Source: Paramecium tetraurelia
Taxonomy: Eukaryota
DNA length: 64,000 nucleotides
NCBI GenBank assembly: GCA_000165425.1
Contig: CT868047.1
Span: 1-64,000, forward strand
Direction of reading: 5' to 3'
Translations under genes and position numbers: made by a program
Part shown: positions 1 through 64,000 of the stretch, piece by piece
Layout of the letters: each line of letters opens with the position of its first letter
Numbering within the stretch: position 1 is the first letter of the stretch
Notes under the pieces: model-generated
What the model was told of the DNA's origin: nothing
Seen by the model: only the letters and a program-made list of their open reading frames with translations
Databases searched by the model: none

Positions 1-9
1 CCCAAACCC
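1..9. repeat. Probable telomeric repeat remnant (C3A3 / G3T3 type), chromosome end
   Basis: Window starts CCCAAACCC, matching the C-strand of the Paramecium (TT[T/G]GGG)n telomere; followed by gene-poor AT-rich DNA. Only 1.5 units are visible. Confidence 0.5.
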
Positions 10-624
10 TCGTGGAGAAAAGGTTTTAAAAGATTTTTAATTGGATAATCTCCGGGATGATAAGAATTTATCAGCATGCGCAATGCACATATAAAAAAAT
101 GGTTACCCTAACTCTATTACTAAGATCATTGATGCCAATGTAGTTGTCCATAGATGGGACTAGGTTATTTTTTTTATTTATTTTTTATTTTTTAAAAGCT
201 TATAATTTACAATTAATCTTTGAAACATAAATCATTAAATTAATTTCCTATATAACTTGGATAAATTTTTTTTTTTGAAAATATTTGTTAGTTTACCAAA
301 CATTGATTTTTGTTCTTTTTAGTTTGAAAAGAAATTGCTTAATTTAATCTTTCTTGTATTCATTTTGGATTTGAGACAATTTTAATGCTAATGAAGAAAT
401 AGGACAAAAATCTATTATCAACAGAGGTCGATTAATTTTATTCCTTTTTTCTCAAATTTAAGGAGTTAAGAAATTCAAATTCAAATTTAATATTGCTCAG
501 GTATTATAAAACAAACTAATCATTATAAATAGTTGTGAAATCATAAATTATTAGATAAGAAAATGAATTATATCATGAAATTTAGGATTACTAAGTCTAA
601 TTTAATTATGTATTTAATAAAATA

Positions 625-1690
625 ATGCAAATATCTATATATTATTCTTATGCTCTAACATGTATGGTTTATTACAAAGAATAACCCTTTGAAAGAGAAT
701 AGATTCCTACAAGTTTTAAGTTGAAGTGGCATTATAAAAACTTTCTTGATTTTCTTGTTAAATATGAGAGAAGTTAATTACCTTTCAATTTATATTAAAG
801 AAAAGTTTGTAATCTTCTTTTTTAATAAAATTATAATAGCATCTCTGGTATCCTTTAAGAAAATTATATTTCTGAAGTCAAAATTTTACGAAATTGTTTA
901 ACAGACAACGCAGAGGTTTGTAATATACTGAATTTACTGTTGTTGGATTAACAAACGGCACGTTAGATAGGTGTGGGTCAGATCCTCATAATATATATAT
1001 AGGCCCATATGGATATTATTTCAAAGTAAGTAAAACTTTTATGAATGTTCCACAAAACCATTTAATTGAATGGTAGGTAGGTCGGAATGTGAAAGATGGA
1101 CTCTTGTGATATGGAAGGATAGGAGTTTTATGCAAATGAAATACAATTAGAAAGCCTCTACTTAGGTATTCACGATGGCACTAGGTTGTATTGAAATGAT
1201 TTTTGGGAGGATCAATACGCACCTGTAATCAGAAAGTTTTGAATACCAGGAACTGATCTAACTATCAAAATTAAAGATAATTTACAAACGCAAAATTAGG
1301 GTCCAGGGCTTGAAGAATTCTGGGATGGTATCAAATGATAAATATTTAGAATCTTGGTTATTTAGGGATATAATTTTGAGTCTTGCTGTACCTTATGTTA
1401 GTTTTTAAATTGAATGTAATTACACTGGAACATAATATTAAATATGTAAAGGAGAATAATCCAAGATGCTTGACGATATCCCTTTTGAAATCAAATCAAT
1501 ATAAATGGTTCCTGGAATTATTTTTAAATTGAAAGGTCCAAGTTATTTTGGAGGAGTTTTATAAGAAATTACAACTTCGACTGCTTGTTTGGACAACTAT
1601 TAAGTATTTTTCTATAATTTTCTATTTTTAGTTTCCAAATGTTATTCTAAAAGAATGAAGGATGTATAATCAGTTAAGGAAATTTAGAAA
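625..1690 (+). pseudogene. Degenerate subtelomeric gene remnant (Paramecium multigene-family-like)
   Basis: Protein-like stretches (TEFTVVGLTNGTLDRCGSDPHNIYIGPYGYYFKVSKTF; EFYANEIQLESLYLGIHDG; LTIKIKDNLQ) are broken by in-frame TGAs and frame changes not explained by clean introns. Confidence 0.4.
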
Positions 1691-2499
1691 AATTTCTCAT
1701 TTTAATTTACTTTTCTTCACTTTTTTGATAATAAAAATGGCTCATTTAAATATCATTTTTAAATAGTAAAACTAATATTAATAAAAATCGCAATTATAAT
1801 ATTATAATTTATCCTTTATTAAATTATTTGAGCAAAGGATGAAAATTGTTAATTTTATATTGTATCAAAGACCTATAATAAAGATTATAGCTGATTTTGT
1901 TAGTATATTTTAATGACTAGTACATTGCTTCTTATATCATAATACTTGTCCAAATTTATTCAGATCTCAACAGAGATATTAAATCAAATTTATCTTCTTT
2001 TTTAATTTCTAAACAATCAAGTTTGCATAATCTAAAATTTTTATTCTTTATATCCAAAAAGATCTTGGCGAAAAATGAATTTCTTATTTATCACACATTT
2101 ACACAATACTTTCTCATTAAATTTGTCAAATGATTCATTTTAAGCTAGAATTAAACTATCGGTGAAGCATTGCATTAATTTGATTATTATTAGGTAATTT
2201 GTATTAGTAAAACATTTTTAATATTTAATAGAATTTTAAATGAAAATTTAATTGTCATCTTATGAAATTATTGAAATACTTTAAATTTCTTTAAGGAAGA
2301 GTATTTATTTTTTAAGTGGAATTTACCTTGTTAAGTAAATATTTCAAATATTAATCTATGATATTTTATTTTCTTTCTTGTTGATAGTTCTATAGGTTTA
2401 TTCCAAAATGAATATTACTGATTAACTCTTAGGTGATCAATAGTATATCACTCACTCAATTAAAATAGATTTAATAAATAAATAAATAAATTAATTTTA

Positions 2500-4072
2500 T
2501 CATTTTAATGCTGAAACAAGTAATACTTCTGCATCCCTAAATCTTTAGTTCATCGAAGAACAATTTAAAACAACAATTATCGCTTCTAGATTCTCATTTT
2601 TATAATATCCTGTGAAGCATGGCCCTGCATTAGGAGTCACACCTGTCTTTACGCCCATCCAGCCTGACTTTTTAAGTAGTTTGTTTGTATTTTTCCATTT
2701 GTAAAATGTTGACTTGCTCCCTTTATCAGTTAAGGCATGAGTCTTAAATATTTTTGTTGTTATGATTTCTAGGAATACTTCCAATTATATGCATTTTTCA
2801 ATTAATTTACTAAATATGATGGAACTACTCATACCTTATATCATGAGGACAGGATACATTCTTTTCATCATTCAAACCATGAACTGATGAGTAATTTGTG
2901 TTTTCCATTTTAATTGAATTTGCGTGTTTATTCATTTGATCGAGGAATGTATGTTTAAGTAACTTCTTGTTTCTTTCAATTTGTGGTTCTATGTCGATAA
3001 TCGCACCTTTCAAATACCTATTATATTAATAAATCTCTGTTTTTTGCAATATCATCAAATATGCTATAGTGAAACCCAATACAAGTGCGGCATCATTTCC
3101 AGAAGGTAACATAAGAGCGAATAGCAATTGCTTAATTGTTAATATGCCTCCTGCATTTAAAAAGGCACTAGTACCATCAATGCATTCAGCATGGCCTGGG
3201 ATTTTGATTTTGATTTATTCAGGCTCAATGTTGCATTCTTTTAAGTATGTTAATGTAGTATAACAGGTCATTATTTTTGTGATACTGGCTACTTCCCCTT
3301 TTTAAAATTCTTGCCAGCCAACTTATTTATTAAAAAATTTTTCATTCTTCTATTTCGTGAACATGACCCATCTTTTAGCGCTGACTTTATTTTTAATAGC
3401 AGGAATAGCTTAATGAACTGATAATGATACGGTAAGTTTGTTTGGAAAAATCTTTTAGGTCATTAGACTTGTTGCAGTTTTGATAACATTTTTGGGTTAC
3501 CTCTATGCTAATTGAGATTCTGCTAATATATCAGTTTTAAGAATTACTAGATTAAGGTTCTTTTTGTTAACTTTATGCGTAAACCCTCATTCTTTCTCTT
3601 ATCAATTAAGCTGGCAGATTGGGCAAAGTAGGTTAAGGATTTATTGAAATTTATTGTTCTGAAAATTCCTCAGACTATATGGTTTGTCCATTGGCGTATT
3701 TGTTCTTCTTCTCTTCTTAAGCAATCATATGTAAAGCATCTAAGTAAGTGTCCACAAATACATACTCAGATTAGTTTTCATATCTTCTCTATATCCATAA
3801 ATAAAACTAAATTATACATTAGCTTTTTTTATAGGATCATTGAGTATACACTATGCGTCATGTACATAAAATTTTAAAACATGTGGAGATCTTTTCGGGG
3901 ATGCTTTAATTTTTGCACTCTGCAATCCTCTAACCTTTAACTCTGGAAGCGGAGTATTAGGAACATCGCTAAGTTAGTTTGATCCGCTTGTGTTTGCCAT
4001 TTGAGAATGAACACTTTTTCGATGAAATTTCGATAAGGAAACAGAGAATGCATCTTTAGGGTTAGCATTCAT
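2500..4072 (-). CDS. Serine-type D-alanyl-D-alanine carboxypeptidase (peptidase S11, PBP5/DacA-like) with long N-terminal extension, ~515 aa
   Basis: All three PBP motifs are present: SxxK (GEVASITKIMT ~3270-3295), SxN (LMLPSGNDAA ~3088-3115), KTG (GVKTGVTPNAGPCF ~2625-2655), plus SVHGL. One 25-nt intron (~2810-2834). Confidence 0.9.
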
Positions 4073-4387
4073 ATTACAATATTAAAATATTATATAATAA
4101 AAATAAAAAATTATTTTAAGAGAAAGATTTTTCGCTTTATGAAATGATTTTAATGATTCTACATTTATAAACTTATCATTTAAAAGTTCTGTCATTAAAG
4201 ATTTTAATATCAAGAAATTATTATTATTACTATTACCTAAATATGGCTTGCATGGTGTTAAAAATTATCGTTGTTAATACAAATTCAATAACTAGCTTTT
4301 TATTCAAGGCAATAATCATTCAAATTATCTTTTGATTCAGTAATATAATACTATAAATTATATTTATTAATTCAAATAACAAAAATA

Positions 4388-5772
4388 ATGCTTTCTGATA
4401 TAGAATAAACTTAAAATAGCTGCTAAGTTTGTAAGAAATAAGACGTAGAATTATCAAGATGCTCTTCTTGCAAATAAATTTATTATTGCTCAATAGAATG
4501 TCAAAAAAAAGATTGGAAAGAACACAAATTTATTTGTTCTGAAATACAATTGAAATAACAGAGAGAAAAATAAAGAGCAGAAAGAAAAGCATAGGGAAAG
4601 AAAGCTATTGAAGATTTCGCAGATTTCGAAGTTTTGGGTCATGGAAATTTTTCAGATATCTATAAAGTTCGAGAAATTGAAACCAATTAAGTCTATGCAT
4701 TAAAATAGATAAATAAACGAAAGCTAACCTAAGTTAACAAGGAAAAAGATGTTTATATGGAAAAACATTGTTTAGGCAAGCTTACAGATAATCCGTATTG
4801 TATTAGGTTATATTCAACATTTCAGGATGACGAAAATCTGTACATGCTTATGCAGTATGTTGATGGTGGAGAATTATGGTAACAAATTCACAATTTTGGA
4901 GCCAGGGCTTTTCCACTTTGTCTATACTATATTAGTGAAATAATTAAAGGTAATTGTTAATTTGACAAAAGCAATAAATTCTATCCATAATATTGGTATT
5001 GTTCATAGAGACATAAAGAGTGAAAACATACTATTAACGTAAGATAAAAAAATAAAGTTTATTGATTTTGGAACTGCAAGAGACATGAATGATCCAACCA
5101 TTGAAGGAAGTGGAAATGGTAGAAAAGGTAAGAAATTTGAATTAATTATAAAGGAAAGCAGGCTTTTAAACATTTTGTGGGAACTCCTTAGTTTATGGCA
5201 CCTGAATGCATAAGGAATAAAGACTCGAATGAAAAATCAGATATTTATTCATTAGGTGTGTTATTTTATCATATTGTTTTTGGTAAGTATCCCTTTGATG
5301 GGAAAAGTGATTATTTGGTGTTTTAATAAGCATTGGAAACGGAACTTCAGTTCCCAGAAGGTTGGATAGACAACGAATAATTTAGAAGTCTTATTCGAAA
5401 GATGTTGTAAAAGGATTCTTAGGATAGACCAACTCTGGCTGAAATAATGCAGGATTAATTGTGGGGTGAGAATTTCGATTGGAATGCAGAGTAAGGTACA
5501 GTTATGATCTTTAGTTAGACTATTAGACTGTTTTAAATGGGTTGAAGGAGATTGATAAGTTTACTTTTGATTTTGCTTTGGAGTTGAACAATGCTGAGAA
5601 ATTGGAGGAGAAGATTTGCGTCAAGTATGAGATTAATAAGGTTTTGGGGAAGTACGAGAAACTGATAAAGGATGAAGATTATTAGAAACGATTCAATTAC
5701 ATGAAATAGATTGTAGAGTAGAATTTGTAAAATAGAAAAGATGAAGATGAGGAGCCGTAATAATTTAGATGA
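4388..5772 (+). CDS. MYND zinc finger fused to an AGC (PDK1-like) Ser/Thr protein kinase, ~437 aa
   Basis: N-terminus CQVCKKQDVELSRCSSCKQIYYCSIECQKKDWKEHKFIC (MYND consensus); kinase motifs LGHGNFSDIY, YALK, HRDIKSEN, IDFGTA, FVGTPQFMAPE; three short introns. Confidence 0.88.
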
Positions 5773-5802
5773 TTACATGAAATACAATTTACAAAAAGAG
5801 AA

Positions 5803-6646
5803 TCACTATATTCTAAATTGTTTTCTTTGATTTGAAATGGATTTGACTTTCAAATCGATTTATTAAGCTTCCTATCTAATTTAGACATAATTTCGAACAA
5901 GCTTTTCATTTTATAGATATAATTATTCCAACAATTGTAATTATTAGTCTGTGTTCCCTAATTGATAGAATTTGTGTCTCTAAACTCTGCTATTTTCGAT
6001 GATGGAAAATAATGATTATCGAAGACTATTTAATTCTTGATTTTCGCTTCTCTGATAGGTTTCGTTATTTTGAGCCTTAAACTTAGAATATCTGTTTTGA
6101 TATTGTTCAAGGTTAGATTGAAGTTTATCAACAATTTCGACCTTAATTTAATTTTAAGGGAGATTAGTACGCAATTTGATTTGTTTAGGCAAGTTCTCTT
6201 CTTCCTCAAATTATGTGGAGACAATTAATGAATTTTTGGAAACCATATTGGAGATAGATCGAGTTCGCTTATACTCAATTTACAAATACTTTTGAAGTTA
6301 ACTTGGTTTGCGGTTCCAATTTATTTTAACTTAAAGAACTTTTGCGTCTGTTTTCGGTATTGAATCTGTGATGTTTTTATTTTACGCTATTATTCGATAA
6401 CTTTTTGATTAACTCTGTTGTTTATTAATTTAGTGATGCCACATTTTTGGGAGAGTTTTTTTGATTTCTGGCACTAGGAGACCTCGATTGTTTAATTGAA
6501 GGTAATTTGAGGTGTTTGTAAATTTGGGGAGATATCAAATGATTCGATTGCAACGGAGAGATATTTGTTCGTGTATTTCTGACTTCAACTGAACGATCTA
6601 TAGATATTCGAATTCTGTTATTGTTTGAATCTTATCTCCTTTGCAT
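5803..6646 (-). CDS. Hypothetical basic, low-complexity protein
   Basis: ATG at 6646 opens MQRRQDSNNNRIRISIDRSVEVRNTRTNISPLQ... in code 6; TGA at 5803; no recognisable domain; internal exon structure not fully resolved. Confidence 0.6.
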
Positions 6647-6771
6647 TAAATATTTATTAATAAAAAATATACATTTTCCGTCAATCACTGACCAGTGATA
6701 CCTGGTGATCTCTATAAACAATATTTAGAGTCATTTGAGATTGAATGAATTAAACAAATTATTTTAATAAA

Positions 6772-9700
6772 ATGAGTCACTCTCTTAAAGAAGCTAATTA
6801 CAGTGTTAATTAAGTCGAATGTGAAATCCTATAAGAATATTTAGGATAGCCCAAGGCTTAGTCATTAATGTATCATTTCCTAATCAATCTTCTTCTAGAT
6901 AGTAATTTGCCAAGTCTTCTGAATTTAACATATTGGTCACACCTTCAGGATTAGTGGTATAATGTTGTGGGAACACAAATATCATCAAGAAATTTGGTAC
7001 TCTTCAAATGTCTAAGGGTACACATATTTGGGAAGTTATAGCAATATATGATTGTAGTTAGATGCAAGTAATCATTGATAATCATTCAAGATTGGAGTGA
7101 GTACTGTTAGTAAGCCAGGACAGGAGAAAGTTTACGTTTAGTCGTTCACAGCAAGCACAATAAGAACGATCACAGTTATTCTAAACATTGAATTGGGAGA
7201 AGTTAATTTTTATTTGAATGGAAATCATAATTAAAAAAAAACACTGCCTGTTGAAAAGAATGCCATTTACGTCCCTCTAGTATAATTTGCACCACACGGG
7301 AAAGTTGCAGCTCTGAACCCTTTTGCTTAGCATCCAAATCTTAATTATCCAAGAATTAAATGTTTGCCACTTAATTTATTTACCAAAACAAATGAGTTTA
7401 AGATGCCAAATTAGGTTTTTACAGGCAATCTCTCTAATATCGAACTAAAAGAGTTCAAACCCAACTAAATGATCAAGATTTCAAACAACTTTATCTACTT
7501 CCACAATAACAAAATGAAATTGCTGAGACCCAAATTAGGATAATCAAATATTCAAGAAACATAATTGGTTAACTTATTTAACAACAAACCTGAGACTCCA
7601 CAGTCTTTGATTTCTATTAGATTAATGAAATAGCATTACGAATTAATTTCAACAGCGTTCACCTGGAAGAAATCATTAACCAATGGATTTACAAACCAAA
7701 ATATGATAGAATAGTTCCATTACTATTGGTTATAAGCAAAACAGTTTGAATCGCAAGTGCTAATTTAAATACCATACATTTTGATGAAATAAATAGTTCT
7801 ATCTCAATTGGAGGAATATGAATAAGACTTTGGACTTATCCTAAAGTAAGATGAATAGGTGGAGAGCTGCAAAGTTCTAAAGATAGTTCGAGTATTATTA
7901 GAAATAGATGAATAATTATATGCCATGACATTAAACAACTAGGAATTTGAAAAGTTCAATTCTACTACTTCATTTAATTTGGTGCCAAGGATATTCTCCT
8001 AATTTCATAGATTACACACCTTCCTGGATTCCAATAATTATCCCTATGATATCATATCACTAACAGAACTAGGATTAATGAAGCTCCCTGGTTTCTCAAA
8101 TCTATTTAGACACTTTACCAACTACAGACATCAAATTGAACCAATAACATATCAGAATGATCTATCTAGTATTTTGCCAGCTGAAAAGATCTACAGTTAC
8201 ATTGATATTCCATTAGCTTTGACAATCAATAATATTCCATATGTAGATTTGGAGCCCAACTTGCAAATGGTAAAATCAGTCAACGATTCAATTTATTTCT
8301 CACTTATAAATGAAGAAGGAAGGATACAAGTATGGAATGGAGAATTAAGTTTACACAGATGCTTATAATTTAATCTCAGATCATTTGAAGAGAAAGTTGA
8401 AGATTAGAATTCATTGGCTCCATTGTTTGCTGAACCATAATCAGAGAATAATCCTTCATCAAATATTGAAAATCAAGATAGTCAAAGTGAGGAAGCTTAA
8501 GAAGCTATTGTTCCAAATGAAGATTTATTAGAATAACTTTACAATATGGGTTTTTCAATAGAGGCTTCAAAGCAAGCATTGATAGAAACCAAAAACAAGA
8601 TCGAGGAGGCCATTGAAAAAGTATTCACAATTGAGGAGCAAAAAGCTAAAGAGAAATAACAATCACAATAATAAGAAGTTAAATTACCTAAATTAAAACC
8701 TTATTGGACTTGCAAGGAATGTACACTACTTAATTCAAATGAAAATCTTAAGTGCTAAGCATGTGATGCCTAACCTCCCTAAGATGCATTTGAAAAGGAA
8801 ACCGCCATTGTAATCTAGGAACAGCAATTAGAATAGCAAACAGAAATTACAGAGGAAAAGATTTAAAAGATACAAGAGGATAATAATGAAAAACTTCGAA
8901 ATATTTTCAAAACCTCGAAATTATCAAATCTTATTTAAATCAGTCTATAAAAACCATTTAGACATTTACTATTTGCCCATGTGTTTACCACAGAATAATA
9001 ATCGTATTTAGTTCTTAACCGATTCTTCCAGAGTATCAAATACTTAGGTTAATTTTTTAGAACAAATAATGAGGGAAACTATTCTATACTAACGAATAAG
9101 TCATATTCATAAATAGGCAATTATTAGAACTTGTTAAAATTACTAAATGAAGGAGAGAATAGTAGATTCATATATGAAACCTTATACCCAGTTTTAACTG
9201 TAATTATGATGTTATATATTGTTAGCAATCGCAAGAAGAATTTGAATTTAAAGATCAAATCATTTTAGCAATAGATGAAACCATATCAAACCTATTTTTC
9301 CAAGACGACATGATTGTTATTTAAGGAGCCACAAAGATTTGGGAATGTGCCTTATTTGAAGGTAAATTATACAATTATCATATAAGGTGAAAACTATCAA
9401 CCAAAATTGGCAGTTGCCTAAAAGTAAGAAAAGGCAGTTATTACAAATCAATTGGAAGAGGCCATAGAAAAGGAATAGGCTGTTATTTAATAAAATGAAG
9501 TGGTTGAATCTTTTGATGATTTGACAAAATTAACACCAGAGGAGATCTCTGATTTGGCTAAATTGAATGAACATCAAGATGTCTACTTCCAACCTATTAG
9601 CAATAACCCCATGCTCTTATCATAATAGAAGGGGGATTCTTGGGCCAATATCATTGTAGACGTTGACCAATCCAGTTAGAATTAGATTGAGTTAAATTTG

Positions 9701-12700
9701 GTCAATTAATAACAAATGATGAAGCTATTTGTGACAGGATTCAGTGACAAAAAGTCTCAGTTTAAATCTGAAGGATGGGTGTCTATTGATGGATTGAAAC
9801 CTGAGAAAGATGATCAATTGCCCCTTACTATCTTTACCCACAAGGGATCTCAATTTAATGTTCAATAGTGCATATCCAAAATATGCTTTGTTTAATAAGA
9901 AATATTCTCCACTGTTTATTCAAAGCCAGAATTTATCTTCAAGCATCTACATGGGAAATTGATGAGTTTTTCTAAGTTCTAAGTTGCAAGTCCAAATAAA
10001 TTTTAAAATACAGGAGTGCCTCTAGGATCTGGTTTGATATTTATTGGAAACAACGCCAATGACTTTTTGTATTGTTAGAAGTTTTCGAATTTCAACAAGG
10101 AAAAATATCAAGAATGGTTAAAGGAAAGGCAAAAGGATATTAGACCTTTGAAGCCTTGGGAACCAGTGGCCTTTTTTGAATTGGGGGCAAATGAAGAGTA
10201 ATTGACATTTTCCTTAGAGAATCCAAAGATTGGAAAATATGTGTTATTAATGACATTATCAGCAAAATAGACAGATCAAGTGAAGTTTGAGTAAAATCCT
10301 TTGACTTTGAATTATTTCGTTGCTTATGGTACTGTGGTGAAGGAAAATATGGGAGATTAATTAGTGTAAAGCCAACAATCCCTTGAGCTATTTAGAGACA
10401 TTACATTAAAAGTAAATGGTGCTGTTTTGGATAAGGATTAATGTTAATTCAGAGAGGACACTTATGGTAATTACAATAAATATATCTGTGAAATACCGGC
10501 ATCTTTATTAGCTAATGTTCAAAACATCAAAATCGAATTCCAAAAATCAGACATTAGTTTTCTCCAAATCAGTGGGCTCAAACAAAAAGATATCAACTAG
10601 AAACTTTTACAAAAACTTCCTTAGGCTCATCTGATTACGACTCTTATGCACGATGTAACTAAATATGATGAATTTAATTAAAAGTTAATGCAACTAATAC
10701 ATAACAATAAAGCAACTCAATAATAGAGATTTAGTGCAATAAAGGTGTTGTGCAAGTTGTTCTAAAGTATTCCTTAGTTTGTAACCATATGCTATAAAGA
10801 TTTGGATATTTTAGAGTTCATCAAGTTAAACTTACTTGCATAGTAATAGGAGGAAGAATCCAGTGTCTAAACTTTCTTTTAATTATTCTTATCAATCCCT
10901 GAGTTCAATGGTCAATTAGTCAAGGCAGTAAAAGACATCATAAACAATATCTTTACATTATCTGATATTATAAAACCAGCAGGATTCATCCAATTACTTC
11001 AGATGTTGAAGAAGTATGCTTCTTAGGACTCGAAAGAATATTATCCTTACATTTTAAGTCATTTAAAGCAAATTGCAAAGTTCATTCACAAGGTTGATTC
11101 ATCCTACTTCAATAAGTTGAATCAATTTTAGATTTTCTTAATGTTGACTGAAGAATAATTGTTTTCTGATAGATATTGTAAATTAACCTAATTTGCCGAA
11201 GACACTCCATTGATTTCTCAAGTGTTAGGAGAAGTATAAAAACAGATTGAAATCAGTAACAAAGAAAAGGTAGACCCTGAGAAACCTAACAACATGATCA
11301 ATATCGACATTAATATCAAGAAACCTCTATATTCAATCATTGTGTTCTCAAGATAACCTCATTATGACGAATATGTAATTGATCTGCTATCCTAATTCGA
11401 TGTCCATCAATTCTAATTAGTGTTTAATACTCCTTAGATAAGTTGTAGAGTAGTTAGGGTGACTTTGTTTAATGGTTAGACTAATTAGCCCATTTTGGAT
11501 GTCACTCTACCAGATTGGCTCCTAGTTTAATTAACAAAATATGCTGATTAGCATTCTGCAAATATGCCAAAGAGCAAACTGAATATTATGTCATGGAATA
11601 TAAAGGCTTAACAAGTGAGAACATTGAAATTATAAATAACATATTCATTAACTGCAGCTACTAGAACAAAGGAGGAGAGTAACATAGCTCCAAAGGAATT
11701 GTGCATCATTCCTTAATTCAAGGGATAATTGAGTTAAAATTTAGAGAAGTTTGGCCAAGACAAGGATCAGATTTAGAGTCAAGTGTTGTTTACAGATGGA
11801 GATTTTGTATTCGAGAAGGAGCTAGGTTTTCCCAATTCTTTGAAATACTAGAAATACAATAATCAAGGGTCTATTTACTTGGATTCAGCGCAGGTTTTGG
11901 GACTCAAACAAAAATACGTGATATTAAAAATAAAGGAATCAAATAATTTAAATGGTCCTCATACATAAATACAGTCATAATATTATAGAGCCCTACTTGT
12001 TTAAAAGCAGAAGGAATTAAAGTAAAAGTTGCAGCAAAACCAAGGCAAAGAAAAGATCCAAGACACCATTTAAATCATTAGGAAATTGTAACTTGAATTG
12101 ATCCAAGATCCAAATTCAAATATCAATCTTAGTAAATCCCTAGATTTCTTGTATACATATGCATACGAACTAATAAAGATATTAATTCATGCAGATTCTA
12201 CTTGTCAATAATGGAGATCAGACGTGGCTTTAAGAGAACAAGAAGGATTGAAGATGGCCTAATTAATTTACAAGACCTTTGTGTAGATGAATCAAGGACC
12301 AATCACAGATCTTAGTTTTTAATTGCTTAATATAATCTTAAGCAACTTGAATCTTAAGTATTGGATTCTATTTACATTTGCTCAATATCAGAAAATTGAC
12401 TAAGATGCCAACATTCTAAATACCTTGAAAATACTTCACATCCCAATATGTTAAACTATAATGTACATTTCAATAATTCTGAGCGAAAAGCAACAGATCA
12501 AACAAGCCCAATAGTTAATAGGGTTGGTGTTAACTAAGTTGGTGGACAAGCAATTCAACAACAAGGAGTTGGTGGATCCTCAAATGCAAATTAAACCATT
12601 GGGAACTCTGAGATCAACAAGTAGTTAAGATTTAGAGATAGGATAGGTGGAGAAATTAACCGATGAATGTTTCGAATTAACAAAACCAAAAGTATTCTCA

Positions 12701-15700
12701 ACTCTATTTTGCATAATGAAATGGACATTACAAAATTAACAGCAATATCAAATCTAAGATGTACAAAACCTATTTCTTAAGACTTGCAATGTGTTGATGA
12801 AACTAAACAACGATGAACTAATTCAATTTGTGACTGAGATCACTAATCCCACAGATCCAACACAATCGGGATTGTTCTAACTATTAGCCAATGCATTATA
12901 ATCGAGTGATTCCAACACAATTCTGAATCAAATCAAACAAGTTATCGAAAAGTTATGCACTCCCCAAACATACAAATTAATATTTTATTTCTTCTAAATT
13001 GTATTGAATGCCATCGTTAAGCATGCTAATGAGAATCTTTCAATATTCCCACAGCCATTGGATAGTTCAGCTTGGTTCTAGTTTTTGTCCTTTGTTGTGG
13101 GACAACTATTGCTGCTTTCGAACATGAATCTTACACAAGGAGAGCAGAGATAAAACCAAAGGAAGAGGTCAATTAAATATCAGGCTGCTTAAACCTTTTA
13201 GGAGTTCTCAGAGAAATTTGAAGAAGGGGGATTTATTTAGATATGCAACATTGAAACACTGTCACAGATGATAAGATTCTTGATTGAGCCAAGAAAGAAT
13301 TTGGTCAACAATGAGACTTTGGAGAATTCATTGACTTATTGGGGTTTGTTGTTGAATTTGATGAGCAAAATTCCAACCTAATTGATTATGGAACACAAGA
13401 TATACGATTAATTATTGTCGATTTACTTGAGATTGGATGCCAACAAATAGGCTGTGATATAATTTAGATTTATTGAAATGACCAAGTCTATTTTAGAGCA
13501 CACTTAAAGTACAGAATTCAATAGCAATCTAATTAAACAAATCTTCTAATATTAGGGCACCACTCTCATAGATGGATTACTCAACATTGTAGCATCTTAG
13601 GAAAGGAAAATCAATGCATCCATATTTAAATTGATATTCTCAGAGACTGCTCAGTACTTATACAAGTATTGTAATGTTGGCAGACACGATGGAGTTTATA
13701 GTTGTGAGTTGTCCTTGCTTAAAAAATTATAATTTGGAAACAAATTGCTGTAATTAATGAAAAAGGCAGAGTGTCCCATTAAGGTATAGATGCTCATATA
13801 GGAGATACCTTAATACGGAGAAATCATCAACAAATACATCCACTGGTACATGCTCAACAAGTCAAATGTGCCTAATGTTACTCCTGCCACTGAGATCTTG
13901 GGAAGCATCAGTAAACAAGTGCGATAAATCTTTGATTGGCTATAGGCAGATTAACAATTGTCAACGGAATCCCTGATTCAACTGTTTAAATTCTAGAAAG
14001 AGTTTGATGTAGTTGTTTAGGAACAGATGAATCAAATGACAAATATTCTGAGTTATTCATTAATAAAACACACCCAAGAGATCTTTGAAGAGTTGAATGA
14101 ATTGTGGATGACCACTGATTAAGTTGTTAGGGAAATAGCTATAAATGGAAATGGCTTTGAATATTTGCTTGAAAAAACCCATTTGACTTCTTCGACCTTT
14201 GAGGAGAAGACTGAAGCAAGTGAGTAGCAACCACAAGAAGAGGAGTTTGCAAATAAATTGGCTATGATTGATCCTCAGAAACCCCAAGGACAATAGTAAC
14301 CATAGGTGAAGGATTGGCAAGTGAACAAAAAAGGAGTCAAGGCCAAAGTTCACGTTTTAACTCTCAAAGACGAATTGTCTGAGGATTACATACTTGAATT
14401 CTAATTGGAAAAGGCGATTGAATTGAAATAGATCAAAATTGGGTTTTAAGCATACACTCCAGAATATAATGATAGGATTCTGGGTGTTCCAGACATAGTG
14501 GTTGTTGAAGTAAAGAATAAGACTTCAGATAATCTGTGGTATCCAATTGGCATCATGACTTTAATTGAAGATGAAGCATACACCTATTATAGTGTGAAGG
14601 TGATGGCCTTGAATGTTTGGAGATTATCTGCTTAGGGTAATTTAAATCAACAAATTAAGTCATTGGGTCAATAACCAATATCATACATCAGATTCATTAT
14701 GAAAAAGCCTTAGATCACATTTTTGGAGTAGATCTCACAATTATCTTTCAAATAATACAATAACATCCAAATTGGAGTGAGTTTCATTTCCATCACAGGA
14801 TTCGATTCCACAATCAATAGGAACAAGTAAATTTAGACAATTTAGGAGAAGACTGCAAGTAGATTGTTGGGTAAGATGTGTTCTTAGAAATTCAGAAATA
14901 CTTTGTTTGATATCAGCAATAATCAGAATATTGTGTAATAAATAAAGAAGAGCTTTAAGAATATCAGTTAGGCATTGCATTCAAATGAGTCTACATTGTC
15001 GCCACTCTTTATTGGATTGACAAAGTATAATCCAGAGTTTGGAGATTGGGTATTGGAATAAATAATGGACATCACTTTGGAATGGGCACATGCGAAATTA
15101 ACAGCTGAAATAGTGTTGTAGGACAAGGATAAACAATTGGATAGATTAAAGAAATTCTTGAATTACATTTTAAATCAAATCAAATAAATCGCTTAAATTG
15201 CCAAATCATAGGATCAATTCACTCAACTCACCCTTTTGATTGAAGCCTTAACTTATGCGATACTCATCTCAAGCAAGTAAAAGAACAAGGACCCAATATT
15301 GTTAGAAGTGGAAGAGGAGGACTTCTTGAATATTCTGTAGGCAGTAGAAGTCACTAGTCAATCCTATGAGCATTGCAACATGATAATCAGGTTGTTCATC
15401 ACTCTTATTAAATTGCCTCAGCCATATGTTTTGAATATGCAATTGCAATAGACTGGCATCATTGACATGACACAATAGTTGTTGCAAAAACAGTCACTAT
15501 ATAAACTCAAATTGTTGTCCATCTTAGTACAAATTAGCAATGAAGTAGTGAGTCTCATTAAGCCTTACTTACCCAAAATCTTTGAGCAAACAATTGAATC
15601 ATTGAAGAAGACAGACAACACAACATTGTCTGATTACTTTTTCTTCTTTGACTCCTCAGCCAATGTTCTTGAACTCAAAAACTTCTATTGTGAGAATGAT

Positions 15701-18700
15701 TATCATTTACAAGTTTATGAGAACTTGAAAGTGTCCAATCCATCCAAAACCTTATTAAAATAAATTGATTAATTGACATTGGGTCATATTGTGAACTTCA
15801 TTGGCAAGATAACATTGTCAAATCCATAAGCGATTGGGCAATTGGCTTAAAAGTTGATTCAGGATATCAATCTATTGTCGCAAATCGTAGATATCAATTA
15901 TGTAGAAAATGTGCTTATACCTTTATTGAATTTCGAGGAGAAGATCGATTTCACAATTGACATTTGGGACAAGGAAAGTCAGATATTTGTTGGAGACATC
16001 AGAAAACTGAGTTCTCTTCACGTTCAAGAGGATGAAACTAATGAAGCCAGTGGATCTCACGAATTGAATGGATTCCAGGCCAAAGAATTCACTCCCCAAT
16101 ATTACGATGCTTTGCAATCAGCTATTTAGAAGGTTATCAAGACTAATTCACTCAAGAAAGGAGGAAGATGGGTTAAAGAGATGGAGTTATCATAGGGAGG
16201 TTCATACTTCCATAAGACATTGTCTACTTTGCAAAAGGGACCATTTTTGATTTTGCTATTCGGAAAGAATAACAATCAGAACGAAAATTGTATTATTGGA
16301 TTGTTCAGTACTTAGAAATGTGGAAATTTGGTTAGTGAATTTTAACATGACTATTACCCAGGAGAAGTGTATCCAATTCCAGAGAATGGAGAGCAATTTG
16401 GATTCACTTACGAAAAGGATAAGATCTATCATTTGTTGAATAATGATCGCAAAACATTTGGAGTTGGAATGGATCATGTCAATGGTGGTTCATTCTCATT
16501 TTTATTAGAAAGAATCAATTTGACATTCTCTGATGACCAGGAAGTTTCAAGCATTTCAATTGGAATTCACGACTTTGAATTATTGGAATAAAAGCCAGAA
16601 GAAGATTACTATTTTGATGATTTCTGGATGCAAAGAATGGAAATTTGGATTTACCAACAACCACAGTAGGTGTCTAAAAGCACTTAGAAACCATTGTTCA
16701 GTGGACAACAAGGCAATTAGTTGATTGAAACCAATGACACTTCTACTTTCGGCTATGGAATTCTAAGCAATCCAATTCTGTAGGATAAATACTTTGCCAA
16801 ACAATCCGTCTATAACTACTTGAGTGCTACACCAGTATATTCCATTCCAGGTAATTGCAATAACACTAACATTCTGTAATGCATTTACGTTTCCAACATG
16901 TTCTTGAATGAATAGGCAATCAAGAACTCTACCATTATTTAAATGAATGGCACTCTGATCCAATAACAAACCAAACCATTCCCAACATTTACAGTTGATG
17001 GATTAGAATTGTTAGGACAATTAAATTCCCTTACTGAAACTCCATTGTAGTATTCCTCATCGTTGAAAATATTTGAAGCCTTCTAGAATCAGGATGGAGT
17101 CAAACAAATTATCTTGGCAGTTTAGGATGCTACTAAAAAGTGGTAGAATCAAGAATTGACTTAAATCTGGAATTCTTATGTATCTGAATTGAGTGCCTTT
17201 TGTTCAGTACCACAATTCTTCAGTTACTTTTTGAAAAATAAGAAATCAATGGAGTTACTATTCTAATTACTGGCAGGAACTCCCGATCAACCTAATAGCG
17301 ATTAAAAGGCTTGGAAAGAAAAAGAGATCGATGCAGTGAAGTTCATCTATGACACCTTATCAGATGTTTTCAAGACACACAACAATCAAGAAATTCGAAT
17401 TATTGCCATCAAGGACAATTTAATATAGAAGATATTGGATAAAATTGCTATTGTCAGTAAGGAAAAGAAAAGAGTGTATCAAGCTGTTATTGCTGAGGAG
17501 CCATAACAACCACCATAATAGTAATAGCCTTAAGCACAGGGGGATAAGTCAGTTGATAGGAAACCAAAGAAGAAGCAAGGTGTTGGTTATGGAAGTGATT
17601 AGACTGGACAGAACTAAAAGTGGAATACTCAGGAATATTTAGATAAAAAGAAGGTTCGATCAGAATAATTAAAGTCTCTTTTGGAGATCATTAGAAACTT
17701 TTTCAATTATGATAATTGGCATTTAAATTAAGAATTATCATAGATAATAAATGAAATGATATTTGAAAGTGCATTGTTATCCTTATTAGAGGCTGCATTT
17801 AGATCAGGTTCATTGTTAGAAATGTCAAAAGACTTTGATCTCAATTTATGTTATCTTCAATTAACAAAAACATTAGCCAAACATAAGAACCTCACTCCAT
17901 TATTATTAAAAATACCTCCTAATTATATACCGAAACAAATCGAATCTATAGCATAATTATTAAGCAATCTTAAGAACATTGCTCACATATTCTTATCTTG
18001 TCTACAAACCAACGAGTTATCCGAGAAGGATTAGATCTCAAAACAGATTGCTACCATTATTCTTGAGACAGATACAAGTGTCCAAGAAGCTATAGAAAGA
18101 TTCTAATGTGATGAGTCAGAGAATGAATAAGAAGACGCAAAAGAACATGAATTGCAAGAGATACTGAAATTGCCATTGAATGAAGCCTACAGATTGTTGT
18201 TAAAGGACTTGAGATTCGACTATGTGTCATTCAAAGGGTAAAACCAGCAATATCTCCACTATTATGAGAAACAAATTACTCAGGCTCCTACTCCAACACC
18301 AGCAAAATTGATTCGTCTAGCCTAGGAATTCGCTGATATGTCCAATTCTCTACCTGTTGAACACACTAATTCCATATTTGTTAGAGCTGATAAGGATAGA
18401 GTGGATGTAATAAAAGCATTGATTATGGGTGCATCTGGAACCCCGTATGCTCACGGAGCTTATTTGTTTGATATCTACTTTGAAGACTAATACCCCAATA
18501 CTCCTCCCAAGATGAATCTATCTACTACTGGAAGTGGGAAGATCAGGTTTAATCCAAATTTGTATGCCTGTGGTAAGGTGTGTCTCTCACTATTGGGAAC
18601 ATGGAGAGGACATGCATCTGAGAATTGGGATCCCAAGTTGTCAACCATCTTGTAAGTGTTGGTGTCCACCTAAGCAATTATCATGTCTGAGGATGTGTAC

Positions 18701-21700
18701 TTCAATGAACCAGGGTTTGAAGGGGAAGCAGGCTAATAGGATGGCGAAATGAAGAATGAGGCCTATTCCAACATTGTTAGATACGGAAACATCCAATATG
18801 CTATGATTGAGAATATCAAGAATCCTCCCACTGGATTTGAGACTATTATAAGAAGACACTTCTATTTGAAGAAAGGAGAAATAATGGAGGAAGTCAGGAA
18901 ATGGGTTCAGTATGCTGAGCAAAGACAAGCCTTGTATATGGGATTGGTGAGCGATCACAATAGTCAATGGTGTTCAGTGTTCAAGAAGTCTAAGACTCAG
19001 TATTTGGATATGCTCAAGGATGCAACTGCTGAACTTGAAAAGGCTCTCAATAGTTTGTAATAGCCAAGCATCAAGGAGATCAGTCCAAAGTTGAATCAAA
19101 GAAGAAAGAAGAAGCAATAGGAGAATTAAGTAATTGTTCAAAAGGCCACTGATGGCATACTTAATTTAGAAGGAGTTGATGTGACCTATGATAGTAATGC
19201 TATTCAAGAGCAAGTGATAGATGTGAGTAATGAATAAGTGAGAGATAGATGGAGCAGATACATCGGAGCAATGGGAATTGAAGCTGTTAGGAAGTAAGCA
19301 AATGCAAAAGTCTTACTCTGCGGAGTGGGATCCTTGGGTGTTGAGATTGCTAAAAACGTGGTGCTTTCTGGAGTTGGAGTTTTCGCTATCTATGATAACA
19401 AAGTGGTGAATCAGGATGACTTGGTAGGGTAGTTCTTCCTTTCTTAGTCAGATGTTGGCAAACCGAGGGCTGCAGCTTGTGTTGATAAAATTCAGCAGTT
19501 AAATAATTATGTTAGAGTCAAAGTGATAGAGAAGGATGTGCAATAGTATATAACCACAGAGCAATTCGATATCGCAATATTGACAGATGTCTATGATTAC
19601 AACGAACTAGTTTGTTGGGATAATCTGTGCAGAGCCCATTCAATTAAGCTTATCATCGCCAATGCCAATTCTGTTTATGGAAGAATCATTAATGACTTTG
19701 GAGCTGAATTCAAAGTAATCGATAAGAATGGAGAAGACATTCCTGATGTATTGATTAAATCGATCTAAGCAGATGGAGTAGTTGAATTATTGGATGGTCA
19801 GAGATCTCAATTTGCAGATGGAGATTCAATTATATTACTGGAAGTCCAAGGCATGAAGGCAGGAGAACAATCAATCAACAATCAGCTTCTCAAGATCCAA
19901 ACTATTTCTACTAAGAAATTCAAGATTATCGATGACATCTCTCAATATTCTCCTTACCTTTCGAGTGGAATTGCCAGACATGTCAAACAAACTATTACAT
20001 GTACTAATAAATCCTTGGATGTTGTAATCAACAGTGATGATTGCTTAGATGCCAATTTGAAGGAGAGTGATAGCATCAAGCTTGTAGAACAGAGTCTAAT
20101 GCATTTAGCTTATAGAACACTATCATACACCAACGGAGATATTGTCAATCTCCTCGACTCTGTGATTAAATTTGATAAGGCCAATTTCATCCAGTAGAAT
20201 TCCAAACTAGCTAAGTATTTAGAATTCTATCTCAAAATGTTCCAAAAGACCTTTGCATTGCCAGCATTCCCTCCTTTAGCTGCCTACTTAGGAGGATTTG
20301 TGTCATAAGAGATAATCAAAGCACTCACTAATAAGTTTACTCCCATCAATCAAGCCTATTATTTTGATTGCATCGAAGTGTTGCCATTTGAAATCTGGGA
20401 TGAAAAAGGAGATTAATAGGCTTAGATCCAAGCAGTTGATCAACTTTAATTGACTGGAAAAGATGCATTGACTAAATTATTAGGGGAGGATGTGTATCAG
20501 AAGGTGAGAAGTACCAATTTATTCATGGTTGGATGTGGTGCTATAGGGTGTGAATTGCTAAAGAATTTTGCCATGATCAATTTAAGTATTGACGGGTAAA
20601 TTACTATAACTGATCCTGATCACATTGAAACTTCCAATCTAAATAGGTAATTCCTATTTAGAGAGAAACACATTCACAAACCTAAGTCTTAGACTGCAGC
20701 TGCAGCAGCAATTCAAATCAATCCACTACTGAAGGGCAAATTGATTGCAAGAATGGACAAGGTTCACGAACAAACCGAGAATATTTTCCATGATCAATTC
20801 TTCGAGTAATTATCCCTTGTTGCCAATGCTCTTGATAATGTCCAAGCAAGAAGATATGTCGATCGCAGATGTGTCAAGGCCAAGATTCCATTGTTAGAAT
20901 CAGGCACTCTGGGTCCCAAAGGCCATGTGTAGTGTATCATCCCATTCCAAACAGAATCATACAACAGCATGCAGGATCCAGTTGAGGAAGGAGAAATTCC
21001 TTACTGCACTTTAAAGATGTTCCCTGAGGAAACATTCCATTGCATTGAGTTTGCCAGAGACAAGTTTAATAAGCTATTCTCCTTAAAACCAAAATTGGCC
21101 TAGAACATCATAGAAAATCAATCATTCAATCCATCAAATCCAGAAGAGATCAAATAATTGAAATCTACTATCAAATTACTCCAATAGGCACCAACCAAAC
21201 TTGAAGATTGTATTCAATGGGCAAAAAATAAGTTCTCAAAGTACTTCATCAATGACATTAAATAACTACTGTACACATATCCAGTTGATGCCAAAACTAA
21301 GGATGGACAACCATTCTGGAAATTACCCAAGAGACCTCCAAGATGCTTGAATTACGACATTGAAAATCTCATCGTTGTCTAATTTATATCCACAATGGCT
21401 TTCCTTAGAGCCAAACAATACAATCTGCCCACACCTGCCGACTGGAGACATGAGAAGAACAGACGAGATGTAGCCACCTTAGGAGAGAAGATGACAAGCA
21501 AGGAGTGGATACCCAATGATTCTAAGAAGAAGGAGATCGAGGAGCAAGTGTTGAAGTTGGAGAACAAAGCCCAGAAGCAACAAGAGGAGGAATAGGAAAA
21601 TGCCATTTTTGATGACCCCAACAAGTTATTGGCACAACTGTAGGGTTTGAAATAAGCAGGGTATTTGAATATATATATTATTTTTAGAATCAAATTGTTC

Positions 21701-22327
21701 TCGTAAGAATTCGAGAAGGATTGCGACATGAATGGACACATCGACTTCATTCACTCTCTAGGAAACCTAAGAGCTTTGAATTACGGACTCGATGAAATGG
21801 ATTGGATCACAGTTAAATTGAAGGCCGGAAGAATAGTCCCAGCCTTGGCCACCACCACAGCTGTAGTATCAGGACTCTAGACGATTGAATTAGTCAAAAT
21901 CTTAAAGAGGTGCAAACTTGAGAACATGAAGAATGGATTCATCAATTTAGCTGTGCCCATGGTACAATTGACTGAGCCGATGAAGGCGGAATCCATCAAA
22001 CTTAACGAGGAAGTGAATGTCACCTTATGGGACAGATGGGATGTCAAGTTGGGAAAAGAAATTACCTTGCAGATTTTGTTCTAGCACTTGAAACAAACAT
22101 ATCATTTGGAACCGGCTAATGTTTTCAAGCAATCTTCAGTCGTTTATATGCATGACCTTCATAAGGGTTCAGCCATATTCACCTAGCCTATTATCGAATT
22201 GCTGGATGTCAAGGTACGCTATTAGTATTATGATTAGAATGATTATGTGGATTTAGTAATTAATTTTGTTAAAGACGAGCAGATCCTTAAGAATGTCCCA
22301 GAAGTTAGAGTCTACTTTAACGAATGA
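6772..22327 (+). CDS. Giant (~5,130 aa) ubiquitin-system protein: SPRY - UBA - NZF/RanBP2 zinc finger - BIRC6-like body - BIRC6/BRUCE-type E2 (UBC) - complete E1 ubiquitin-activating enzyme (UBA6/UBA1 family)
   Basis: Six introns (6870-6898, 7068-7090, 9200-9225, 9362-9386, 21661-21687, 22214-22237) restore one frame. ORF-track fragments at 8078, 15479, 15854, 16367, 17756, 18749, 19580, 19790 and 21395 all share that frame. [23 protein letters not shown] (Cys 18581-18583). E1: [54 protein letters not shown] (Cys 21005-21007), [27 protein letters not shown]-terminal UFD. Not every codon of the 12-kb exon was checked. Confidence 0.92.
6960..7325 (+). other. SPRY-like domain at N-terminus of the giant protein
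   Basis: Spliced translation [22 protein letters not shown]...[20 protein letters not shown]...IYVPLVQF follows the SPRY pattern (G-x-H-Y/I-W-E-V, IGV, I-G/T-V-x-L-D/N, FY-x-NG, Y-P). Confidence 0.6.
8515..8775 (+). other. Tandem ubiquitin-binding modules: UBA domain and NZF/RanBP2-type zinc finger
   Basis: [33 protein letters not shown] (UBA MGF motif), then [22 protein letters not shown] (W-x-C-x2-C-T-x2-N-x6-C-x2-C). Confidence 0.85.
18300..18840 (+). other. BIRC6/BRUCE-family UBC (E2) domain within the giant gene
   Basis: [56 protein letters not shown]...[36 protein letters not shown]...STILQVLVSTQAIIM...[11 protein letters not shown] replaces HPN, as in the BIRC6/UBE2O/UBE2Z group. Confidence 0.93.
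19240..22324 (+). other. Full-length E1 ubiquitin-activating enzyme module (IAD-FCCH-AAD-SCCH-UFD) within the giant gene
   Basis: Inactive adenylation domain ([22 protein letters not shown]), active adenylation domain GxGxxG at ~20531, catalytic PYCTLK, and UFD ([10 protein letters not shown]...VPEVRVYF). Confidence 0.95.
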
Positions 22328-22433
22328 TATCTATTATATGTATAAATTATAAAATTCATCTATGCATTTTCTAACTTATATAATATGTTACAATCCTACG
22401 TTTATTAGCATAGAAATATATAATTAAAATTTA

Positions 22434-23740
22434 ATGGGTAATTGCTGCGGATAATCCTCAATCATGGAGTGTCACTAGCAATAAATTGTCACCAAGGATC
22501 TCTTAGGTGAAGAGTATGCAAACAAGGCTGCATTAACGATTCAATGTAAGTCACCCTTTTTATCGCTCAAGCCTATGTTCGAGGATATTTGATTAGGAAA
22601 AAGCATAGAAATCACAAAAATAATAGTGTGGCCATCACAGCGACCAATGAATATAGTTACTCAAACAAACAAAGCAGATAAGAAATTTAGTTGGTCGATT
22701 TAAAAGGGCTCAACTCTATCTCCAAAGAAACTAACATACCTCAAAATCTCAAAACTATCGAAAAGGTACCAGAAACGCTTGACAATTAAACAAAATCAGT
22801 ACATTTATTCTTTAAATTTGATTCCCTTTTTTAGTTGAGGCAAGGCCTACCCAAATTTATTTATGAGGAGTCCCAATTAGAACCAGGCTTGATAACAAGA
22901 GGACCCGTGCAGGATGAACTTGATCATATATATATAGGTTAATGGAAGGATAAGTATAACCCTTGGCTATTTTAGTGCAAAATGGGGTCGAGGAATCTAA
23001 TATTGGTCGGATGGCTCCTACTATGAGGGATACTGGAGGGATAATAAATAAAATGGAAAGGGAAGACTCATCCATGTGGAAGGAGACGTTTACGAAGGCG
23101 ATTGGTTAGATGACAAAGCCCACGGCCAAGTAAATATATTCCACAAACCATTATAGGGGAAATTGACCACTTCCAACGGAGGATATTATGTTGGCGGCTG
23201 GATTAACGACAAATAAAATGGTTAAGGCAAGGAACTATGGCCAGATGGAGCAAGTTTTGAAGGACATTATGTTGACGGCATGAAATTTGGTTAAGGCATA
23301 TACACTGTTGCCAATGGTTCTCAATATGTGGGAGAGTTTGCAGATAATTGCTTCTGTGGTTTTGGAACTTACAAATGTTCGGATGGAACTAAATACATAG
23401 GGTATTGGAAGTAAAATAAAATGAATGGATAAGGAGTAAAATATTTAAACTACTTTTAGGAGTTTCATTGGAATGATGGTTCAAAATATATTGGAGAATT
23501 CCTAAACGATTTAAGAGATGGATTTGGCACATTTTATTATGGCGATGGAAGAGTATTTGTTTGTTAATAGCATATTAGATTTATAAAGGGTAATGGAAAA
23601 TTGGAAAAAGACATGGCAATGGAACTTATATTGGGAGAAACAAAGTGGAAAAATAAGGCAAATGGTAGAATGGAATTTTTGTAGTCTGGGAAAAATAATT
23701 TACAAACTCCTCCGTTGGTGACGATGCTCTATTTCATTGA
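22434..23740 (+). CDS. MORN-repeat protein with N-terminal acylation motif and IQ motif
   Basis: Starts MGNCCG (myristoylation/palmitoylation-type), IQ-like [15 protein letters not shown], then many Y-x-G-x-W-x3-K-x-x-G-x-G repeats (e.g. [27 protein letters not shown]); several short introns. Confidence 0.88.
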
Positions 23741-23898
23741 ATTAATTTTTATAAACTTTGTAATATTATAAACCAAATTCTTGTTTTAATTAATGTTTTT
23801 CTAAATTAAAATTTTGGATTAGTTTACTGGATACAAATATTAACTTATAGAAGACAAGATTGATTAATTACATAGCCCATACAGTTATCATAAATTTA

Positions 23899-26598
23899 TC
23901 ATGCAAAGCTTTTATAATTGTTAAAGGTATACGATGACATCATTTTTAATGCTTCTTTTGTTTTTTACTTTTATTGAAGCTATTTATTTAACAAGGCTAA
24001 TCTAGCAATCTCATTTTCTATGTTTAATGTTTCTGTTTAATTGAAGTCAAATAAGTCTTCAAATATAATCATATTTTGTATCAACTTTGATGATTAGTTA
24101 ATTGCTATTGTTTGAATCTCAACACTCTGATCCACTTTAACCTGCTGCCTTAAAACGAAGGCTATATTTTAAAAGCATTTTAAAGTATCTACATCATTTT
24201 TATCAGTATTTTCACATAAGCTTAACATTTTGCAATTTAATAAATTGATAAGACTTTAGGGATGACGGTAAGTTAAAATTGTCTCCCATTCTAATTTGTT
24301 CAAAATAAATAAAATTTCAGTATTTGTTTCAGATTGTAAATACTATTGGATGATAAAATAGATCTGAGGTGTATATTGTCCCTTCATAAATATCAAATAT
24401 AGCATTTTTACAACTCTCTTTATCATATATATTCTACATTACGAGGATTGTATTTTATTTACCACTTTTAAGATATGCTAAATGGTGCTTTAATACTTTG
24501 TGCTTTGAACAAGGTATATTTCGCAACTCAACTATTGAAATAATACTTATAGAAGATAAAGACCATTCTCTTAATCAACAGATTGCATAGCTTTGTTGAT
24601 TAAAGATAAAGCCTTTTGAAATTTCTATTACTTTAGGCAGTAAATCGAATAATGATAATAAATCTCCCAATCTTAAAAAAGATTCCTTTATTTATAATAT
24701 TCGATGGTTGTTTCAAAAAACTCCTCTACTTAGATCTTATCTTCAGATGTTAGAGAATAATTAATGGTTTGAATTAAATTTATTAATATTTGTCTGATCC
24801 CATATTTATCTGCTCCTCTTTCCTCTAATTATTTTATAATTTCTTTAGGATTAGCTGAGCTAATCCCGAAATGAAATAGTCTTTTTTAAAACTCTAATTC
24901 TAAACTCAGGAACTCTTTAGATTAAATGTGGTTATTATCTAGAGTATAATTATATTGCAAAAAGATCCAAGTAAAATTATAAGAAATTCTTAGAAGAAGT
25001 AAGGTAATTTAATGCTGGAAAGCTTTGTCTAAGATTTTTGAAATTTCACTTACCGTTTCAAGCCAACTTTTATCTAAGTAGCTTCTATACAATTCTAATC
25101 TCAAATATGATATGTCATCCACCATATATTACTCATCAGTTAATTCTGTTACAATTTGACGAGCCTCTTCTAATTGATTTAATTCAATTAAACAATCAAT
25201 TTCAGATAACCTATAACTTATCTAATAATCTTAAGAGTACTTTTGTATTTCTAAACTAGCATTATATAATTATTGAACATTCCCTAATCGAATGTAATAC
25301 ATCTAAATCAAATTATATTACCATTGTTTGGTGTTGGAGTTAATCTCGAGTAATTATTTATCTTCTACCTACCGAAATTCAACTTATTACAAAACATCAT
25401 ATTTTTGTAAAATTTGATTGACCTTTTCCATTGACTTTGTTTTATACAATTAAGCTAAACTAGGTACATTCTCATATGTATTCAATTGATACCTTTACCA
25501 AATTTCAGCGTCAGAAAACCTAAGTATCTTCTATTGTTTGATAATTAATTCAATAATATAGTCCGGATTTGCACGGTTATCCTCATATTGACGTTTTAAT
25601 CGTTCTGATTATTGTTATTAAAACTATTATTATAATGGAACTTTATTCAATCCAATAAGTACATTTAATTTAATGTAATTGTAACTCTTACCATGAATTT
25701 GAAATTCAAAAGGTAATTTTGTTAAAAGGCTCTCATTATCCAACATTTACTATAACTGTAAAATTGATAACCCCTTTTTGTATATCTATAACATTGAGAG
25801 CAAGAAGGCGTATATATCATTATCGAAAAGATTTTGTTCGCACTCAATTTATGAAAAATTATTTTTTAATAAACCTCTTAAATTTGGTGGCAAGTACTAC
25901 TTAGTACCTTAAATTAATTGCTTTTCTTTTTATTTTTTATAAAATATTGCACAACCGAAGTCAGCAATCACCCACCCCTTTTAATCAGTATACATTATGT
26001 TTGATAATTTAATATCTCGATGAGCTATTCTTAAGGAATGCATTTCCAATATTTATTATAAGATTGAATGATAAATGCTTAGAAATTCATTATATTCAAT
26101 ATCAGCATTGGAAACATATTCTGATAATGTTGCAGATGCAAGTTCCATTCCTGCATAAGTAGTAAAATAATTTACGCATTCTTATATTATATATACTCTA
26201 TCAGATAGTGCTAAAGAGCTATTAGGAAATTTCTTGTTCAATAATGTCTAAATCTTGTATTCATTCACTTGCTGTAGAATCTCCTCAGTTTAGCATCTTT
26301 AATGCACTTTTACAGCACATAAATATTTTGAAATCATATGCCAGCATATGAAAACAGTTCCAAAGCTCCCAGCACCTATTATTGGTTGATTTTCATTTAA
26401 ATAAGTTTAATTCATTTTTTATGATATATCATATGGTACCTCTTGGGCTATAACAAAAATATCAGGATTTTCAGAAACTAATTTCAATACTACTCTTTGA
26501 TCGAAAGAATAATTCCTTTCTATGTTATTTGCCAAATTTAAATAACCTCTGGTCTCATCTGATCCTGAAGATGAAATAGACATTGATTCTTAATTCAT
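23899..26598 (-). CDS. Divergent Ser/Thr protein kinase with long C-terminal extension, ~900 aa
   Basis: IGAGSFGTVF, CAVK, AHRDIKLSNIM, IADFGCA, GTKQYLPP; ATG-to-TGA span is 2700 nt, consistent with one frame. Confidence 0.8.
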
Positions 26599-27587
26599 TA
26601 AATAAAATATCTTGAATTAATTAAATTAATGTGATTACAGGTTTTATTGAATACTATTATATGAATTAAAAGATTACAAATGAAATATTATAAGCAATAA
26701 AATTCTTACTAATTTGAGGAGATAACCTTTTAGAATATTATTATATCAATTAAATATTTACAATAATTTTCATTTATAAATAATTATTTATGAGAATTTT
26801 AAAAACTGAAATTGGTTAATTTGGACAAGCTAGAAATAAAATCTATTAATTAGTAAAAAAGGAATCATATTAGCTATTTCATTTAAAAGTATTGATTATC
26901 GTGAATAAATGAATTCTTTGAACCATAATAAATATACAATATCTATATTTTTAACTTATTAGTTAATATCTTTGTAAAAATAACTAATATTTTGACTCAA
27001 AATTTCATAATTCTTTATTCTTGCTTTATTGCAATATAACAAAGAATTTAATAGTTATTGTAGTGTAATTCCATGATAATAAATACAATATTAACTGAAA
27101 TTTATAGAAAAATGCATTCCTTTGCTACTATCCTTTTCATCTTTTTTTGAATTAATATTAATACTTAATATGTTATTTTTTCAACACTTAACCAAATTAT
27201 AAGATATTCATAATCCAATTTAGTGATTAGATAAAGTGCTTACATCCTTATGGCTATTGATTTAATCTTTCTATTAAGAACCTCTAATTATATTGCTACT
27301 CAAGATATGAAATAAATTTTATTTATATATAACTAAGCAATCATCCATAAAGTGAACTAAAATACTAACATGAAATATGAAGTTCACTAAATACAGTTTG
27401 TATTGATTATATTGATCAGGTTAAACGCACTAATAGAAAAAAGAGAGTTATTAAAATCAGTGATTATAAATCTACTTGATATTGATAAAATTATTTCTTA
27501 TCTTATGAATGTTGATTGAATCCAATCCTGCAGATGTGTAAAAAAAATAATGATATCTAATTAATAGATTAATTCTTGAATAACTAA

Positions 27588-27886
27588 TCATTTCTTGGCT
27601 TGTTTCTTGCTATCCTTCTTGGGAGCCTTCTTTGTGGCTTTTTTAGTAGCTTTCTTTGTTTTTGTTGCTTGCTTTCCTTATTTTTTGGGGGTGGATGCAG
27701 CAACTGGTGTTGAGGTGGTTGGTGCAACTGGTGTTGTTGTCACTGGGGCTGGTGCTGGAGTTGCATCAGTGGTCTTTTTAGTGACTTTCTTAACATTCTT
27801 TGTAGCTTCTACAATAAATTAAATAATTGACTTGGTGTTCCAGCCTTCTTGGCTCCCTTGTTTCCTTTTGTTGCTCCTTTTGCCAT
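27588..27886 (-). CDS. Small Lys/Ala/Thr-rich basic protein, macronuclear linker histone H1-like (no globular domain), ~91 aa
   Basis: MAKGATKGNKGAKKAGTPKATKNVKKVTKKTTDATPAPAP...STPKKQGKQATKTKKATKKATKKAPKKDSKKQAKK; one 23-nt intron; TPK/TPKK CDK-type sites. Confidence 0.65.
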
Positions 27887-29449
27887 CTTATTTATGTTTT
27901 CTTATTTTTATTATTAATAATTTTTGTTATAAGCTTTAAATTCGAAATATTAAAATTTCGTTAATTTCATTGGTTTATTTGTGATTTTTTTGGATAATGA
28001 TATTGCAGGCCTTTAATTATCAAATAGCCAAATCTGCCCATCTATTCCCAGTACTTTATTTTAAACATCAATTAATTTCAAAGTTTCCCCTACCAGAGCA
28101 CCTCAAAAGGTAAATTATTATTCTTGATTTGCACCTTAACCGCATGAAATCATTATGAAACACCCTATACATCAGTAATCTTATGTTAAACAATGAAAAT
28201 GTTCCATGGCCTACTTTAAAACAAAGTTTGAAGTGGAATTTTTAAAACGTTGTTTTTAAAAAAAAAGTAATAATAATTTTATTTTTTTAATATTTGATCA
28301 ATTTAATTTAATAATTATTATCAGCCTATATTCTTATTCCTCATTGTAATTAAATTCATTACCATGTCCTTCCCTCACTCAAGTCTTCTACAATCTAAAA
28401 CTACACAAATTTAATCTTCAGTCTTCTGTCTATCACATAAAACGGTTGTTTTATACAAATTTCTCATGTAAGTATTGTTATGCATTGCTTTGTTCTTTCT
28501 CTTAATTCTATATGGGGTTACAATGTTGATACCCTATCACTTCTAAAAACCCTTAAGTTTCATCCAATCCTCTTGATTTAAATGGACAAAATATAATTTA
28601 AATTCATAAATAACGCAAAGTTTATATTCTATTTCTTCTCAAGTTGAATATTCATTTATTTTACATATTTCAAATTTAAGTTATGTTTTATATAATAATC
28701 TTAAATAAGTGAAAGTATACTCTATTTCAATATCTATAGAATTATTCCACATTAATTTTACACTTGCGATTCTTTTTACTTAAAGATTTTAGTTTAAAAT
28801 TTGGGTGTCCTAAATATTTGTTTAACATTAATTAATTAAATTATTAACCCTTTGATTCAAAAAACAATTCTTATAACCATTTTTAGAACTTAATATTCAC
28901 TTTACATTATAAATAATATTATGTTTATTAAACTACTTTTGATTAAACAATCTAAATAAAGGATGTGGACAGAATATCAAATCATCTGTTTCAATGTCAA
29001 TTCACTCAGTCTTCTTCTTTTTTAAGAAATTTTTTAATTTATAAAATTAAATTTTCCTAATTTCTTATTTTATTTTTCAACATAATCAATAATAATTATT
29101 TAGAATAAAATATTGTAAATTAAAATTTAAAGTCATAAGATAATACCTTATTTAATCTTAATAATTCAATTCTAAGTTCAATGTAAAAGCATTACGTAGA
29201 ATTACAAAAGAATGAGCATCTTTTACTTCTTTAAATATTTGTGATTGTTTCATTCAATGATTATTGAAGAAGGTTTAAACTTTAAAAAATATTACACTAT
29301 AAGCTTAGACCTATATAATTCTTATAAGTTTAGTATCGTAATCATGGGGTTACAAATATAATTGAATTACAAGTATGATATTAGCTAGAAGAATAATTTA
29401 TGAAATATAATATTAATTTTTAATAATATAGTTAAAAATAATTTAAATT

Positions 29450-30247
29450 ATGAATTCAACAACTCCAAAATCAAGCGGAATCAATTACGCAAGTATAATT
29501 TTAGTTATAAGCTGATGGTAGAATTAAGAAAGCAACGATCAAACTAAGACACTTTACCAAAATCAATGTCAACCAATATAAAAATGGATGTCAATTAGGC
29601 TTAATAGTTTGGAGGGATGAAGCACAGAAGTACTTCTCAACACAATATTCATGAAATGGCATAAATTTAGTTGTTTGATTAATGTTTGGTGAAATAAGCA
29701 AATTAAAATGAGTTTCTGGTTTTCCTTGATAGATAGATGCAATACTTTTCTCAAACAACTCCAGTAATCAATGATGTCTATAAGCTTAGCAAAACTTTTC
29801 ATCTTTCAGAGTCAACAATAAAGCGATTTAAGATGAAAAGAAAAAGCTGTAAATCGAACTCCAAAAGTTTAACTAAGAAAACGCTTTTTTGATTAAGGAA
29901 ATAAAGGATTTGAATAAGACTAAGCAAATGCTTGTAAAGCGATATGATGCCTTGCAAGGTCTGATTTTAAAAGAACGATTGAACAATCAACCCAGGGTTC
30001 ACTAATATAGCAATCCGAAATTTCAACATCTTTTCAATCAAATTTCGCCAGTTTAAGAGACTATATCATCATTGACTGACGAGAGAGTAACATTATCCAT
30101 AGTTATGTTATTTAGTTTGAGAGTAATGCAACTTCGCTTGATTCTTCTCTATCATACGAGGATGATTAATCATCTGCATCGTAATTGCTAGATTTATTGT
30201 AGAAAAACTCGAAGCACAGATTCAATTTTTAAAAGCAAATGGTATGA
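29450..30247 (+). CDS. Hypothetical coiled-coil protein
   Basis: MNSTTPKSSGINYA... with short introns; ENAFLIKEIKDLNKTKQMLVKRYDALQGLILKERL heptads; TGA at 30245. Confidence 0.6.
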
Positions 30248-30338
30248 TAGTATTTAATTTTGTTTTCTTTTTAAGTTTCAAATTGCTTATTTAATATTAA
30301 ACTTAATATGAAAACAATATTCAGGAAACATTAATAAA

Positions 30339-31300
30339 TCATTTATTTAATATGCCAGTTGCAATTTCTTTTAAAAACCCTTTATTATCGGTCACTTACC
30401 TATCTGTATCCCAATTTTTAAGTCTGCTTTTCATTTTTTTTAATTATTTTTTCATTTCTACTATTTTAGGTTCGAAATCTGTGGGAAATTTAAATTTTTC
30501 TTCATTTTGTTCCTATATTAAATCTTTGATTTTTTGGTTGTTATCCAAAAACTATTTGATGTACTCCTTCTAAATAAGCGAAGGTAATTTAAAATTCAGC
30601 AGGTGCTTGTGTTTAGTAGTAGTTTGTTAGATTTATTTTTTGACTAAAATAACGGAAGGGGATCTTGATTATTTGAATTTATCAAGTGCCGATGCTGCAA
30701 ATAACTAGAGATTCTCAGTACTTTAATTCTTGGCCATTGATTGTGGAGATTGATGAATTTATTTCTTTCTATTTAAGATATTCTCATAGACTGCTTTTTT
30801 ATACTCCTCGAATTAAGGTTGGATAGACAGGTCTTAAGAGAGTAATAGGTGTTATCTTTCAGTAGTTGCCTAAATGACCTTCATTCGCAATTCAGCATTC
30901 GATCTACTTCTATACTTACCTAAGTAAATAAAAAAGAGTACTGAGATTTCGATCTTCTAGGGAGAGTTTTTTGGGTGGGAACTTCAACTTCATAGGATCA
31001 TTTTATATCCATTTTTCGTTTGCAGTCTCCTGCACTTACTATATGTTTTATTTTCTAGGAGTAGAGTATTTATCTGCTTAGAATAGCCTATTCATTCTGT
31101 CTCTTTCATTAACAAAAGGAATAAAAATAGATTCGCTTAGCTTAGGTTCATTCGAATTTTCTAGCAAAATAAAGTATTTTCATAGTTGTACTATCATTTT
31201 CGTGATTCTGAAGTGTAAGTAGTATGGGCATAGCACCAGGAACATTATTGGACATGGGATTGGAAAGTGCACATTTGGCCCTGATTATGCCAATACTCAT
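30339..31300 (-). CDS. Hypothetical protein
   Basis: MSIGIIRAKCALSNPMSNNVPGAMPILLTLQ..., frame kept across two GT..AG introns, ends TGA at 30339. Confidence 0.6.
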
Positions 31301-31443
31301 ATTATAATTTAATAATAATGTTATTAAGTTGAAAAAATTCATTTCTCAGACTTCAATATGTCATTGCATCCTGTATGTATTAAATTTAAAGATTGAATTA
31401 AGGTACAAATAGATATTATAATATATTTAATTTGATTTATAAT

Positions 31444-34400
31444 TCAATGATAAAAGTTCTCATACTTTTTTAAAATCTCATCAAATTCAACATAATTAAA
31501 TTCTATGCCTTAATATGCAAATCTAAAATAATATAATCAATTAATAATACCTTTTGCAAATTACTCTGAATTGATCATCTGTTAAGGGCAATTTGTGAAA
31601 GTCCATAATGGATCTAAACCTAGTAAAAGTGATTTTGCCTGATTTAGTTTTATCCTAAACATTACTCATGAATTCTATACCTTATCTTGAAAGTGAGGTT
31701 TAAGCAAAATCCTATGCTTTCTAACGACTTCACCAAGTCTTAACATAATGGCATGTAAGGCTTCCTCCTCATCTTGAGTCAAAGCATCTCTTGGATCAAG
31801 GAAAGTGGGGATGATATGAACAGGTGGTTTCATCAGTGGATCCTTATCTAATCCCTAATTGCATGTATAACAGATAAATTACTGTTTTGGTAAATACGAT
31901 TTCTACATCCTCTATAAACTTAGCGTAATTGACTCTGATGGGATCCTCAGGAACAACATACATGGTTTCTAAGAGATCCAAACTTTCTTAATCCAAATCT
32001 ATCTTCATCTGGCTTAGAACTCCTCTAAATTTATTTGTAGGCATCAATCCTTTTCTCAAAGGGTCAAAGTCCTTGAAATAATCACCCAATCTCAATCTCT
32101 TCACTTTGACAGCCACTTTAATCTACTCTAATAAAACTGAAGGTTATAACTAAATTAAATGGAAGTAAGTACTTTTTCTTTCTCTTTTGGCTTAACACCA
32201 ACATACGCTTGAGATGCTCCAGACTCTGTTTGAATTTCCAATGGTGGTTAGGTGTCATTTATAAATTGAACATATCTAATATCTCCATCATCTTCTGCAG
32301 CATAGATCTTGACAACTGCTTAAAATTCTTCATCTGACAATATGAAATTAACTGTAGCCAATGTCTATCTAAATTATTTTGGTGACACTTTATTTCTCCC
32401 TAATTTGTCCCAATCTTAAAAGAATTATTTGATATCAAGTCTGGTTGCCTTACAAAAATATTGAAACTTCTTTTTCACTACTTCAGCTACTTGTCTATCT
32501 CTTTCAGTGATTGACACTCTGCCATAATTATATTAGGTGGACATTAAAGGCACATCTTCTGATGGACTTACTTTTTCCAAATTTTTAGTAGTGAACACTT
32601 AATCTACTTAATCAGTGAATTCTTTCCATTGAACAAATCCTTGTTTGTCTTTACAACCAAAATTGTTGAGAATCAATTAGAATTCTGCATCTGACAAGAG
32701 GATTTTTGCCATACTCAATCCTTTTCTGAGTTGAGTCACTGTAATTGTGCCACTTCTTAGTTTATCAAAGTCTCTTAAGAATTCTGCAATTCTCTATCGT
32801 TATTCTTTGACAATTCTCCTCAATTTGGCCATCAAATCTTCAAAATCATTTGGTTAATCATTCCTAATAAAGGCTTGACTTAAATTATCTGATTTCACAT
32901 AATTCTTAAATGCATCTGCATGTGATTTACTTATGGCTACTCCTTCATCTGATTGATCTACAATTCTACAAAAATCATAGTAATTGACTTCGTTTAAATT
33001 TGCCTTATCTACAAATCTCTTCAACAATAGATTTAATGAAACTGGGTCTGGAAATAGATTGAATTGATTCAGGATTCTTAAGAATTGATTAGTTGTGATG
33101 TAACCTTATTTCGTTTTATCAAAATCTTCAAACACTGGTTTTAATAGCACTCTCTTATTTTGAATGGCCTGTTTGTATTTCATTAGCAACTCATCCAATT
33201 AAATTGCCTCCTATTCTGTCATCTATAAATATCTTCTTCTGGCAGGCAAAGTAGTCGAGTCATCAATTTAAGGTACTTATGCCTGTGGTTGCTTGTCAAT
33301 GCCCTTGATAGTGAATATTTTGTCAACGTCCTCGCAAAATTGATTATAATCCACTTAACCATTTGGAATCTTGTCAACTTTGTATTGATTCAACAATATC
33401 TATATTTCTTTTTCAGAAACAGGGATATTCTGGATATGCAAAATTCTAGCAAACTAAACCAATTAATTTGATAATATACTTAAGATTCAGTCACTAATCC
33501 TTTTCTCAAAGGATCAAAATCTTTAAAGAACTCTCTTATTCTGATTCTCTTCATTACAACATCTCCTTAGATCTTCTTCAATACTTGATGCAATGTGTTG
33601 ATATTATCTGTCAATTTTTTTGAGGTGAACAAGGTGGAAATCAAATCTAATCCCTCTTTGTCTTCAATGAAGTCATCATCCGGATGGACCTATGGAAATA
33701 TTATATCATTTTACATCTTTTGGATTCTATTTGATTCCTGTGATCACTCCACTGAGCATTTCTTATACATTATCGACATCATCACAAAACTTTACGTAAT
33801 TAACTTCCTTTGGATTTCCATTGTCGATATATTGTCTTATAAGTAATTGCAAGTATTGGTCTTTTGGCAATAATCCTAATTAATTTAACACTCTTGAAAA
33901 TTAATCTATTGTAATATGGGAACATGCAGTTCTATCAAAATCTTAAAATGGCTATTTTAAGAATATTCTTTTTGTTGCTATCTTTCTTTTAATAGCCAAC
34001 ATCAACCTTTTTACTGTGTCCTCTTCATCTTAGTTGAAAATCTAAATATATCAAATCGATACTTGGGGAGCTTGAAATACTTGCGCCTTTGCTTCGTTGT
34101 TCAGAAATTGCTCCTCAAGTTTGTTACAAAATGTTGTATATTGTACTAGGCCATCATTTAGTTTGTATCTCCTAATGATTTCCTCGATATCATCCTTTGT
34201 AAAATGAAAATTTATCATGGATAATGCAGACCGAAACTAAAGATGAATCACTCAATAATACCTTGTCTTCTGTCACCCAGCCCTTTCTCAATCGATCGAA
34301 ATCAGTAAAGAATTCTCTGACTCTTATTTGCTTCTTATACACATCTTGCTGTAATCTTGTCTCTATATCTTGTTACACATAGGTTCCAACTGCACCTTTG

Positions 34401-34453
34401 AATAAGATCAATTTACTTATAGATTGTCCTGCAGAAACTAAAGCTGTAGCCAT
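31444..34453 (-). CDS. Multi-EF-hand repeat protein, FAP115/EFCAB6-like ciliary microtubule inner protein candidate, ~950 aa
   Basis: About eight tandem units beginning R-x-x-(E/P)-F-F-x-D-F-D-x-x-x-x-G-x-(V/I)-T: REFFTDFDRLRKGWVT, QPFQDFDRTACSHIT, REFFKDFDPLRKGLVT, PVFEDFDKTKQGYIT, EFLRDFDKLRSGTIT, QFFQDWDKLGRNKVS, DYFKDFDPLRKGLMP. Confidence 0.75.
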
Positions 34454-35398
34454 CCTTCAGTTATCTTTTTTTTTGAGTATATATATTATTTAATTTATTG
34501 TCTTTCAAAACATCATTATAATTATAATTTCCCATTTTCAAAATTTGAACTGCCATCTTCTATACAATGATTCATCGATACAAATACCTTCATTTTATTT
34601 GCTAATTAATATTATTAAAATTAACTAAACATTTAGTTTAACATACATGCTACCCCAAAGAACCATCCAAAACAAGAAAATACAATTTGTCAATTACGTA
34701 ACATTTTCCAATCCTGTAGGACTCAAATTTAATAGAACCTAAGCTTATAAAACGGAGAAAAAAAGATCGAAAAAGAAAAATGAGCATTATGATATAAATT
34801 TAATATTTCTTCATTTATATTAAAAACTCATTAGCCTAAATTAGTTCACTCTTTATATAGTGTTACAATTTCCCAAATTTAACATAATATAAAGTTAAGA
34901 ATATAATTGTCACAAAAAATTTTACTTAAGAATATGAAAAAACAATCTTATTTGAGAAACACTGCGAATTCTACTTGATAAGATTAAGCGTTCATTATTC
35001 TAATTATTATAATATAATTTAAAAATTACTGAAATTTATTTAAACTTATTACATAATCCCACTTTTGTATAAGGTGTTTTGATTAAACAATTAGGAAGAT
35101 TATTTAAAAAGCCATCACCAATAAATCGTTTATATATTATTTGTTTAATTCCTATATTGATTTATATTCCCTATAGAATAATTATTGAAATGAATTAATA
35201 GATTACAATTAGGTCAACAAATGAATTTTTTATTACTTATAAGCAATAATTAAATAGAAAACCTGAATTCAAATAATGATGGATGTTTACATAATTCACC
35301 AAATATATAAATATATATAAAATTATTTTGTAAATAAATAATTAGAAATTGTAATTAACTAGTAAGATTGAATTTTAAATAAAATTATTTTATTTAAG

Positions 35399-35896
35399 TC
35401 ATTTCTAATAAGGTTAAGTGAATGTTTAAAAAGCATAATTTGGTTATGCAAACGATGTGAGTTGATTCTTGATTTATTCGCACCAAAATGAAAGCATCAT
35501 AAAATTATTATTATTTTCATTTTCTTAAATTTCTTGTTATTCATTTTCCTCCTTCTGACTCTTGATCGATTTCTCAATGCAATTCTCTGTTTTTTGACAA
35601 TAGAGGTAAGTCGACATTTAAGGCTGAACAGGATTTAAGACAATGTCATAAATACGGATTATTTTTTTAAGTTTTCTTACTCTGCTCTCCTTTTTGCCTA
35701 CTCTTCCCTCTCTCATGTAAGTATTAATAATGGACTTACAGGTAGATTGTAATATATTATGTTCTTGGGCAACCTATCAAGATAGACAAGGTAGAATTAC
35801 ATCTGCTATAGACTTCTTTTCATTTAAGATCTGGTGTATGATCTGTTCTCTTAATTCATTATTTATCTTGCTGTATTGTTTTTTGAGGTCCTCCAT
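35399..35896 (-). CDS. Small helix-turn-helix protein (psq/transposase-HTH-like ciliate family)
   Basis: YSKINNELREQIIHQILNEKKSIADVAQEHNILQSTCKSIINTYMREGRVGKKESR; one 27-nt intron. Confidence 0.72.
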
Positions 35897-35978
35897 AATT
35901 GAATTATATTTTTATTATATGATGACAAAAATTTTGTTTAGAACTTAATAATTTCATAATCCTTAAATTAAAATCCGT

Positions 35979-37003
35979 TCATTATTTGTTCTGATGTTAT
36001 CTCAAACTTTTAATTTTTCGAACTATTATCTTCATCTGTTATTTTTCAAACCATCCATACTTCTCAAAATCCTTTGCACTAGGCGGATTTTGTTTCCCTT
36101 TGTTGATTGCCTCTTAAATTATTTTATCTATGTCCTTGTCTTACAAATCGCACAGTTACAATAAGGTAAAGCATTTCTGTGGGTAATCTTAATCCTCGCT
36201 ATTGGAGTCCTCATTTTAATTATTCTTAATGTTTATTGTTTAATACTTTGCTGCAATCGAATTTAATTGGGGATTGAATTATTTTAAAACATAGCATTTA
36301 GCCCAGGGTCCATTATAGTAGTAATAAACCATCTGCCCTAGCTTTTCTTCGTATTACTAAAATTATTTTAATTCTTTAATTAATTGTTTCTTAAGCCATA
36401 TTGGTTTTTTCTGGAATAGTTGATTTAAGGTGGGATCGGTTTCTTAGTAGATCTCATCTAAATTGGAGTGGGCCTCTCCAAATTTCAAGGGAGTAATGAA
36501 ATTTTTCTTCTCGACCTTATTTCTCTTCACATACTTTTTCATCAAATTTATCTTGAAATTGGAACCCCTCCAACAGAATGGCTTAGCAATGTCTCTTGGA
36601 ACGTGCTGCTTTTCCAGTTGATAAGGTTTACATTGTATGTATTCTATTGTGAATAGCAGGGACTATTACTTTTAAATTGGTTTAGGATGTTTTAATCATT
36701 TTCACCTTCAAAATAGAAGTCTTGAAAGTAATACTAAGAATCGTAAGTCTCATTGATTTCGCTCTCGTGTTCCAATTTATATACAACAATATTTGGATCG
36801 TTCTTGTGCTAAAATTTTCTCATTCTGAAAATGATGTTAGTCTGATTCATTTTTTTCAAAATAAACTTTCCCTTTTCAGAATTCATCACTTGCAAATCAA
36901 GCGGTTTTGTTTTGCCAGTTGGGAATTAAAACGTTTAGAGATCCACCTATTTGATTTCAGAATTAAAGTGAAAGGGTAGAGTTAAATGTGAGTACTCATT
37001 CAT
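35979..37003 (-). CDS. GTF3C5: Divergent TFIIIC subunit 5 (tau95/Tfc1/Sfc1)-like protein
   Basis: LNQLFQKKPIWLK...MVYYYYNGPWAKCYVLKQFNP...QLCDLQDKDI...EKYGWF mirrors the tau95 motifs LF-x-x-RPIW, YYF-x-x-GPW, QxCD and GW. Confidence 0.65.
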
Positions 37004-37303
37004 TTTTAATAAATAAATAATATAATTTAAAATTTTCAATTCTGATAATCACATAGATTATCACATAAATTAGTATATCAATATAATTTCCATAACACTC
37101 TTTTATAAAGAAACAAGAAAAAACCAAATAATAAGCTCAGTTCTCAGAAACTTAAGATGTAGATCATCTAACTAATTTCTTTCCGTTTCCCCCTAAACGA
37201 AATTAGACGAATTGTGGTTAAAGTGTCAGATTCAATTTCAAGGGCTTAAGCTTAGTTTTGATAAGTTTTTCTCTATATTTTATTTTAAAATAAATAATAC
37301 AGA

Positions 37304-38048
<745 letters not shown>

Positions 38049-38251
38049 AGATTGAAATTATCAAAATATTACATTGATTTAGAAGTTGATTTATATATAT
38101 CTTTTGAATTCCAAATAATCGATTCTTAGAAAAGAAGAACCAAAACCTATAATAAATTCACAGTATTATAATAGGTCGTTTATCGTCTGATACTTTGGAT
38201 TGTCAAGTTTTTGTATTTATTATGATTGGATTTAATTATAAGTTTATAATT

Positions 38252-39377
38252 ATGAATAAAACTGAAAATGTTTTCAAATAAGAAAAAATATAAATCTCTG
38301 AATCTTAGGTTGCTCCTTTAGACATAATATCAATAATTCAGTAAAAGTACACCAGAAAAGCTAATGAATGCAACGATTGTAAAACTTAACATTATCTACT
38401 AGAGATTATCATTAATGAAATTCCTGAATCATCAAAAATTATTGACTCGACTCTTCAAAAGTAAGATAGCCAACAATAGCTAATATTTCAAAAGGATATC
38501 TATGCGAGAAGTTAGTCTATATTTAAATCTATGTAGATTCCTTTAAGAGTGTGGGTTGCATCTGTCGAATTTGTGAATTTTCGGAATATAAAGAAAATCC
38601 TCTAATTCGTGTGTGTAAATGCATTAGATCTCAAAAATACGTGCACGAATATTGTTTGAAAAAACTGATCATGAAAAAATATAGAAACAAACTTAATTAA
38701 GCAAAATGTGAAATCTGTTCTGATACGTATTAAATGGAACTCCAAATTGAAAAAATATTCGCTCCTGTAAATTACATATCTTATCTTTAGAAAATAGCAT
38801 GGTCGCAAAGCAAGGATAAACTACCTTTATTTTGTTTATTGGTCTTTTTGATTGTGATGATAGTCGTTGTAATCTTACTTGGAATTCGATTGTATGAACT
38901 TTATTGTAATTTAGATCAGAGGCTAATTAAATTACTGATCGGAAAAACTTTCTAGATTCCAAATCTTTCTTAATTTTATTTGTCATCTTTTCAGTGATTA
39001 TTATTCTAATATTGTTATGGCTGATTGCAATGATAGTCAAAGGGTTGTTAATTGTAGAGAAAATTATACTTTGGAAACTAATAGAATTCAAACCAGTGAA
39101 GAAATCTATACTTAATAAAAATATATTAATTTCAGACCTCAAATAATCATTTCGAAAATCTAAACTATGTACTGAATAAGAAACAATGTAAAACAGGACA
39201 AGTAGGCATCAAAATACATTTAATATATAAAAACAGAATCATAACTAAGAAGATCAATATATTGATGTTGGTGAAATATCTACATAAAGAAATTAACTAA
39301 AATAAGTTGCAGGAAATGTGCTTACTATTTAAACTGATCCTCGTTCAACCAAAAGATCAAGATTTTCAATAATTTGA
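38252..39377 (+). CDS. RING-CH (RINGv/MARCH-type) E3 ligase-like protein with two transmembrane segments
   Basis: ICRICEFSEYKENPLIRVCKCIRSQKYVHEYCLKKLI...KCEICSDTY, followed by two long hydrophobic stretches (~38825-38890, ~38965-39055). Confidence 0.82.
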
Positions 39378-39922
39378 TTATTATTATTATCTTAATATTT
39401 CAATAACATAAAATTGATACCCTGTTGATGAAATTTAATTTAATGGTTTAATCCATTATTTTTTTAATTCATCATATAGATTAAAGCACATTTATATAAA
39501 AAATATTGAAATAAAGAATTAATTTATAGCATTATTTAAAATTTAACCAGCTAATAATTTCACTATATTTTTAATTTATTATATATCTTGAATAACCTTA
39601 ATTTTTTTAATTTACACCCAAACAAGAGAACGTTGTTGTAATGATAAACCACGAAATTAAAATTACATTATAAAGAGTATAGAAAATAAATTGAGATTGT
39701 TCACTAGTATATTTTAATTAATTAAAAAGTGGGAATAATAATTTAAAGACAAGAGTTTAGATCAATTTTAGAGGAGGTTGGAGGTGTATTATCAAGACGG
39801 TTTGTCTCAGAATAAGGGTGGCTTTTGAGAGAAGGAGTGATAGTTCAATTCTTTGAAGGGTGTCCTTTTTGTTTGTCTTCTCGTTAATAATTAACAGATA
39901 ATTTAAATATATTTATTTCAAA

Positions 39923-41292
39923 ATGAGCATTCGGCAAAGTCTCATTTAACAATTCATGCATACTTTATCTAATTAGAGTTCATAACAGACTATAACTTTA
40001 TTGGCTCTAATAGGAATTGAAAGTGTGCTTTAGGAGAATGACAACAAATTAGTCAGGGAGCAAATAACTCTCATCAAGAGATAGATAGAAAATATTCAGA
40101 CGAAGGACGAGGAACACACTATAAAGGTGGTAAAGTCGAAGGAAAGAGCGCTGACCCCGAAGATTACGGAATCCTAGGCTCCAACTCCATTAGGCCACCA
40201 AAGGAATACTGTGTCTAGACACCATTTGGATGATCATGCGATGAGGATGGCACTTAGTTAACAGTACGAGGAGACCGAATAAATGAGATCTCCAAAATCG
40301 GAAATCTCCAATGTGAAAACCCCAAAACAATCGATTCAATACTTTATAGAGATGAAGAGTTAAAAGCCGAAAAGGGGGCCCGAAACCAAACTGAAGGAAT
40401 TGCAAAGTAATTTAACTCGAGAATTGATAGCTGATTACCAGGGAGTGTTGGAGGAAATTAAGCTAAACCCAACAAAATACATGGACACTCCTGAGAGCAG
40501 TCTTTAGGAGTAGCAAATAAAGGATTACATAAAGTTGCAATAGTAGGTGCAATTGTAGTAGCAGAAGGCAGAGATTGAAAGACAATAGCAATAATTAAAA
40601 TAACAGTCACAGGACTATAATTAATCTTAGAAGGACTTATTGAATTTGAGAAGGAGGACTGAAACCCAGCCGGAATAGAGACTGGAGAGATCTTGGTAGG
40701 TATAGGAGAAAAGGAGTACTTAGGGGATGATGAATTACAAATCGGAACCAAATTAGATGTAAAATTAAATGGCAACAAAGAAGGTGTAATCGACTCCACA
40801 ATAGAAGGAGTAGAAGTCTCCGAACAGATTTGAGTAGTAACAAGTGATGTAGACGGAAAATACATTTTCATTTTTTTAAAGGTAGAAGACTTAGGGAAAT
40901 CAAATCAATACTCAATAATCGATTAATTACGACAAACACAGCGGGGGTTTAAAGTAGATGGCTGACAAGCTAATAAATTCGCCGATTATATAGTAAGTCT
41001 CTTTGAAGTCGGCTGAGAATGTTTCATCATCGGGGAAGGAGGTTTAGGTTTCATAGTTTGAGGAATAAGGTATGTAAAGTAGAAGTAAAAGTAGATTCGA
41101 TGAGTTCAAATTCAAGTGCGTTTTCACTATTTTAGCCGAATGAGGAGTTGAAGTCATTCTTTAGGAAGGAGTTGATTAAGGAAGAGAACGACGAAAGTAA
41201 GGGTTATATGTAATATAGATCATGATCCGAATTGTGTGAAGTACTCTAATATATTTTTGAAAGGGAGAATGGGAGGATCGAAAGTGTTTTGA
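39923..41292 (+). CDS. Hypothetical Gln-rich protein
   Basis: MSIRQSLIQQFMHTLSNQSSQQTITLLALIGIESVLQEND... stays open in code 6 with three short introns; abundant TAG/TAA Gln codons. Confidence 0.65.
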
Positions 41293-41348
41293 ATTAATTA
41301 AGTATATAATGCAATTTTGAATTACTTTCACTTAATATTAATAATTAA

Positions 41349-43491
41349 ATGGCAGATTATTATACATATCAGAGGAAGAGAAGGGACTTGGGGAAGCCTT
41401 GCAATTTTTAGGAGAGTGAAATCAAAATAGCCGGTTATACTAAGACGGTTGCGATTGTTCCGAACTACGTGAAAAGAAATCCAAATCACATTGATTTGGA
41501 TAACATTGCTGAATATTCGGAGCATTCGGTATGAATTTGATTTACTAAAACATAGGTGAATACAGAGAGAGTATCGACAGGAGACAAGGTGATGTATCAT
41601 AAAGAAGGAGGGGTATTTTAATTTATGCAACAGTTTTTAGTGGCCTGCAGGTATAGACCCATTGGAGCAGCAAGACCAAAACAAATACAGAAGGAGGTTC
41701 GAGAAAGATTCGGCATTTGCAGTTGCTGTCAAGGAGTTGAGCACAACAGTGGAGAAATGCATACTCCAAAATAACCAGATAGATTTGTTTGAGGAGTATT
41801 TCTTGGACGAAGAAAGTGAACATCAAGTGGAGAATCTCAGCACTAAGACTTTGATGCTATTCAAGTATTACTAGAATGTAATGGTAGGGATTAAGCAGAA
41901 GGAGGAGTCAAGAGATCTGTGTCTGAAATATCTTGGCATCCAGAAGGCCCAATCAAGGCAGCAGTATCTTATGCCATTAGCAGATTCTAACAAATGCCTG
42001 AAGGAATGGTGAAATCATCATATGTTTGGGATCTATAAAATCCAAATAATCACGAATCTGAATTAGAAACGAATTCTCCAATTACTAATTTGATGTACAA
42101 TCCAAAGTTGTCCGATTAAATCGGAGGTGGCTGTTATAATGGTTTGGTTGCTGTTTGGGATGTTAAGAGAGGTAAATAGCCCGTCTTGACATCCCCTGTT
42201 GAAAAGTCTCATCACGATCCAATCACTCATTTTCAATGGTTGTTTAGTAAAACTGGTACTGAGTGTGTGACTACATCCACTGATGGTCGTGTGTTATGGT
42301 GGGATACCAGAAAATTGAATGAAGGTCCAATTGAATCGTTGAATGTAACTGAAGGAGCAAATCCAAATGATCCATTGATTGGTGCAACAGTATTGGAATA
42401 CAACACAGAAGCAGGACCAACTAAATATTTAATTGGTACAGAAATGGGATCCTTAATGGTTGCTAACAAGAAACCAAAGAAGGCTGTTGAAATTACAGCT
42501 AGATATGGATTGGAGAGTGGACGTCATTTGGGACCAGTCATGTCTATCAATAGAAGTCCTCCAAATCCCAAATTCTTCTTAACAGTTGGAGATTGGAGTG
42601 CTAAGATTTGGGTCGAGGATATCAAGACTCCAATAATGAGAACTAAATATCATGGCAGTTATTTGACTGATGGTTGTTGGTCTCCAACTAGAAATGGAGT
42701 GTTCTTCTTAACTAGAAAAGATGGTTGGATGGATGTTTGGGATTACTATTATAGATAGAATGAAATTGCATTCAGTCACAAGGTAAGTGAGACAGCCCTT
42801 ACCTGTATAAAAATAAATTCTAATGGTGGTGCTCATCATAATGCTGGTAAATTGGTAGCCATTGGAGATTAGGATGGTACAGTCACTTTATTAGAACTAT
42901 GTGATTCATTATACTAATTATAATTTAGAGAGAAAGATGTGATGAATGAAATGTTTGATAGAGAGTCAAGAAAAGAAAAGAATCTAGAAGCCATTAAGAA
43001 ACAGTAAGATTTAATGAAAAAGGTTGTTCCAAAAGATAATAAGGCAGCCCAATAGAAATGGGAGTAAAGAAAAGCTGAATTGATAGCTGAAGCTGAACAA
43101 CAATTTAGTCAAATCGTTAAAAAGGATGAAGAGGCTAAATTAAATGATTTGTCTGAATTCAGTCCTAAAACTCAAAAAAAGTAAAGTGATCTACTTATAA
43201 TCTATTAGAGAAGATAAGAAGCCCTAGTCCCCCAAAGATGATGATAAATAACAACAGTAAGGAGATGATGATGGATAACAACAAGGTCAATAAGATCAGG
43301 GACAAGATCAAGGAGACAAAGACGGTGGGCAATAACAAGATGGAGACGATGGTTAACAATAAGGAGATGATGGCTAATAATAAGATGGAGACGACGGTTA
43401 ACAATAAGGAGATGATGGATAACAATAGGGAGATGATGGACAACAAAAAGGAGATGAGGGAGATGGCCAAAAAGAAGGTGAACAGGATTGA
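41349..43491 (+). CDS. DNAI2: Outer-arm dynein intermediate chain (DNAI2/IC69/ODA6 type, WD40)
   Basis: YHKEGGWPAGIDP, CILQNNQIDLFEEYF, ISWHPEG, SHHDPI, STDGRVLWWDTRKL, LEYNTEAGPTKYLIGTEMG, HLGPV, FLTVGDWSAKIW, WSPTRNGVFF. Confidence 0.92.
43258..43470 (+). repeat. Coding tandem repeat (GGA GAT GAT GGA TAA CAA TAA-like units) encoding (G)DDGQQQ in the dynein IC tail
   Basis: Repeated GGAGATGATGG / GGAGACGATGG / GGAGACGACGG followed by TAACAA(T/C)AA; translates GDDDGQQQGQQDQGQDQGDKDGGQQQDGDDGQQQGDDGQQQDGDDGQQQGDDGQQQGDDGQQKGDEGDG. Confidence 0.85.
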
Positions 43492-43544
43492 TCAAAATAA
43501 CAATATTAATATTTATCGGAATGCATATACAAATAATTAATCCA

Positions 43545-46500
43545 TCAAATCTTAAGAAGATCCTAATCTATCTTCATTCTTGGTTTCAAATACTCCACAA
43601 ATCCCATTAGGAGGTCCATCTTATGTTGACTCTTTATTTTCTAATCCACCAACACAACTCCCACTTATTTCATCTCCTTGAACACCTCCATCAAATCATC
43701 TTTCTTGTATGTATAAAGTAACTAAAACAATTTATGCGAGTTCTCAGCTGCAAGCAAAGCCAAATTCTTATAAATCCAATCTTGTATGAATTCATCTTGT
43801 TCTTTTTATTTTAGTTGGACTGCCAATGCTGTAAATACACGTTCAGATAACAATGGATCTGGATGTCTCATATACAAATATAATGCTTCAGGCTACCGTC
43901 TCATCTTTATTAAACAAAATGCTTCCATCCAAATCCTATTGAATATTCCATTACATCATTACCAATTCTTTTCTTACGCTTTTTAACGCAACTCTTCCAA
44001 TAACTTAAACTACCCTTCGAATTACCTCTCCACTTTTACCATAACTTTGTGTAAAAATTCATTCTTCACTAATTCACTAGATAAATCTTTTTAAACTCTA
44101 CCCCGCAAAATCCAATTTATGTCAAATATTGTGTTATGCTATTTTCTAAGGGCATCCATGTAATTTAATAGATTAACCATAATGTGATTAATATTCAAGT
44201 GGAATGGACAAATGGCAAAAACGTTGGTTGAAAATGCACAAGAATAATTCATATACTCATCTATCAGCTTAGCATTATTGATCCTACCAAAATATGCCTA
44301 TTCTGCCAATTTTATTAAAACATAAACCTTTGATAAGATCCTTAGATGATAATCTGTTTATTAAATATCTAATGTAAATCCTATATCTTACCTAGTATTT
44401 CAGGTAAGAAACCAATCATTGTATTGTTGGATATTTCAATATTAATTTCCTTGCCTTCATTTAAGAATTGCTTAAAGCTCTCTTGTATTCTTTCTGAAAA
44501 GACTGATAGAAAGATTTCCAAAGTCTTGATGTAATCAATTTCAAATAGTTTCTAGATGTTTTCCAAATCAAATAAGTATTCGAACAGATCTTTGAACATA
44601 GCCTTGAACTATCGATCAGTAAAGAAAGACTCAGGATTTGATTGATTTTGACCAGTAAAACAGAAGGACAAGAAACTTATATACAACTATAAGAATACTT
44701 AAATAGACAGGCTTTACATTAGTCTAGAGTTAAAGTAGTAATGTTCTTATTGTCTTCCTCGGTTAAAGCATGCTTGCTTTAGAGAAGACTAAGCAGTGTA
44801 ATAATTCTTAGATATGGAGTTAGAAAGTCGTTGATTTGTGAACAAACATGCATCATGGGCTCTATGAGATCCTATTCCAAACAAAAATCTATCAATCCTT
44901 TTGGATCATATCTTTATATATTTTAAATTGACATTATCAATTTAGTACAAGTTTCCTTATCCTCCATTTCAGTGAACATCTTCAAGACTTTGGTTTAATG
45001 CTAATATGGAATGCTCACCTGATGGTATTGGAGTAATTCCCTTAAGTAGTCATAAAACACATCCCTATAACCACACCCTACCATGAGATCCTCAATCGAT
45101 TCAAATAAGTATTCCTCATTCTGAGTTTAAATTAGGAAATGCATGATAGTCAAAACTGATTACTTATTTTTCAATTATTTATTTGGCAATTATGACAACA
45201 GATATTACAATGCTAACTTACAACAAGTCTCCTTGATACAAAAATGTCTTTAAACATCATTTTCAGGAATGTTGCATAATAAAGTCAAATGACCTCTATG
45301 TATATCAACTGCAGTTTAGAAACATCTCTCCCACTCATTGTTATCACTTTATTCATACAACAGTTCATCCCATTTCTTTAATCTAATAGATTGCAGTTCG
45401 GTTCCATTCAAAATATAGCACTGCTCGTTTTTATAAATAATTTATACTACATTTAAAAATAGAAATCTTACAATTAGAATGCAATTACTTATAATTCAAA
45501 ATAATATCATTTGATTTTTGAAAACCATCGTTAATTGAATCCATCACACTCTAACTAATTGTGATTTCTTACTTGTTCTCTCTTACAAAAGTATAGAATT
45601 TTTGATGATATTGACCGTTTTACAATGTTGAGATATGCTTCTCCTATAGAAAATGCTTTAAAATTTAACCTAAACCAAATGGTACCCCATATTCAAATTA
45701 TGAGGTTGTGAATAGTTTAATGGCAGTCTGATTTTATTGATTGTGTATAACAGAGTAAAAAGCAGAATTTGTTATGAAATTACATACCATTGGATATTCT
45801 CTCAGTTAACTTAAATTAACAGAATTATAGAAATGACCTCCTTGAACTACTTGAATTTTGTAATCACTAGACATCACTTTAAATGCATAGTATTCTCTGT
45901 AACCCCAATTTATGATTAACAATACATATCTCTTGTTTGTCTCCTTAAAACTACCCAAACCCCAAGCACACGAACATCTAGTCTTATCATGATCTATTGC
46001 TTGTGGCTAATTAAACACTAAATTATAAATATAAGCATCAGATCTTTAAAAATTCAACAATAACTATATTTTTGATTGTTCTTGATTTAATTTATACCCA
46101 AAAAACACTTTGACAACTTGGATCTTATTTGCAAATCCAACTGCCATTAAGTACTTAAATGATTACATTAAATCTTACAAATTACGTACTAATTACATAC
46201 TCATTTGCTTCTTCAGGCTATTCTTATTTTTAGTTTGGGCTGGTTTAAAATATTGATTTAAAAAAATTATTTTTCTTTTTTTTAGTTGGTGATTGATCTA
46301 ATTGACTGCCTATTGAAGTTGTACTCTCTCTGTCATCCATACATTAGATGAACTCTTCGTAACATGAATCCATGATGGAAACATCTTGAATTACTGATTA
46401 CTGAGGCATCATATAATCATTTTCAAAAACTTTCTAAAAATAACATTCTGAATTTATACAGCATGTCTATTTTCCTTAATCTTCTATCTCTCGCAAGGTT

Positions 46501-47134
46501 CACCAAATTTGTAAATAGAAATACTTATTTTCTGTTCTAATGTTGATACATTCACCTCTAAAGGAACCTTTAATAAATAATTGTTTTCCAAATGAATAAT
46601 GATTTCGTAATACTATTCCTTTCTAAATTGAAGTAAATTGTCAGAACTAATTGACAAAGGCACCATATAAGCATATTTTAGATGTTAGTATCTGTGCTGC
46701 AGCACTTCTTTGAAGGACTACATAAAATTAGAATCCTACTCATACCTTTAAACTAAAAATAACAAACTCATTATTTGAATATGTCACCAATAGTAATTAG
46801 TTATCATTTGAAATTTATATCATTTTCACTTAACCTCTATAAATTTGAGTATCCTTCCCTAGTAGTTTATATTCTTGCTTAAAATCGTTATCCTAGATGT
46901 TCACATCATGCTTACTTATTAGAAGATGTAAATGTATGAATATTCCATTCCGACAAATACTAGATCATTATTCATTGTGATGTAAGTTGGCAATCCACAT
47001 AATCCTTTCTTATAATCAAAAAACTCTTAAAAATTAGTATGAACAGTATTCACAATCTAATCCTCTATATTCACATTAGAGTTTGGTTATATTTTTATTC
47101 TCTCTTTTTTCTATTTCTACAAATATAATGACAT
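43545..47134 (-). CDS. VPS8: Vps8-like (CORVET subunit) beta-propeller/alpha-solenoid protein
   Basis: GLPTYITMNNDLVFVG, CAWG...LLIINWG, LKKWDELL...EWERCFQTAVDIHRG, FCLEQDL...DFLTP resemble Vps8 landmarks; several introns; a single-gene model is assumed but not fully verified. Confidence 0.6.
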
Positions 47135-47540
47135 ATTTTATAATTAAATATTCTAAAAAATGATCATTCAATTTTAGAATCAATATAATTGGAAATAAGA
47201 TTATAAAATCAACAGTGATTTATTTTATTAAGAGATAATAAATATTAGAATTTAATTAGAACTTAGAAAAACTTAAGAAAAATCGATAAATCTCAGAAAT
47301 AGCTTACTCTTTAAGGGATAGTTAATCGAAATTAACCTATTTCAAATTGATCATTATAATTACTAATCAAATGACAATTTTAAATAATTTATAATATTAG
47401 AACATTTCATTTTATAATATTGAATCAATTTTTAAAATTCCATCTTCAATAGTTTCTGTGAATATTTATGAAAAATTAATAATGTTTAAATAAAATGTAT
47501 ATAAATAAAGTATTCTGTATTTAAGTGATAACGAGGATCT

Positions 47541-47987
47541 TCAATTACTCTTTTTACCTTTATGATTAGTCTTCTTAAATTCCATATCACTTAAATACTC
47601 TTCCTTATTATATCTTAACTTTTTGTAATATCGATTCTTGATCATATTCATAGTTTTTCCTGGGAAATATTTTACAATTTTATTGAAATTGGGACCAAGT
47701 TAGATGACCAACTCTAAAATTCTCTTATCTTCAAGATAGGAGAATCTAGAGAAGATATAAACATGAAAATGATGATACCTCATATCGTTGATTCTTCTCT
47801 TCTAGGATTGATTTTTATTAGAATCGTTCTCATCTTATGTTGATTTGCATTAGATGATGGAATAGTATAAATGTTCTAAAGATTCCTCTTCAACATGTTG
47901 TTGTGACAATCTAAAATGATAATCTTGATCATACTCGTCGAATCCGTCATTTAATATATATTATTTGATTTAGATTGCTTCATCCAT
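47541..47987 (-). CDS. Single Myb/SANT-domain protein
   Basis: RFSYLEDKRILELVIQLGPNFNKIVKYFPGKTMNMIKNRYYKKLR; one 33-nt intron. Confidence 0.85.
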
Positions 47988-48136
47988 TTTATAAATTATA
48001 TATATATAAGATTTGTAATTTAAATTTATTAGTTTAATTGCATTAGGTAGGGTGAGAGCGAGAATCATTTGGGTTCAAAGAATTCCAGTTTAAACATAGA
48101 ATGAATGATAACTAATCAAGGAGACATTCAATATAA

Positions 48137-48553
48137 TCAATTCCATATTTAAGATTTAGGAACATTAAATCGTTAAGCATATTTCGTGAACAACACGTGC
48201 TCCTTACTTTTAATCTCTTCCACTCTCTATCTTGATTCCAAATTGACTTTGTTGTATCTGTAAAAGGAATTCCTAAACCCAATATGTTAGTCAAATTAAG
48301 GGGATATAACTGGCGACCGATATAAATTCTATTTTTTCTTTTATTTCTCTCCAACAGCTCTGATATCCACTTTCTGCAAAGGCGGCAACTATCGCTTCTG
48401 TTACTACCTAGAATTTTTTTCTGAATATGAGTCTTCATCAATTTCGTTAATTGGGAGTGGATTGGTTCCTTCCATTTCACCATACAATATGGGTACTCTC
48501 TTAAAATTCACTCCGTAGATTTAATCTAGTGTTATAGGGACTGATGAAATCAT
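48137..48553 (-). CDS. Hypothetical protein, ~138 aa
   Basis: MISSVPITLDQIYGVNFKRVPILYGEMEGTNPLPINEIDEDSYSEKNSRQQQKRQLPPLQK... ATG to TGA in one frame; a different frame from the ORF-track call 48112..48483. Confidence 0.55.
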
Positions 48554-48610
48554 ATTGGCTAGTTCAATATAAGAATAAATTATATATATAGAAATAATTA
48601 AATTTTAATT

Positions 48611-48898
48611 TCAGTAACGATGATTAATCTGCAATTACAAACTTTTGTTCTTCTTCGTCACACTCGATTAATATATATTCAATTACTATTTACAATGCCT
48701 GTCTAAATCCTTCATCGAGCTTTCTTAGTAGTTTTCATCGAAAGTTTCGAATAGTACTCGAATATTTAGTGAATAATCTAGGGAAGAATAATTGAATGAG
48801 GAGAATTGGAAACAACATTTTTTGAGTCGCCGAAACGGTTAATAATTCAATTTAGTTTATATAATATTGAGTAACACAGATATTTATTATCGATGCAT
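48611..48898 (-). CDS. Hypothetical small protein, ~95 aa
   Basis: ATG-to-TGA ORF (MHRQQISVLLNIIQTKLNYQPFRRLKKCCFQF...) fills the gap between neighbours; no domain recognised. Confidence 0.4.
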
Positions 48899-48940
48899 CT
48901 TAATATTAATAACAAAAGAAAACGGATATTAGATAAAAGT

Positions 48941-50098
48941 TCATTTTTTATTATTATTTGTTTAGGGTTTGAATGGTATGCTGCTGAAAATCTGATTCTC
49001 CTTGACCTTCTTCTTCTTCTCAATTCTTTTGTGTTCACTATGCAGTCTATCAAAGGGAGTTTAGTCGATCTGAAATTGGGACACATACTTGGAATTATCT
49101 CCATTGGCCTTTTTAATGATCTTGTCAGATTGTTTGGAAATAGAAAATTGATTGGGATTTTATTCTTTGATTTCTGAAGCACATTTAACGGCCGATGATT
49201 TATTGTAAAGTCTATCAAACACTCTAATTTTTTACTCTGAACCTTATTAAGCAGAGCCATACTGATTTATGCTGGGAGTGAATGTGCATTCATCTAACTT
49301 AGCCTAACTTTCATTCTCCTACTATTGTACAAGTTGTTATTGTTGATCAAAAAAGTGATTGTAGAGTCGTTCTTCAACTGGGATCGATAAGTACTCTTGC
49401 TAGCCAATTGGTTAGCTCACTAGTTGTGGTTTGAAGGGATAGGTCTTTTCTTGGCTTACTGGCTTTGGCTGTCTTTAGGACAAAGCATTTTAATAGAGAC
49501 GAGAGAATGGATCGCCTTCCAAGATCTTTGAGAAACTGTGATTGATTTGGGGTCTGAAAGTACATTATTTCAATTCGCTTTTGGTCTTGATTTCCATGCT
49601 AATTTGGTGTTTCATCCTTTGATCGTATCCAAATTGGGATAATCTGTCGTAAACTGGGGCAGTGGTATCTAATTGTTGGCTCTTTTTGGAGATCTGAGGT
49701 TGGAAGGTGCACTCCTTCAATTGATCTTCGATGACTTTCTATTGGTGCATTATTTATTTCTCTTCTTTCTTTATATATTAATCGTAGAGGTAAACTGTGG
49801 ATTGGTTGTTGCTGTTTGACAAGGATTTGGACTCTTAGGGAGTGGATTGACTATGTTTGCTTCTGGTAGTGAACTGCTTGGCACTATTTGGATGGATGGG
49901 TTTTGAGTTGGTTTATTGCATTAGCCATGTTTGGGAGACTCTGTTTGACAAATCAATTAATGATTGTCGATTTAAGGTTACGAGATGCATGAAGAGCATT
50001 TAACTCAGGTCGTCCTGGGTTGATTCAAAAGTTTGATCTTTCTCCAATATTCCTATGGTTCTGCAAAATTCTACAAATTCGTTAACAAATTAAACCAT
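48941..50098 (-). CDS. Protein with repeated (E)CTF-x-P-x-I and (V/F)-(Y/F)-(D/S)-RL motifs (cytoskeleton-associated type), ~385 aa
   Basis: ECTFQPQI, CTFRPQIN, YPFKPQL, ECTFTPSIN, IPFKPQ interleaved with VYDRL, FSRLY, VFDRLY, FDRLH. Confidence 0.75.
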
Positions 50099-50109
50099 TA
50101 TTAATAATT

Positions 50110-50353
50110 ATGTTTTTAAGAATTGCTGCCACATTCTTTAGACAACCTTAGTTGAAGAATCAATTAAGGAGATCCTTGACGCAGGCTCCGATGTTATCGA
50201 TATTAAGAAATCACAATTTATTGATTCAAAATCTGTCCTATCTGCAAAGTTAGTTTTACCAGATGGAGGAGAGCAACGACGAATTGGAGTTACTGTAAGT
50301 GAAATTCAATTTATAAAAGACAGGAAGAAGTTCCAGTAGGCAGAATGCAGTGA
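50110..50353 (+). CDS. Small protein with mitochondrial-presequence-like N-terminus, ~72 aa
   Basis: MFLRIAATFFRQPQLKNQLRRSLTQAPMLSILRNH... (Arg-rich, no acidic residues) then an acidic tail; one canonical 25-nt GTAAGT..AG intron. Confidence 0.5.
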
Positions 50354-50591
50354 GACGACTCTCTTACCCCCATTAACATTGTGATCATATTAATATACCA
50401 ATAATCATCATTACAATATGCATTTCCCTCTTTTATATGTGGATAGTACTTAATTCTTTATAAATATATTAATTCCAAATATTGCTGCAATTTTTATTAT
50501 CATTCTAACTAAGATCCACATCGCATACATTTGAGACTCCCAATTATCACATAATGATTAACTGATTAATTTTATTAAATCACTAAATATA

Positions 50592-51053
50592 ATGCATAGA
50601 CCGAAACCCCACATCCGAGTTCAACACGAAAAGGACATTTTGGATGGGTTCAGCAGATTGCAATAAGTCTAACCCCTTATACAGATCAATCCCACTGTGG
50701 ATAAAATCCCCAATCTCAAGAAAATACAGATCTTGGAAGACAGATATATATAAATAGAAAAGGACAATAGATTGTTATTGGAGAAAATTACAAACATTAT
50801 GAAGAGTGAAACCACTCGTGTGGGAAGACAGAAACGAGCTTCGAGTTTTGAGAGCAGAAAGAAAAGTGAACAAAGACAAATTTAAAGAGAAAATCAGATG
50901 TTGTTATCCAAAATAAGTAATAAAAAGTCATCCTATTCCAAAAATCATTTTGATAAAGAGTGGAATAAAACTAAACAATATTTTATCAATCTTGGAGGGT
51001 TGCGTACTTTAAGTTCAAAGTAAAAACAGTTTAATTATTCATTTTTATATTGA
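50592..51053 (+). CDS. CFAP97/KIAA1430 (Hemingway) family ciliary protein
   Basis: Twin motifs IEKDNRLLLEKITNI and IQRENQMLLSKISNKKSSY...EW. Confidence 0.75.
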
Positions 51054-51312
51054 CTTTTCCATTTCATTTTTGTTTCAATTCTACATCTTATCATTATTTT
51101 ACAGTATTTAATCCAATTCAAATTCAAAACTATTTATTAATTATTGATTCTCATTCTCATTCAAAATTGTGTTAGTTTAACATTTTTTATTGAATCTTTT
51201 AATCTTATTTACATTTAGTAAGAATTAAATCAATTTGATTAATATCAAATGAGAATAGTAAGTATTCTTTAGTTTATTTGTTTATTTTACTTCTTATTAT
51301 ATAATTTTATTA

Positions 51313-51906
51313 ATGAAAGAAATGTCTCTCACTTTTAAAATAATCCTTTTGGGAGATTCTAATGTAGGAAAAAGCAGCATTCTCAAAAGATACTCGGAAA
51401 ACACCTTTTCAGAATAGCAGGCTCCCACAATTGGGTTAGCATTTTATAAGAAGGTTGTTGAAAGAAAAAACATTAAAATAACGCTTGAAATTTGGGATAC
51501 TGCTGGTTAAGAAAAATTCAAGAAGATTGCCCCTATTTATTATCGAAATGCATAAGCAGTCTTAATTTGCTTTGATGTATCAAATAGAGATACTTTGGAA
51601 GGAGCTAAGAGATGGTTGGAAGAAATAGATAAATATTTAGATCCTGACTGTGTTAAATTTTTGGTTGGAAACAAACAAGATTATGGCTCATTTGAAATTG
51701 ATTAAGCATTTTTGGAAAGTAATCATATGAAGTATATTTAAACATCTGCAAAAACAGGACACAATGTGGATATGTTATTTCGAAGAGTTGCTCGAACTTT
51801 GGCAAAGACTAAAATAAAAAAGATGGAAAATCTTGATCAAAAGGCAATCATAACTCTTTAAGTGTAAGGACAAGAAGAAAAATAAAAAGCATCTCTTTGT
51901 TGTTGA
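51313..51906 (+). CDS. Rab GTPase, Rab5/21/22-related, divergent
   Basis: FKIILLGDSNVGKSS, APTIGLAF, WDTAGQEKF, APIYYRNA, GNKQD, TSAKTG, C-terminal CC; intronless. Confidence 0.88.
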
Positions 51907-52154
51907 TTTGTTTTTTTTATATTCCACTCCACTCCAACATTTAATCCAAGTCTTCTGCTATTTAATAATTATTCATAATTCCATATTTACTCTTATGAGT
52001 AAAACTCCTTTATTTTCTTTATCTTTAGGGAGTTCAAAATTATGGAATTTATTTTAGAATATATTTATTTTATTTATATTCTAATTAATCCCAGTTTATT
52101 AAATAGATATGAATGAATGTTTTGTATATATTGAATGGATTATTGTCAATATGT

Positions 52155-52999
<845 letters not shown>

Positions 53000-53288
53000 A
53001 ATTAAATTATTTAATTAGAGTGTATAAACTTACTAGATTTGAAAACTAAATAAAATTGATTATAATATACAATTTATATTAATAAAATATATGACCAAAT
53101 AACATACTTTGAATTATTTTTAGAATTTAATCAAAATATTATGAATTTAGATAAATAGTTGATTGTTTTTATTTATGAAAAATCTTGTAGAAAGTGGAAT
53201 TCATACTTTAATAGTCTCACATTTCTGAAACTAATAATATATATTAAATCTGATTAAACATTCTTTTTGAATATTTAATTATTATTAA

Positions 53289-54648
53289 ATGTTAAGTACA
53301 TCGTAAACTAGAAGTACCACTGAAACCATATGTCGTGTGATTATTGATCAAAAATATGTTATTGTGAAAAATATTTACAAGGGACAATAGTACAACCTCT
53401 ACTTAGGTAATAAATGATGAAGTTAAAAGATAGTTAGCTATTAAAAAAGAATAGTCAGATGATATCAATTCATCCAGCCACTAAGAGAAATATTATCTGA
53501 TTAAAATGAAAAAGTATATCTCCTCATAATACCCTAGATAAACATAGTAGAACGAGGCAATCCCAGAACTTTAGTTTCTAAATAGATTAAAAGACTGTAA
53601 CGAAATCATTTCCTACTTTAGTTAATTGTGTTCCCTTTCTCATTAATCATGGGGAGTAAGTGATTAAAGGATCCAAATACCATTATCAGGTCATGGAACG
53701 TCACGGTCCTTCCATTAAACTAATATACAATTATTTATCTAGAAACATACCATTACCAATTTTATGTCTGATTGCAATTCAAGCAGTACCACCCCTATGT
53801 TATTCTAGTTGACCTGCTTAGAGATAGTTCACAAGCATTAGATAGTCCATAGGAACATAAGACCGAAAAAATTGTTGATCTCTCTAAGTGGCAATGAAAT
53901 TTTATTAAGCGATTTCAAGTATGCTTGTAGATTTAAAAAATAATATGGATCGCTGATGGTAAACGAAAACTATAAATTAAACTCAAACAAACTATTTCTA
54001 AACAAATATTCAAGTGTCAATCAGCATCTTAACCAAGGTAATCAGTAAATATATTTTAAAGTTCCAACACCCAAAGACGACCTTGAATCTCTAGCCTACA
54101 TTCTACTTATGTATGCCTCCAATTCCACTGTATTCTAAGTTAAAGCTGAGAACAAGGCACTTAAACTCAAAAAGTAAGAGAGCATTAAATTGTCAATTAT
54201 TCCTGAAATCGTCTTTAAATAAGCTCCTCTTGAATTCATTCATTTCCTCCATCTAGTGAAGACCAGTAATGCTAACGACTATCCCTAAGATTATGAGAAA
54301 TTTAAGCAACTATTTAGAAAAATCATTTAGCTTAGTGGGTATACTGAAAGAGATCTCTCTTACCCTCTGTTTCATATGAATTTACAAGAAAATACATAAC
54401 AATAACAATTTCATAGTTAAACTAGCAAGTTTAAGAAAATGCAACACCAAAAAATGAGTTCAGAATCAATCAAAGAAGAAGAAGCAGATGATGAGATGTC
54501 TGTATATCAAACGGAAAAAGTGGGTGAAGACAGAACTATTGAACCATTGATTAAAGGATTGGCAACAAAGTAATTTAAACATATTTCTTTTTTAAATTAA
54601 CCTTAAGCTGCATCATAAATTGTAAAACTTAAATTTACTAAGAAATGA
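53289..54648 (+). CDS. Casein kinase 1-like pseudokinase
   Basis: CK1 landmarks (VMERHGPSI, YSSVNQHL, PKDDLESLAYIL) but the catalytic loop reads HRNIRPKK, DFG reads DFK, and there is no GxGxxG. Confidence 0.78.
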
Positions 54649-54876
54649 TTCTTTTGATATAATATATATGTTTTTTTCTCAATTTTCCTTTTATTAATAA
54701 TAATATGTATATATTGTGCAAAATTAGAATTATTAAGAATTCATTTAAATTTAGGTTACAAATTGAAATCTCAGAATTCAGAATATTGTAAACCTCTCTA
54801 AGGAGGAATCGTTCATTCTTTAAGTATTAGACGTAGTTCAATTATATCTACATAGAAAAATAGAAAAATTAATTAT

Positions 54877-55620
54877 TCACATGGTTCTTCTGTAAAATTC
54901 ATAGGCTTGTTTAACCAACACTTGATTGTAGGGCTGTACTTTTTAAAGGAGATTTTTGAGAGAGATTTCACAACATCCAGCATTTTCAGAAATCACATTT
55001 AAATTTATGCCACCCTTCTCTTGGAAGATAAAATCTCCAGTCAACTTGACTAGGGCAGAGGCAATGACGTGTTCGTGTTCACCTTAAACCAAATTTTGAT
55101 TCTTTAAGGATGAGTAGTAAAATCTACATAAGGTCTGAAATTTCTGATTAAATCCAATAGCGACACATATTCTGGTCATATATTGTAGGGTAAAGGCATC
55201 TTGATCAAAAGGTTTGATTTAATTGAGTTGGATCAATATCTTGCGCACTTGTTTTTCATCACAATTTAAAGTTTAAGTTATTTCTTTAATTCTCAATGGG
55301 ATTAAAAGAATTCTCAAAGATTAAATAATCAATGCGCAAGCTATTGATTAATATTTTTTTGATTTTACTTTCTCATTTACAGAATTATTTAAGAGATCAA
55401 CACTCTATTGTTTGATGTTCTCAATATTTATTCCATTTAAAAGATTGCTATGAGTTAATTTAGCAAGCATCTCATCAACCAACAGTATGACTTATTTTTA
55501 CCTTCTTTTATCTGATTTCTAAAGAGTTATTTGTGGTTTCGTATCATCTGAAGATGAATTATCGTAAATATTCCAATTGAATTTTGGAGGTGGAGGTCTT
55601 TAATTAATATTGCAATTCAT
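54877..55620 (-). CDS. TFIIB-like protein (two cyclin-fold repeats), no N-terminal zinc ribbon, ~247 aa
   Basis: SIACALIIQSLRILLIPLRIKEITQTLNCDEKQVRKIL and YMTRICVAIGF...NLVQGEHEHVIASALVKL...ISENAGCCEISLKNLL match TFIIB core repeats 1 and 2; intronless. Confidence 0.65.
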
Positions 55621-55829
55621 TTTTTAATTTATTAAAATTTAATAGGGTTAATTCGATTTGTATTTTGATAATTAAATAATGTTTGATCAGAAAGTAACAG
55701 TTAAATTTGTATAGAGTAAATACAATAGATGTGGAATTTTAAACAATTCAAATTAAATAAAGAAGGTAAAGATAACAATTTAAAAGAGTTACGTTTAATT
55801 AACCGTCAGTCATTAATATTAATTATATA

Positions 55830-57379
55830 ATGGAAAATCAACGGATAATCAAAAGTGTGAAATCTGCTACTTCCTTAAATTCCAAATAGTCTACCAAAAT
55901 TATCCAATGTAATTCTAAAGTAACACATCAAATAGAACCAAATGTGCTCATTCAGCAACATCCAACACAAATAGGACAGCACTCTGCTTAATAAAACATA
56001 CCTCCAATTCCTCTCAAGTAAGTGAACAACATATTGCCAACAAGAGAAACTCCAATTTTTAAGCAAACTCAAGAAGAACGATACTCTAACACCAAGTATA
56101 AAATCATAGACATTCTAAATTAGAGATGCCACATGTTTAATGGCTAAATTAGATTCACTTAGAGAAATCAAGTCAGCAGATAGTCCCATACGAAGTCATG
56201 TCTCCCCCATCCCTTCTACATTATGGAGTGTTGTGGTTCCCACTAAAAATAATGCTACTAAACCCTAACTGTTATAATAAGTTGCTTCTTCTAGTTGTGT
56301 AGAACCATTTAAAACATATAACAATAATAAGAATGTTAATCAAACTTAATAGTTAAGCTAAACACTTCCACAAAAAAAAACTTATGAAACTATGATCTAA
56401 TAACTCATGAATGAATAAGAATTTTTAGTTAAATAATATAATGATAAAATTAAAATACTAGAATAGAAAACTCAGGAGCTTTCAAAACAAAATAATAATT
56501 TAGTTGAATAAAATCAATTATTTTTGGATTAAAACCTATAATTAAAGAATGAAGTAACTATATTTCAATAAAAACAATATTAAATCAATTATGAGTATTT
56601 AAATGAAGATACATTAAAAACTGTTTTACTTTTGGAACAACAATTGGAGTAAAAGAAGGAAGAACTAAAATAATTGATATAAAATATGGATGAAATCCTC
56701 TCGATTAACTAAAAAACAGAAGAAAAAAATAATGAACTTTCATAATAAATAAGTAATATCCTGTAATAGAAGGATAGAGAAATTAATGCTTATTTCACTC
56801 AGATCAATACATATAAGTAAACTATCTAAGAGCTTGAATTAAAAATTGCATAATTAATCTAAAGTGATTAAATACAACAATAAATATTGAAGGAGGCTTA
56901 GACCAAAATAACATTTCTTGAACAATCAGACAAAAATAAACAGGGTTCATAGCTTTCATCATAATAGTTAAAAGTAAAATATATGTATATTAAATTAGTT
57001 CAATGTAAAAGAATCATTTGAATACAAACAATTAGTTTTAGAATTGGATAGTAAATGTGTTACAATTACAGAAAAAGAGAATTAAATTGAAACGTTAAAG
57101 ATTAAAAACTAAATGGTTTAATAGTAATTGGCTTAAATGTAAACATGCTAGGTTACTAATAAAGATCATCAAGAAGCTTTGAGATAAAAGGAAACAGAAA
57201 ATGATGATTTGAGATCTTAATTGATTAGTAAAGATGAGGAAATCGAAAGATTAAATTAACAATTAAAATTTGTAAGGAAAGAGAAAGCTAAATTATCCAT
57301 AAATTTAATGAATGCTGGAATGGCTAATCTTGTGATGTTATCTTAAAGCCAATTTTAATAGGATGAGATTACTGCTTGA
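55830..57379 (+). CDS. Gln/Glu/Lys-rich coiled-coil protein
   Basis: Long open frame in code 6 with one intron near 56975-56998; heptad-rich C-terminal two thirds. Confidence 0.7.
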
Positions 57380-57408
57380 TTAAAACATACTTATAAAAAC
57401 AATAACTA

Positions 57409-58155
57409 TCAAATACCAGTTAAAATATCATATTCAAATTCACAATCTATCTAATCCAAATTGCTATTTGCTATATAACCTACTCCATGTTTTTTACCAT
57501 TTTAAAAGCTCCCTTTATAATGAATTCCTTCCAAATTGTAAAATAATGTTCCCTGGCCTTCCGGCTTTCCATCCACTATCTAACCCGTATAATATAATTT
57601 GCTATCTTGTTGTATTTCATTTGCATTGACATTGATGACTTCTCCTTCATATTTTTTGAGCAATTGTAAAATTTCCTCAATAAATGCATTTTTCTTTTCA
57701 ACATCTGAATTTAATTGCAATTATTAATTAGGCCTTTGTTTTTATGATCCTTGTTTGATCACTTCCTATAATATTTCAATATCGTCTTCTATTGTCGAAT
57801 ATACTTGAAGGACCTTGATAACATTTTTTTAGGAAATTTGGAGTTCAAAATGTTGTCGATGATAAAATGGGACATTATCGTACGCTTATAAAGTCTTGAT
57901 TCCTGAGATTCTGCAATTTTGGATAGACATTTTGGTTATAGCATTTGAACTTTCCAATTTAGAGATTATCTATGTAAATTCATTTAATACATCTATATCG
58001 CTATTACTATTTTTAATATAATAGTTTAATTGTGCAAGATTTGATAGATAATACATAGTGCCATAAGAGTCAACAAAGAAATATGATATTTTGAAGGTCT
58101 TGTTTTTTTTTCTTTGTTTTGTAAAAAAACCTGTCATCTGTGTTAAACTTGCCAT
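57409..58155 (-). CDS. PH-like domain plus C-terminal MORN repeats, ~248 aa
   Basis: MTGFFTKQRKKNKTFKISYFFVDSYGTMYY (PH beta1-beta3 pattern); YYTGQIVDGKPEGQGTL and HYKGSFQNGKKHGVG. Confidence 0.68.
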
Positions 58156-58185
58156 TTAATTACAAATTATAATATAATAATATTA

Positions 58186-59169
58186 TCACATACTCACTTT
58201 CATCATTATTGGATTGTCTATTATTGTGAATTGTTTTGCTCGATTCTTTTCTAAGTCCAATCATATTGATAATCCATTACGAATCGTTGCTTTTGAAATA
58301 GATCTCGAAAGAGTTGTCTACAATAATCATAATCTGGTTTGTCTGTAAACTACAAATTTCTACAATATTTGAGATATTATTAGAATTCTATTGGAGTCCC
58401 TGCACATAGCAATTCAATACTAGTGGCTATCTTCGATTCCATGATCCTTTCATACTTGTCCTTTTTGTTATTATTTTTTAAATTCTGCCAAGGCAACGTC
58501 CCTTTCAAGAAATATATTAAAACATATCCAATGCTTTCCAAATCATCCCTTCTACTTTGTTCTAATCCAAGATGAGTATTGATGGATGCGTACCTTGCAG
58601 TGCCTGTCAAATTCTTTTTCTCCCTATACGGAATGTGAGACCCATCCCTTGTAATAAATCGTTTAGCTAGCCCAAAATCAATCATAAATAAGGTCTGTGC
58701 CCTTTTCCCCAATCCCATCAAGAAATTATCAGGCTTAATATCTCTATGTAGAAAATCCTTTGAGTGAATGAATTCCACTCTGGTTATCATCTAATCAACC
58801 AACATGAGCACAGTCTTCAAGGAGAACTTTCTTTGACATTGTGTGAGCAACTCTTCAAGAGAGGGTCCCAATAAATCCATCACCATAATATTATAATCCC
58901 CCTCAGTTGAGCAATAATAGACCTGGGGAATCCCTTTTTCTACAGCAGCATTGTCCTAACTGAGATGTTAATAGAGTTTCGCTTCATAGTATAGTTGAGG
59001 ATGTTTGGCGCTTATGGGCTCTAATTTTATGGCGACCTCTATATTATTTTTAAGCTAATATGGACTTTAAATAACATTGAAGTACATTGATTCCATGAAA
59101 TATTTCTCCGAATGCTCCGCTTCCTAATTTCTTTGTTAATTTAAACGTTTTCCCTATTTTAGAATCCAT
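58186..59169 (-). CDS. CK1: Casein kinase 1
   Basis: [76 protein letters not shown]. Confidence 0.97.
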
Positions 59170-59758
59170 TATTTTGAAATAAATTAAAATATTATAAAAT
59201 AAGGCTATTACTTCATCAAGGTATCCTTAAAATTTAAAATAATTTTAAAGTATCCAGACAATTTCATCTCAACAATAGATAAAAATAATGAATTTTTCAT
59301 TTTAAAAATTACACTCGTAAATGAATGCCAAAGAATTAAGTAAATATAAAGTGGTTTTTTCATAAACTTTTAAATTATTTACCCATTTTATTTGATAAAC
59401 TGCTTAATCAAACTATTTTGTGTTTAAATACTTCTATTTAATCATTTTAATCTCAAGAATTATTTTTAAAACAGAATATATATTATAAAAATGATGTTGG
59501 GCAGTTCCATATGGTTATTGAGATTAATAAACATAATTTAATATTCATAAATGCATCAATAATTTGCAACCCCTTATTGTTATCGTATAGTTTGACTATT
59601 GAGTAGTGTTTCCGTTCTTGAATAGAGACATCGATTTATTTTAATATTGTCTCTTTATGTGATTCAATAGTAAGAATAGAACAGTATTTTGATAAGTTCA
59701 AATATTTTGTAATACTGCTTGGTGATTTGTTTATAAATTTATTTAAAATAGGAGAAAA

Positions 59759-61837
59759 ATGGATTATGATGTTGACTATTACCCTTCTTAAATCGTAGAG
59801 ACAATTGGCGATGTAACATTTAGCAGTTAATTTGATGCTGGAAATTTGAAATCTGTTAGGAAGGAATCCTACAATAAAGTAAAAGGTGTTGATTTAGAAT
59901 CTAGTATATTTTAACGATTTGCAATGACACAGGAATAAATGGGAAGAGTGCAACATACCGGACTTGGTTTTATTTTTCAGTGGAGGGAATGGATAATGCA
60001 AGTTTAGTTACATTTGTTATATCGAATATGCAAAATTAAGTAGTAATGAAAAACAATTTGAGATTGGTCTGTTCAAGGATGGGATGCAACCTGTATTTAA
60101 GACGAACAATGAGTGGCAAAGAGTGAGGTATCCTTGTCAGTACCGTTTGTTACCAGATGGGTTGTTTGAAGTTACATTCCAGCATCTATTCTAAAGCAAT
60201 CAGAAGGTGTACTTCGCCTTCACATATCCATGGTCAAACCAAGACAGTGAAGTATCAATTGGCAATATGTAGCAATTCATAAACTAAATGATGTAATAAG
60301 GCAGGCAGTAGATCAAAGATCTCTATATAAAATTGAATGTGTTGGGATATTCCAAAGAGAGAAGGCCAATCCATTTGTTAACCATTACGAGTAATAACAA
60401 TTCCACAAATAAAGTGGAGGATCCAATCAATAACGTGTTTCCTGAGGCATCCGAAAGTCGTCCTATAGTGTAAAATCTATGAATGGATGAATTTAGATTC
60501 AAGAAGAAATACATATTCATTTCGGCCAGAGTCCACCCAGGAGAACTACCAGGATCACATGTGTTGAATGGGATAATCAAGTTCTTGTTGAATCCGAATG
60601 ACAAGGCAGCAGAAGTAGCTAGAAATGAGTTTGTTTGGGTCATTGTTCCAATAATAAATCCTGATGGAGTATACAGAGGGCATTACAGAACGGATTCGCT
60701 GTGCCAAAATCTTAATCGTTACTATCTGAATCCAAGTCTGAATGACCATCCTACCATTTTTGCAATCAAAGAATACATATTAAGACTGCACAACACAGAT
60801 AGATTCTATGCCTACATCGATCTCCATGCTCATGCAGGTCATAAGGGAATCTTCATATTTGGAAATCAATTGCCAAATCTGCATATGCACACACAGAATT
60901 GTCTCATCCCTAAATTATTGACTCTCTATTCAGAAATCTTTGATTATGATGGATGCAATTTCACTGAAAAAAATATGTATTCAGCTGACAAAGGAGATGG
61001 ATTAAGCAAAGAGGGAAGTGGAAGAGTGGCTCTATACAAAGAAACCAACATCATCTATTCTTATACTGTGGAATGCAATTACAATTCTGGCAAGATTACC
61101 AATCTATTACCTAAATCTAGTTATCTCTCAGATTAGGAAGGTTTAATTGTTCATATCATATCTAGACATTTATTATACCTATGGGAATGAATAAATTGAT
61201 GATTAGATTGTCTTGGGAATACCATAGCAGACCACTACCAATAAGACATACTTCTATACCATTAATGATTATGAGCAAGTTGGCCAAGGCATTATCATGG
61301 CTCTTCTTGATGTCAACTTACTTAATCCTTGCAGCAGAATACCTGACTCGCAATTTAAGACTTTAGCCAATCTTAAATCGTTTCTTGCTTACAACATCAT
61401 GAAAGTCATGCATTTCAGATTTGAACCATATCTAAGAAAAGTCCTTAAGTATTTCATCTTCTCTAATCTATAGGAATATTAACAACAAAGAAAATATACC
61501 AAGGACTTTGAAGTCTTTCTATGATTACATTAAAAGTAATCAAATCAGAGACAATTTAGAATAAAATGAATAACAATAAACCAAATAGCAATTTCCCAGG
61601 AAACCTGTATAATAAGAATTAAAACTATAAAAACAGACACTCCAATTGTAGTCTTAAAAGTTAGAAAAACTACCTGAAATATAGAAGAAGTCTATTGAAT
61701 AAAGGCAAGTCTCTCAGGAGAATACTAAGAATAGAAATACATCTGAAGGGAAAACATAACCACTCTAATAATAATTTTAAAAATAGTATAAGTCCTTCAG
61801 AATCACCAAGAATTGTGCAAAAGCTACCCAATAATGA
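59759..61837 (+). CDS. AGBL5: Cytosolic carboxypeptidase, CCP5/AGBL5 type (tubulin deglutamylase, M14)
   Basis: FDAGNL, RTWFYF, FAFTYPWS, ARVHPGE, NPDGVYRGHYRTD, NLNR, DLHAH, SKEGSGRVALY, YTVECNYNSG. Confidence 0.88.
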
Positions 61838-61993
61838 TGATGATCAATATTATATACCTATAAGTTTTATTATGATATTCTTTTCAGTTTATTATAGGAT
61901 TCTTAGACCCCATTATTGAAAGAGTCATTCAATTCTTTATAATTACTTTAGCTAAGGAGTCAAATAAATTTAAAAACAACATAAAATATTAAA

Positions 61994-62953
61994 TCATTTT
62001 TTCCAGATGGAGGATATGGATAAATAATCAAGGAGTAAGGTAGGATAATAAGATTTAAGAGTATCAAAATCAAAATAGCAAACCTATTCATCATTATCTT
62101 TACATTTGAATACAAGTAATTTGTTTTACATAAGATGATGAGAGATGATGCATTCTATTCGAATTTTGCCATCACTTACCTAACACTTAGAATTCTTATC
62201 ATAATACTTTTGATTCAGTAAATTAAACTTTGGTAAATCCGTATATTGACTTTTATATCCAGGTGGTAAGGAAGCTTGTGGTTTGTAAATAAAGACTTCA
62301 TCATCTCTTCTTTTCTTTTATTCCTTCTTCCTAATTACAGTTAACATCTCTTAAATGAATTCTTTTTCTGTTTTGTAATGGCCATATTTAAAGCTGCATT
62401 CTGTATTTTGTAATGGATACTATTTTTGTAAATACTTCTATGATTCTATTTTGTAGTCATTCTTATAAGAAAGGAATTCTCTATCAGATTCACTCTTCCT
62501 TGGTCGCCCTCTGCCTCTTCTTATGTAAAATTCATAATCTTCTTTATCATCATATCTATCTATAAAATGTGTTTGAATCGAAATGCTATCCTAATTTTTG
62601 TAATGGTTAGTTTCTGGTAAGAGTTTATAATTCTATCCATTGGTTTGGCCTAGGAGAGCATATTTGTTTTCAGATGTGTATTTCCTATACACTTGACAAC
62701 CTTTGTGCATGATGTGAACTCTAATTTTAATATGGCTATTTGCTTTGTAAATTTTAGTATGATAATTTTTATAATTTTGGCATCTTTCAAATCTGGTGAT
62801 CAATTAATTCGAAATTCCCTCAAATGCAGTTTCTGGTTCCCAAGTTGATTCCTATTTTGAATATCCTACCCATTTAATATAGTATTCAAAGCTGTTTTGA
62901 TATCTTTTGCCGTGAACAAATTCGACATCGAATTGTTATTATTGAAATTCCAT
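61994..62953 (-). CDS. HP1-like protein: chromodomain - AT-hook - chromoshadow-like domain, ~319 aa
   Basis: FDVEFVHGKRYQNSFEYYIKWVGYSKQESTWEPE (chromo, aromatic cage F/W/Y); RRGRGRPRK (AT-hook); IECIISHHLMQNKLLVFKCKDNDEQVCYFDFDTLKSYYPTLLLDYL...W (chromoshadow-like). An out-of-frame ATG lies 37 nt upstream, so the start is slightly uncertain. Confidence 0.8.
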
Positions 62954-63033
62954 GTTGTAAATAGTTACTAAATGGTTCCTTTATTTCCATGATTATTTTA
63001 ATAAGAATAATTAATATATAATATATATATAGA

Positions 63034-64000
63034 TCATTTAGGTTTTTTATCCTTTTTGGGTGGGACTACTACTGAAGGTTTGTCTTCTTAAGCTCTTGAT
63101 TTGACTTGTTGTCTGACTTCATCCATATCTTTGCAATCTTCATCTGAACTGTCCTCCTCCTTATATACAAATTTGATGTTCGTTTCGCCATTCTCATTGA
63201 TTTCTTGAGAGATGTAACTCTACAATAGAGAGAAAGATTACCTTTGGATTGAGACAAATAAAATCTTCAACTTTGTTATATCTGGGATTAGTATTAATGG
63301 ACTCTTCATTAAGAAATTCCTAAGTTTTGGACAAGACAGTGAGCATTCTCTCAAGTCTCAGTTGAATGGTGGATGCAGTAGCAACCAAAGCATGTCTCTT
63401 AATTTCGATATTCTTGGGTTTCAGTCCCTTGCCACTCAATTGATACATGATTCTTGACAATGACATGGTGACTTCATCAATAGACTTTTCAACCTTTTTG
63501 ACTGACTTCTCCTTTTCTTAGAGTAGATCCTATTATTTGGTGACTTCTCTTTCTTATTCATCCAAATTGATTTAGGCATCCAAAATAGAATTCTCCTATT
63601 CATATTTCAATTTTTTGATTTCAGCCCTTAATTCCTCATTTTGTCTTTCATATCTTTCGATTTCCTTGCCTACATATTCTTAGATGTTTTTCAATTCCTG
63701 CTAATCTAAATCCATATTGAGTTTGTACTTCTGCATGTCTTCCTAACTAGCAATGCTGGTGACTACTCTCAATTTTTGAAACATTTATTTCTACATTATT
63801 CACATACTTACTTTCTTTTCCAATTCCTATTGAATATCATTTTTTTATTTATTGATATTTTGAGTGGCATTCTCAATAGCCAATTTAGCCTTATCCTTTT
63901 ATTCACCCTTCTTCTTCTTTTCATTCTCCTCCTTGATGGCAATGATCTTCTTCTCCCCCTATTACACAATTTCCAATGCTTATAGATCACCACATTTTGA
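63034..64000 (-). CDS. Coiled-coil protein, 5' end outside window; possibly outer dynein arm docking complex (CCDC151/ODAD-like)
   Basis: Continuous charged heptads (MFQKLRVVTSIASQED...NEELRAEIKKLKYE) and an acidic C-terminal patch (EEDSSDED); two short introns; family assignment tentative. Confidence 0.55.

Follow-up and report, generated by a model that had tools for sequence, protein, structure and literature searches.

The window analyzed here, the first 64,000 nucleotides of the Paramecium tetraurelia contig CT868047.1 (assembly GCA_000165425.1), encompasses, at positions 6772 to 22327 of the forward strand, a giant gene that consists of seven exons (6772-6869, 6899-7067, 7091-9199, 9226-9361, 9387-21660, 21688-22213 and 22238-22327, stop codon included) separated by six introns of 23-29 nucleotides and encodes a protein of 5,133 amino acids; all features described below are on the same strand. 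This reading employs the ciliate code (code 6), in which TAA and TAG stand for glutamine. Under translation table 11, the region between 5000 and 30000 contains four ORFs of at least 100 codons, none of them long, and this reading was rejected because it yields no gene. With the ciliate code, the same region contains ORFs of 744 and 4,337 codons that are merged into a single frame by four GTA...AG introns, namely, intron 1 (6870-6898, 29 nucleotides, GTA..TAG), intron 2 (7068-7090, 23 nucleotides, GTA..AAG), intron 3 (9200-9225, 26 nucleotides, GTA..TAG) and intron 4 (9362-9386, 25 nucleotides, GTA..AAG). An in-frame TGA at position 9311 leaves the reading frame once introns 3 and 4 are removed. 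The two remaining introns, 5 (21661-21687, 27 nucleotides) and 6 (22214-22237, 24 nucleotides), are in-frame and lie in the 3' portion of the gene. An in-frame ATG at 6745, nine codons upstream, is a possible alternative start.

The first 1000 residues of the model are colinear with the annotated proteins of P. octaurelia (P0003) and P. sonneborni (P0004), with no indels at the exon junctions, and the colinearity with both extends over the whole spliced model. Stranded oligo-dT raw reads from three RNA sequencing runs with the same species label cover all 30 bins of the gene, on one strand, which is that of the gene. No splice joint was reported in the reads across introns 1-4, where these introns are not directly seen because the depth at the 5' end is at most 1.7, so that the case for them is purely comparative; for intron 5, loose read ends at 21660 and 21687 support splicing. 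Run X1 appears DNA-like, with pieces that span introns free of gaps. We regard the locus as a single, transcribed gene, which is already predicted in public databases and is uncharacterized.

The family to which the protein belongs can be gleaned from its C-terminal part. Amino acids 2398-4068 (14066-19078) are homologous to the C-terminal third of BIRC6 (residues 3065-4811), with 100% probability, E-value of 1.6e-84 and 1418 aligned columns in hhalign, and a BLASTP E-value of 8e-73. These approximately 1,650 residues include a UBC core (18314-18739; Pfam UQ_con, 69.5 bits) with flanking helical regions and the FNPNLY..GKVCLS sequence, in which the catalytic cysteine motif GKVCLSLL maps to 18572-18595, and qualify the protein for the BIRC6/BRUCE/Apollon family. 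Downstream, at 19241-22324, is a complete ubiquitin E1 that comprises a pair of ThiF folds as well as the FCCH, SCCH and UFD domains (Pfam scores of 248.7 bits for ThiF, 219.8 for SCCH, 58.5 for FCCH and 27.2 for UFD), a GCGAIGCE motif at 20531-20554 and a ten-residue catalytic cysteine motif at 20996-21025. This part of the protein, which harbors introns 5 and 6, is a canonical ubiquitin E1 of the UBA1/UBA6 type, and the context of an E2 followed by an E1, which the original prediction had assumed, is confirmed by the UBC core together with the complete E1 domain set. Over its whole length, it matches yeast Uba1 with 564 bits and human UBA6 with 561 bits, and these scores place the Paramecium E1 nearer to neither UBA6 nor UBA1; both have the same full domain set, which in Paramecium is joined covalently to the C-terminal side of the E2. 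None of the 29 further long ORFs in the window contains a ubiquitin gene.

Outside the C-terminal third, the similarity to BIRC6 is patchy. A Pfam scan of the piece of 4,337 residues reports no BIRC6 domain (PF12356) at E ≤ 0.1, and this domain is missing from the precomputed lists for all 72 ciliate proteins; the comparison of amino acids 650-1260 with BIRC6 residues 395-1300 gives no signal (hhalign probability 0.1%), and a middle segment is matched colinearly with a probability of 60%. At the N-terminus, amino acids 217-518 are colinear with BIRC6 residues 85-401, the place of the BIR domain included. Within this stretch, amino acids 217-369 (7472-7930) are homologous to BIRC6 residues 85-228, that is, to the N-terminal module that precedes the BIR (hhalign probability 75.8%, E-value 2.3e-5, score 39.0, compared with 10.1 ± 1.3 and a maximum of 12.7 in 40 column shuffles, and 9.5 for the reversed template). 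Amino acids 386-518 (7979-8377) align with the BIR and the segment after it. The second half, corresponding to the post-BIR segment, is firmly homologous (probability 95.5%), whereas the first half, from RLHTF to LTELGLM, shows a weak similarity to the BIR (probability 16%, score 19.2 versus 9.4 ± 1.9 for the null), and the designation ‘BIR remnant' is therefore not proven.

The zinc site of the BIR is gone. The C-x2-C-x16-H-x6-C signature has no regular expression match in the protein encoded in the window, which lacks the C-x2-C knuckle as well as the H and C ligands, Pfam detects no BIR at E ≤ 0.1, and the best E-value in a single-sequence search of the PDB with the BIR-like region is 0.39. 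With a relaxed C2HC spacing, 10 of the 72 proteins of the family have a match but none of these is within the N-terminal BIR-like region, a region that is itself matched by 31 family sequences. The original prediction, in which no BIR motif was noticed, is correct on this point, but its further notion, that other domains stand at the N-terminus instead of a BIR, holds only in part: a zinc-binding BIR is indeed absent, but there is no simple replacement because the stretch between the SPRY and UBA domains follows the N-terminal module of BIRC6 through the BIR position, which is still recognizable. The head domains appear to be arranged around what might be a zinc-less remnant of the BIR region.

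The SPRY domain, an N-terminal addition to this BIRC6-like head, occupies approximately amino acids 36-170 (6906-7333), includes a GTHIWEV sequence at 7017-7037 and is split by introns 1 and 2, the latter of which interrupts the span given. The P. octaurelia orthologue, 98% identical to the P. tetraurelia protein and differing from it in 4 of the 190 N-terminal residues, served as a stand-in in the SPRY analysis. Residues 1-300 of this orthologue score 18.6 bits (E-value 0.0021) against the Pfam SPRY model (PF00622), short of the gathering cut-off of 26.3, as do two paralogues (17.2 and 15.5 bits). The profile of 15 ciliate N-termini nevertheless retrieves solved SPRY domains from the PDB, namely, those of TRIM9 (5.7e-13), TRIM67 (1e-11) and RNF135 (1.4e-6). 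The original prediction of a SPRY-like domain in the first approximately 650 residues is correct. The AlphaFold model (pLDDT 78.3) has 365 Foldseek matches at E ≤ 0.001, with only SPRY/B30.2 structures among the matches listed, and the best one is the TRIM9 SPRY (E-value 4.9e-9, TM-scores 0.58/0.63). The beta-sandwich fold and the profile similarity together identify the domain as SPRY/B30.2.

The UBA domain follows at approximately amino acids 563-600 (8510-8623), with the MGF loop at 8546-8554. It passes the cut-off of Pfam UBA_7 (34.2 bits versus 27) and falls below that of the older UBA model (20.0 bits versus 22.4), the PDB matches are the UBA domains of TDRD3, USP5 and USP13, and the predicted structure is a three-helix bundle (helices 12-21, 25-34 and 39-60 in model numbering, pLDDT 92-94), in agreement with the UBA call of the original prediction. 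About 30 residues after the UBA, at amino acids 628-647 (8705-8764), is a 20-residue C4 zinc finger of the RanBP2/NZF type that ends in CQAC. When all six frames of the window are translated, the pattern W.C..C...N.{4,10}C..C that captures this zinc ribbon has a single match, and it has none in 50 shuffles. The Pfam Zn_ribbon_RanBP score is 20.4 bits, below the cut-off of 27, for the protein from the window and 28.2 bits for one of its paralogues (P0007), and the model consists of two short strands with a pLDDT of about 90.

The original assignment of the finger to the NZF type thus stands at the level of the fold, and the signature of the subclass is missing. The signature of ubiquitin-binding NZFs, attributed to Alam et al. 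2004, combines a T-F dipeptide after the second cysteine with a hydrophobic position, occupied by Met, between the third and fourth cysteines. In the Paramecium finger, the threonine is retained, phenylalanine is replaced with leucine and methionine with alanine, and this T-L...A in place of T-F/Y...M makes ubiquitin binding by the finger uncertain. Searched against the PDB, the family profile retrieves the ubiquitin-binding NZFs of TAB2, NPL4, HOIP, TRABID and HOIL-1L with E-values between 2e-6 and 7e-6, and the finger model superposes on TRABID NZF1 with a deviation of 1.0 Å over 26 residues. In the Foldseek search with the combined model of the UBA and the finger, there is no match at E ≤ 0.001 because the domains are too small, so that only the ranking is informative; fingers of the Nup153/RanBP2 type in complexes with Ran-GDP are listed too, and ubiquitin-binding and Ran-binding fingers are not separable.

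The architecture of the head is not a peculiarity of a single gene. Among 72 proteins that combine UBC and E1 (P0003-P0074), SPRY is detected with the family profile in 31, UBA with its profile in 43, and the finger pattern occurs in 32. All three domains, in the same order, are present in 14 of the 72, including a protein from Tetrahymena (P0008) and metagenome proteins, so that the SPRY-UBA-NZF order recurs in giant UBC-E1 fusion proteins from several ciliate classes. In 18 of the 18 aligned UBA-finger modules, the L, G, F and A of the UBA and the W, C, C, T, N, C and C of the finger are invariant, with the overall identity between non-orthologues at 22-36%; in the MGF loop of the UBA, G and F are invariant and M is nearly so.

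Taken together, these observations lead us to the reading that nucleotides 6772-8800 encode the N-terminal head of a ciliate giant E2/E3 of the BIRC6/BRUCE family with a C-terminal E1, functioning as outlined below; we put the probability of this reading at about 0.7. The head starts with a SPRY domain, continues with approximately 300 residues that follow the BIRC6 N-terminal module and preserve the BIR position without its zinc site, and closes with a UBA domain and an NZF-type finger. This composition suggests, but does not prove, that a self-charging enzyme recognizes ubiquitin-marked targets. The data show which domains are present, their order and conservation, and that they belong to one transcribed gene, whereas all binding and catalysis is inferred, as follows: the E1 part would activate ubiquitin with ATP and deliver it to the neighboring BIRC6-type UBC cysteine, of the same chain or of a dimer partner; from the UBC, ubiquitin would be transferred to proteins held by the head; the SPRY domain, the likeliest receptor for proteins or peptides, would take over the client-binding role that the BIR plays in animals; and the UBA and NZF would endow the head with an affinity for ubiquitin, such that ubiquitylated clients or a growing chain would stay near the active site. 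The E4-like reading of pre-ubiquitylated substrates is a plausible part of this scheme. The protein could work like the E4 chain-extension factors of the Ufd2 type but does not qualify as one of them; those are defined by a U-box and by demonstrated elongation of existing chains, and Pfam reported no U-box in the Paramecium protein.

Several alternatives have to be weighed against this reading. One of them, already named in the original prediction, is that positions 6772-9313 represent a separate gene for a SPRY-UBA-NZF protein of approximately 830 amino acids that ends at the TGA at 9311. The unspliced reading stops at 9311-9313, no read directly shows the removal of introns 3 and 4, and shorter relatives of the 5' region, between 51 and 3,702 amino acids, exist among the representative proteins searched. 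However, removal of the two canonical GTA..AG introns of 26 and 25 nucleotides yields a single frame, in which the intervening exon encodes conserved protein sequence. The annotations of two orthologues and three paralogues each show one protein, 4,620-5,132 amino acids long, with the same head. The RNA depth is 0.2-1.6 at the 5' end, increases gradually toward 46-69 at the 3' end, and forms no local (3') peak ahead of 9313. Furthermore, the eight shorter relatives that were looked up all come from metagenome contigs of only 4.2-23 kb, so that they may be fragmentary. A word-indexed search revealed no stand-alone relatives of exon 3 at 386-1231 or at 1232-3515 amino acids, which is weak evidence because 53 relatives, shorter or fragmentary, were recovered when the search used no index. 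A separate gene is therefore highly improbable and, as far as can be told from the colinearity with orthologues and the one-strand RNA over all bins, the 5' region belongs to the giant gene. It is also unlikely, if far less so, that the SPRY domain is a structural brace of the giant scaffold rather than a substrate receptor. No partner of this domain is known and the matches to the SPRY profile are limited to fewer than half of the family, though many of the other proteins are N-terminally incomplete; against this function, the nearest solved relatives (TRIM9, TRIM67, SPSB2, DDX1, Ash2L and GID subunits) are, by their entry titles, binding modules, and the domain is located at the free N-terminus.

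The alternatives for the UBA-finger module are somewhat harder to dismiss. The finger might have ceased to bind ubiquitin and become a structural zinc ribbon or a module for another partner, leaving the UBA as the sole ubiquitin receptor, a possibility that we consider the less probable one but a serious contender. T-L...A is found in all five Paramecium proteins (P0003, P0004, P0007, P0009 and P0010) and in P0038, that is, in 6 of the 32 family fingers, compared with T-F/Y in 24, 17 of which also have the methionine; moreover, both the leucine and the alanine are shared with one Nup153 finger, and the alanine alone with the other Nup153/RanBP2 fingers aligned (the Nup153 fingers read CLLQN...CIAC and CLVQN...CVAC, and the ubiquitin-binding-type finger of YAF2 reads CTFRN...CMMC). 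Conversely, leucine retains the hydrophobic character of the position, the threonine is invariant, and T-L...A is kept in paralogues with only 34-36% identity in the UBA-finger module, which argues for selection on a working surface. With a slightly lower likelihood, the UBA and NZF would serve the cycle of the enzyme itself rather than the reading of marked substrates: possible tasks are to keep free ubiquitin close to the fused E1, to position the acceptor ubiquitin so that the chain type is set, or to act as a brake by binding ubiquitin attached to the enzyme itself. The pair is found in a protein with its own E1 and E2 and is conserved as a fixed module, with 25-60 residues between the two domains, and UBA-bearing E2s, such as UBE2K/Ubc1, use the UBA in chain building. 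However, the module is approximately 3,250 residues away from the UBC cysteine in the sequence, and nowhere does the present evidence separate such a role from substrate reading.

The putative self-charging giant enzyme, which we favor, can be compared with several known systems. Unlike BIRC6, the Paramecium protein has neither a zinc-binding BIR nor PF12356, and has gained the SPRY, UBA and NZF domains and the fused E1; the SPRY profile has no match among the 48 BIRC6 proteins retrieved, whose precomputed Pfam domains include neither UBA nor zf-RanBP. The SPRY/B30.2 receptors of TRIM9/67, SPSB2 and the GID complex share the fold and the profile similarity, at 13-19% sequence identity, but in the scanned pieces of the Paramecium protein Pfam detects neither a RING nor a B-box or a SOCS box. 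The NZFs of NPL4, TAB2/3, TRABID, HOIP and HOIL-1L share the C4 ribbon with the Paramecium finger, including W, N and the threonine that follows the second cysteine (profile E-values of approximately 1e-6 to 1e-5), and carry T-F...M where it has T-L...A. Ubiquitin-building enzymes with ubiquitin-binding modules of their own include HOIP (NZF and UBA) and UBE2K/Ubc1 (UBC and UBA); the HOIP NZF and UBE2K appear as hits in the profile and Foldseek searches, but HOIP is an RBR ligase and UBE2K/Ubc1 a small E2, so that the catalytic machinery differs, and neither has a SPRY, an E1 or a giant scaffold. Cap2, the bacterial E1-E2 fusion of CBASS, combines E1 and E2 in one polypeptide as well (PMC12355090). 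It differs in being a small prokaryotic protein that acts on cGAS-like enzymes, has the opposite kind of E1 and lacks the SPRY, UBA and NZF head.

The literature search produced no text on the NZF signature and no paper on a ciliate BIRC6-like protein or an E2-E1 fusion, although Burroughs et al. 2008 could already describe such an architecture. In recent structural work (PMC13623948, PMC12999496), human BIRC6 is reported to be charged specifically by UBA6, and the question is asked why UBA6 alone does so; a word search of two papers revealed no mention of a natural fusion, and in one of the two BIRC6 is regarded as specific to metazoans. A bolder, tentative scenario, which we consider unlikely to be correct in full, is that ciliates hard-wired the BIRC6-UBA6 partnership into one chain that would need only ATP and ubiquitin, with the BIR losing its zinc site, the SPRY taking over the clients, and the UBA-NZF module, inserted just behind the old BIR position, reading and extending the marks. 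If this scenario is true, the giant scaffold of the BIRC6 type, already bearing an insert where the BIR is located, would predate the split between alveolates and animals.

Natural BIRC6-like enzymes with a fused E1 would provide a compact, one-chain system for the study of the E1-to-E2 hand-over and of client selection. The head itself, with a putative receptor (SPRY) and two modules of ubiquitin-binding type around the decayed BIR position, would offer a concrete case in which the exchange of receptors in a giant ligase can be tested. More generally, the BIRC6-like fusions of ciliates would indicate that the origin of the giant scaffold long precedes that of apoptosis in animals.

The window is AT-rich (G+C 25-38%), and translation with table 11 yields almost no ORFs; when TAA and TAG are read as glutamine, the plus strand contains ORFs of 744 and 4,337 codons. 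In the database, the long ORF is closest to the annotated orthologue from Paramecium octaurelia, P0003 (5,132 aa, 98% identity, 100% coverage), followed by that from P. sonneborni, P0004 (90%). The DNA is accordingly of the macronuclear type and from a member of the Paramecium aurelia group, and the neighboring genes are ordinary ciliate ones, encoding kinases, MORN-repeat, EF-hand, WD40 and chromodomain proteins. A minus-strand ORF at 2801-3586 matches Peptidase_S11 (D-alanyl-D-alanine carboxypeptidase, E 1.3e-17), a bacterial-type enzyme in a ciliate that may have been acquired from bacteria.

Splicing of four introns of 29, 23, 26 and 25 nt, each with GTA at the 5' end, brings the start at 6772 into one frame with the long ORF and removes the sole in-frame TGA (9311) from that frame. 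Comparison with full-length orthologues places two more in-frame introns without TGA inside the long ORF, intron 5 (21661-21687, plus strand, 27 nt), which is also backed by loose RNA read ends at 21660 and 21687, and intron 6 (22214-22237, plus strand, 24 nt); plain reading of the ORF puts 17 false residues into the E1. The final model has seven exons and 5,133 codons, and its only stop is the terminal one. Introns 1-4 rest on frame logic and orthologue models because RNA depth there is too low for a direct view; in the alignment of residues 1-1000 with P0003 and P0004, the junctions are free of indels. Two of the six introns (7068-7090 and 9362-9386, plus strand) end in AAG rather than TAG; their junctions match the orthologue protein models, and neither is seen in reads. 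A possible alternative start is the in-frame ATG at 6745 (plus strand), which precedes the annotated-type start by nine codons with no intervening stop.

The possibility that the 5' region is a separate gene was checked against three stranded oligo-dT RNA runs with the same species label, mapped to 6300-22700. Minus-strand first-mate reads, which in most stranded libraries represent plus-strand RNA, are present in all 30 bins of this interval, and depth increases steadily from 0.2-1.6 over 6847-9581 to 46-69 at 21616-22162, with no local 3' peak before 9313. This profile, together with the collinearity of the spliced model with the orthologues, argues for a single transcribed gene. The substitutions 20071 T>A and 20073 G>C (plus strand), in the E1 region, occur in 3 of 23-30 reads in two of the three runs and may come from an allele or from paralogue reads.

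The C-terminal 1,050 residues (19241-22324, plus strand) comprise a complete UBA1/UBA6-type ubiquitin E1 with two ThiF folds, FCCH, SCCH and UFD; by every sequence feature tested, with the catalytic motifs present, this part is a full E1. It is equally near yeast Uba1 (564 bits) and human UBA6 (561 bits), whereas human UBA1 (532 bits) is farther than both. The UBC core immediately precedes the E1 and contains the BIRC6-type FNPNLY...GKVCLS motif. The similarity to BIRC6, the metazoan giant E2/E3, extends beyond the UBC, over 725 residues in BLASTP (8e-73) and, in a profile-profile comparison of 23 ciliate with 15 BIRC6 proteins, over 1,418 columns (P0003 2398-4068 with BIRC6 3065-4811, Prob 100%, E 1.6e-84). 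Through the UBC module and scaffold, the giant protein is assigned to the BIRC6 family although, unlike BIRC6, it fails on both the BIR and PF12356.

The head of the protein (6772-8800, plus strand) was originally predicted to combine a SPRY-like domain, a UBA and an NZF-type finger in place of the BIR, the zinc domain of BIRC6. The Pfam SPRY cut-off (26.3 bits) is not reached by residues 1-300 of P0003 (18.6 bits) or by the paralogues (17.2 and 15.5 bits). The SPRY-like domain is nevertheless borne out by a profile of 15 ciliate N-termini, which finds, among solved structures, the SPRY domains of TRIM9 (5.7e-13), TRIM67 (1e-11) and RNF135 (1.4e-6); the P. octaurelia orthologue stands in the first row of this alignment for the window, where introns split the SPRY, and the two sequences differ at 4 of 190 residues. 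Given this alignment, AlphaFold predicts ten strands within residues 44-165 (pLDDT 78.3, pTM 0.73), and all Foldseek matches listed for the model are SPRY/B30.2 structures, 365 of them at E<=0.001, with TRIM9 the best (E 4.9e-9, TM 0.58/0.63). The UBA is likewise confirmed, by Pfam UBA_7 (34.2 bits, cut-off 27) and a predicted three-helix bundle (pLDDT 92-94), and among solved structures it is nearest to the UBA domains of TDRD3, USP5 and USP13.

Across all six frames of the window, the RanBP2/NZF pattern matches the finger (8705-8764, plus strand) and nothing else, and fifty shuffles yielded no match. Pfam Zn_ribbon_RanBP (cut-off 27) scores 20.4 bits in the window, 28.2 in the paralogue P0007 and 26.6 in P0010, two other Paramecium proteins with the same head, and the model is a two-strand ribbon (pLDDT about 90). 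Across 18 aligned UBA-finger modules, in which non-orthologues are 22-36% identical, the finger always has W, C, C, T, N, C, C and the UBA always has L, G, F, A. The ubiquitin-binding NZF signature reportedly consists of Thr after the second Cys, then F/Y, and Met between the last two Cys. The window finger, with T-L...A, fits the RanBP2-type definition but lacks this full signature. Among 32 family fingers, 17 have T-F/Y...M, seven T-F/Y with I, V or N, six T-L...A (including all five Paramecium proteins), one T-I...L and one G-I...I.

Printed alignments give CTFRN...CMMC for the YAF2 finger and CLLQN...CIAC, CLVQN...CVAC and CCVQN...CVAC for those of Nup153 and RanBP2, and the Foldseek listing includes Nup153/RanBP2 fingers of the latter kind in Ran-GDP complexes. 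The Paramecium finger differs from these in retaining the Thr and resembles them in having L and A as in one Nup153 finger, and A as in the others aligned. The family finger profile matches TAB2, NPL4, HOIP, TRABID and HOIL-1L at 2e-6 to 7e-6, and also RanBP2 and Nup153. By our estimate, the family finger is an NZF proper, and that of Paramecium binds ubiquitin weakly if it binds it at all; we put the chance of no binding at about one in three. Retention of T-L...A across Paramecium paralogues with 34-36% identity in the UBA-finger module argues for some working surface.

A BIR with its zinc site is absent: the window's protein has no Pfam BIR match and, as originally noted, lacks a C2HC motif spaced as in a BIR, and no family protein has zinc ligands at the BIR position. 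The BIRC6 N-terminal module, including that position, is itself retained between SPRY and UBA. Weaker hhalign matches are collinear (354-525 with BIRC6 213-401, which includes the BIR; 1255-1433 with 1297-1490; 1496-1595 with 1770-1853), aa 217-369 match BIRC6 85-228 (Prob 75.8%, score 39.0 versus 10.1+-1.3), and aa 650-1260 have no hhalign match to BIRC6 395-1300. A BIR-stretch profile made from ciliate sequences alone matches 31 of 72 family proteins and, in a set of 48 BIRC6 proteins, positions ~229-368 with E down to 1.2e-9. The re-aligned sub-alignments of this stretch reach Prob 92.9%, E 3.6e-7 and score 46.7 in hhalign, compared with 11.4+-2.0 (max 16.3) for sixty column shuffles and 10.2 for the reversed template. 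The segment following the BIR (BIRC6 ...NVPLSVTLATSPA...KRGKICVWDV...) can be firmly regarded as homologous in the window (Prob 95.5%, score 45.7, null 10.7+-2.1). Over the initial half of the BIR (SEANRRETF...MAQAGFYHQ versus SQFHRLHTF...LTELGLMKL), similarity is only weak (Prob 16%, score 19.2, null 9.4+-1.9, max 13.3), and the C-x2-C knuckle stretch falls opposite a gap. Either the zinc site disappeared in ciliates or the BIR arose within that loop in animals; because of the weak similarity in the first half, we lean towards loss. The order of the head, as aligned, is SPRY, the BIRC6 N-terminal module with an insert lacking the zinc site where BIRC6 has its BIR, UBA and NZF.

UQ_con and ThiF are listed in every one of 72 ciliate-type relatives (P0003-P0074), so that the UBC-E1 fusion is common to all; named sources include Paramecium, Tetrahymena, Ichthyophthirius, Pseudocohnilembus and Moneuplotes. 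The SPRY profile, which matched none of the 48 BIRC6 proteins, is found in 31 of these relatives, the UBA profile in 43 and the finger pattern in 32, with all three in 14 and in constant order; several are clearly incomplete (2,400-2,900 aa). With exon 3 as the query, an index-free search adds 53 representatives at E<=0.001 (51-3,702 aa), which, where length allows, have SPRY, the BIR-like region, UBA and finger in the same order; because the contigs of the eight checked span 4.2-23 kb, these may be fragments, and stand-alone status cannot be assumed. Instead of or besides UBA-NZF, a ZZ zinc finger (PF00569) occurs in P0013-P0017, P0020, P0022, P0072 and P0073, and CCCH fingers in P0028, P0036 and P0037. 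Accessory domains vary across the ciliate UBC-E1 family.

Public databases already contain a prediction of the giant gene, under the names 'unnamed protein product' or 'UBA domain-containing protein', and list UBA, UBC and E1 for it; their domain lists lack the SPRY, the finger (in this orthologue group) and the homology at the BIR position. The literature search found nothing on a ciliate BIRC6-like protein or an E2-E1 fusion; comparative papers by Burroughs, Iyer and Aravind may mention the architecture. Two recent BIRC6-UBA6 papers make no mention of ciliates, Tetrahymena, Paramecium or protists, with 'fusion' solely in unrelated reference titles, and one of the two describes BIRC6 as conserved in metazoans.

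The identity, order and conservation of the domains, one transcribed gene and the catalytic motifs are established, and the way the enzyme works is inferred from here on. In animals, according to two reports, UBA6 charges BIRC6 (PMC13623948, PMC12999496). In the ciliate protein, the fused E1 would charge the adjoining BIRC6-type UBC, which would act straight on clients held by the head, with the SPRY as the putative client receptor and UBA and NZF holding ubiquitin. That ubiquitin could be on a primed client, the E4-like activity originally proposed, the acceptor in a growing chain, or free for the E1, and the data fit each alike. The domain observation is solid but modest; of more interest are the machine as a whole and the apparent exchange of receptors around the former site of the BIR.

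What the first reader, a model, noticed from the sequence alone, without database searches (positions are those of the whole stretch)
17560..22327. In-frame E2-E1 fusion: a BIRC6/BRUCE-type UBC domain carrying its own complete ubiquitin-activating enzyme
Seen: the UBC (catalytic Cys 18581-18583) continues through a short linker with only TAA/TAG (Gln) codons (…[30 protein letters not shown]…[20 protein letters not shown]) into a full E1. The E1 has an intact ATP loop (VGCGAIGCE), SNLNRQF, catalytic Cys (21005-21007) and UFD. Upstream, KKQGVGYGS and [21 protein letters not shown] resemble the BIRC6 pre-UBC region. Established: canonical eukaryotic ubiquitin E1s and E2s are separate polypeptides, and BIRC6 is a giant E2/E3 hybrid. 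Inference: this is a single-chain activation-plus-conjugation machine, possibly a private ubiquitin/Ubl cascade insulated from the general E1. Databases may label it simply 'E1' and miss the architecture; I cannot confirm whether the fusion has been described before.
Basis: partly seen in the sequence, partly recalled or inferred. Interest (0 to 1): 0.95.

Follow-up and report, generated by a model that had tools for sequence, protein, structure and literature searches.

The report
Ciliate BIRC6-like E2 fused to E1
A Paramecium gene encodes one giant protein in which a BIRC6-type ubiquitin-conjugating domain is joined to a complete UBA6-type ubiquitin-activating enzyme, the two enzymes that work as an exclusive pair in humans; the fusion is real, transcribed as one mRNA and shared by many ciliates.

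Summary
It spans window 6772-22327 (7 exons, six 23-29 nt introns, 5133 aa, a single TGA at the end). A BIRC6-type UBC with about 350 aa of BIRC6-homologous pre-UBC region runs through a 67-aa linker, with no stop, into a full canonical E1 (two ThiF domains, FCCH, SCCH, UFD).

Spliced RNA contigs from two studies cover the whole gene as one 15.45-kb piece. In all four runs laid, a contig crosses the junction.

72 of 75 giant homologues carry the same UBC-then-E1 order with a 36-73 aa spacer. Every homologue with an organism name is a ciliate. Both catalytic cysteines are kept wherever the sequence is present.

Phylogeny places the fused E1s in the UBA6 family, away from a stand-alone UBA1 clade that holds a ciliate. 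Human BIRC6 is charged only by UBA6, so the fusion mirrors that pairing.

Databases label these proteins "E1" or "UBC core domain-containing". I found no paper describing the fusion, but two likely sources were not readable.

Self-charging of the UBC by its own E1 is inferred, not shown. I rate it a new variant of a known kind, of moderately high interest.

The parts
6772..22327 (+). Whole gene. Exons: 6772-6869, 6899-7067, 7091-9199, 9226-9361, 9387-21660, 21688-22213, 22238-22327. CDS 15402 nt, 5133 aa, TGA stop at 22325-22327.
   Evidence: Spliced RNA contigs lack six GT..AG introns of 29, 23, 26, 25, 27 and 24 nt. The joined CDS has a single stop. It matches the P. octaurelia protein P0002 at 5027 of 5133 residues.
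8516..8617 (+). UBA-like ubiquitin-binding domain (N-terminal region)
   Evidence: Pfam UBA_7, E 2.1e-8, residues 476-509 of the exon-3 translation.
8702..8773 (+). RanBP2-type zinc finger (weak)
   Evidence: Pfam Zn_ribbon_RanBP, 20.5 bits, below the 27-bit cut-off. The paralogue P0007 scores 26.6.
17183..18928 (+). Block homologous to human BIRC6 residues 4165-4780: pre-UBC helical region plus the extended UBC
   Evidence: phmmer against PDB: 8atm_A 256 bits, E 5e-75. UBE2O scores 136 and UBE2Z 99.
18314..18739 (+). UBC core (UQ_con), with the [14 protein letters not shown] active site
   Evidence: Pfam, 69.5 bits. NPN is kept in 73 of 73 fused sequences and the Cys in 72 of 73, the other being a gap.
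18581..18583 (+). E2 catalytic cysteine codon (residue 3903 of the spliced protein)
19040..19240 (+). 67-aa linker: the end of the UBC C-terminal helix, a K/Q/E-rich stretch, then a conserved [IV]D[VM]xYD motif leading into [11 protein letters not shown]
   Evidence: No TGA in frame. GC 0.353, like the coding exon (0.345) and above the upstream intergenic stretch (0.241). Identity is 62 of 67 to P0002 and 54 of 67 to P0003, with one codon-sized indel. The motifs are visible across 20 aligned homologues.
19241..22324 (+). Complete canonical ubiquitin-type E1 (IAD, FCCH, AAD, SCCH, UFD), interrupted by two in-frame introns
   Evidence: Pfam. PDB phmmer: yeast Uba1 559 bits, human UBA6 557 bits, human UBA1 526 bits.
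19769..19987 (+). FCCH domain
   Evidence: Pfam E1_FCCH, 58.5 bits.
20528..20554 (+). ATP-binding loop VGCGAIGCE of the active adenylation domain
   Evidence: The four glycine and alanine positions and the Cys of the loop are each kept in 71 of 73; the final Glu in 70 of 73. The 2 missing rows are truncated.
21005..21007 (+). E1 catalytic cysteine codon (residue 4711 of the spliced protein), in IPxCTLKMFP
   Evidence: Cys kept in 71 of 73; the 2 gaps are the truncated P0049 and P0053.
21023..21817 (+). SCCH domain (contains intron 21661-21687)
   Evidence: Pfam UBA_E1_SCCH, 219.8 bits. Intron.
22028..22279 (+). UFD, the E2-recruiting domain (contains intron 22214-22237)
   Evidence: Pfam E1_UFD, 27.2 bits against a cut-off of 25. 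Alignments to UBA6 run through the UFD, while those to UBA1 stop before it.

Best explanation
The window is macronuclear DNA of a Paramecium of the aurelia group.

Shown:
- The gene at 6772-22327 encodes one 5133-aa polypeptide.
- Its C-terminal third is a BIRC6-type E2 module covalently followed by a catalytically complete E1 of the UBA6 family.
- The gene is one mRNA.
- The domain order and spacer are conserved.
- The catalytic residues are conserved.
- The UBC is BIRC6-like and the E1 is UBA6-like.

Inferred mechanism:
- The E1 module adenylates ubiquitin and forms the E1~Ub thioester on Cys4711.
- Its UFD recruits the tethered UBC through the conserved helix alpha-1.
- Ubiquitin passes to UBC Cys3903. 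This happens either within the same chain or between chains of an oligomer.
- The giant N-terminal region, which holds a UBA domain and a zinc finger, selects substrates as in the BIRC6 E2/E3 hybrid.

On this reading, ciliates made the exclusive, high-affinity human BIRC6-UBA6 partnership permanent by gene fusion. Ubiquitin as the modifier, self-charging, and cis versus trans transfer are all inferred.
For: One open frame.
- 0 TGA in 4090 codons of exon 5, against 135 and 168 in the other frames.

One transcript.
- Runs X1 and X5, from different studies, each hold a single spliced contig of 15453 and 15455 nt.
- These cover 6756-22362 and 6758-22366. Neighbouring genes lie in separate contigs.
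- In 4 of 4 runs a contig bridges 18800-19300 without a gap.

Conservation.
- 72 of 75 hits of 2.4-7.6 thousand aa carry both UQ_con and ThiF.
- In 72 of 72 of those, the E1 follows the UBC after 36-73 aa, median 50.
- Named members are Paramecium (4 species), Tetrahymena (3), Ichthyophthirius, Pseudocohnilembus and Moneuplotes.
- Transcriptome ORFs marked 'complete' are also fused (P0008, P0018).

Catalysis.
- The E2 Cys is kept in 72 of 73 and the E1 Cys in 71 of 73; the misses are gaps or truncations.
- The ATP-loop glycines and alanine and the Mg-binding Asp are each kept in 71 of 73.

BIRC6 type.
- 256 bits to BIRC6 over 575 residues, against 136 for UBE2O and 99 for UBE2Z.

UBA6 family.
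- FastTree on 165 rows splits them into two sides with support 100. One side holds 17 fused, 9 named UBA6 and 23 others. The other holds 13 named UBA1 and 103 others.
- IQ-TREE (LG+C20 PMSF, 44 rows) groups 8 fused with 14 UBA6-side rows at SH-aLRT 99.
- Holding the fused E1s together with the stand-alone clade that contains a ciliate (Fabrea) costs 93.4 lnL, p-AU 0.0028.
- The slower-evolving homologue P0008 scores 701 bits to human UBA6 against 627 to human UBA1.

Human parallel.
- BIRC6 is UBA6-exclusive and binds the UBA6 UFD with very high affinity (PMC12999496, abstract and passages).
Against: - No biochemical or proteomic datum was seen. A full-length protein, thioester formation and E1-to-E2 transfer are unshown.
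- Contigs cannot exclude an extra internal transcription start that gives an E1-only mRNA.
- Contigs also cannot exclude cleavage of the protein in the basic linker.
- For the window's own E1, the PDB scores tie: yeast Uba1 559.3 bits, human UBA6 557.2 bits.
- The first, smaller tree (75 rows) left the fused clade outside both UBA1 and UBA6.
- The trees are unrooted and were made with 'fasttree' or 'quick' searches. Many rows have deviant composition.
- The AU-test group was named after the tree was seen.
- The 'ciliate UBA1 clade' label rests on one named member.
- No BIR domain was found, so only the C-terminal 600 aa before the linker are demonstrably BIRC6-like.
Confidence: 0.8

Rival explanations
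1. Two adjacent genes (a BIRC6-like E2 and an E1) are wrongly read as one, because TAA and TAG are sense codons in ciliates and the short spacer happens to lack TGA.
For: A 67-codon spacer without TGA is not rare on its own; the other frames hold only 4 each. One database pair, P0074 (ends at the UBC) and P0079 (E1 only), was called as two proteins. Both list a longest contig of the same length, 24801.
Against: - The frame is kept and the spacer length is held at 36-73 aa in 72 of 72 homologues.
- Sequence motifs in the linker are conserved across 20 homologues.
- Linker GC is that of coding DNA.
- Spliced RNA contigs from 2 studies span the whole gene yet stop at its ends.
- Transcriptome ORFs marked 'complete' are also fused.
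Confidence: 0.03
2. The protein is made as one chain but acts as a polyprotein. It is cleaved in the basic linker, releasing a free UBA6-type E1 and a BIRC6-like E2/E3 that then act as in animals.
For: The linker has a lysine- and arginine-rich, low-complexity stretch (QRRKKKQQ). No stand-alone UBA6-type E1 with a ciliate name appeared among the hits I could name. A ciliate would then need some route to free UBA6 if other E2s depend on it.
Against: No cleavage motif is conserved; the basic stretch varies in sequence. Co-translation followed by cleavage is not known for E1 or E2 enzymes (my knowledge). Nothing here tests it.
Confidence: 0.1
3. The fused E1 is a ciliate-specific duplicate of the general UBA1, not a UBA6 orthologue. 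The match with the human BIRC6-UBA6 pairing would then be coincidental.
For: The window's E1 scores the same to yeast Uba1 and human UBA6. The 75-row tree did not nest the fused clade in UBA6. Fast-evolving ciliate sequences invite long-branch artefacts.
Against: - The broader trees give support of 100 and 99 for the side holding fused and UBA6 rows.
- The AU test rejects a clade of fused E1s with the stand-alone group that contains Fabrea (p 0.0028).
- P0008 prefers UBA6 by 74 bits over human UBA1.
- UBA6 alignments run through the UFD, while UBA1 alignments stop short of it.
Confidence: 0.12

Closest known systems
Human BIRC6 (BRUCE/Apollon) with its exclusive E1, UBA6
   Same: - The UBC and about 350 pre-UBC residues are homologous (256 bits). 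This includes the FNPNLY..GKVCLS active site and the RLAQE helix alpha-1.
- The E1 module falls in the UBA6 family.
- In humans BIRC6 is charged only by UBA6 and binds its UFD very tightly (PMC12999496, abstract).
   Different: - In humans these are two genes and two polypeptides. Here they form one chain, with the UBC N-terminal to the E1 and a linker of about 50-67 aa.
- No BIR domain was detected.
- The N-terminal 3,400 residues have no detectable similarity to BIRC6 by phmmer. They carry a UBA domain and a weak RanBP2 finger instead.
Bacterial Cap2 (CBASS) and Bil/Bub-type E1-E2 fusion proteins
   Same: Activating and conjugating domains sit on one polypeptide. This is the only kind of 'E1-E2 fusion' found in the searched literature.
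   Different: - The bacterial proteins are small, with minimal ThiF/MoeB-like E1 modules. They conjugate cGAS-like enzymes or bacterial Ubls in phage defence.
- The ciliate protein has a full eukaryotic canonical E1 (FCCH, SCCH, UFD) and a BIRC6-type UBC. The fusion is therefore independent.
- I did not compare the sequences directly.
UBE2O and UBE2Z, the other extended-UBC E2s
   Same: They belong to the same UBC subgroup and are the next-best PDB matches. UBE2Z is also UBA6-specific (PMC12999496, passage).
   Different: Their scores are much lower (136 and 99 bits against 256 for BIRC6). Neither is known to be fused to an E1.

Membership tests
BIRC6/BRUCE family | Extended UBC domain of BIRC6 type with a catalytic Cys | tested here: met
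   233 bits to the BIRC6 UBC crystal construct 3ceg, above UBE2O and UBE2Z. Cys3903 is present.
BIRC6/BRUCE family | Homology upstream of the UBC (pre-UBC helical region) | tested here: met
   The alignment runs from BIRC6 residue 4165 to 4780 in one stretch.
BIRC6/BRUCE family | BIR (baculoviral IAP repeat) domain | tested here: not met
   No BIR hit at E<=0.01 in the 4337-aa ORF, nor at E<=0.001 in exon 3. Exons 1, 2 and 4 (about 134 aa) were not scanned. The amoebozoan protein named BIRC6 (P0075) also shows only SPRY and UQ_con.
BIRC6/BRUCE family | Rest of the giant BIRC6 scaffold (N-terminal armadillo and beta-propeller modules) | tested here: inconclusive
   phmmer finds no BIRC6 match upstream of ORF residue 2624. 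No profile or fold comparison was made.
Canonical ubiquitin-type E1 (UBA1/UBA6/UBA7 class) | Pseudo-dimeric adenylation domains (two ThiF domains) with an ATP loop and Mg-binding Asp | tested here: met
   ThiF, 2 stretches, 248.7 bits. The motifs are conserved.
Canonical ubiquitin-type E1 (UBA1/UBA6/UBA7 class) | FCCH and SCCH domains with a catalytic Cys | tested here: met
   FCCH 58.5 bits, SCCH 219.8 bits. Cys4711 is kept in 71 of 73.
Canonical ubiquitin-type E1 (UBA1/UBA6/UBA7 class) | C-terminal ubiquitin-fold domain that recruits E2 | tested here: met
   E1_UFD 27.2 bits against a cut-off of 25. It aligns to the UBA6 UFD.
UBA6 subfamily | Phylogenetic placement with UBA6 rather than UBA1 | tested here: met
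   Support of 100 (FastTree, 165 rows) and 99 (IQ-TREE quick, 44 rows). AU p 0.0028 against grouping with the stand-alone clade that holds a ciliate. Caveats: the trees are unrooted, many rows are unnamed, and composition is uneven.
UBA6 subfamily | Functional specificity: charges BIRC6 and UBE2Z, and activates FAT10 in vertebrates | not testable with these tools
   Needs transthiolation assays.
Bacterial Cap2-type E1-E2 fusions | Homology of the fused modules to Cap2 | not tested
   Known only from the literature. The full eukaryotic domain set argues for an independent fusion.

The most novel reading that the evidence does not exclude
Ciliates may have no free UBA6. On this reading, every UBA6-type E1 module is hard-wired to a BIRC6-type E2/E3 in a family of giant proteins. 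Each protein would then be a self-sufficient E1-E2-E3 ubiquitin ligase needing only ubiquitin and ATP.

The fusion would also act as a natural 'Rosetta stone'. It would show that the exclusive UBA6-BIRC6 axis, recognised in human cells only since 2019, predates the split of ciliates from animals and amoebae. UBA6 would then be far older than the fungi-plus-animals origin cited for it.
Probability: 0.4. Interest if true: 0.8.

Novelty: new variant of a known kind. Interest (0 to 1): 0.62.

Why it matters
E1 and E2 enzymes of the eukaryotic ubiquitin system are textbook separate proteins. The only described E1-E2 fusions I found are bacterial.

Here a eukaryotic lineage has fused exactly the pair that human biochemistry recently showed to be exclusive and of very high affinity: BIRC6 with UBA6.
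- This is independent evolutionary evidence that the pairing is ancient and functionally central.
- It offers a compact natural construct (UBC-linker-E1, about 1,330 aa) for studying E1-to-E2 transfer and the proposed 'thioester switch'.
- It moves the origin of UBA6 well below the animal-fungal ancestor. UBA6-side stand-alone E1s were also found here in Dictyostelium, Balamuthia, Pyxidicula, Mantamonas and Anaeramoeba.
- In ciliates the family has at least three paralogue types in both Paramecium and Tetrahymena. That suggests several private ubiquitylation channels.
- Current annotation hides the architecture.

Tried and rejected
- Complex prediction on the UBC (P0002 3840-4075) against AAD+SCCH+UFD (4530-5132) returned 'no answer', score 0.00. 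My alignment was not used and the controls were not run. This is no evidence either way.
- The look-up of sequencing runs listed no holder on record as RNA. The four runs I laid proved to be RNA-derived only because their contigs lack the introns.
- The genome search 'own': no genome is held for this window. Paralogues in the same genome could not be counted directly.
I dropped that route, so I have no taxon table of look-alike clusters.
- The representative search listed no protein longer than 2123 aa. It could not show full-length fused forms.
- Burroughs et al. 2008 (E2 fold) and 2009 (E1-like superfamily) are not held. From memory they may mention E1 or E2 domain fusions in ciliates. I could not check this.
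- Grau-Bove 2015 has no mention of ciliates, Tetrahymena or Paramecium in its main text. Its supplements were not read.
- Literature searches found no paper on a eukaryotic E2-E1 fusion. 'BIRC6' together with 'Tetrahymena' gave 2 unrelated papers.
- A full UBC-to-UFD structure prediction was not run. The unit is about 1,330 aa, above the 1,200-aa limit.
- The search of earlier findings gave nothing.
- Rejected ideas:
  - The tandem TAA TAG at 19058-19063 as a real stop. The CDS uses 257 TAA/TAG sense codons and a single TGA.
  - Chance openness of the frame.
Full report
WHAT IS THERE.

Read with the ciliate code (TAA and TAG as Gln), the + strand frame 9314-22327 is open for 4337 codons. This is not chance. 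In exon 5 (9387-21660) the coding frame has 0 TGA in 4090 codons, while the other two frames have 135 and 168. The next-longest TGA-free + strand frame in the window is 744 codons, and it belongs to the same gene.

Pfam on the ORF gives the following, in order: UQ_con, two ThiF stretches, E1_FCCH, UBA_E1_SCCH and E1_UFD.

GENE MODEL AND TRANSCRIPT.

I laid contigs of four public runs on 6000-23500. The contigs lack six short stretches of 29, 23, 26, 25, 27 and 24 nt. Each stretch is bounded by GT..AG. So the contigs are spliced and derive from RNA, although the runs are not on record as RNA.
- In runs X1 and X5, from different studies, a single contig of 15453 and 15455 nt covers 6756-22362 and 6758-22366.
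- The upstream neighbour sits in separate contigs (6061-6630), and coverage stops a few dozen bases after the TGA.
- In X7 and X11 the 3' contigs (14427-22282 and 13030-22372) also cross the UBC-E1 junction.
- So 4 of 4 runs bridge 18800-19300 without a gap. No contig begins or ends between 14427 and 22282.

Joining the seven exons gives a 15402-nt CDS of 5133 aa. It has 154 TAA and 103 TAG sense codons and one TGA, at the end. It is identical at 5027 of 5133 positions to a Paramecium octaurelia protein, P0002. Two introns (21661-21687 and 22214-22237) are in frame and free of TGA, so the naive ORF translation holds 17 spurious residues inside the E1.

Contigs cannot show transcript ends, so a second, internal start cannot be excluded.

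THE E2 MODULE.

The translation of 17183-18928 aligns in one stretch to human BIRC6 residues 4165-4780 (256 bits, E 5e-75). UBE2O scores 136 bits and UBE2Z 99 bits. The alignment includes:
- the E1-binding helix (RLAQE);
- the FNPNLY..GKVCLS active site.

No BIR domain was detected. Nothing upstream of ORF residue 2624 matches BIRC6 by phmmer. The N-terminal region has a UBA-like domain and a weak RanBP2-type finger. I therefore call it BIRC6-like in its catalytic end, not a proven full orthologue.

THE LINKER.

Residues 4056-4122 (nt 19040-19240) hold five TAA/TAG codons and no TGA; the other frames have 4 TGA each. GC is 0.353, close to 0.345 for the exon and above 0.241 for the upstream intergenic stretch.

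The linker matches P. octaurelia at 62 of 67 positions and P. sonneborni at 54 of 67, with one codon-sized indel. Across 20 aligned homologues it ends in a conserved [IV]D[VM]xYD motif followed by [11 protein letters not shown].

THE E1 MODULE.

All domains of a canonical ubiquitin-type E1 are present. I aligned the window protein with 72 fused homologues.
- The ATP-loop glycines and alanine and the Mg-binding Asp are each kept in 71 of 73.
- The E1 Cys is kept in 71 of 73. The two misses are the truncated P0049 and P0053.
- The UBC Cys is kept in 72 of 73, with one gap.
- NPN is kept in 73 of 73.

So both activities appear to be under purifying selection.

DISTRIBUTION.

A search with residues 2990-3700 among proteins of 2385-7590 aa gave 75 hits.
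- 72 carry both UQ_con and ThiF by precomputed Pfam.
- In 72 of 72 of those my local phmmer places the E1 36-73 aa (median 50) after the UBC.
- The three without an E1 are P0074, P0075 and P0076.
  - P0074 ends at the UBC. Its longest contig has the same length as that of the E1-only P0079, so this is probably a split gene call.
  - P0075 is an amoebozoan protein named BIRC6.
  - P0076 is a labyrinthulid protein named UBE2Z.

Named fused members are Paramecium octaurelia, sonneborni, tetraurelia and pentaurelia; Tetrahymena utriculariae, malaccensis and thermophila; Ichthyophthirius; Pseudocohnilembus; and Moneuplotes. All of these are ciliates.

Fused forms also occur as transcriptome ORFs marked complete (P0008, P0018). 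They further occur as 5.4-6.0 thousand aa proteins that fill contigs of 16-18 kb.

Paramecium has at least three size classes: about 5130, about 4620 and 2120-2600 aa. Tetrahymena has forms of 7545, 6330 and about 2690 aa. So this is a family, not a single gene.

I could not test non-ciliates systematically, because most hits are unnamed.

WHICH E1?

For the window's own E1 the PDB scores tie: yeast Uba1 559 bits, human UBA6 557 and human UBA1 526. Only the UBA6 alignments run through the UFD. Against 192 database E1s, alignments to named UBA6 proteins reach query position about 1009, while those to UBA1 types end at about 950-966.

First tree. A tree of 75 rows made the 31 fused E1s one clade (support 100) but left it outside both UBA1 and UBA6.

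Second tree. I added representatives from a search of 1.84 billion proteins. I used 119 of the 146 new ones, those 930-1200 aa long. From the set I kept 17 of 31 fused rows and dropped 15 unnamed rows. FastTree on the resulting 165 rows splits them with support 100.
- One side holds 17 fused, 9 named UBA6 and 23 others.
- The other side holds 13 named UBA1 and 103 others.

Names for 10 rows on each side show the following.
- UBA6 side: Anaeramoeba (named UBA6), Dictyostelium, Pyxidicula, Mantamonas and Helobdella.
- UBA1 side: a ciliate (Fabrea salina), two fungi or microsporidia, and a conifer.

Third tree. IQ-TREE (LG+C20+F+G4 PMSF, quick search, 44 rows that I chose from the previous tree) puts 8 fused and 14 UBA6-side rows on one side of a branch, at SH-aLRT 99. 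The fused clade has support 100 and is sister to an unnamed stand-alone E1, P0233 (support 96).

AU test. Forcing the fused E1s together with the four-row stand-alone clade that contains Fabrea costs 93.4 log-likelihood units, p-AU 0.0028. That group was named after I had seen the tree.

The slower-evolving fused homologue P0008 scores 701 bits to human UBA6, 637 to fly UBA1, 627 to human UBA1 and 619 to yeast Uba1.

I conclude, with about 85% confidence, that the fused E1 is a UBA6-family enzyme.

A review citing Burroughs et al. places the origin of UBA6 in the ancestor of fungi and animals (PMC11354881, passage). The trees here suggest a much earlier origin.

HOW IT LIKELY WORKS.

In humans BIRC6 is a UBA6-exclusive E2.
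- It binds the UBA6 UFD with exceptionally high affinity.
- It takes priority over other E2s.
- It disengages through a 'thioester switch' once charged (PMC12999496, abstract; passages).
- That paper surveys metazoans only and does not mention a fusion.

The ciliate protein looks like the covalent version of the same priority. The E1 module would activate ubiquitin, and the UFD would dock the tethered UBC. Ubiquitin would move from Cys4711 to Cys3903, and the giant scaffold would present substrates.

A 50-67 aa flexible tether is long enough in principle to reach across an E1; this is my estimate, not a computation. Transfer between chains of an oligomer is equally possible. None of these steps was tested.

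RIVALS.
- Two genes read as one: about 3%, contradicted by the RNA contigs, the conserved spacer and the conserved linker motifs.
- A polyprotein cleaved in the basic linker: about 10%, untested.
- A ciliate-specific UBA1 duplicate rather than UBA6: about 12%, disfavoured.

PRIOR KNOWLEDGE.

The proteins are in public databases. [quoted passage not shown]

Eight full-text searches returned E1-E2 fusions only in bacteria (Cap2 and Bil-type systems). They returned no paper linking BIRC6 to ciliates. The two comparative-genomic papers most likely to have listed such an architecture could not be opened. Priority therefore remains open.

VERDICT.

This is a real, expressed, conserved eukaryotic E2-E1 fusion that joins a pair known to be exclusive partners in humans. 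It is a new variant of known kinds. Function is inferred from anatomy.

Noticed in passing
window 21661-21687 and 22214-22237: Two of the six tiny introns are multiples of three (27 and 24 nt) and lack TGA. A stop-to-stop ORF reads straight through them and adds 9 and 8 false residues to the SCCH/AAD region and the UFD.
   Followed up: yes
window 6772-7200 (exons 1-3): The N-terminus (GTHLWEI...IGVSTV...FYLNG) is conserved across the 20 aligned homologues (consensus GxHxWExICP). From memory it looks SPRY-like. Pfam gave no SPRY hit on exon 3 alone, and the amoebozoan BIRC6-named P0075 does have SPRY.
   Followed up: partly
window 19190-19240, and alignment A1: A conserved acidic motif [IV]D[VM]xYD lies about 15 residues before the E1 start. 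The E1 begins [11 protein letters not shown] in the fused family, where from memory free E1s have a YSRQ-type motif. The function is unknown; it could be a docking or autoinhibitory element.
   Followed up: no
P0200 cluster (61 members, 1968-1974 aa, contigs of about 6.2 kb): A short UBC-E1 fusion fills whole contigs of about 6.2 kb in ENA and JGI metagenomes. It looks like a gene-sized chromosome of an unnamed ciliate. It shows that the fusion also exists without the giant scaffold.
   Followed up: partly
P0214 and P0209: Other odd E1 architectures among the representatives: CBS domain plus E1 (P0214, 1328 aa), and E1 plus a Frag1/DRAM/Sfk1 membrane domain (P0209, 1185 aa, on the UBA6 side next to Dictyostelium). 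These may be true fusions or merged gene calls.
   Followed up: no
P0233 (JGI metagenome, 1063 aa): This stand-alone E1 is sister to the whole fused clade (support 96). It may represent the unfused state in a relative of ciliates. Its organism is unknown.
   Followed up: no
window 22893-24044 (+) and 23899-26745 (-): The downstream neighbours are a MORN-repeat protein and a protein kinase with a possible TPR region. There is no evident link to the ubiquitin gene.
   Followed up: partly
Searches (P0268, P0204, P0205, P0203; P0133): UBA6-side stand-alone E1s occur in Anaeramoeba, Dictyostelium, Pyxidicula, Mantamonas and Balamuthia. This distribution is wider than the animals-plus-fungi origin quoted in PMC11354881.
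   Followed up: partly

Follow-up and report, generated by a model that had tools for sequence, protein, structure and literature searches.

A stretch of Paramecium tetraurelia DNA of 64,000 nucleotides (contig CT868047.1, positions 1 to 64,000; hereafter the window) encodes a UBC domain followed, in the same open frame, by a complete E1. The question raised by this locus is whether the E1 is of the UBA1 or the UBA6 type, and what its attachment to a UBC domain says about the pairing of UBA6 with BIRC6. Several structural papers published between 2022 and 2026 address the question why BIRC6 of mammals takes ubiquitin only from UBA6 (PMC12999496, PMC13623948, PMC13065764). A sequence-only reading of the window had proposed that the E1 carries UBA6-type signature residues, that its fusion points to an ancient BIRC6-UBA6 partnership hard-wired in ciliates, and that a UBA6-like lineage exists outside animals, an interpretation that was partly supported here.

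The main open reading frame (9314..22327, + strand) has 4337 codons in the ciliate code (code 6, TAA/TAG=Q), including 211 in-frame TAA/TAG read as Q, and contains the Pfam families UQ_con, E1_FCCH, ThiF (twice), UBA_E1_SCCH and E1_UFD. The BIRC6-type UBC domain (UQ_con), with N- and C-terminal extensions, maps to 18161..18925 by its match to the human BIRC6 UBC, and protein alignment places a linker at 18926..19243, from the UBC C-extension to the first conserved E1 motif, DRWSRYIG. At the C-terminus of this giant protein stands the complete E1 module (19157..22324; translation P0002, 1056 aa), made up of IAD, FCCH (19769-19987, E1_FCCH), AAD, SCCH (21023-21817, UBA_E1_SCCH) and UFD (21944..22321, E1_UFD), all on the + strand. 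A 27-nt stretch on the same strand (21661..21687, GTA...TAG), 89% A+T and a multiple of three in length, is a probable intron, which was read through in the ORF and accounts for nine residues opposite a gap in human UBA6.

An upstream open frame (7079..9310, + strand, 744 aa), in the same reading frame as the main one, probably belongs to this gene as its 5' part; a single TGA (9311-9313) stands between the two, one ending where the other begins. It contains a UBA domain (about 8513-8617, + strand; Pfam UBA_7, 2.3e-8) and a RanBP-type zinc finger (about 8702-8773, + strand; Zn_ribbon_RanBP, 3.1e-4, under the curated cutoff), and Paramecium relatives of 4620-4650 aa carry the same two families.

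Two neighbouring genes, one for a UBC and one for an E1, could have been read as one frame, given that the window frame was taken from stop to stop in DNA with at least one short intron read through. However, the frame runs for 13 kb without TGA, the linker between UBC and E1 measures 106-126 residues in 35/35 aligned fused proteins of many sources, the same domain order is present in transcriptome-derived proteins (EukProt, MMETSP), and annotated proteins are fused in five ciliate genera, which makes an artefact barely credible.

The fusion proved to be widespread in ciliates, with members in Paramecium (3 species), Tetrahymena (2 species), Ichthyophthirius, Pseudocohnilembus and Platyophrya. 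The UQ_con and E1 families occur together in the best ~55 of the 120 matches listed for the E1 module, and in most of the 68 longer matches listed. The nearest annotated relative is a P. sonneborni protein of 4650 aa (P0123), with 48% identity over the E1 module by BLASTP and 54-55% over the kept tree columns. It has the UBC-then-E1 order of the window, as do T. thermophila XP_976852.2 (7545 aa, 'ubiquitin-activating enzyme E1', in the 90% cluster of P0133) and an Ichthyophthirius protein named 'ubiquitin-like modifier activating enzyme 6, putative, partial'. At so low an identity to the nearest of them, the window protein differs from all of these by organism or as a paralogue. The ciliate fusion is already in public databases, under uninformative names; no paper describing it was found in the open-access papers that were searched. 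Proteins of other protists (P0186, P0188) have the order E1-then-UBC. In the sections drawn on from a 2025 E1 review (PMC12355090), bacterial Cap2 of CBASS is the only E1-E2 fusion discussed. Cap2 likewise has E1 and E2 activities in one chain, but it is prokaryotic and ATG7-like, with an E2 and an E1 of other type and a non-ubiquitin substrate, and is related only as a member of the superfamily.

Among solved chains, the window UBC best matches the human BIRC6 UBC (237 bits, against 139 for UBE2O and 101 for UBE2Z), and it scores 218 bits with Drosophila BIRC6. The alignment spans residues 4522-4782 of full-length human BIRC6 chains and places the UBC catalytic Cys (GKVCLS) at codon 18581-18583 on the + strand. 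As in human and Drosophila BIRC6 (BRUCE), the domain sits in a protein of giant size and retains the N- and C-extensions, the blocking-loop Trp (human W4673) and the five-residue insertion loop, which aligns gap-free in 35/35 fused proteins. Unlike in BIRC6, the positions of human E4603/E4604, described as specificity determinants in passages of PMC12999496, are K and D, and an E1 is attached. No BIR family was found at E<=0.01 (Pfam; the 4337-aa main frame and the 744-aa upstream frame, from nt 7079 of the DNA on), and residues 1-2950 of the main frame, which precede the UBC, gave no match at E<=0.01 (phmmer against all solved chains, full-length BIRC6 included). As far as these searches detect it, likeness to BIRC6 is confined to the UBC domain, and the proposed BIRC6-UBA6 fusion stands for that domain and not for the remainder of BIRC6. 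A UBA6-type E1 charges BIRC6 and UBE2Z but not most of the E2s specific to UBA1; on this point the covalent link of the fused E1s to a BIRC6-type UBC is circumstantial.

All nine motif strings noted earlier in the E1 were found in frame 1 on the + strand (nt 20528-21877, code 6): VGCGAIGCE (20528..20554), the ATP-binding glycine motif of an active adenylation domain, TDPDHIE (20609-20629), HIHKPKS (20669-20689), KGH (20918..20926), ESYNS (20954-20968), an 11-residue string that includes the catalytic Cys (20984-21016), ARDKF (21053-21067), NGHIDF (21731-21748) and VSGL (21866-21877). They are conserved enzyme motifs of AAD and SCCH, not chance strings. The codon of the E1 catalytic Cys (IPYCTLK) was located by alignment at 21005..21007 (+ strand), and the catalytic motifs GxGxxGCE, TDxDxIExSNLNRQFLFR, PxCTLK and NALDN are all intact. 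The nine-motif region is the catalytic core (AAD, SCCH and the beginning of the UFD) of a ubiquitin-type E1 that is complete and apparently active. Four of the human UBA6 strings cited in the sequence-only reading (ESYNS, EE-EIPFCTLK, ARDKF and NGHIDF) agree with the alignment to solved human UBA6 chains.

Signature columns were counted in 46 fused E1s (the window's own row excluded), 35 animal UBA6, 16 protist UBA6-like E1s and 140 UBA1. The H of KGH is nearly constant in fused E1s (44/46), animal UBA6 (35/35) and protist UBA6-like E1s (16/16), where UBA1 has N in 120, S in 13 and H in 7. The K of ARDKF follows the same division less strictly (28/46, 35/35 and 11/16, against 10/140 in UBA1), and the catalytic Cys is preceded by an aromatic residue or by H in fused E1s and UBA6 but not in UBA1. 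The H of HIxKPKS is found in 45/46 fused E1s and 31/35 animal UBA6 but in only 1/16 protist UBA6-like E1s, with 25/140 in UBA1. For these characters the proposed UBA6 signature holds, but not for three others. The C of VGCG occurs in 3/46 fused E1s, with the UBA1 state A in 31/46, and the G of NGH in 5/46, with the UBA1 state F in 26/46; on these counts both are homoplasies of the window sequence and a few relatives rather than traits of the fused family. The P of TDPD is present in 46/46 fused E1s but in only 2/35 animal UBA6 (a shark and its nearest neighbour); N is the state of 31/35 animal UBA6, and M that of 115/140 UBA1. Only the fused E1s have an insertion of one residue ahead of the catalytic Cys.

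The SCCH offers a further comparison. In human UBA6 the InsP6 pocket is formed by W640, K644, S647, K652, K687, R691, K706, K709, Y710 and K714, and overlaps the predicted E2 surface (PMC9391358). The counterparts in the window, mapped by hand on the alignment to human UBA6 (21053..21260, + strand), are F, K, K, K, K, Q, K, K, Y and D. Basic residues occupy six of eight pocket sites in the window, with means of 5.04 in fused E1s, 5.89 in animal UBA6 and 4.38 in protist UBA6-like E1s; in UBA1 the mean is 0.90 and the maximum 3 (n=140). R691 and K714 are not kept in the window; at the K714 site, 42/46 fused E1s have D or N. By this mapping, the window SCCH carries a putative basic InsP6 pocket of the UBA6 type.

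The UFD is also of the UBA6 type. Searched alone, it matched human UBA6 over the whole domain (residues 927-1048, E 6.6e-8) and yeast Uba1 over its first 60 residues only (E 0.6), and human UBA1 was absent from its matches at E<=10. The strand YVDLxVxF, which reads YVDLVINF in the window, is common to fused and UBA6-like E1s, whereas the UBA1 stretch is longer and different. The window UFD has PEVRVYF at its C-terminus and S-S-V at the positions of human V990-K991-M992; passages of PMC12999496 describe shorter helices in the UBA6 UFD. Since both the pocket and the UFD are situated on or close to surfaces that bind the E2, their UBA6-like state could also have arisen by convergence through pairing with a BIRC6-type UBC.

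Human UBA6, solved with the BIRC6 UBC (e.g. chains 9qgw_B, 9xgb_A and 7pvn_A), shares with the window E1 its single-chain architecture, KGH, ESYNS, ARDKF and NGHIDF, six of the ten pocket residues plus a K at the S647 site, a UFD that aligns end to end, and a BIRC6-type UBC as partner. It differs in the R691/K714 and V990-K991-M992 positions and the insertion before the catalytic Cys, in an identity of only ~38%, in its clade, and in the covalent fusion of the window E1 behind a UBC domain. FAT10, the second substrate of UBA6, is not known outside vertebrates.

Overall similarity barely separates UBA6 from UBA1 for the window E1. Against solved chains the module scored 564 bits with yeast Uba1, 561 with human UBA6 and 532 with human UBA1, and its identity reached 0.413 with the closest UBA6-like row and 0.411 with the closest UBA1 row. 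Mean identity to UBA6-like E1s exceeded that to UBA1 in 47/47 fused E1s overall, and in each of the six domain segments in 45/47 to 47/47, where scorable. Yeast and human UBA1 share domain order, catalytic motifs and a similar overall score with the window E1, but differ from it in KGN, TDMD, the scarcity of basic pocket residues (mean 0.9) and the UFD stretch. That the window E1 is itself a UBA1 was ruled out by its position outside the UBA1 clade, KGH, TDPD, the basic pocket and the UFD.

The full-length trees were all built without an outgroup and without a verified free-standing ciliate UBA1. In 3/3 of them the fused E1s fell outside a supported UBA1 clade (17 to 132 sequences) whose members come from animals, fungi, giant viruses and many other eukaryotes. 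FastTree (232 rows) separated 47 fused, two E1-then-UBC and 51 UBA6-like E1s from 132 UBA1 with support 100. Under LG+C20 PMSF in IQ-TREE (59 rows x 928 columns), UBA1 (30 rows) stood on one side of a branch with SH-aLRT 99, and the fused E1s (12 rows) and 14/15 UBA6-like rows grouped with SH-aLRT 100 and 94, respectively. Under LG+F+G4 in IQ-TREE (40 rows), fused, UBA6-like and E1-then-UBC proteins were separated from UBA1 with 97.2/91. The fused E1s form a clade of their own on a long stem (0.34-0.49) and are not nested inside animal UBA6.

These trees bear on the idea that UBA1 was duplicated in ciliates and that the copy, once fused to a BIRC6-type UBC, evolved fast and came by convergence to resemble UBA6 at the surfaces that bind the E2. 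A sister relation to ciliate UBA1 could escape trees that lack a verified one, pocket and UFD both face the E2, and the A in VGCG and F in NGH of many fused E1s are UBA1-like. However, nesting in the UBA1 clade would be expected, yet the fused E1s lie outside it (99, 100 and 97.2/91), and no free-standing E1 with a ciliate name was present among the 120 best E1-module matches, although these include UBA6 of animals and a few UBA1 of animals and fungi. KGH, judged from its position, lies in the adenylation core and not on the E2 surface, and identity favours UBA6-like E1s in IAD and FCCH as well. A UBA1 duplicate is therefore considered quite improbable.

The label of UBA6 lineage depends on the root, because three clades sit on a near-polytomy: under LG+C20 PMSF this is the node joining the fused E1s, the UBA6-like clade, Anaeramoeba and UBA1, and under LG+F+G4 (40 rows) the grouping of fused with UBA6-like E1s received 23.6/30. 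Since no outgroup was included, the full-length trees alone fit both a sister of UBA6 and a sister of UBA1 plus UBA6. In the second case, the fused E1 would be a third old paralogue, or an unplaceable lineage, that split before UBA1 and UBA6; the traits shared with UBA6 would be ancestral and lost in UBA1, and the enzyme would work like UBA6 without being its orthologue. Midpoint rooting of the LG+C20 PMSF tree does place the root at the fused stem, UBA6-like E1s and UBA1 are closer to each other (0.408) than the fused E1s are to the former (0.395) or the latter (0.359), and the P of TDPD and the insertion before the catalytic Cys are private characters. But the long stem may merely reflect faster change after fusion, and this history needs an extra duplication before the supergroup split, a loss of that paralogue in all lineages but ciliates and a loss of UBA6 in ciliates (as inferred from named taxa).

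When the two adenylation halves served as outgroups to one another (80 tips x 166 columns, with a branch of 3.5 substitutions; key nodes at 16.9-83 support), the root was never placed on the fused stem, and a third paralogue is regarded as possible but rather doubtful. In the AAD half of these 166 columns, fused and 11/12 UBA6-like rows (81/76) stand against UBA1 and E1-then-UBC proteins (86/58), and the remaining UBA6-like row, P0235, is the earliest branch and leaves at the root of the half (62/57). In the IAD half, fused and E1-then-UBC proteins (97.7/100) are sister to 11 UBA6-like rows (79.7/83), within a UBA1 grade. This rooting weakly to moderately favours a sister relation of fused and UBA6-like E1s.

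The fused E1 lies outside UBA1 and has UBA6-type characters in AAD (KGH), SCCH (the pocket) and UFD. It most likely belongs to the non-UBA1, UBA6-type branch of a two-branch family of single-chain ubiquitin E1s, with an orthology to UBA6 that would depend on the root, and most likely derives from the same ancient paralogue as the UBA6-like E1s of animals, Amoebozoa, Mantamonas and Anaeramoeba. Free-standing UBA6-type E1s are found in choanoflagellates, Amoebozoa, Mantamonas and Anaeramoeba, and the fused forms in ciliates. The suggested UBA6-like lineage outside animals is not new: it is already annotated in databases (Balamuthia, Anaeramoeba), and PMC11864663 traces its origin to an ancestor that fungi, slime moulds and animals had in common.

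The joint reading that we favour, and consider fairly probable, is that of a UBA6-type E1, a ciliate descendant of the UBA6 paralogue, fused to a BIRC6-type UBC as a self-charging machine. The E1 would adenylate ubiquitin and pass it to a thioester on the Cys of IPYCTLK; the UBA6-type UFD and the SCCH would then dock the UBC of their own chain or of an oligomer partner, and ubiquitin would be transferred to the Cys of GKVCLS. Substrates could be presented by the large N-terminal scaffold with its UBA domain and RanBP-type zinc finger, and the outcome would be an E1-E2 machine independent of the free E1 pool. More tentatively, a UBA6-type E1 and a BIRC6-type E2 could have been paired before the split of the ciliate lineage from Amorphea, perhaps as early as the last eukaryotic common ancestor, with ciliates having fused the two into a self-charging E1-E2(-E3) in which transfer occurs within one chain or oligomer, and with P0186 and P0188 as a second, independent or rearranged instance.

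The fusion suggests that the mammalian UBA6-BIRC6 pairing is much older than animals, and would provide independent evolutionary evidence that a pairing of this type is functional and old. Within single sequences, the ciliate fusions offer dozens of co-evolving pairs of E1/E2 interfaces, and are candidates for the study of E1-to-E2 transfer without a diffusible step. They would also extend the known range of the UBA6-type branch.

The giant open frame (9314-22327, forward strand) comprises 4337 codons in the ciliate nuclear code, where TAA and TAG encode Gln, 211 of them being TAA or TAG. Pfam matches define a UBC domain at residues 3001-3142, followed by E1_FCCH, two ThiF stretches, UBA_E1_SCCH and E1_UFD, that is, a full E1. 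Directly upstream is a 744-codon frame (7079-9313, forward strand) in the same reading frame, separated from the giant frame by a single TGA (9311-9313). This upstream frame contains a UBA domain and a zinc finger of RanBP type; both families are also present in the 4620-4650-aa Paramecium relatives. Two AT-rich stretches starting with GTA, at 9200-9225 (26 nt) and 9362-9386 (25 nt) of the forward strand, are candidate introns; if both were spliced out, the frame would stay open across the TGA. Since the two frames are in phase, with only this TGA between them, and excision of both stretches keeps the reading open, the gene probably extends over some 5000 codons or more, with its start no later than position 7079. 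Another stretch inside the E1 (21661-21687, forward strand; 27 nt, GTA...TAG, 89% A+T) looks like a very short intron: its length is a multiple of three, and it translates into nine residues at a place where human UBA6 has a gap. Further read-through introns of this kind may exist in the 13-kb frame. Downstream, code 6 frames contain MORN repeats (22893-24044, forward strand; 5.5e-28) and, in 948 codons of the reverse strand (23899-26745), a protein kinase domain (5.6e-20) with a weak TPR match.

The sequence-only reading had placed the E1 behind a BIRC6-type UBC domain, which was borne out by comparison with solved chains: the best match was the human BIRC6 UBC (237 bits), followed by Drosophila BIRC6 (218), UBE2O (139) and UBE2Z (101). 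The N- and C-extensions of the human domain were aligned, the five-residue insertion loop was gap-free, and a Trp is present at the place of W4673. In BIRC6 the insertion loop is reported to clash with the UBA1 gate helix (available text of PMC13623948), and two Glu residues are described as determinants against UBA1 (available text of PMC12999496). At the positions of these two residues (E4603/E4604) the window differs from human BIRC6 in having K and D, K being the commonest residue of the fused family at the first of them (19/35). Charge co-variation between this K and the UFD was considered and rejected, since the window UFD reads S-S-V at human V990-K991-M992 and no complementary charge is apparent. 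The 2950 residues upstream of the UBC domain had no match at E<=0.01 among the solved chains, which include full-length BIRC6, and Pfam detected no BIR domain in the 4337-aa giant frame or the 744-aa upstream frame; only the UBC domain can therefore be called BIRC6-type.

The fused E1 had been proposed to be UBA6-type on the basis of nine short strings, from VGCG to VSGL, all of which occur within the active adenylation and SCCH domains (nt 20528-21877). Their value as a signature was evaluated in 46 fused, 35 animal UBA6, 16 protist UBA6-like and 140 UBA1 sequences, and the list stood only in part. The H of KGH is indeed common to the UBA6 side, being found in 44/46 fused, 35/35 animal UBA6 and 16/16 protist UBA6-like sequences, while UBA1 has N (120), S (13) or H (7). 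In contrast, the C of VGCG (3/46) and the G of NGH (5/46) are so rare among fused E1s that they are local coincidences, and the P of TDPD, present in all fused E1s, occurs in only 2/35 animal UBA6.

Other characters were found in the SCCH domain and the UFD. The residues of the human UBA6 InsP6 pocket (PMC9391358) were mapped by hand on the alignment: the window keeps K at K644, K652, K687, K706 and K709 and Y at Y710, and differs in having K at S647, F at W640, Q at R691 and D at K714. At eight pocket sites the window has six basic residues, compared with means of 5.04 in fused E1s, 5.89 in animal UBA6, 4.38 in protist UBA6-like sequences and 0.90 in UBA1 (maximum 3). The window UFD alone matched human UBA6 over its whole length (E 6.6e-8), whereas its match to yeast Uba1 covered only the first 60 residues of the window domain (E 0.6), and human UBA1 was absent from its matches at E<=10. 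A YVDLxVxF strand is common to the fused and UBA6-like UFDs, whereas UBA1 has a longer, different stretch there. Each of the six domain segments showed a higher mean identity to UBA6-like than to UBA1 rows, and the overall mean did so for 47/47 fused E1s, with small margins (0.395 versus 0.359 overall; best single identities of the window module, 0.413 versus 0.411).

The fusion is shared with other ciliates. When the 1056-aa E1 module was used as query, the best ~55 of the 120 near-length matches listed carried UQ_con together with E1 families, and the next ones were free-standing E1s, mostly named UBA6 (invertebrates, sharks, Balamuthia), with a few animal and fungal UBA1. Among longer proteins there were 68 matches, including fused ones of three Paramecium and two Tetrahymena species, Ichthyophthirius (annotated as 'ubiquitin-like modifier activating enzyme 6, putative, partial'), Pseudocohnilembus and Platyophrya; the nearest relative is from P. 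sonneborni (48% BLASTP identity over the module). A 7545-aa protein of Tetrahymena thermophila SB210, annotated only as 'ubiquitin-activating enzyme E1', shares its 90% cluster with a 3915-aa fused UBC-E1 (P0133 / P0459), and the Paramecium fused proteins form at least three size classes (about 4620-4650, 2601 and 1850-2014 aa), indicating that the fusion is duplicated within ciliates.

Dozens of fused proteins of ~1650-2010 aa, without the giant N-terminal scaffold, each span a whole contig of 5.0-6.6 kb in ENA assemblies with no in-frame stops (clusters P0024, P0050 and P0053, and relatives); these contigs may be gene-sized chromosomes of ciliates with standard stop codons. Two EukProt transcriptome proteins, P0186 (2165 aa) and P0188 (2282 aa), have the reverse order, with a full N-terminal E1 and, ~400-550 residues further, a UBC domain that is 40-42% identical to the BIRC6-type UBC of the window, TTGxGxxRFN loop included.

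The maximum-likelihood phylogeny with UBA1 and UBA6 suggested in the sequence-only reading was built at three sizes. For the largest, the 181 of 189 proteins that had at least 850 module residues matched were thinned at 70% identity to 100 cluster representatives, to which 132 of 148 representatives from a UBA1-profile search were added under the same coverage rule. In the resulting 232-row FastTree, which had no outgroup, 47 fused, two E1-then-UBC (P0186 and P0188) and 51 UBA6-like rows were separated from 132 UBA1 rows with support 100. An LG+C20 (PMSF) tree of 59 hand-picked rows and 928 columns gave SH-aLRT values of 99 for UBA1 (30 rows), 100 for the fused E1s (12 rows) and 94 for 14 of 15 UBA6-like rows; UBA1 was joined by the E1-then-UBC pair (90), and the node connecting these clades and Anaeramoeba was polytomy-like, without resolution. 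An LG+F+G4 tree of 40 of these rows was obtained after dropping 13 long-branched UBA1 rows (P0306, P0271, P0282, P0260, P0238, P0283, P0232, P0242, P0199, P0222, P0234, P0206 and P0228), the fused P0166, P0180 and P0024 and the UBA6-like P0068, P0075 and P0325. It separated UBA1 from all the rest at 97.2/91, but united fused and UBA6-like rows at only 23.6/30. The three trees, whose rows include no verified ciliate UBA1, thus place the fused E1 outside the UBA1 clade as a third clade with a long stem, not nested in animal or amoebozoan UBA6.

A search for a ciliate UBA1 centred on an AT-rich 23-row clade of the UBA1 tree, a candidate that was rejected: a profile of 14 members gave no named ciliate, its matches being UBA1 from arthropods and other animals and two E1s of giant viruses, and the names obtained for ten more representatives were Neoconidiobolus, Helobdella and Anaeramoeba, with no ciliate. 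In a metagenome scan with a UBA1 profile, 0/80 loci had the many in-frame TAA/TAG and no TGA expected of a code-6 ciliate gene, and telomere-like ends were found in 0/80. The giant viruses Edafosvirus and Fadolivirus (P0369, P0381) encode full-length UBA1-type E1s, and that of Edafosvirus groups at 99, inside the UBA1 clade, with P0233, a metagenomic E1 of the AT-rich clade. Two very long-branched E1s, P0306 (Neoconidiobolus thromboides) and P0271 (Helobdella robusta), take basal positions in the UBA1 clade and may be divergent extra copies in the fungus and the leech.

With three clades, and full-length trees that had no outgroup, whether the fused E1 is UBA6-type depends on the root. As a substitute, the inactive and active adenylation halves of 40 proteins were put into one alignment of 166 columns, in which each half served to root the other. 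In the active half, the fused E1s and 11 of 12 UBA6-like rows (81/76) stood against UBA1 with the E1-then-UBC pair (86/58), the twelfth UBA6-like row, P0235, splitting off first at the root (62/57). In the inactive half, the fused E1s were joined (97.7/100) by P0186 and P0188, the pair placed with UBA1 in the PMSF tree, and were sister to 11 UBA6-like rows (79.7/83) inside a UBA1 grade. Neither half was rooted on the fused stem, which, with so short an alignment and so long a branch between the halves, counts as weak to moderate evidence against that position. For the 40 rows of the LG+F+G4 tree, fast searches under the same model, free or constrained, gave log-likelihoods of -56712.3 (free), -56755.0 (fused and UBA6 against UBA1 and E1-then-UBC), -56728.0 (fused and UBA1 against the rest) and -56731.6 (fused and E1-then-UBC against the rest); these values were discarded because a thorough free search (-56708.5) found a tree meeting the first constraint, the fast constrained search having stalled.

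A root on the fused stem would need an extra duplication and more losses. With the root between UBA1 and the rest, one old duplication would suffice, and the three subclades (Amorphea with Mantamonas, Anaeramoeba, and ciliates) would mirror species groups. The fused E1 is UBA6-like rather than UBA1-like, as proposed, in its position outside UBA1, KGH, basic pocket and UFD; it is probably an orthologue of UBA6, judging from these shared characters, parsimony and the weak rooting.

In the E1 as in the UBC domain, every catalytic motif is intact in the sequence. A self-charging machine is the likeliest working model: the fused E1 would activate ubiquitin, and its UFD and SCCH domains would dock the UBC domain, either its own or that of a partner chain; ubiquitin would then be passed to the UBC Cys and on to scaffold-held substrates. 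The distance from the UBC C-extension to the first E1 motif (106-126 residues in 35/35 aligned fused proteins) fits a geometric constraint.

Searches of open-access papers on BIRC6/UBA6 with ciliates and on E1-E2 fusions, a set that does not extend to earlier studies of E1-like enzyme evolution, brought up no description of a eukaryotic UBC-E1 fusion. In the available text of a 2025 review of E1 enzymes, bacterial Cap2 is the sole fusion discussed (PMC12355090), and that of PMC12999496 treats BIRC6/UBA6 conservation within Metazoa only, the words ciliate and Tetrahymena being absent. A UBA6-like lineage outside animals, suggested from the sequence, does exist: the named free-standing members in our trees are from animals, the choanoflagellate Stephanoeca, the amoebozoans Balamuthia, Phalansterium and Cavenderia, Mantamonas and Anaeramoeba. 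It is not new, however, since according to the available text of PMC11864663 UBA6 arose in the ancestor shared by fungi, slime moulds and animals. The UBA6-like E1s of Mantamonas and Anaeramoeba, together with the ciliate fusion, go beyond the statement in that text.
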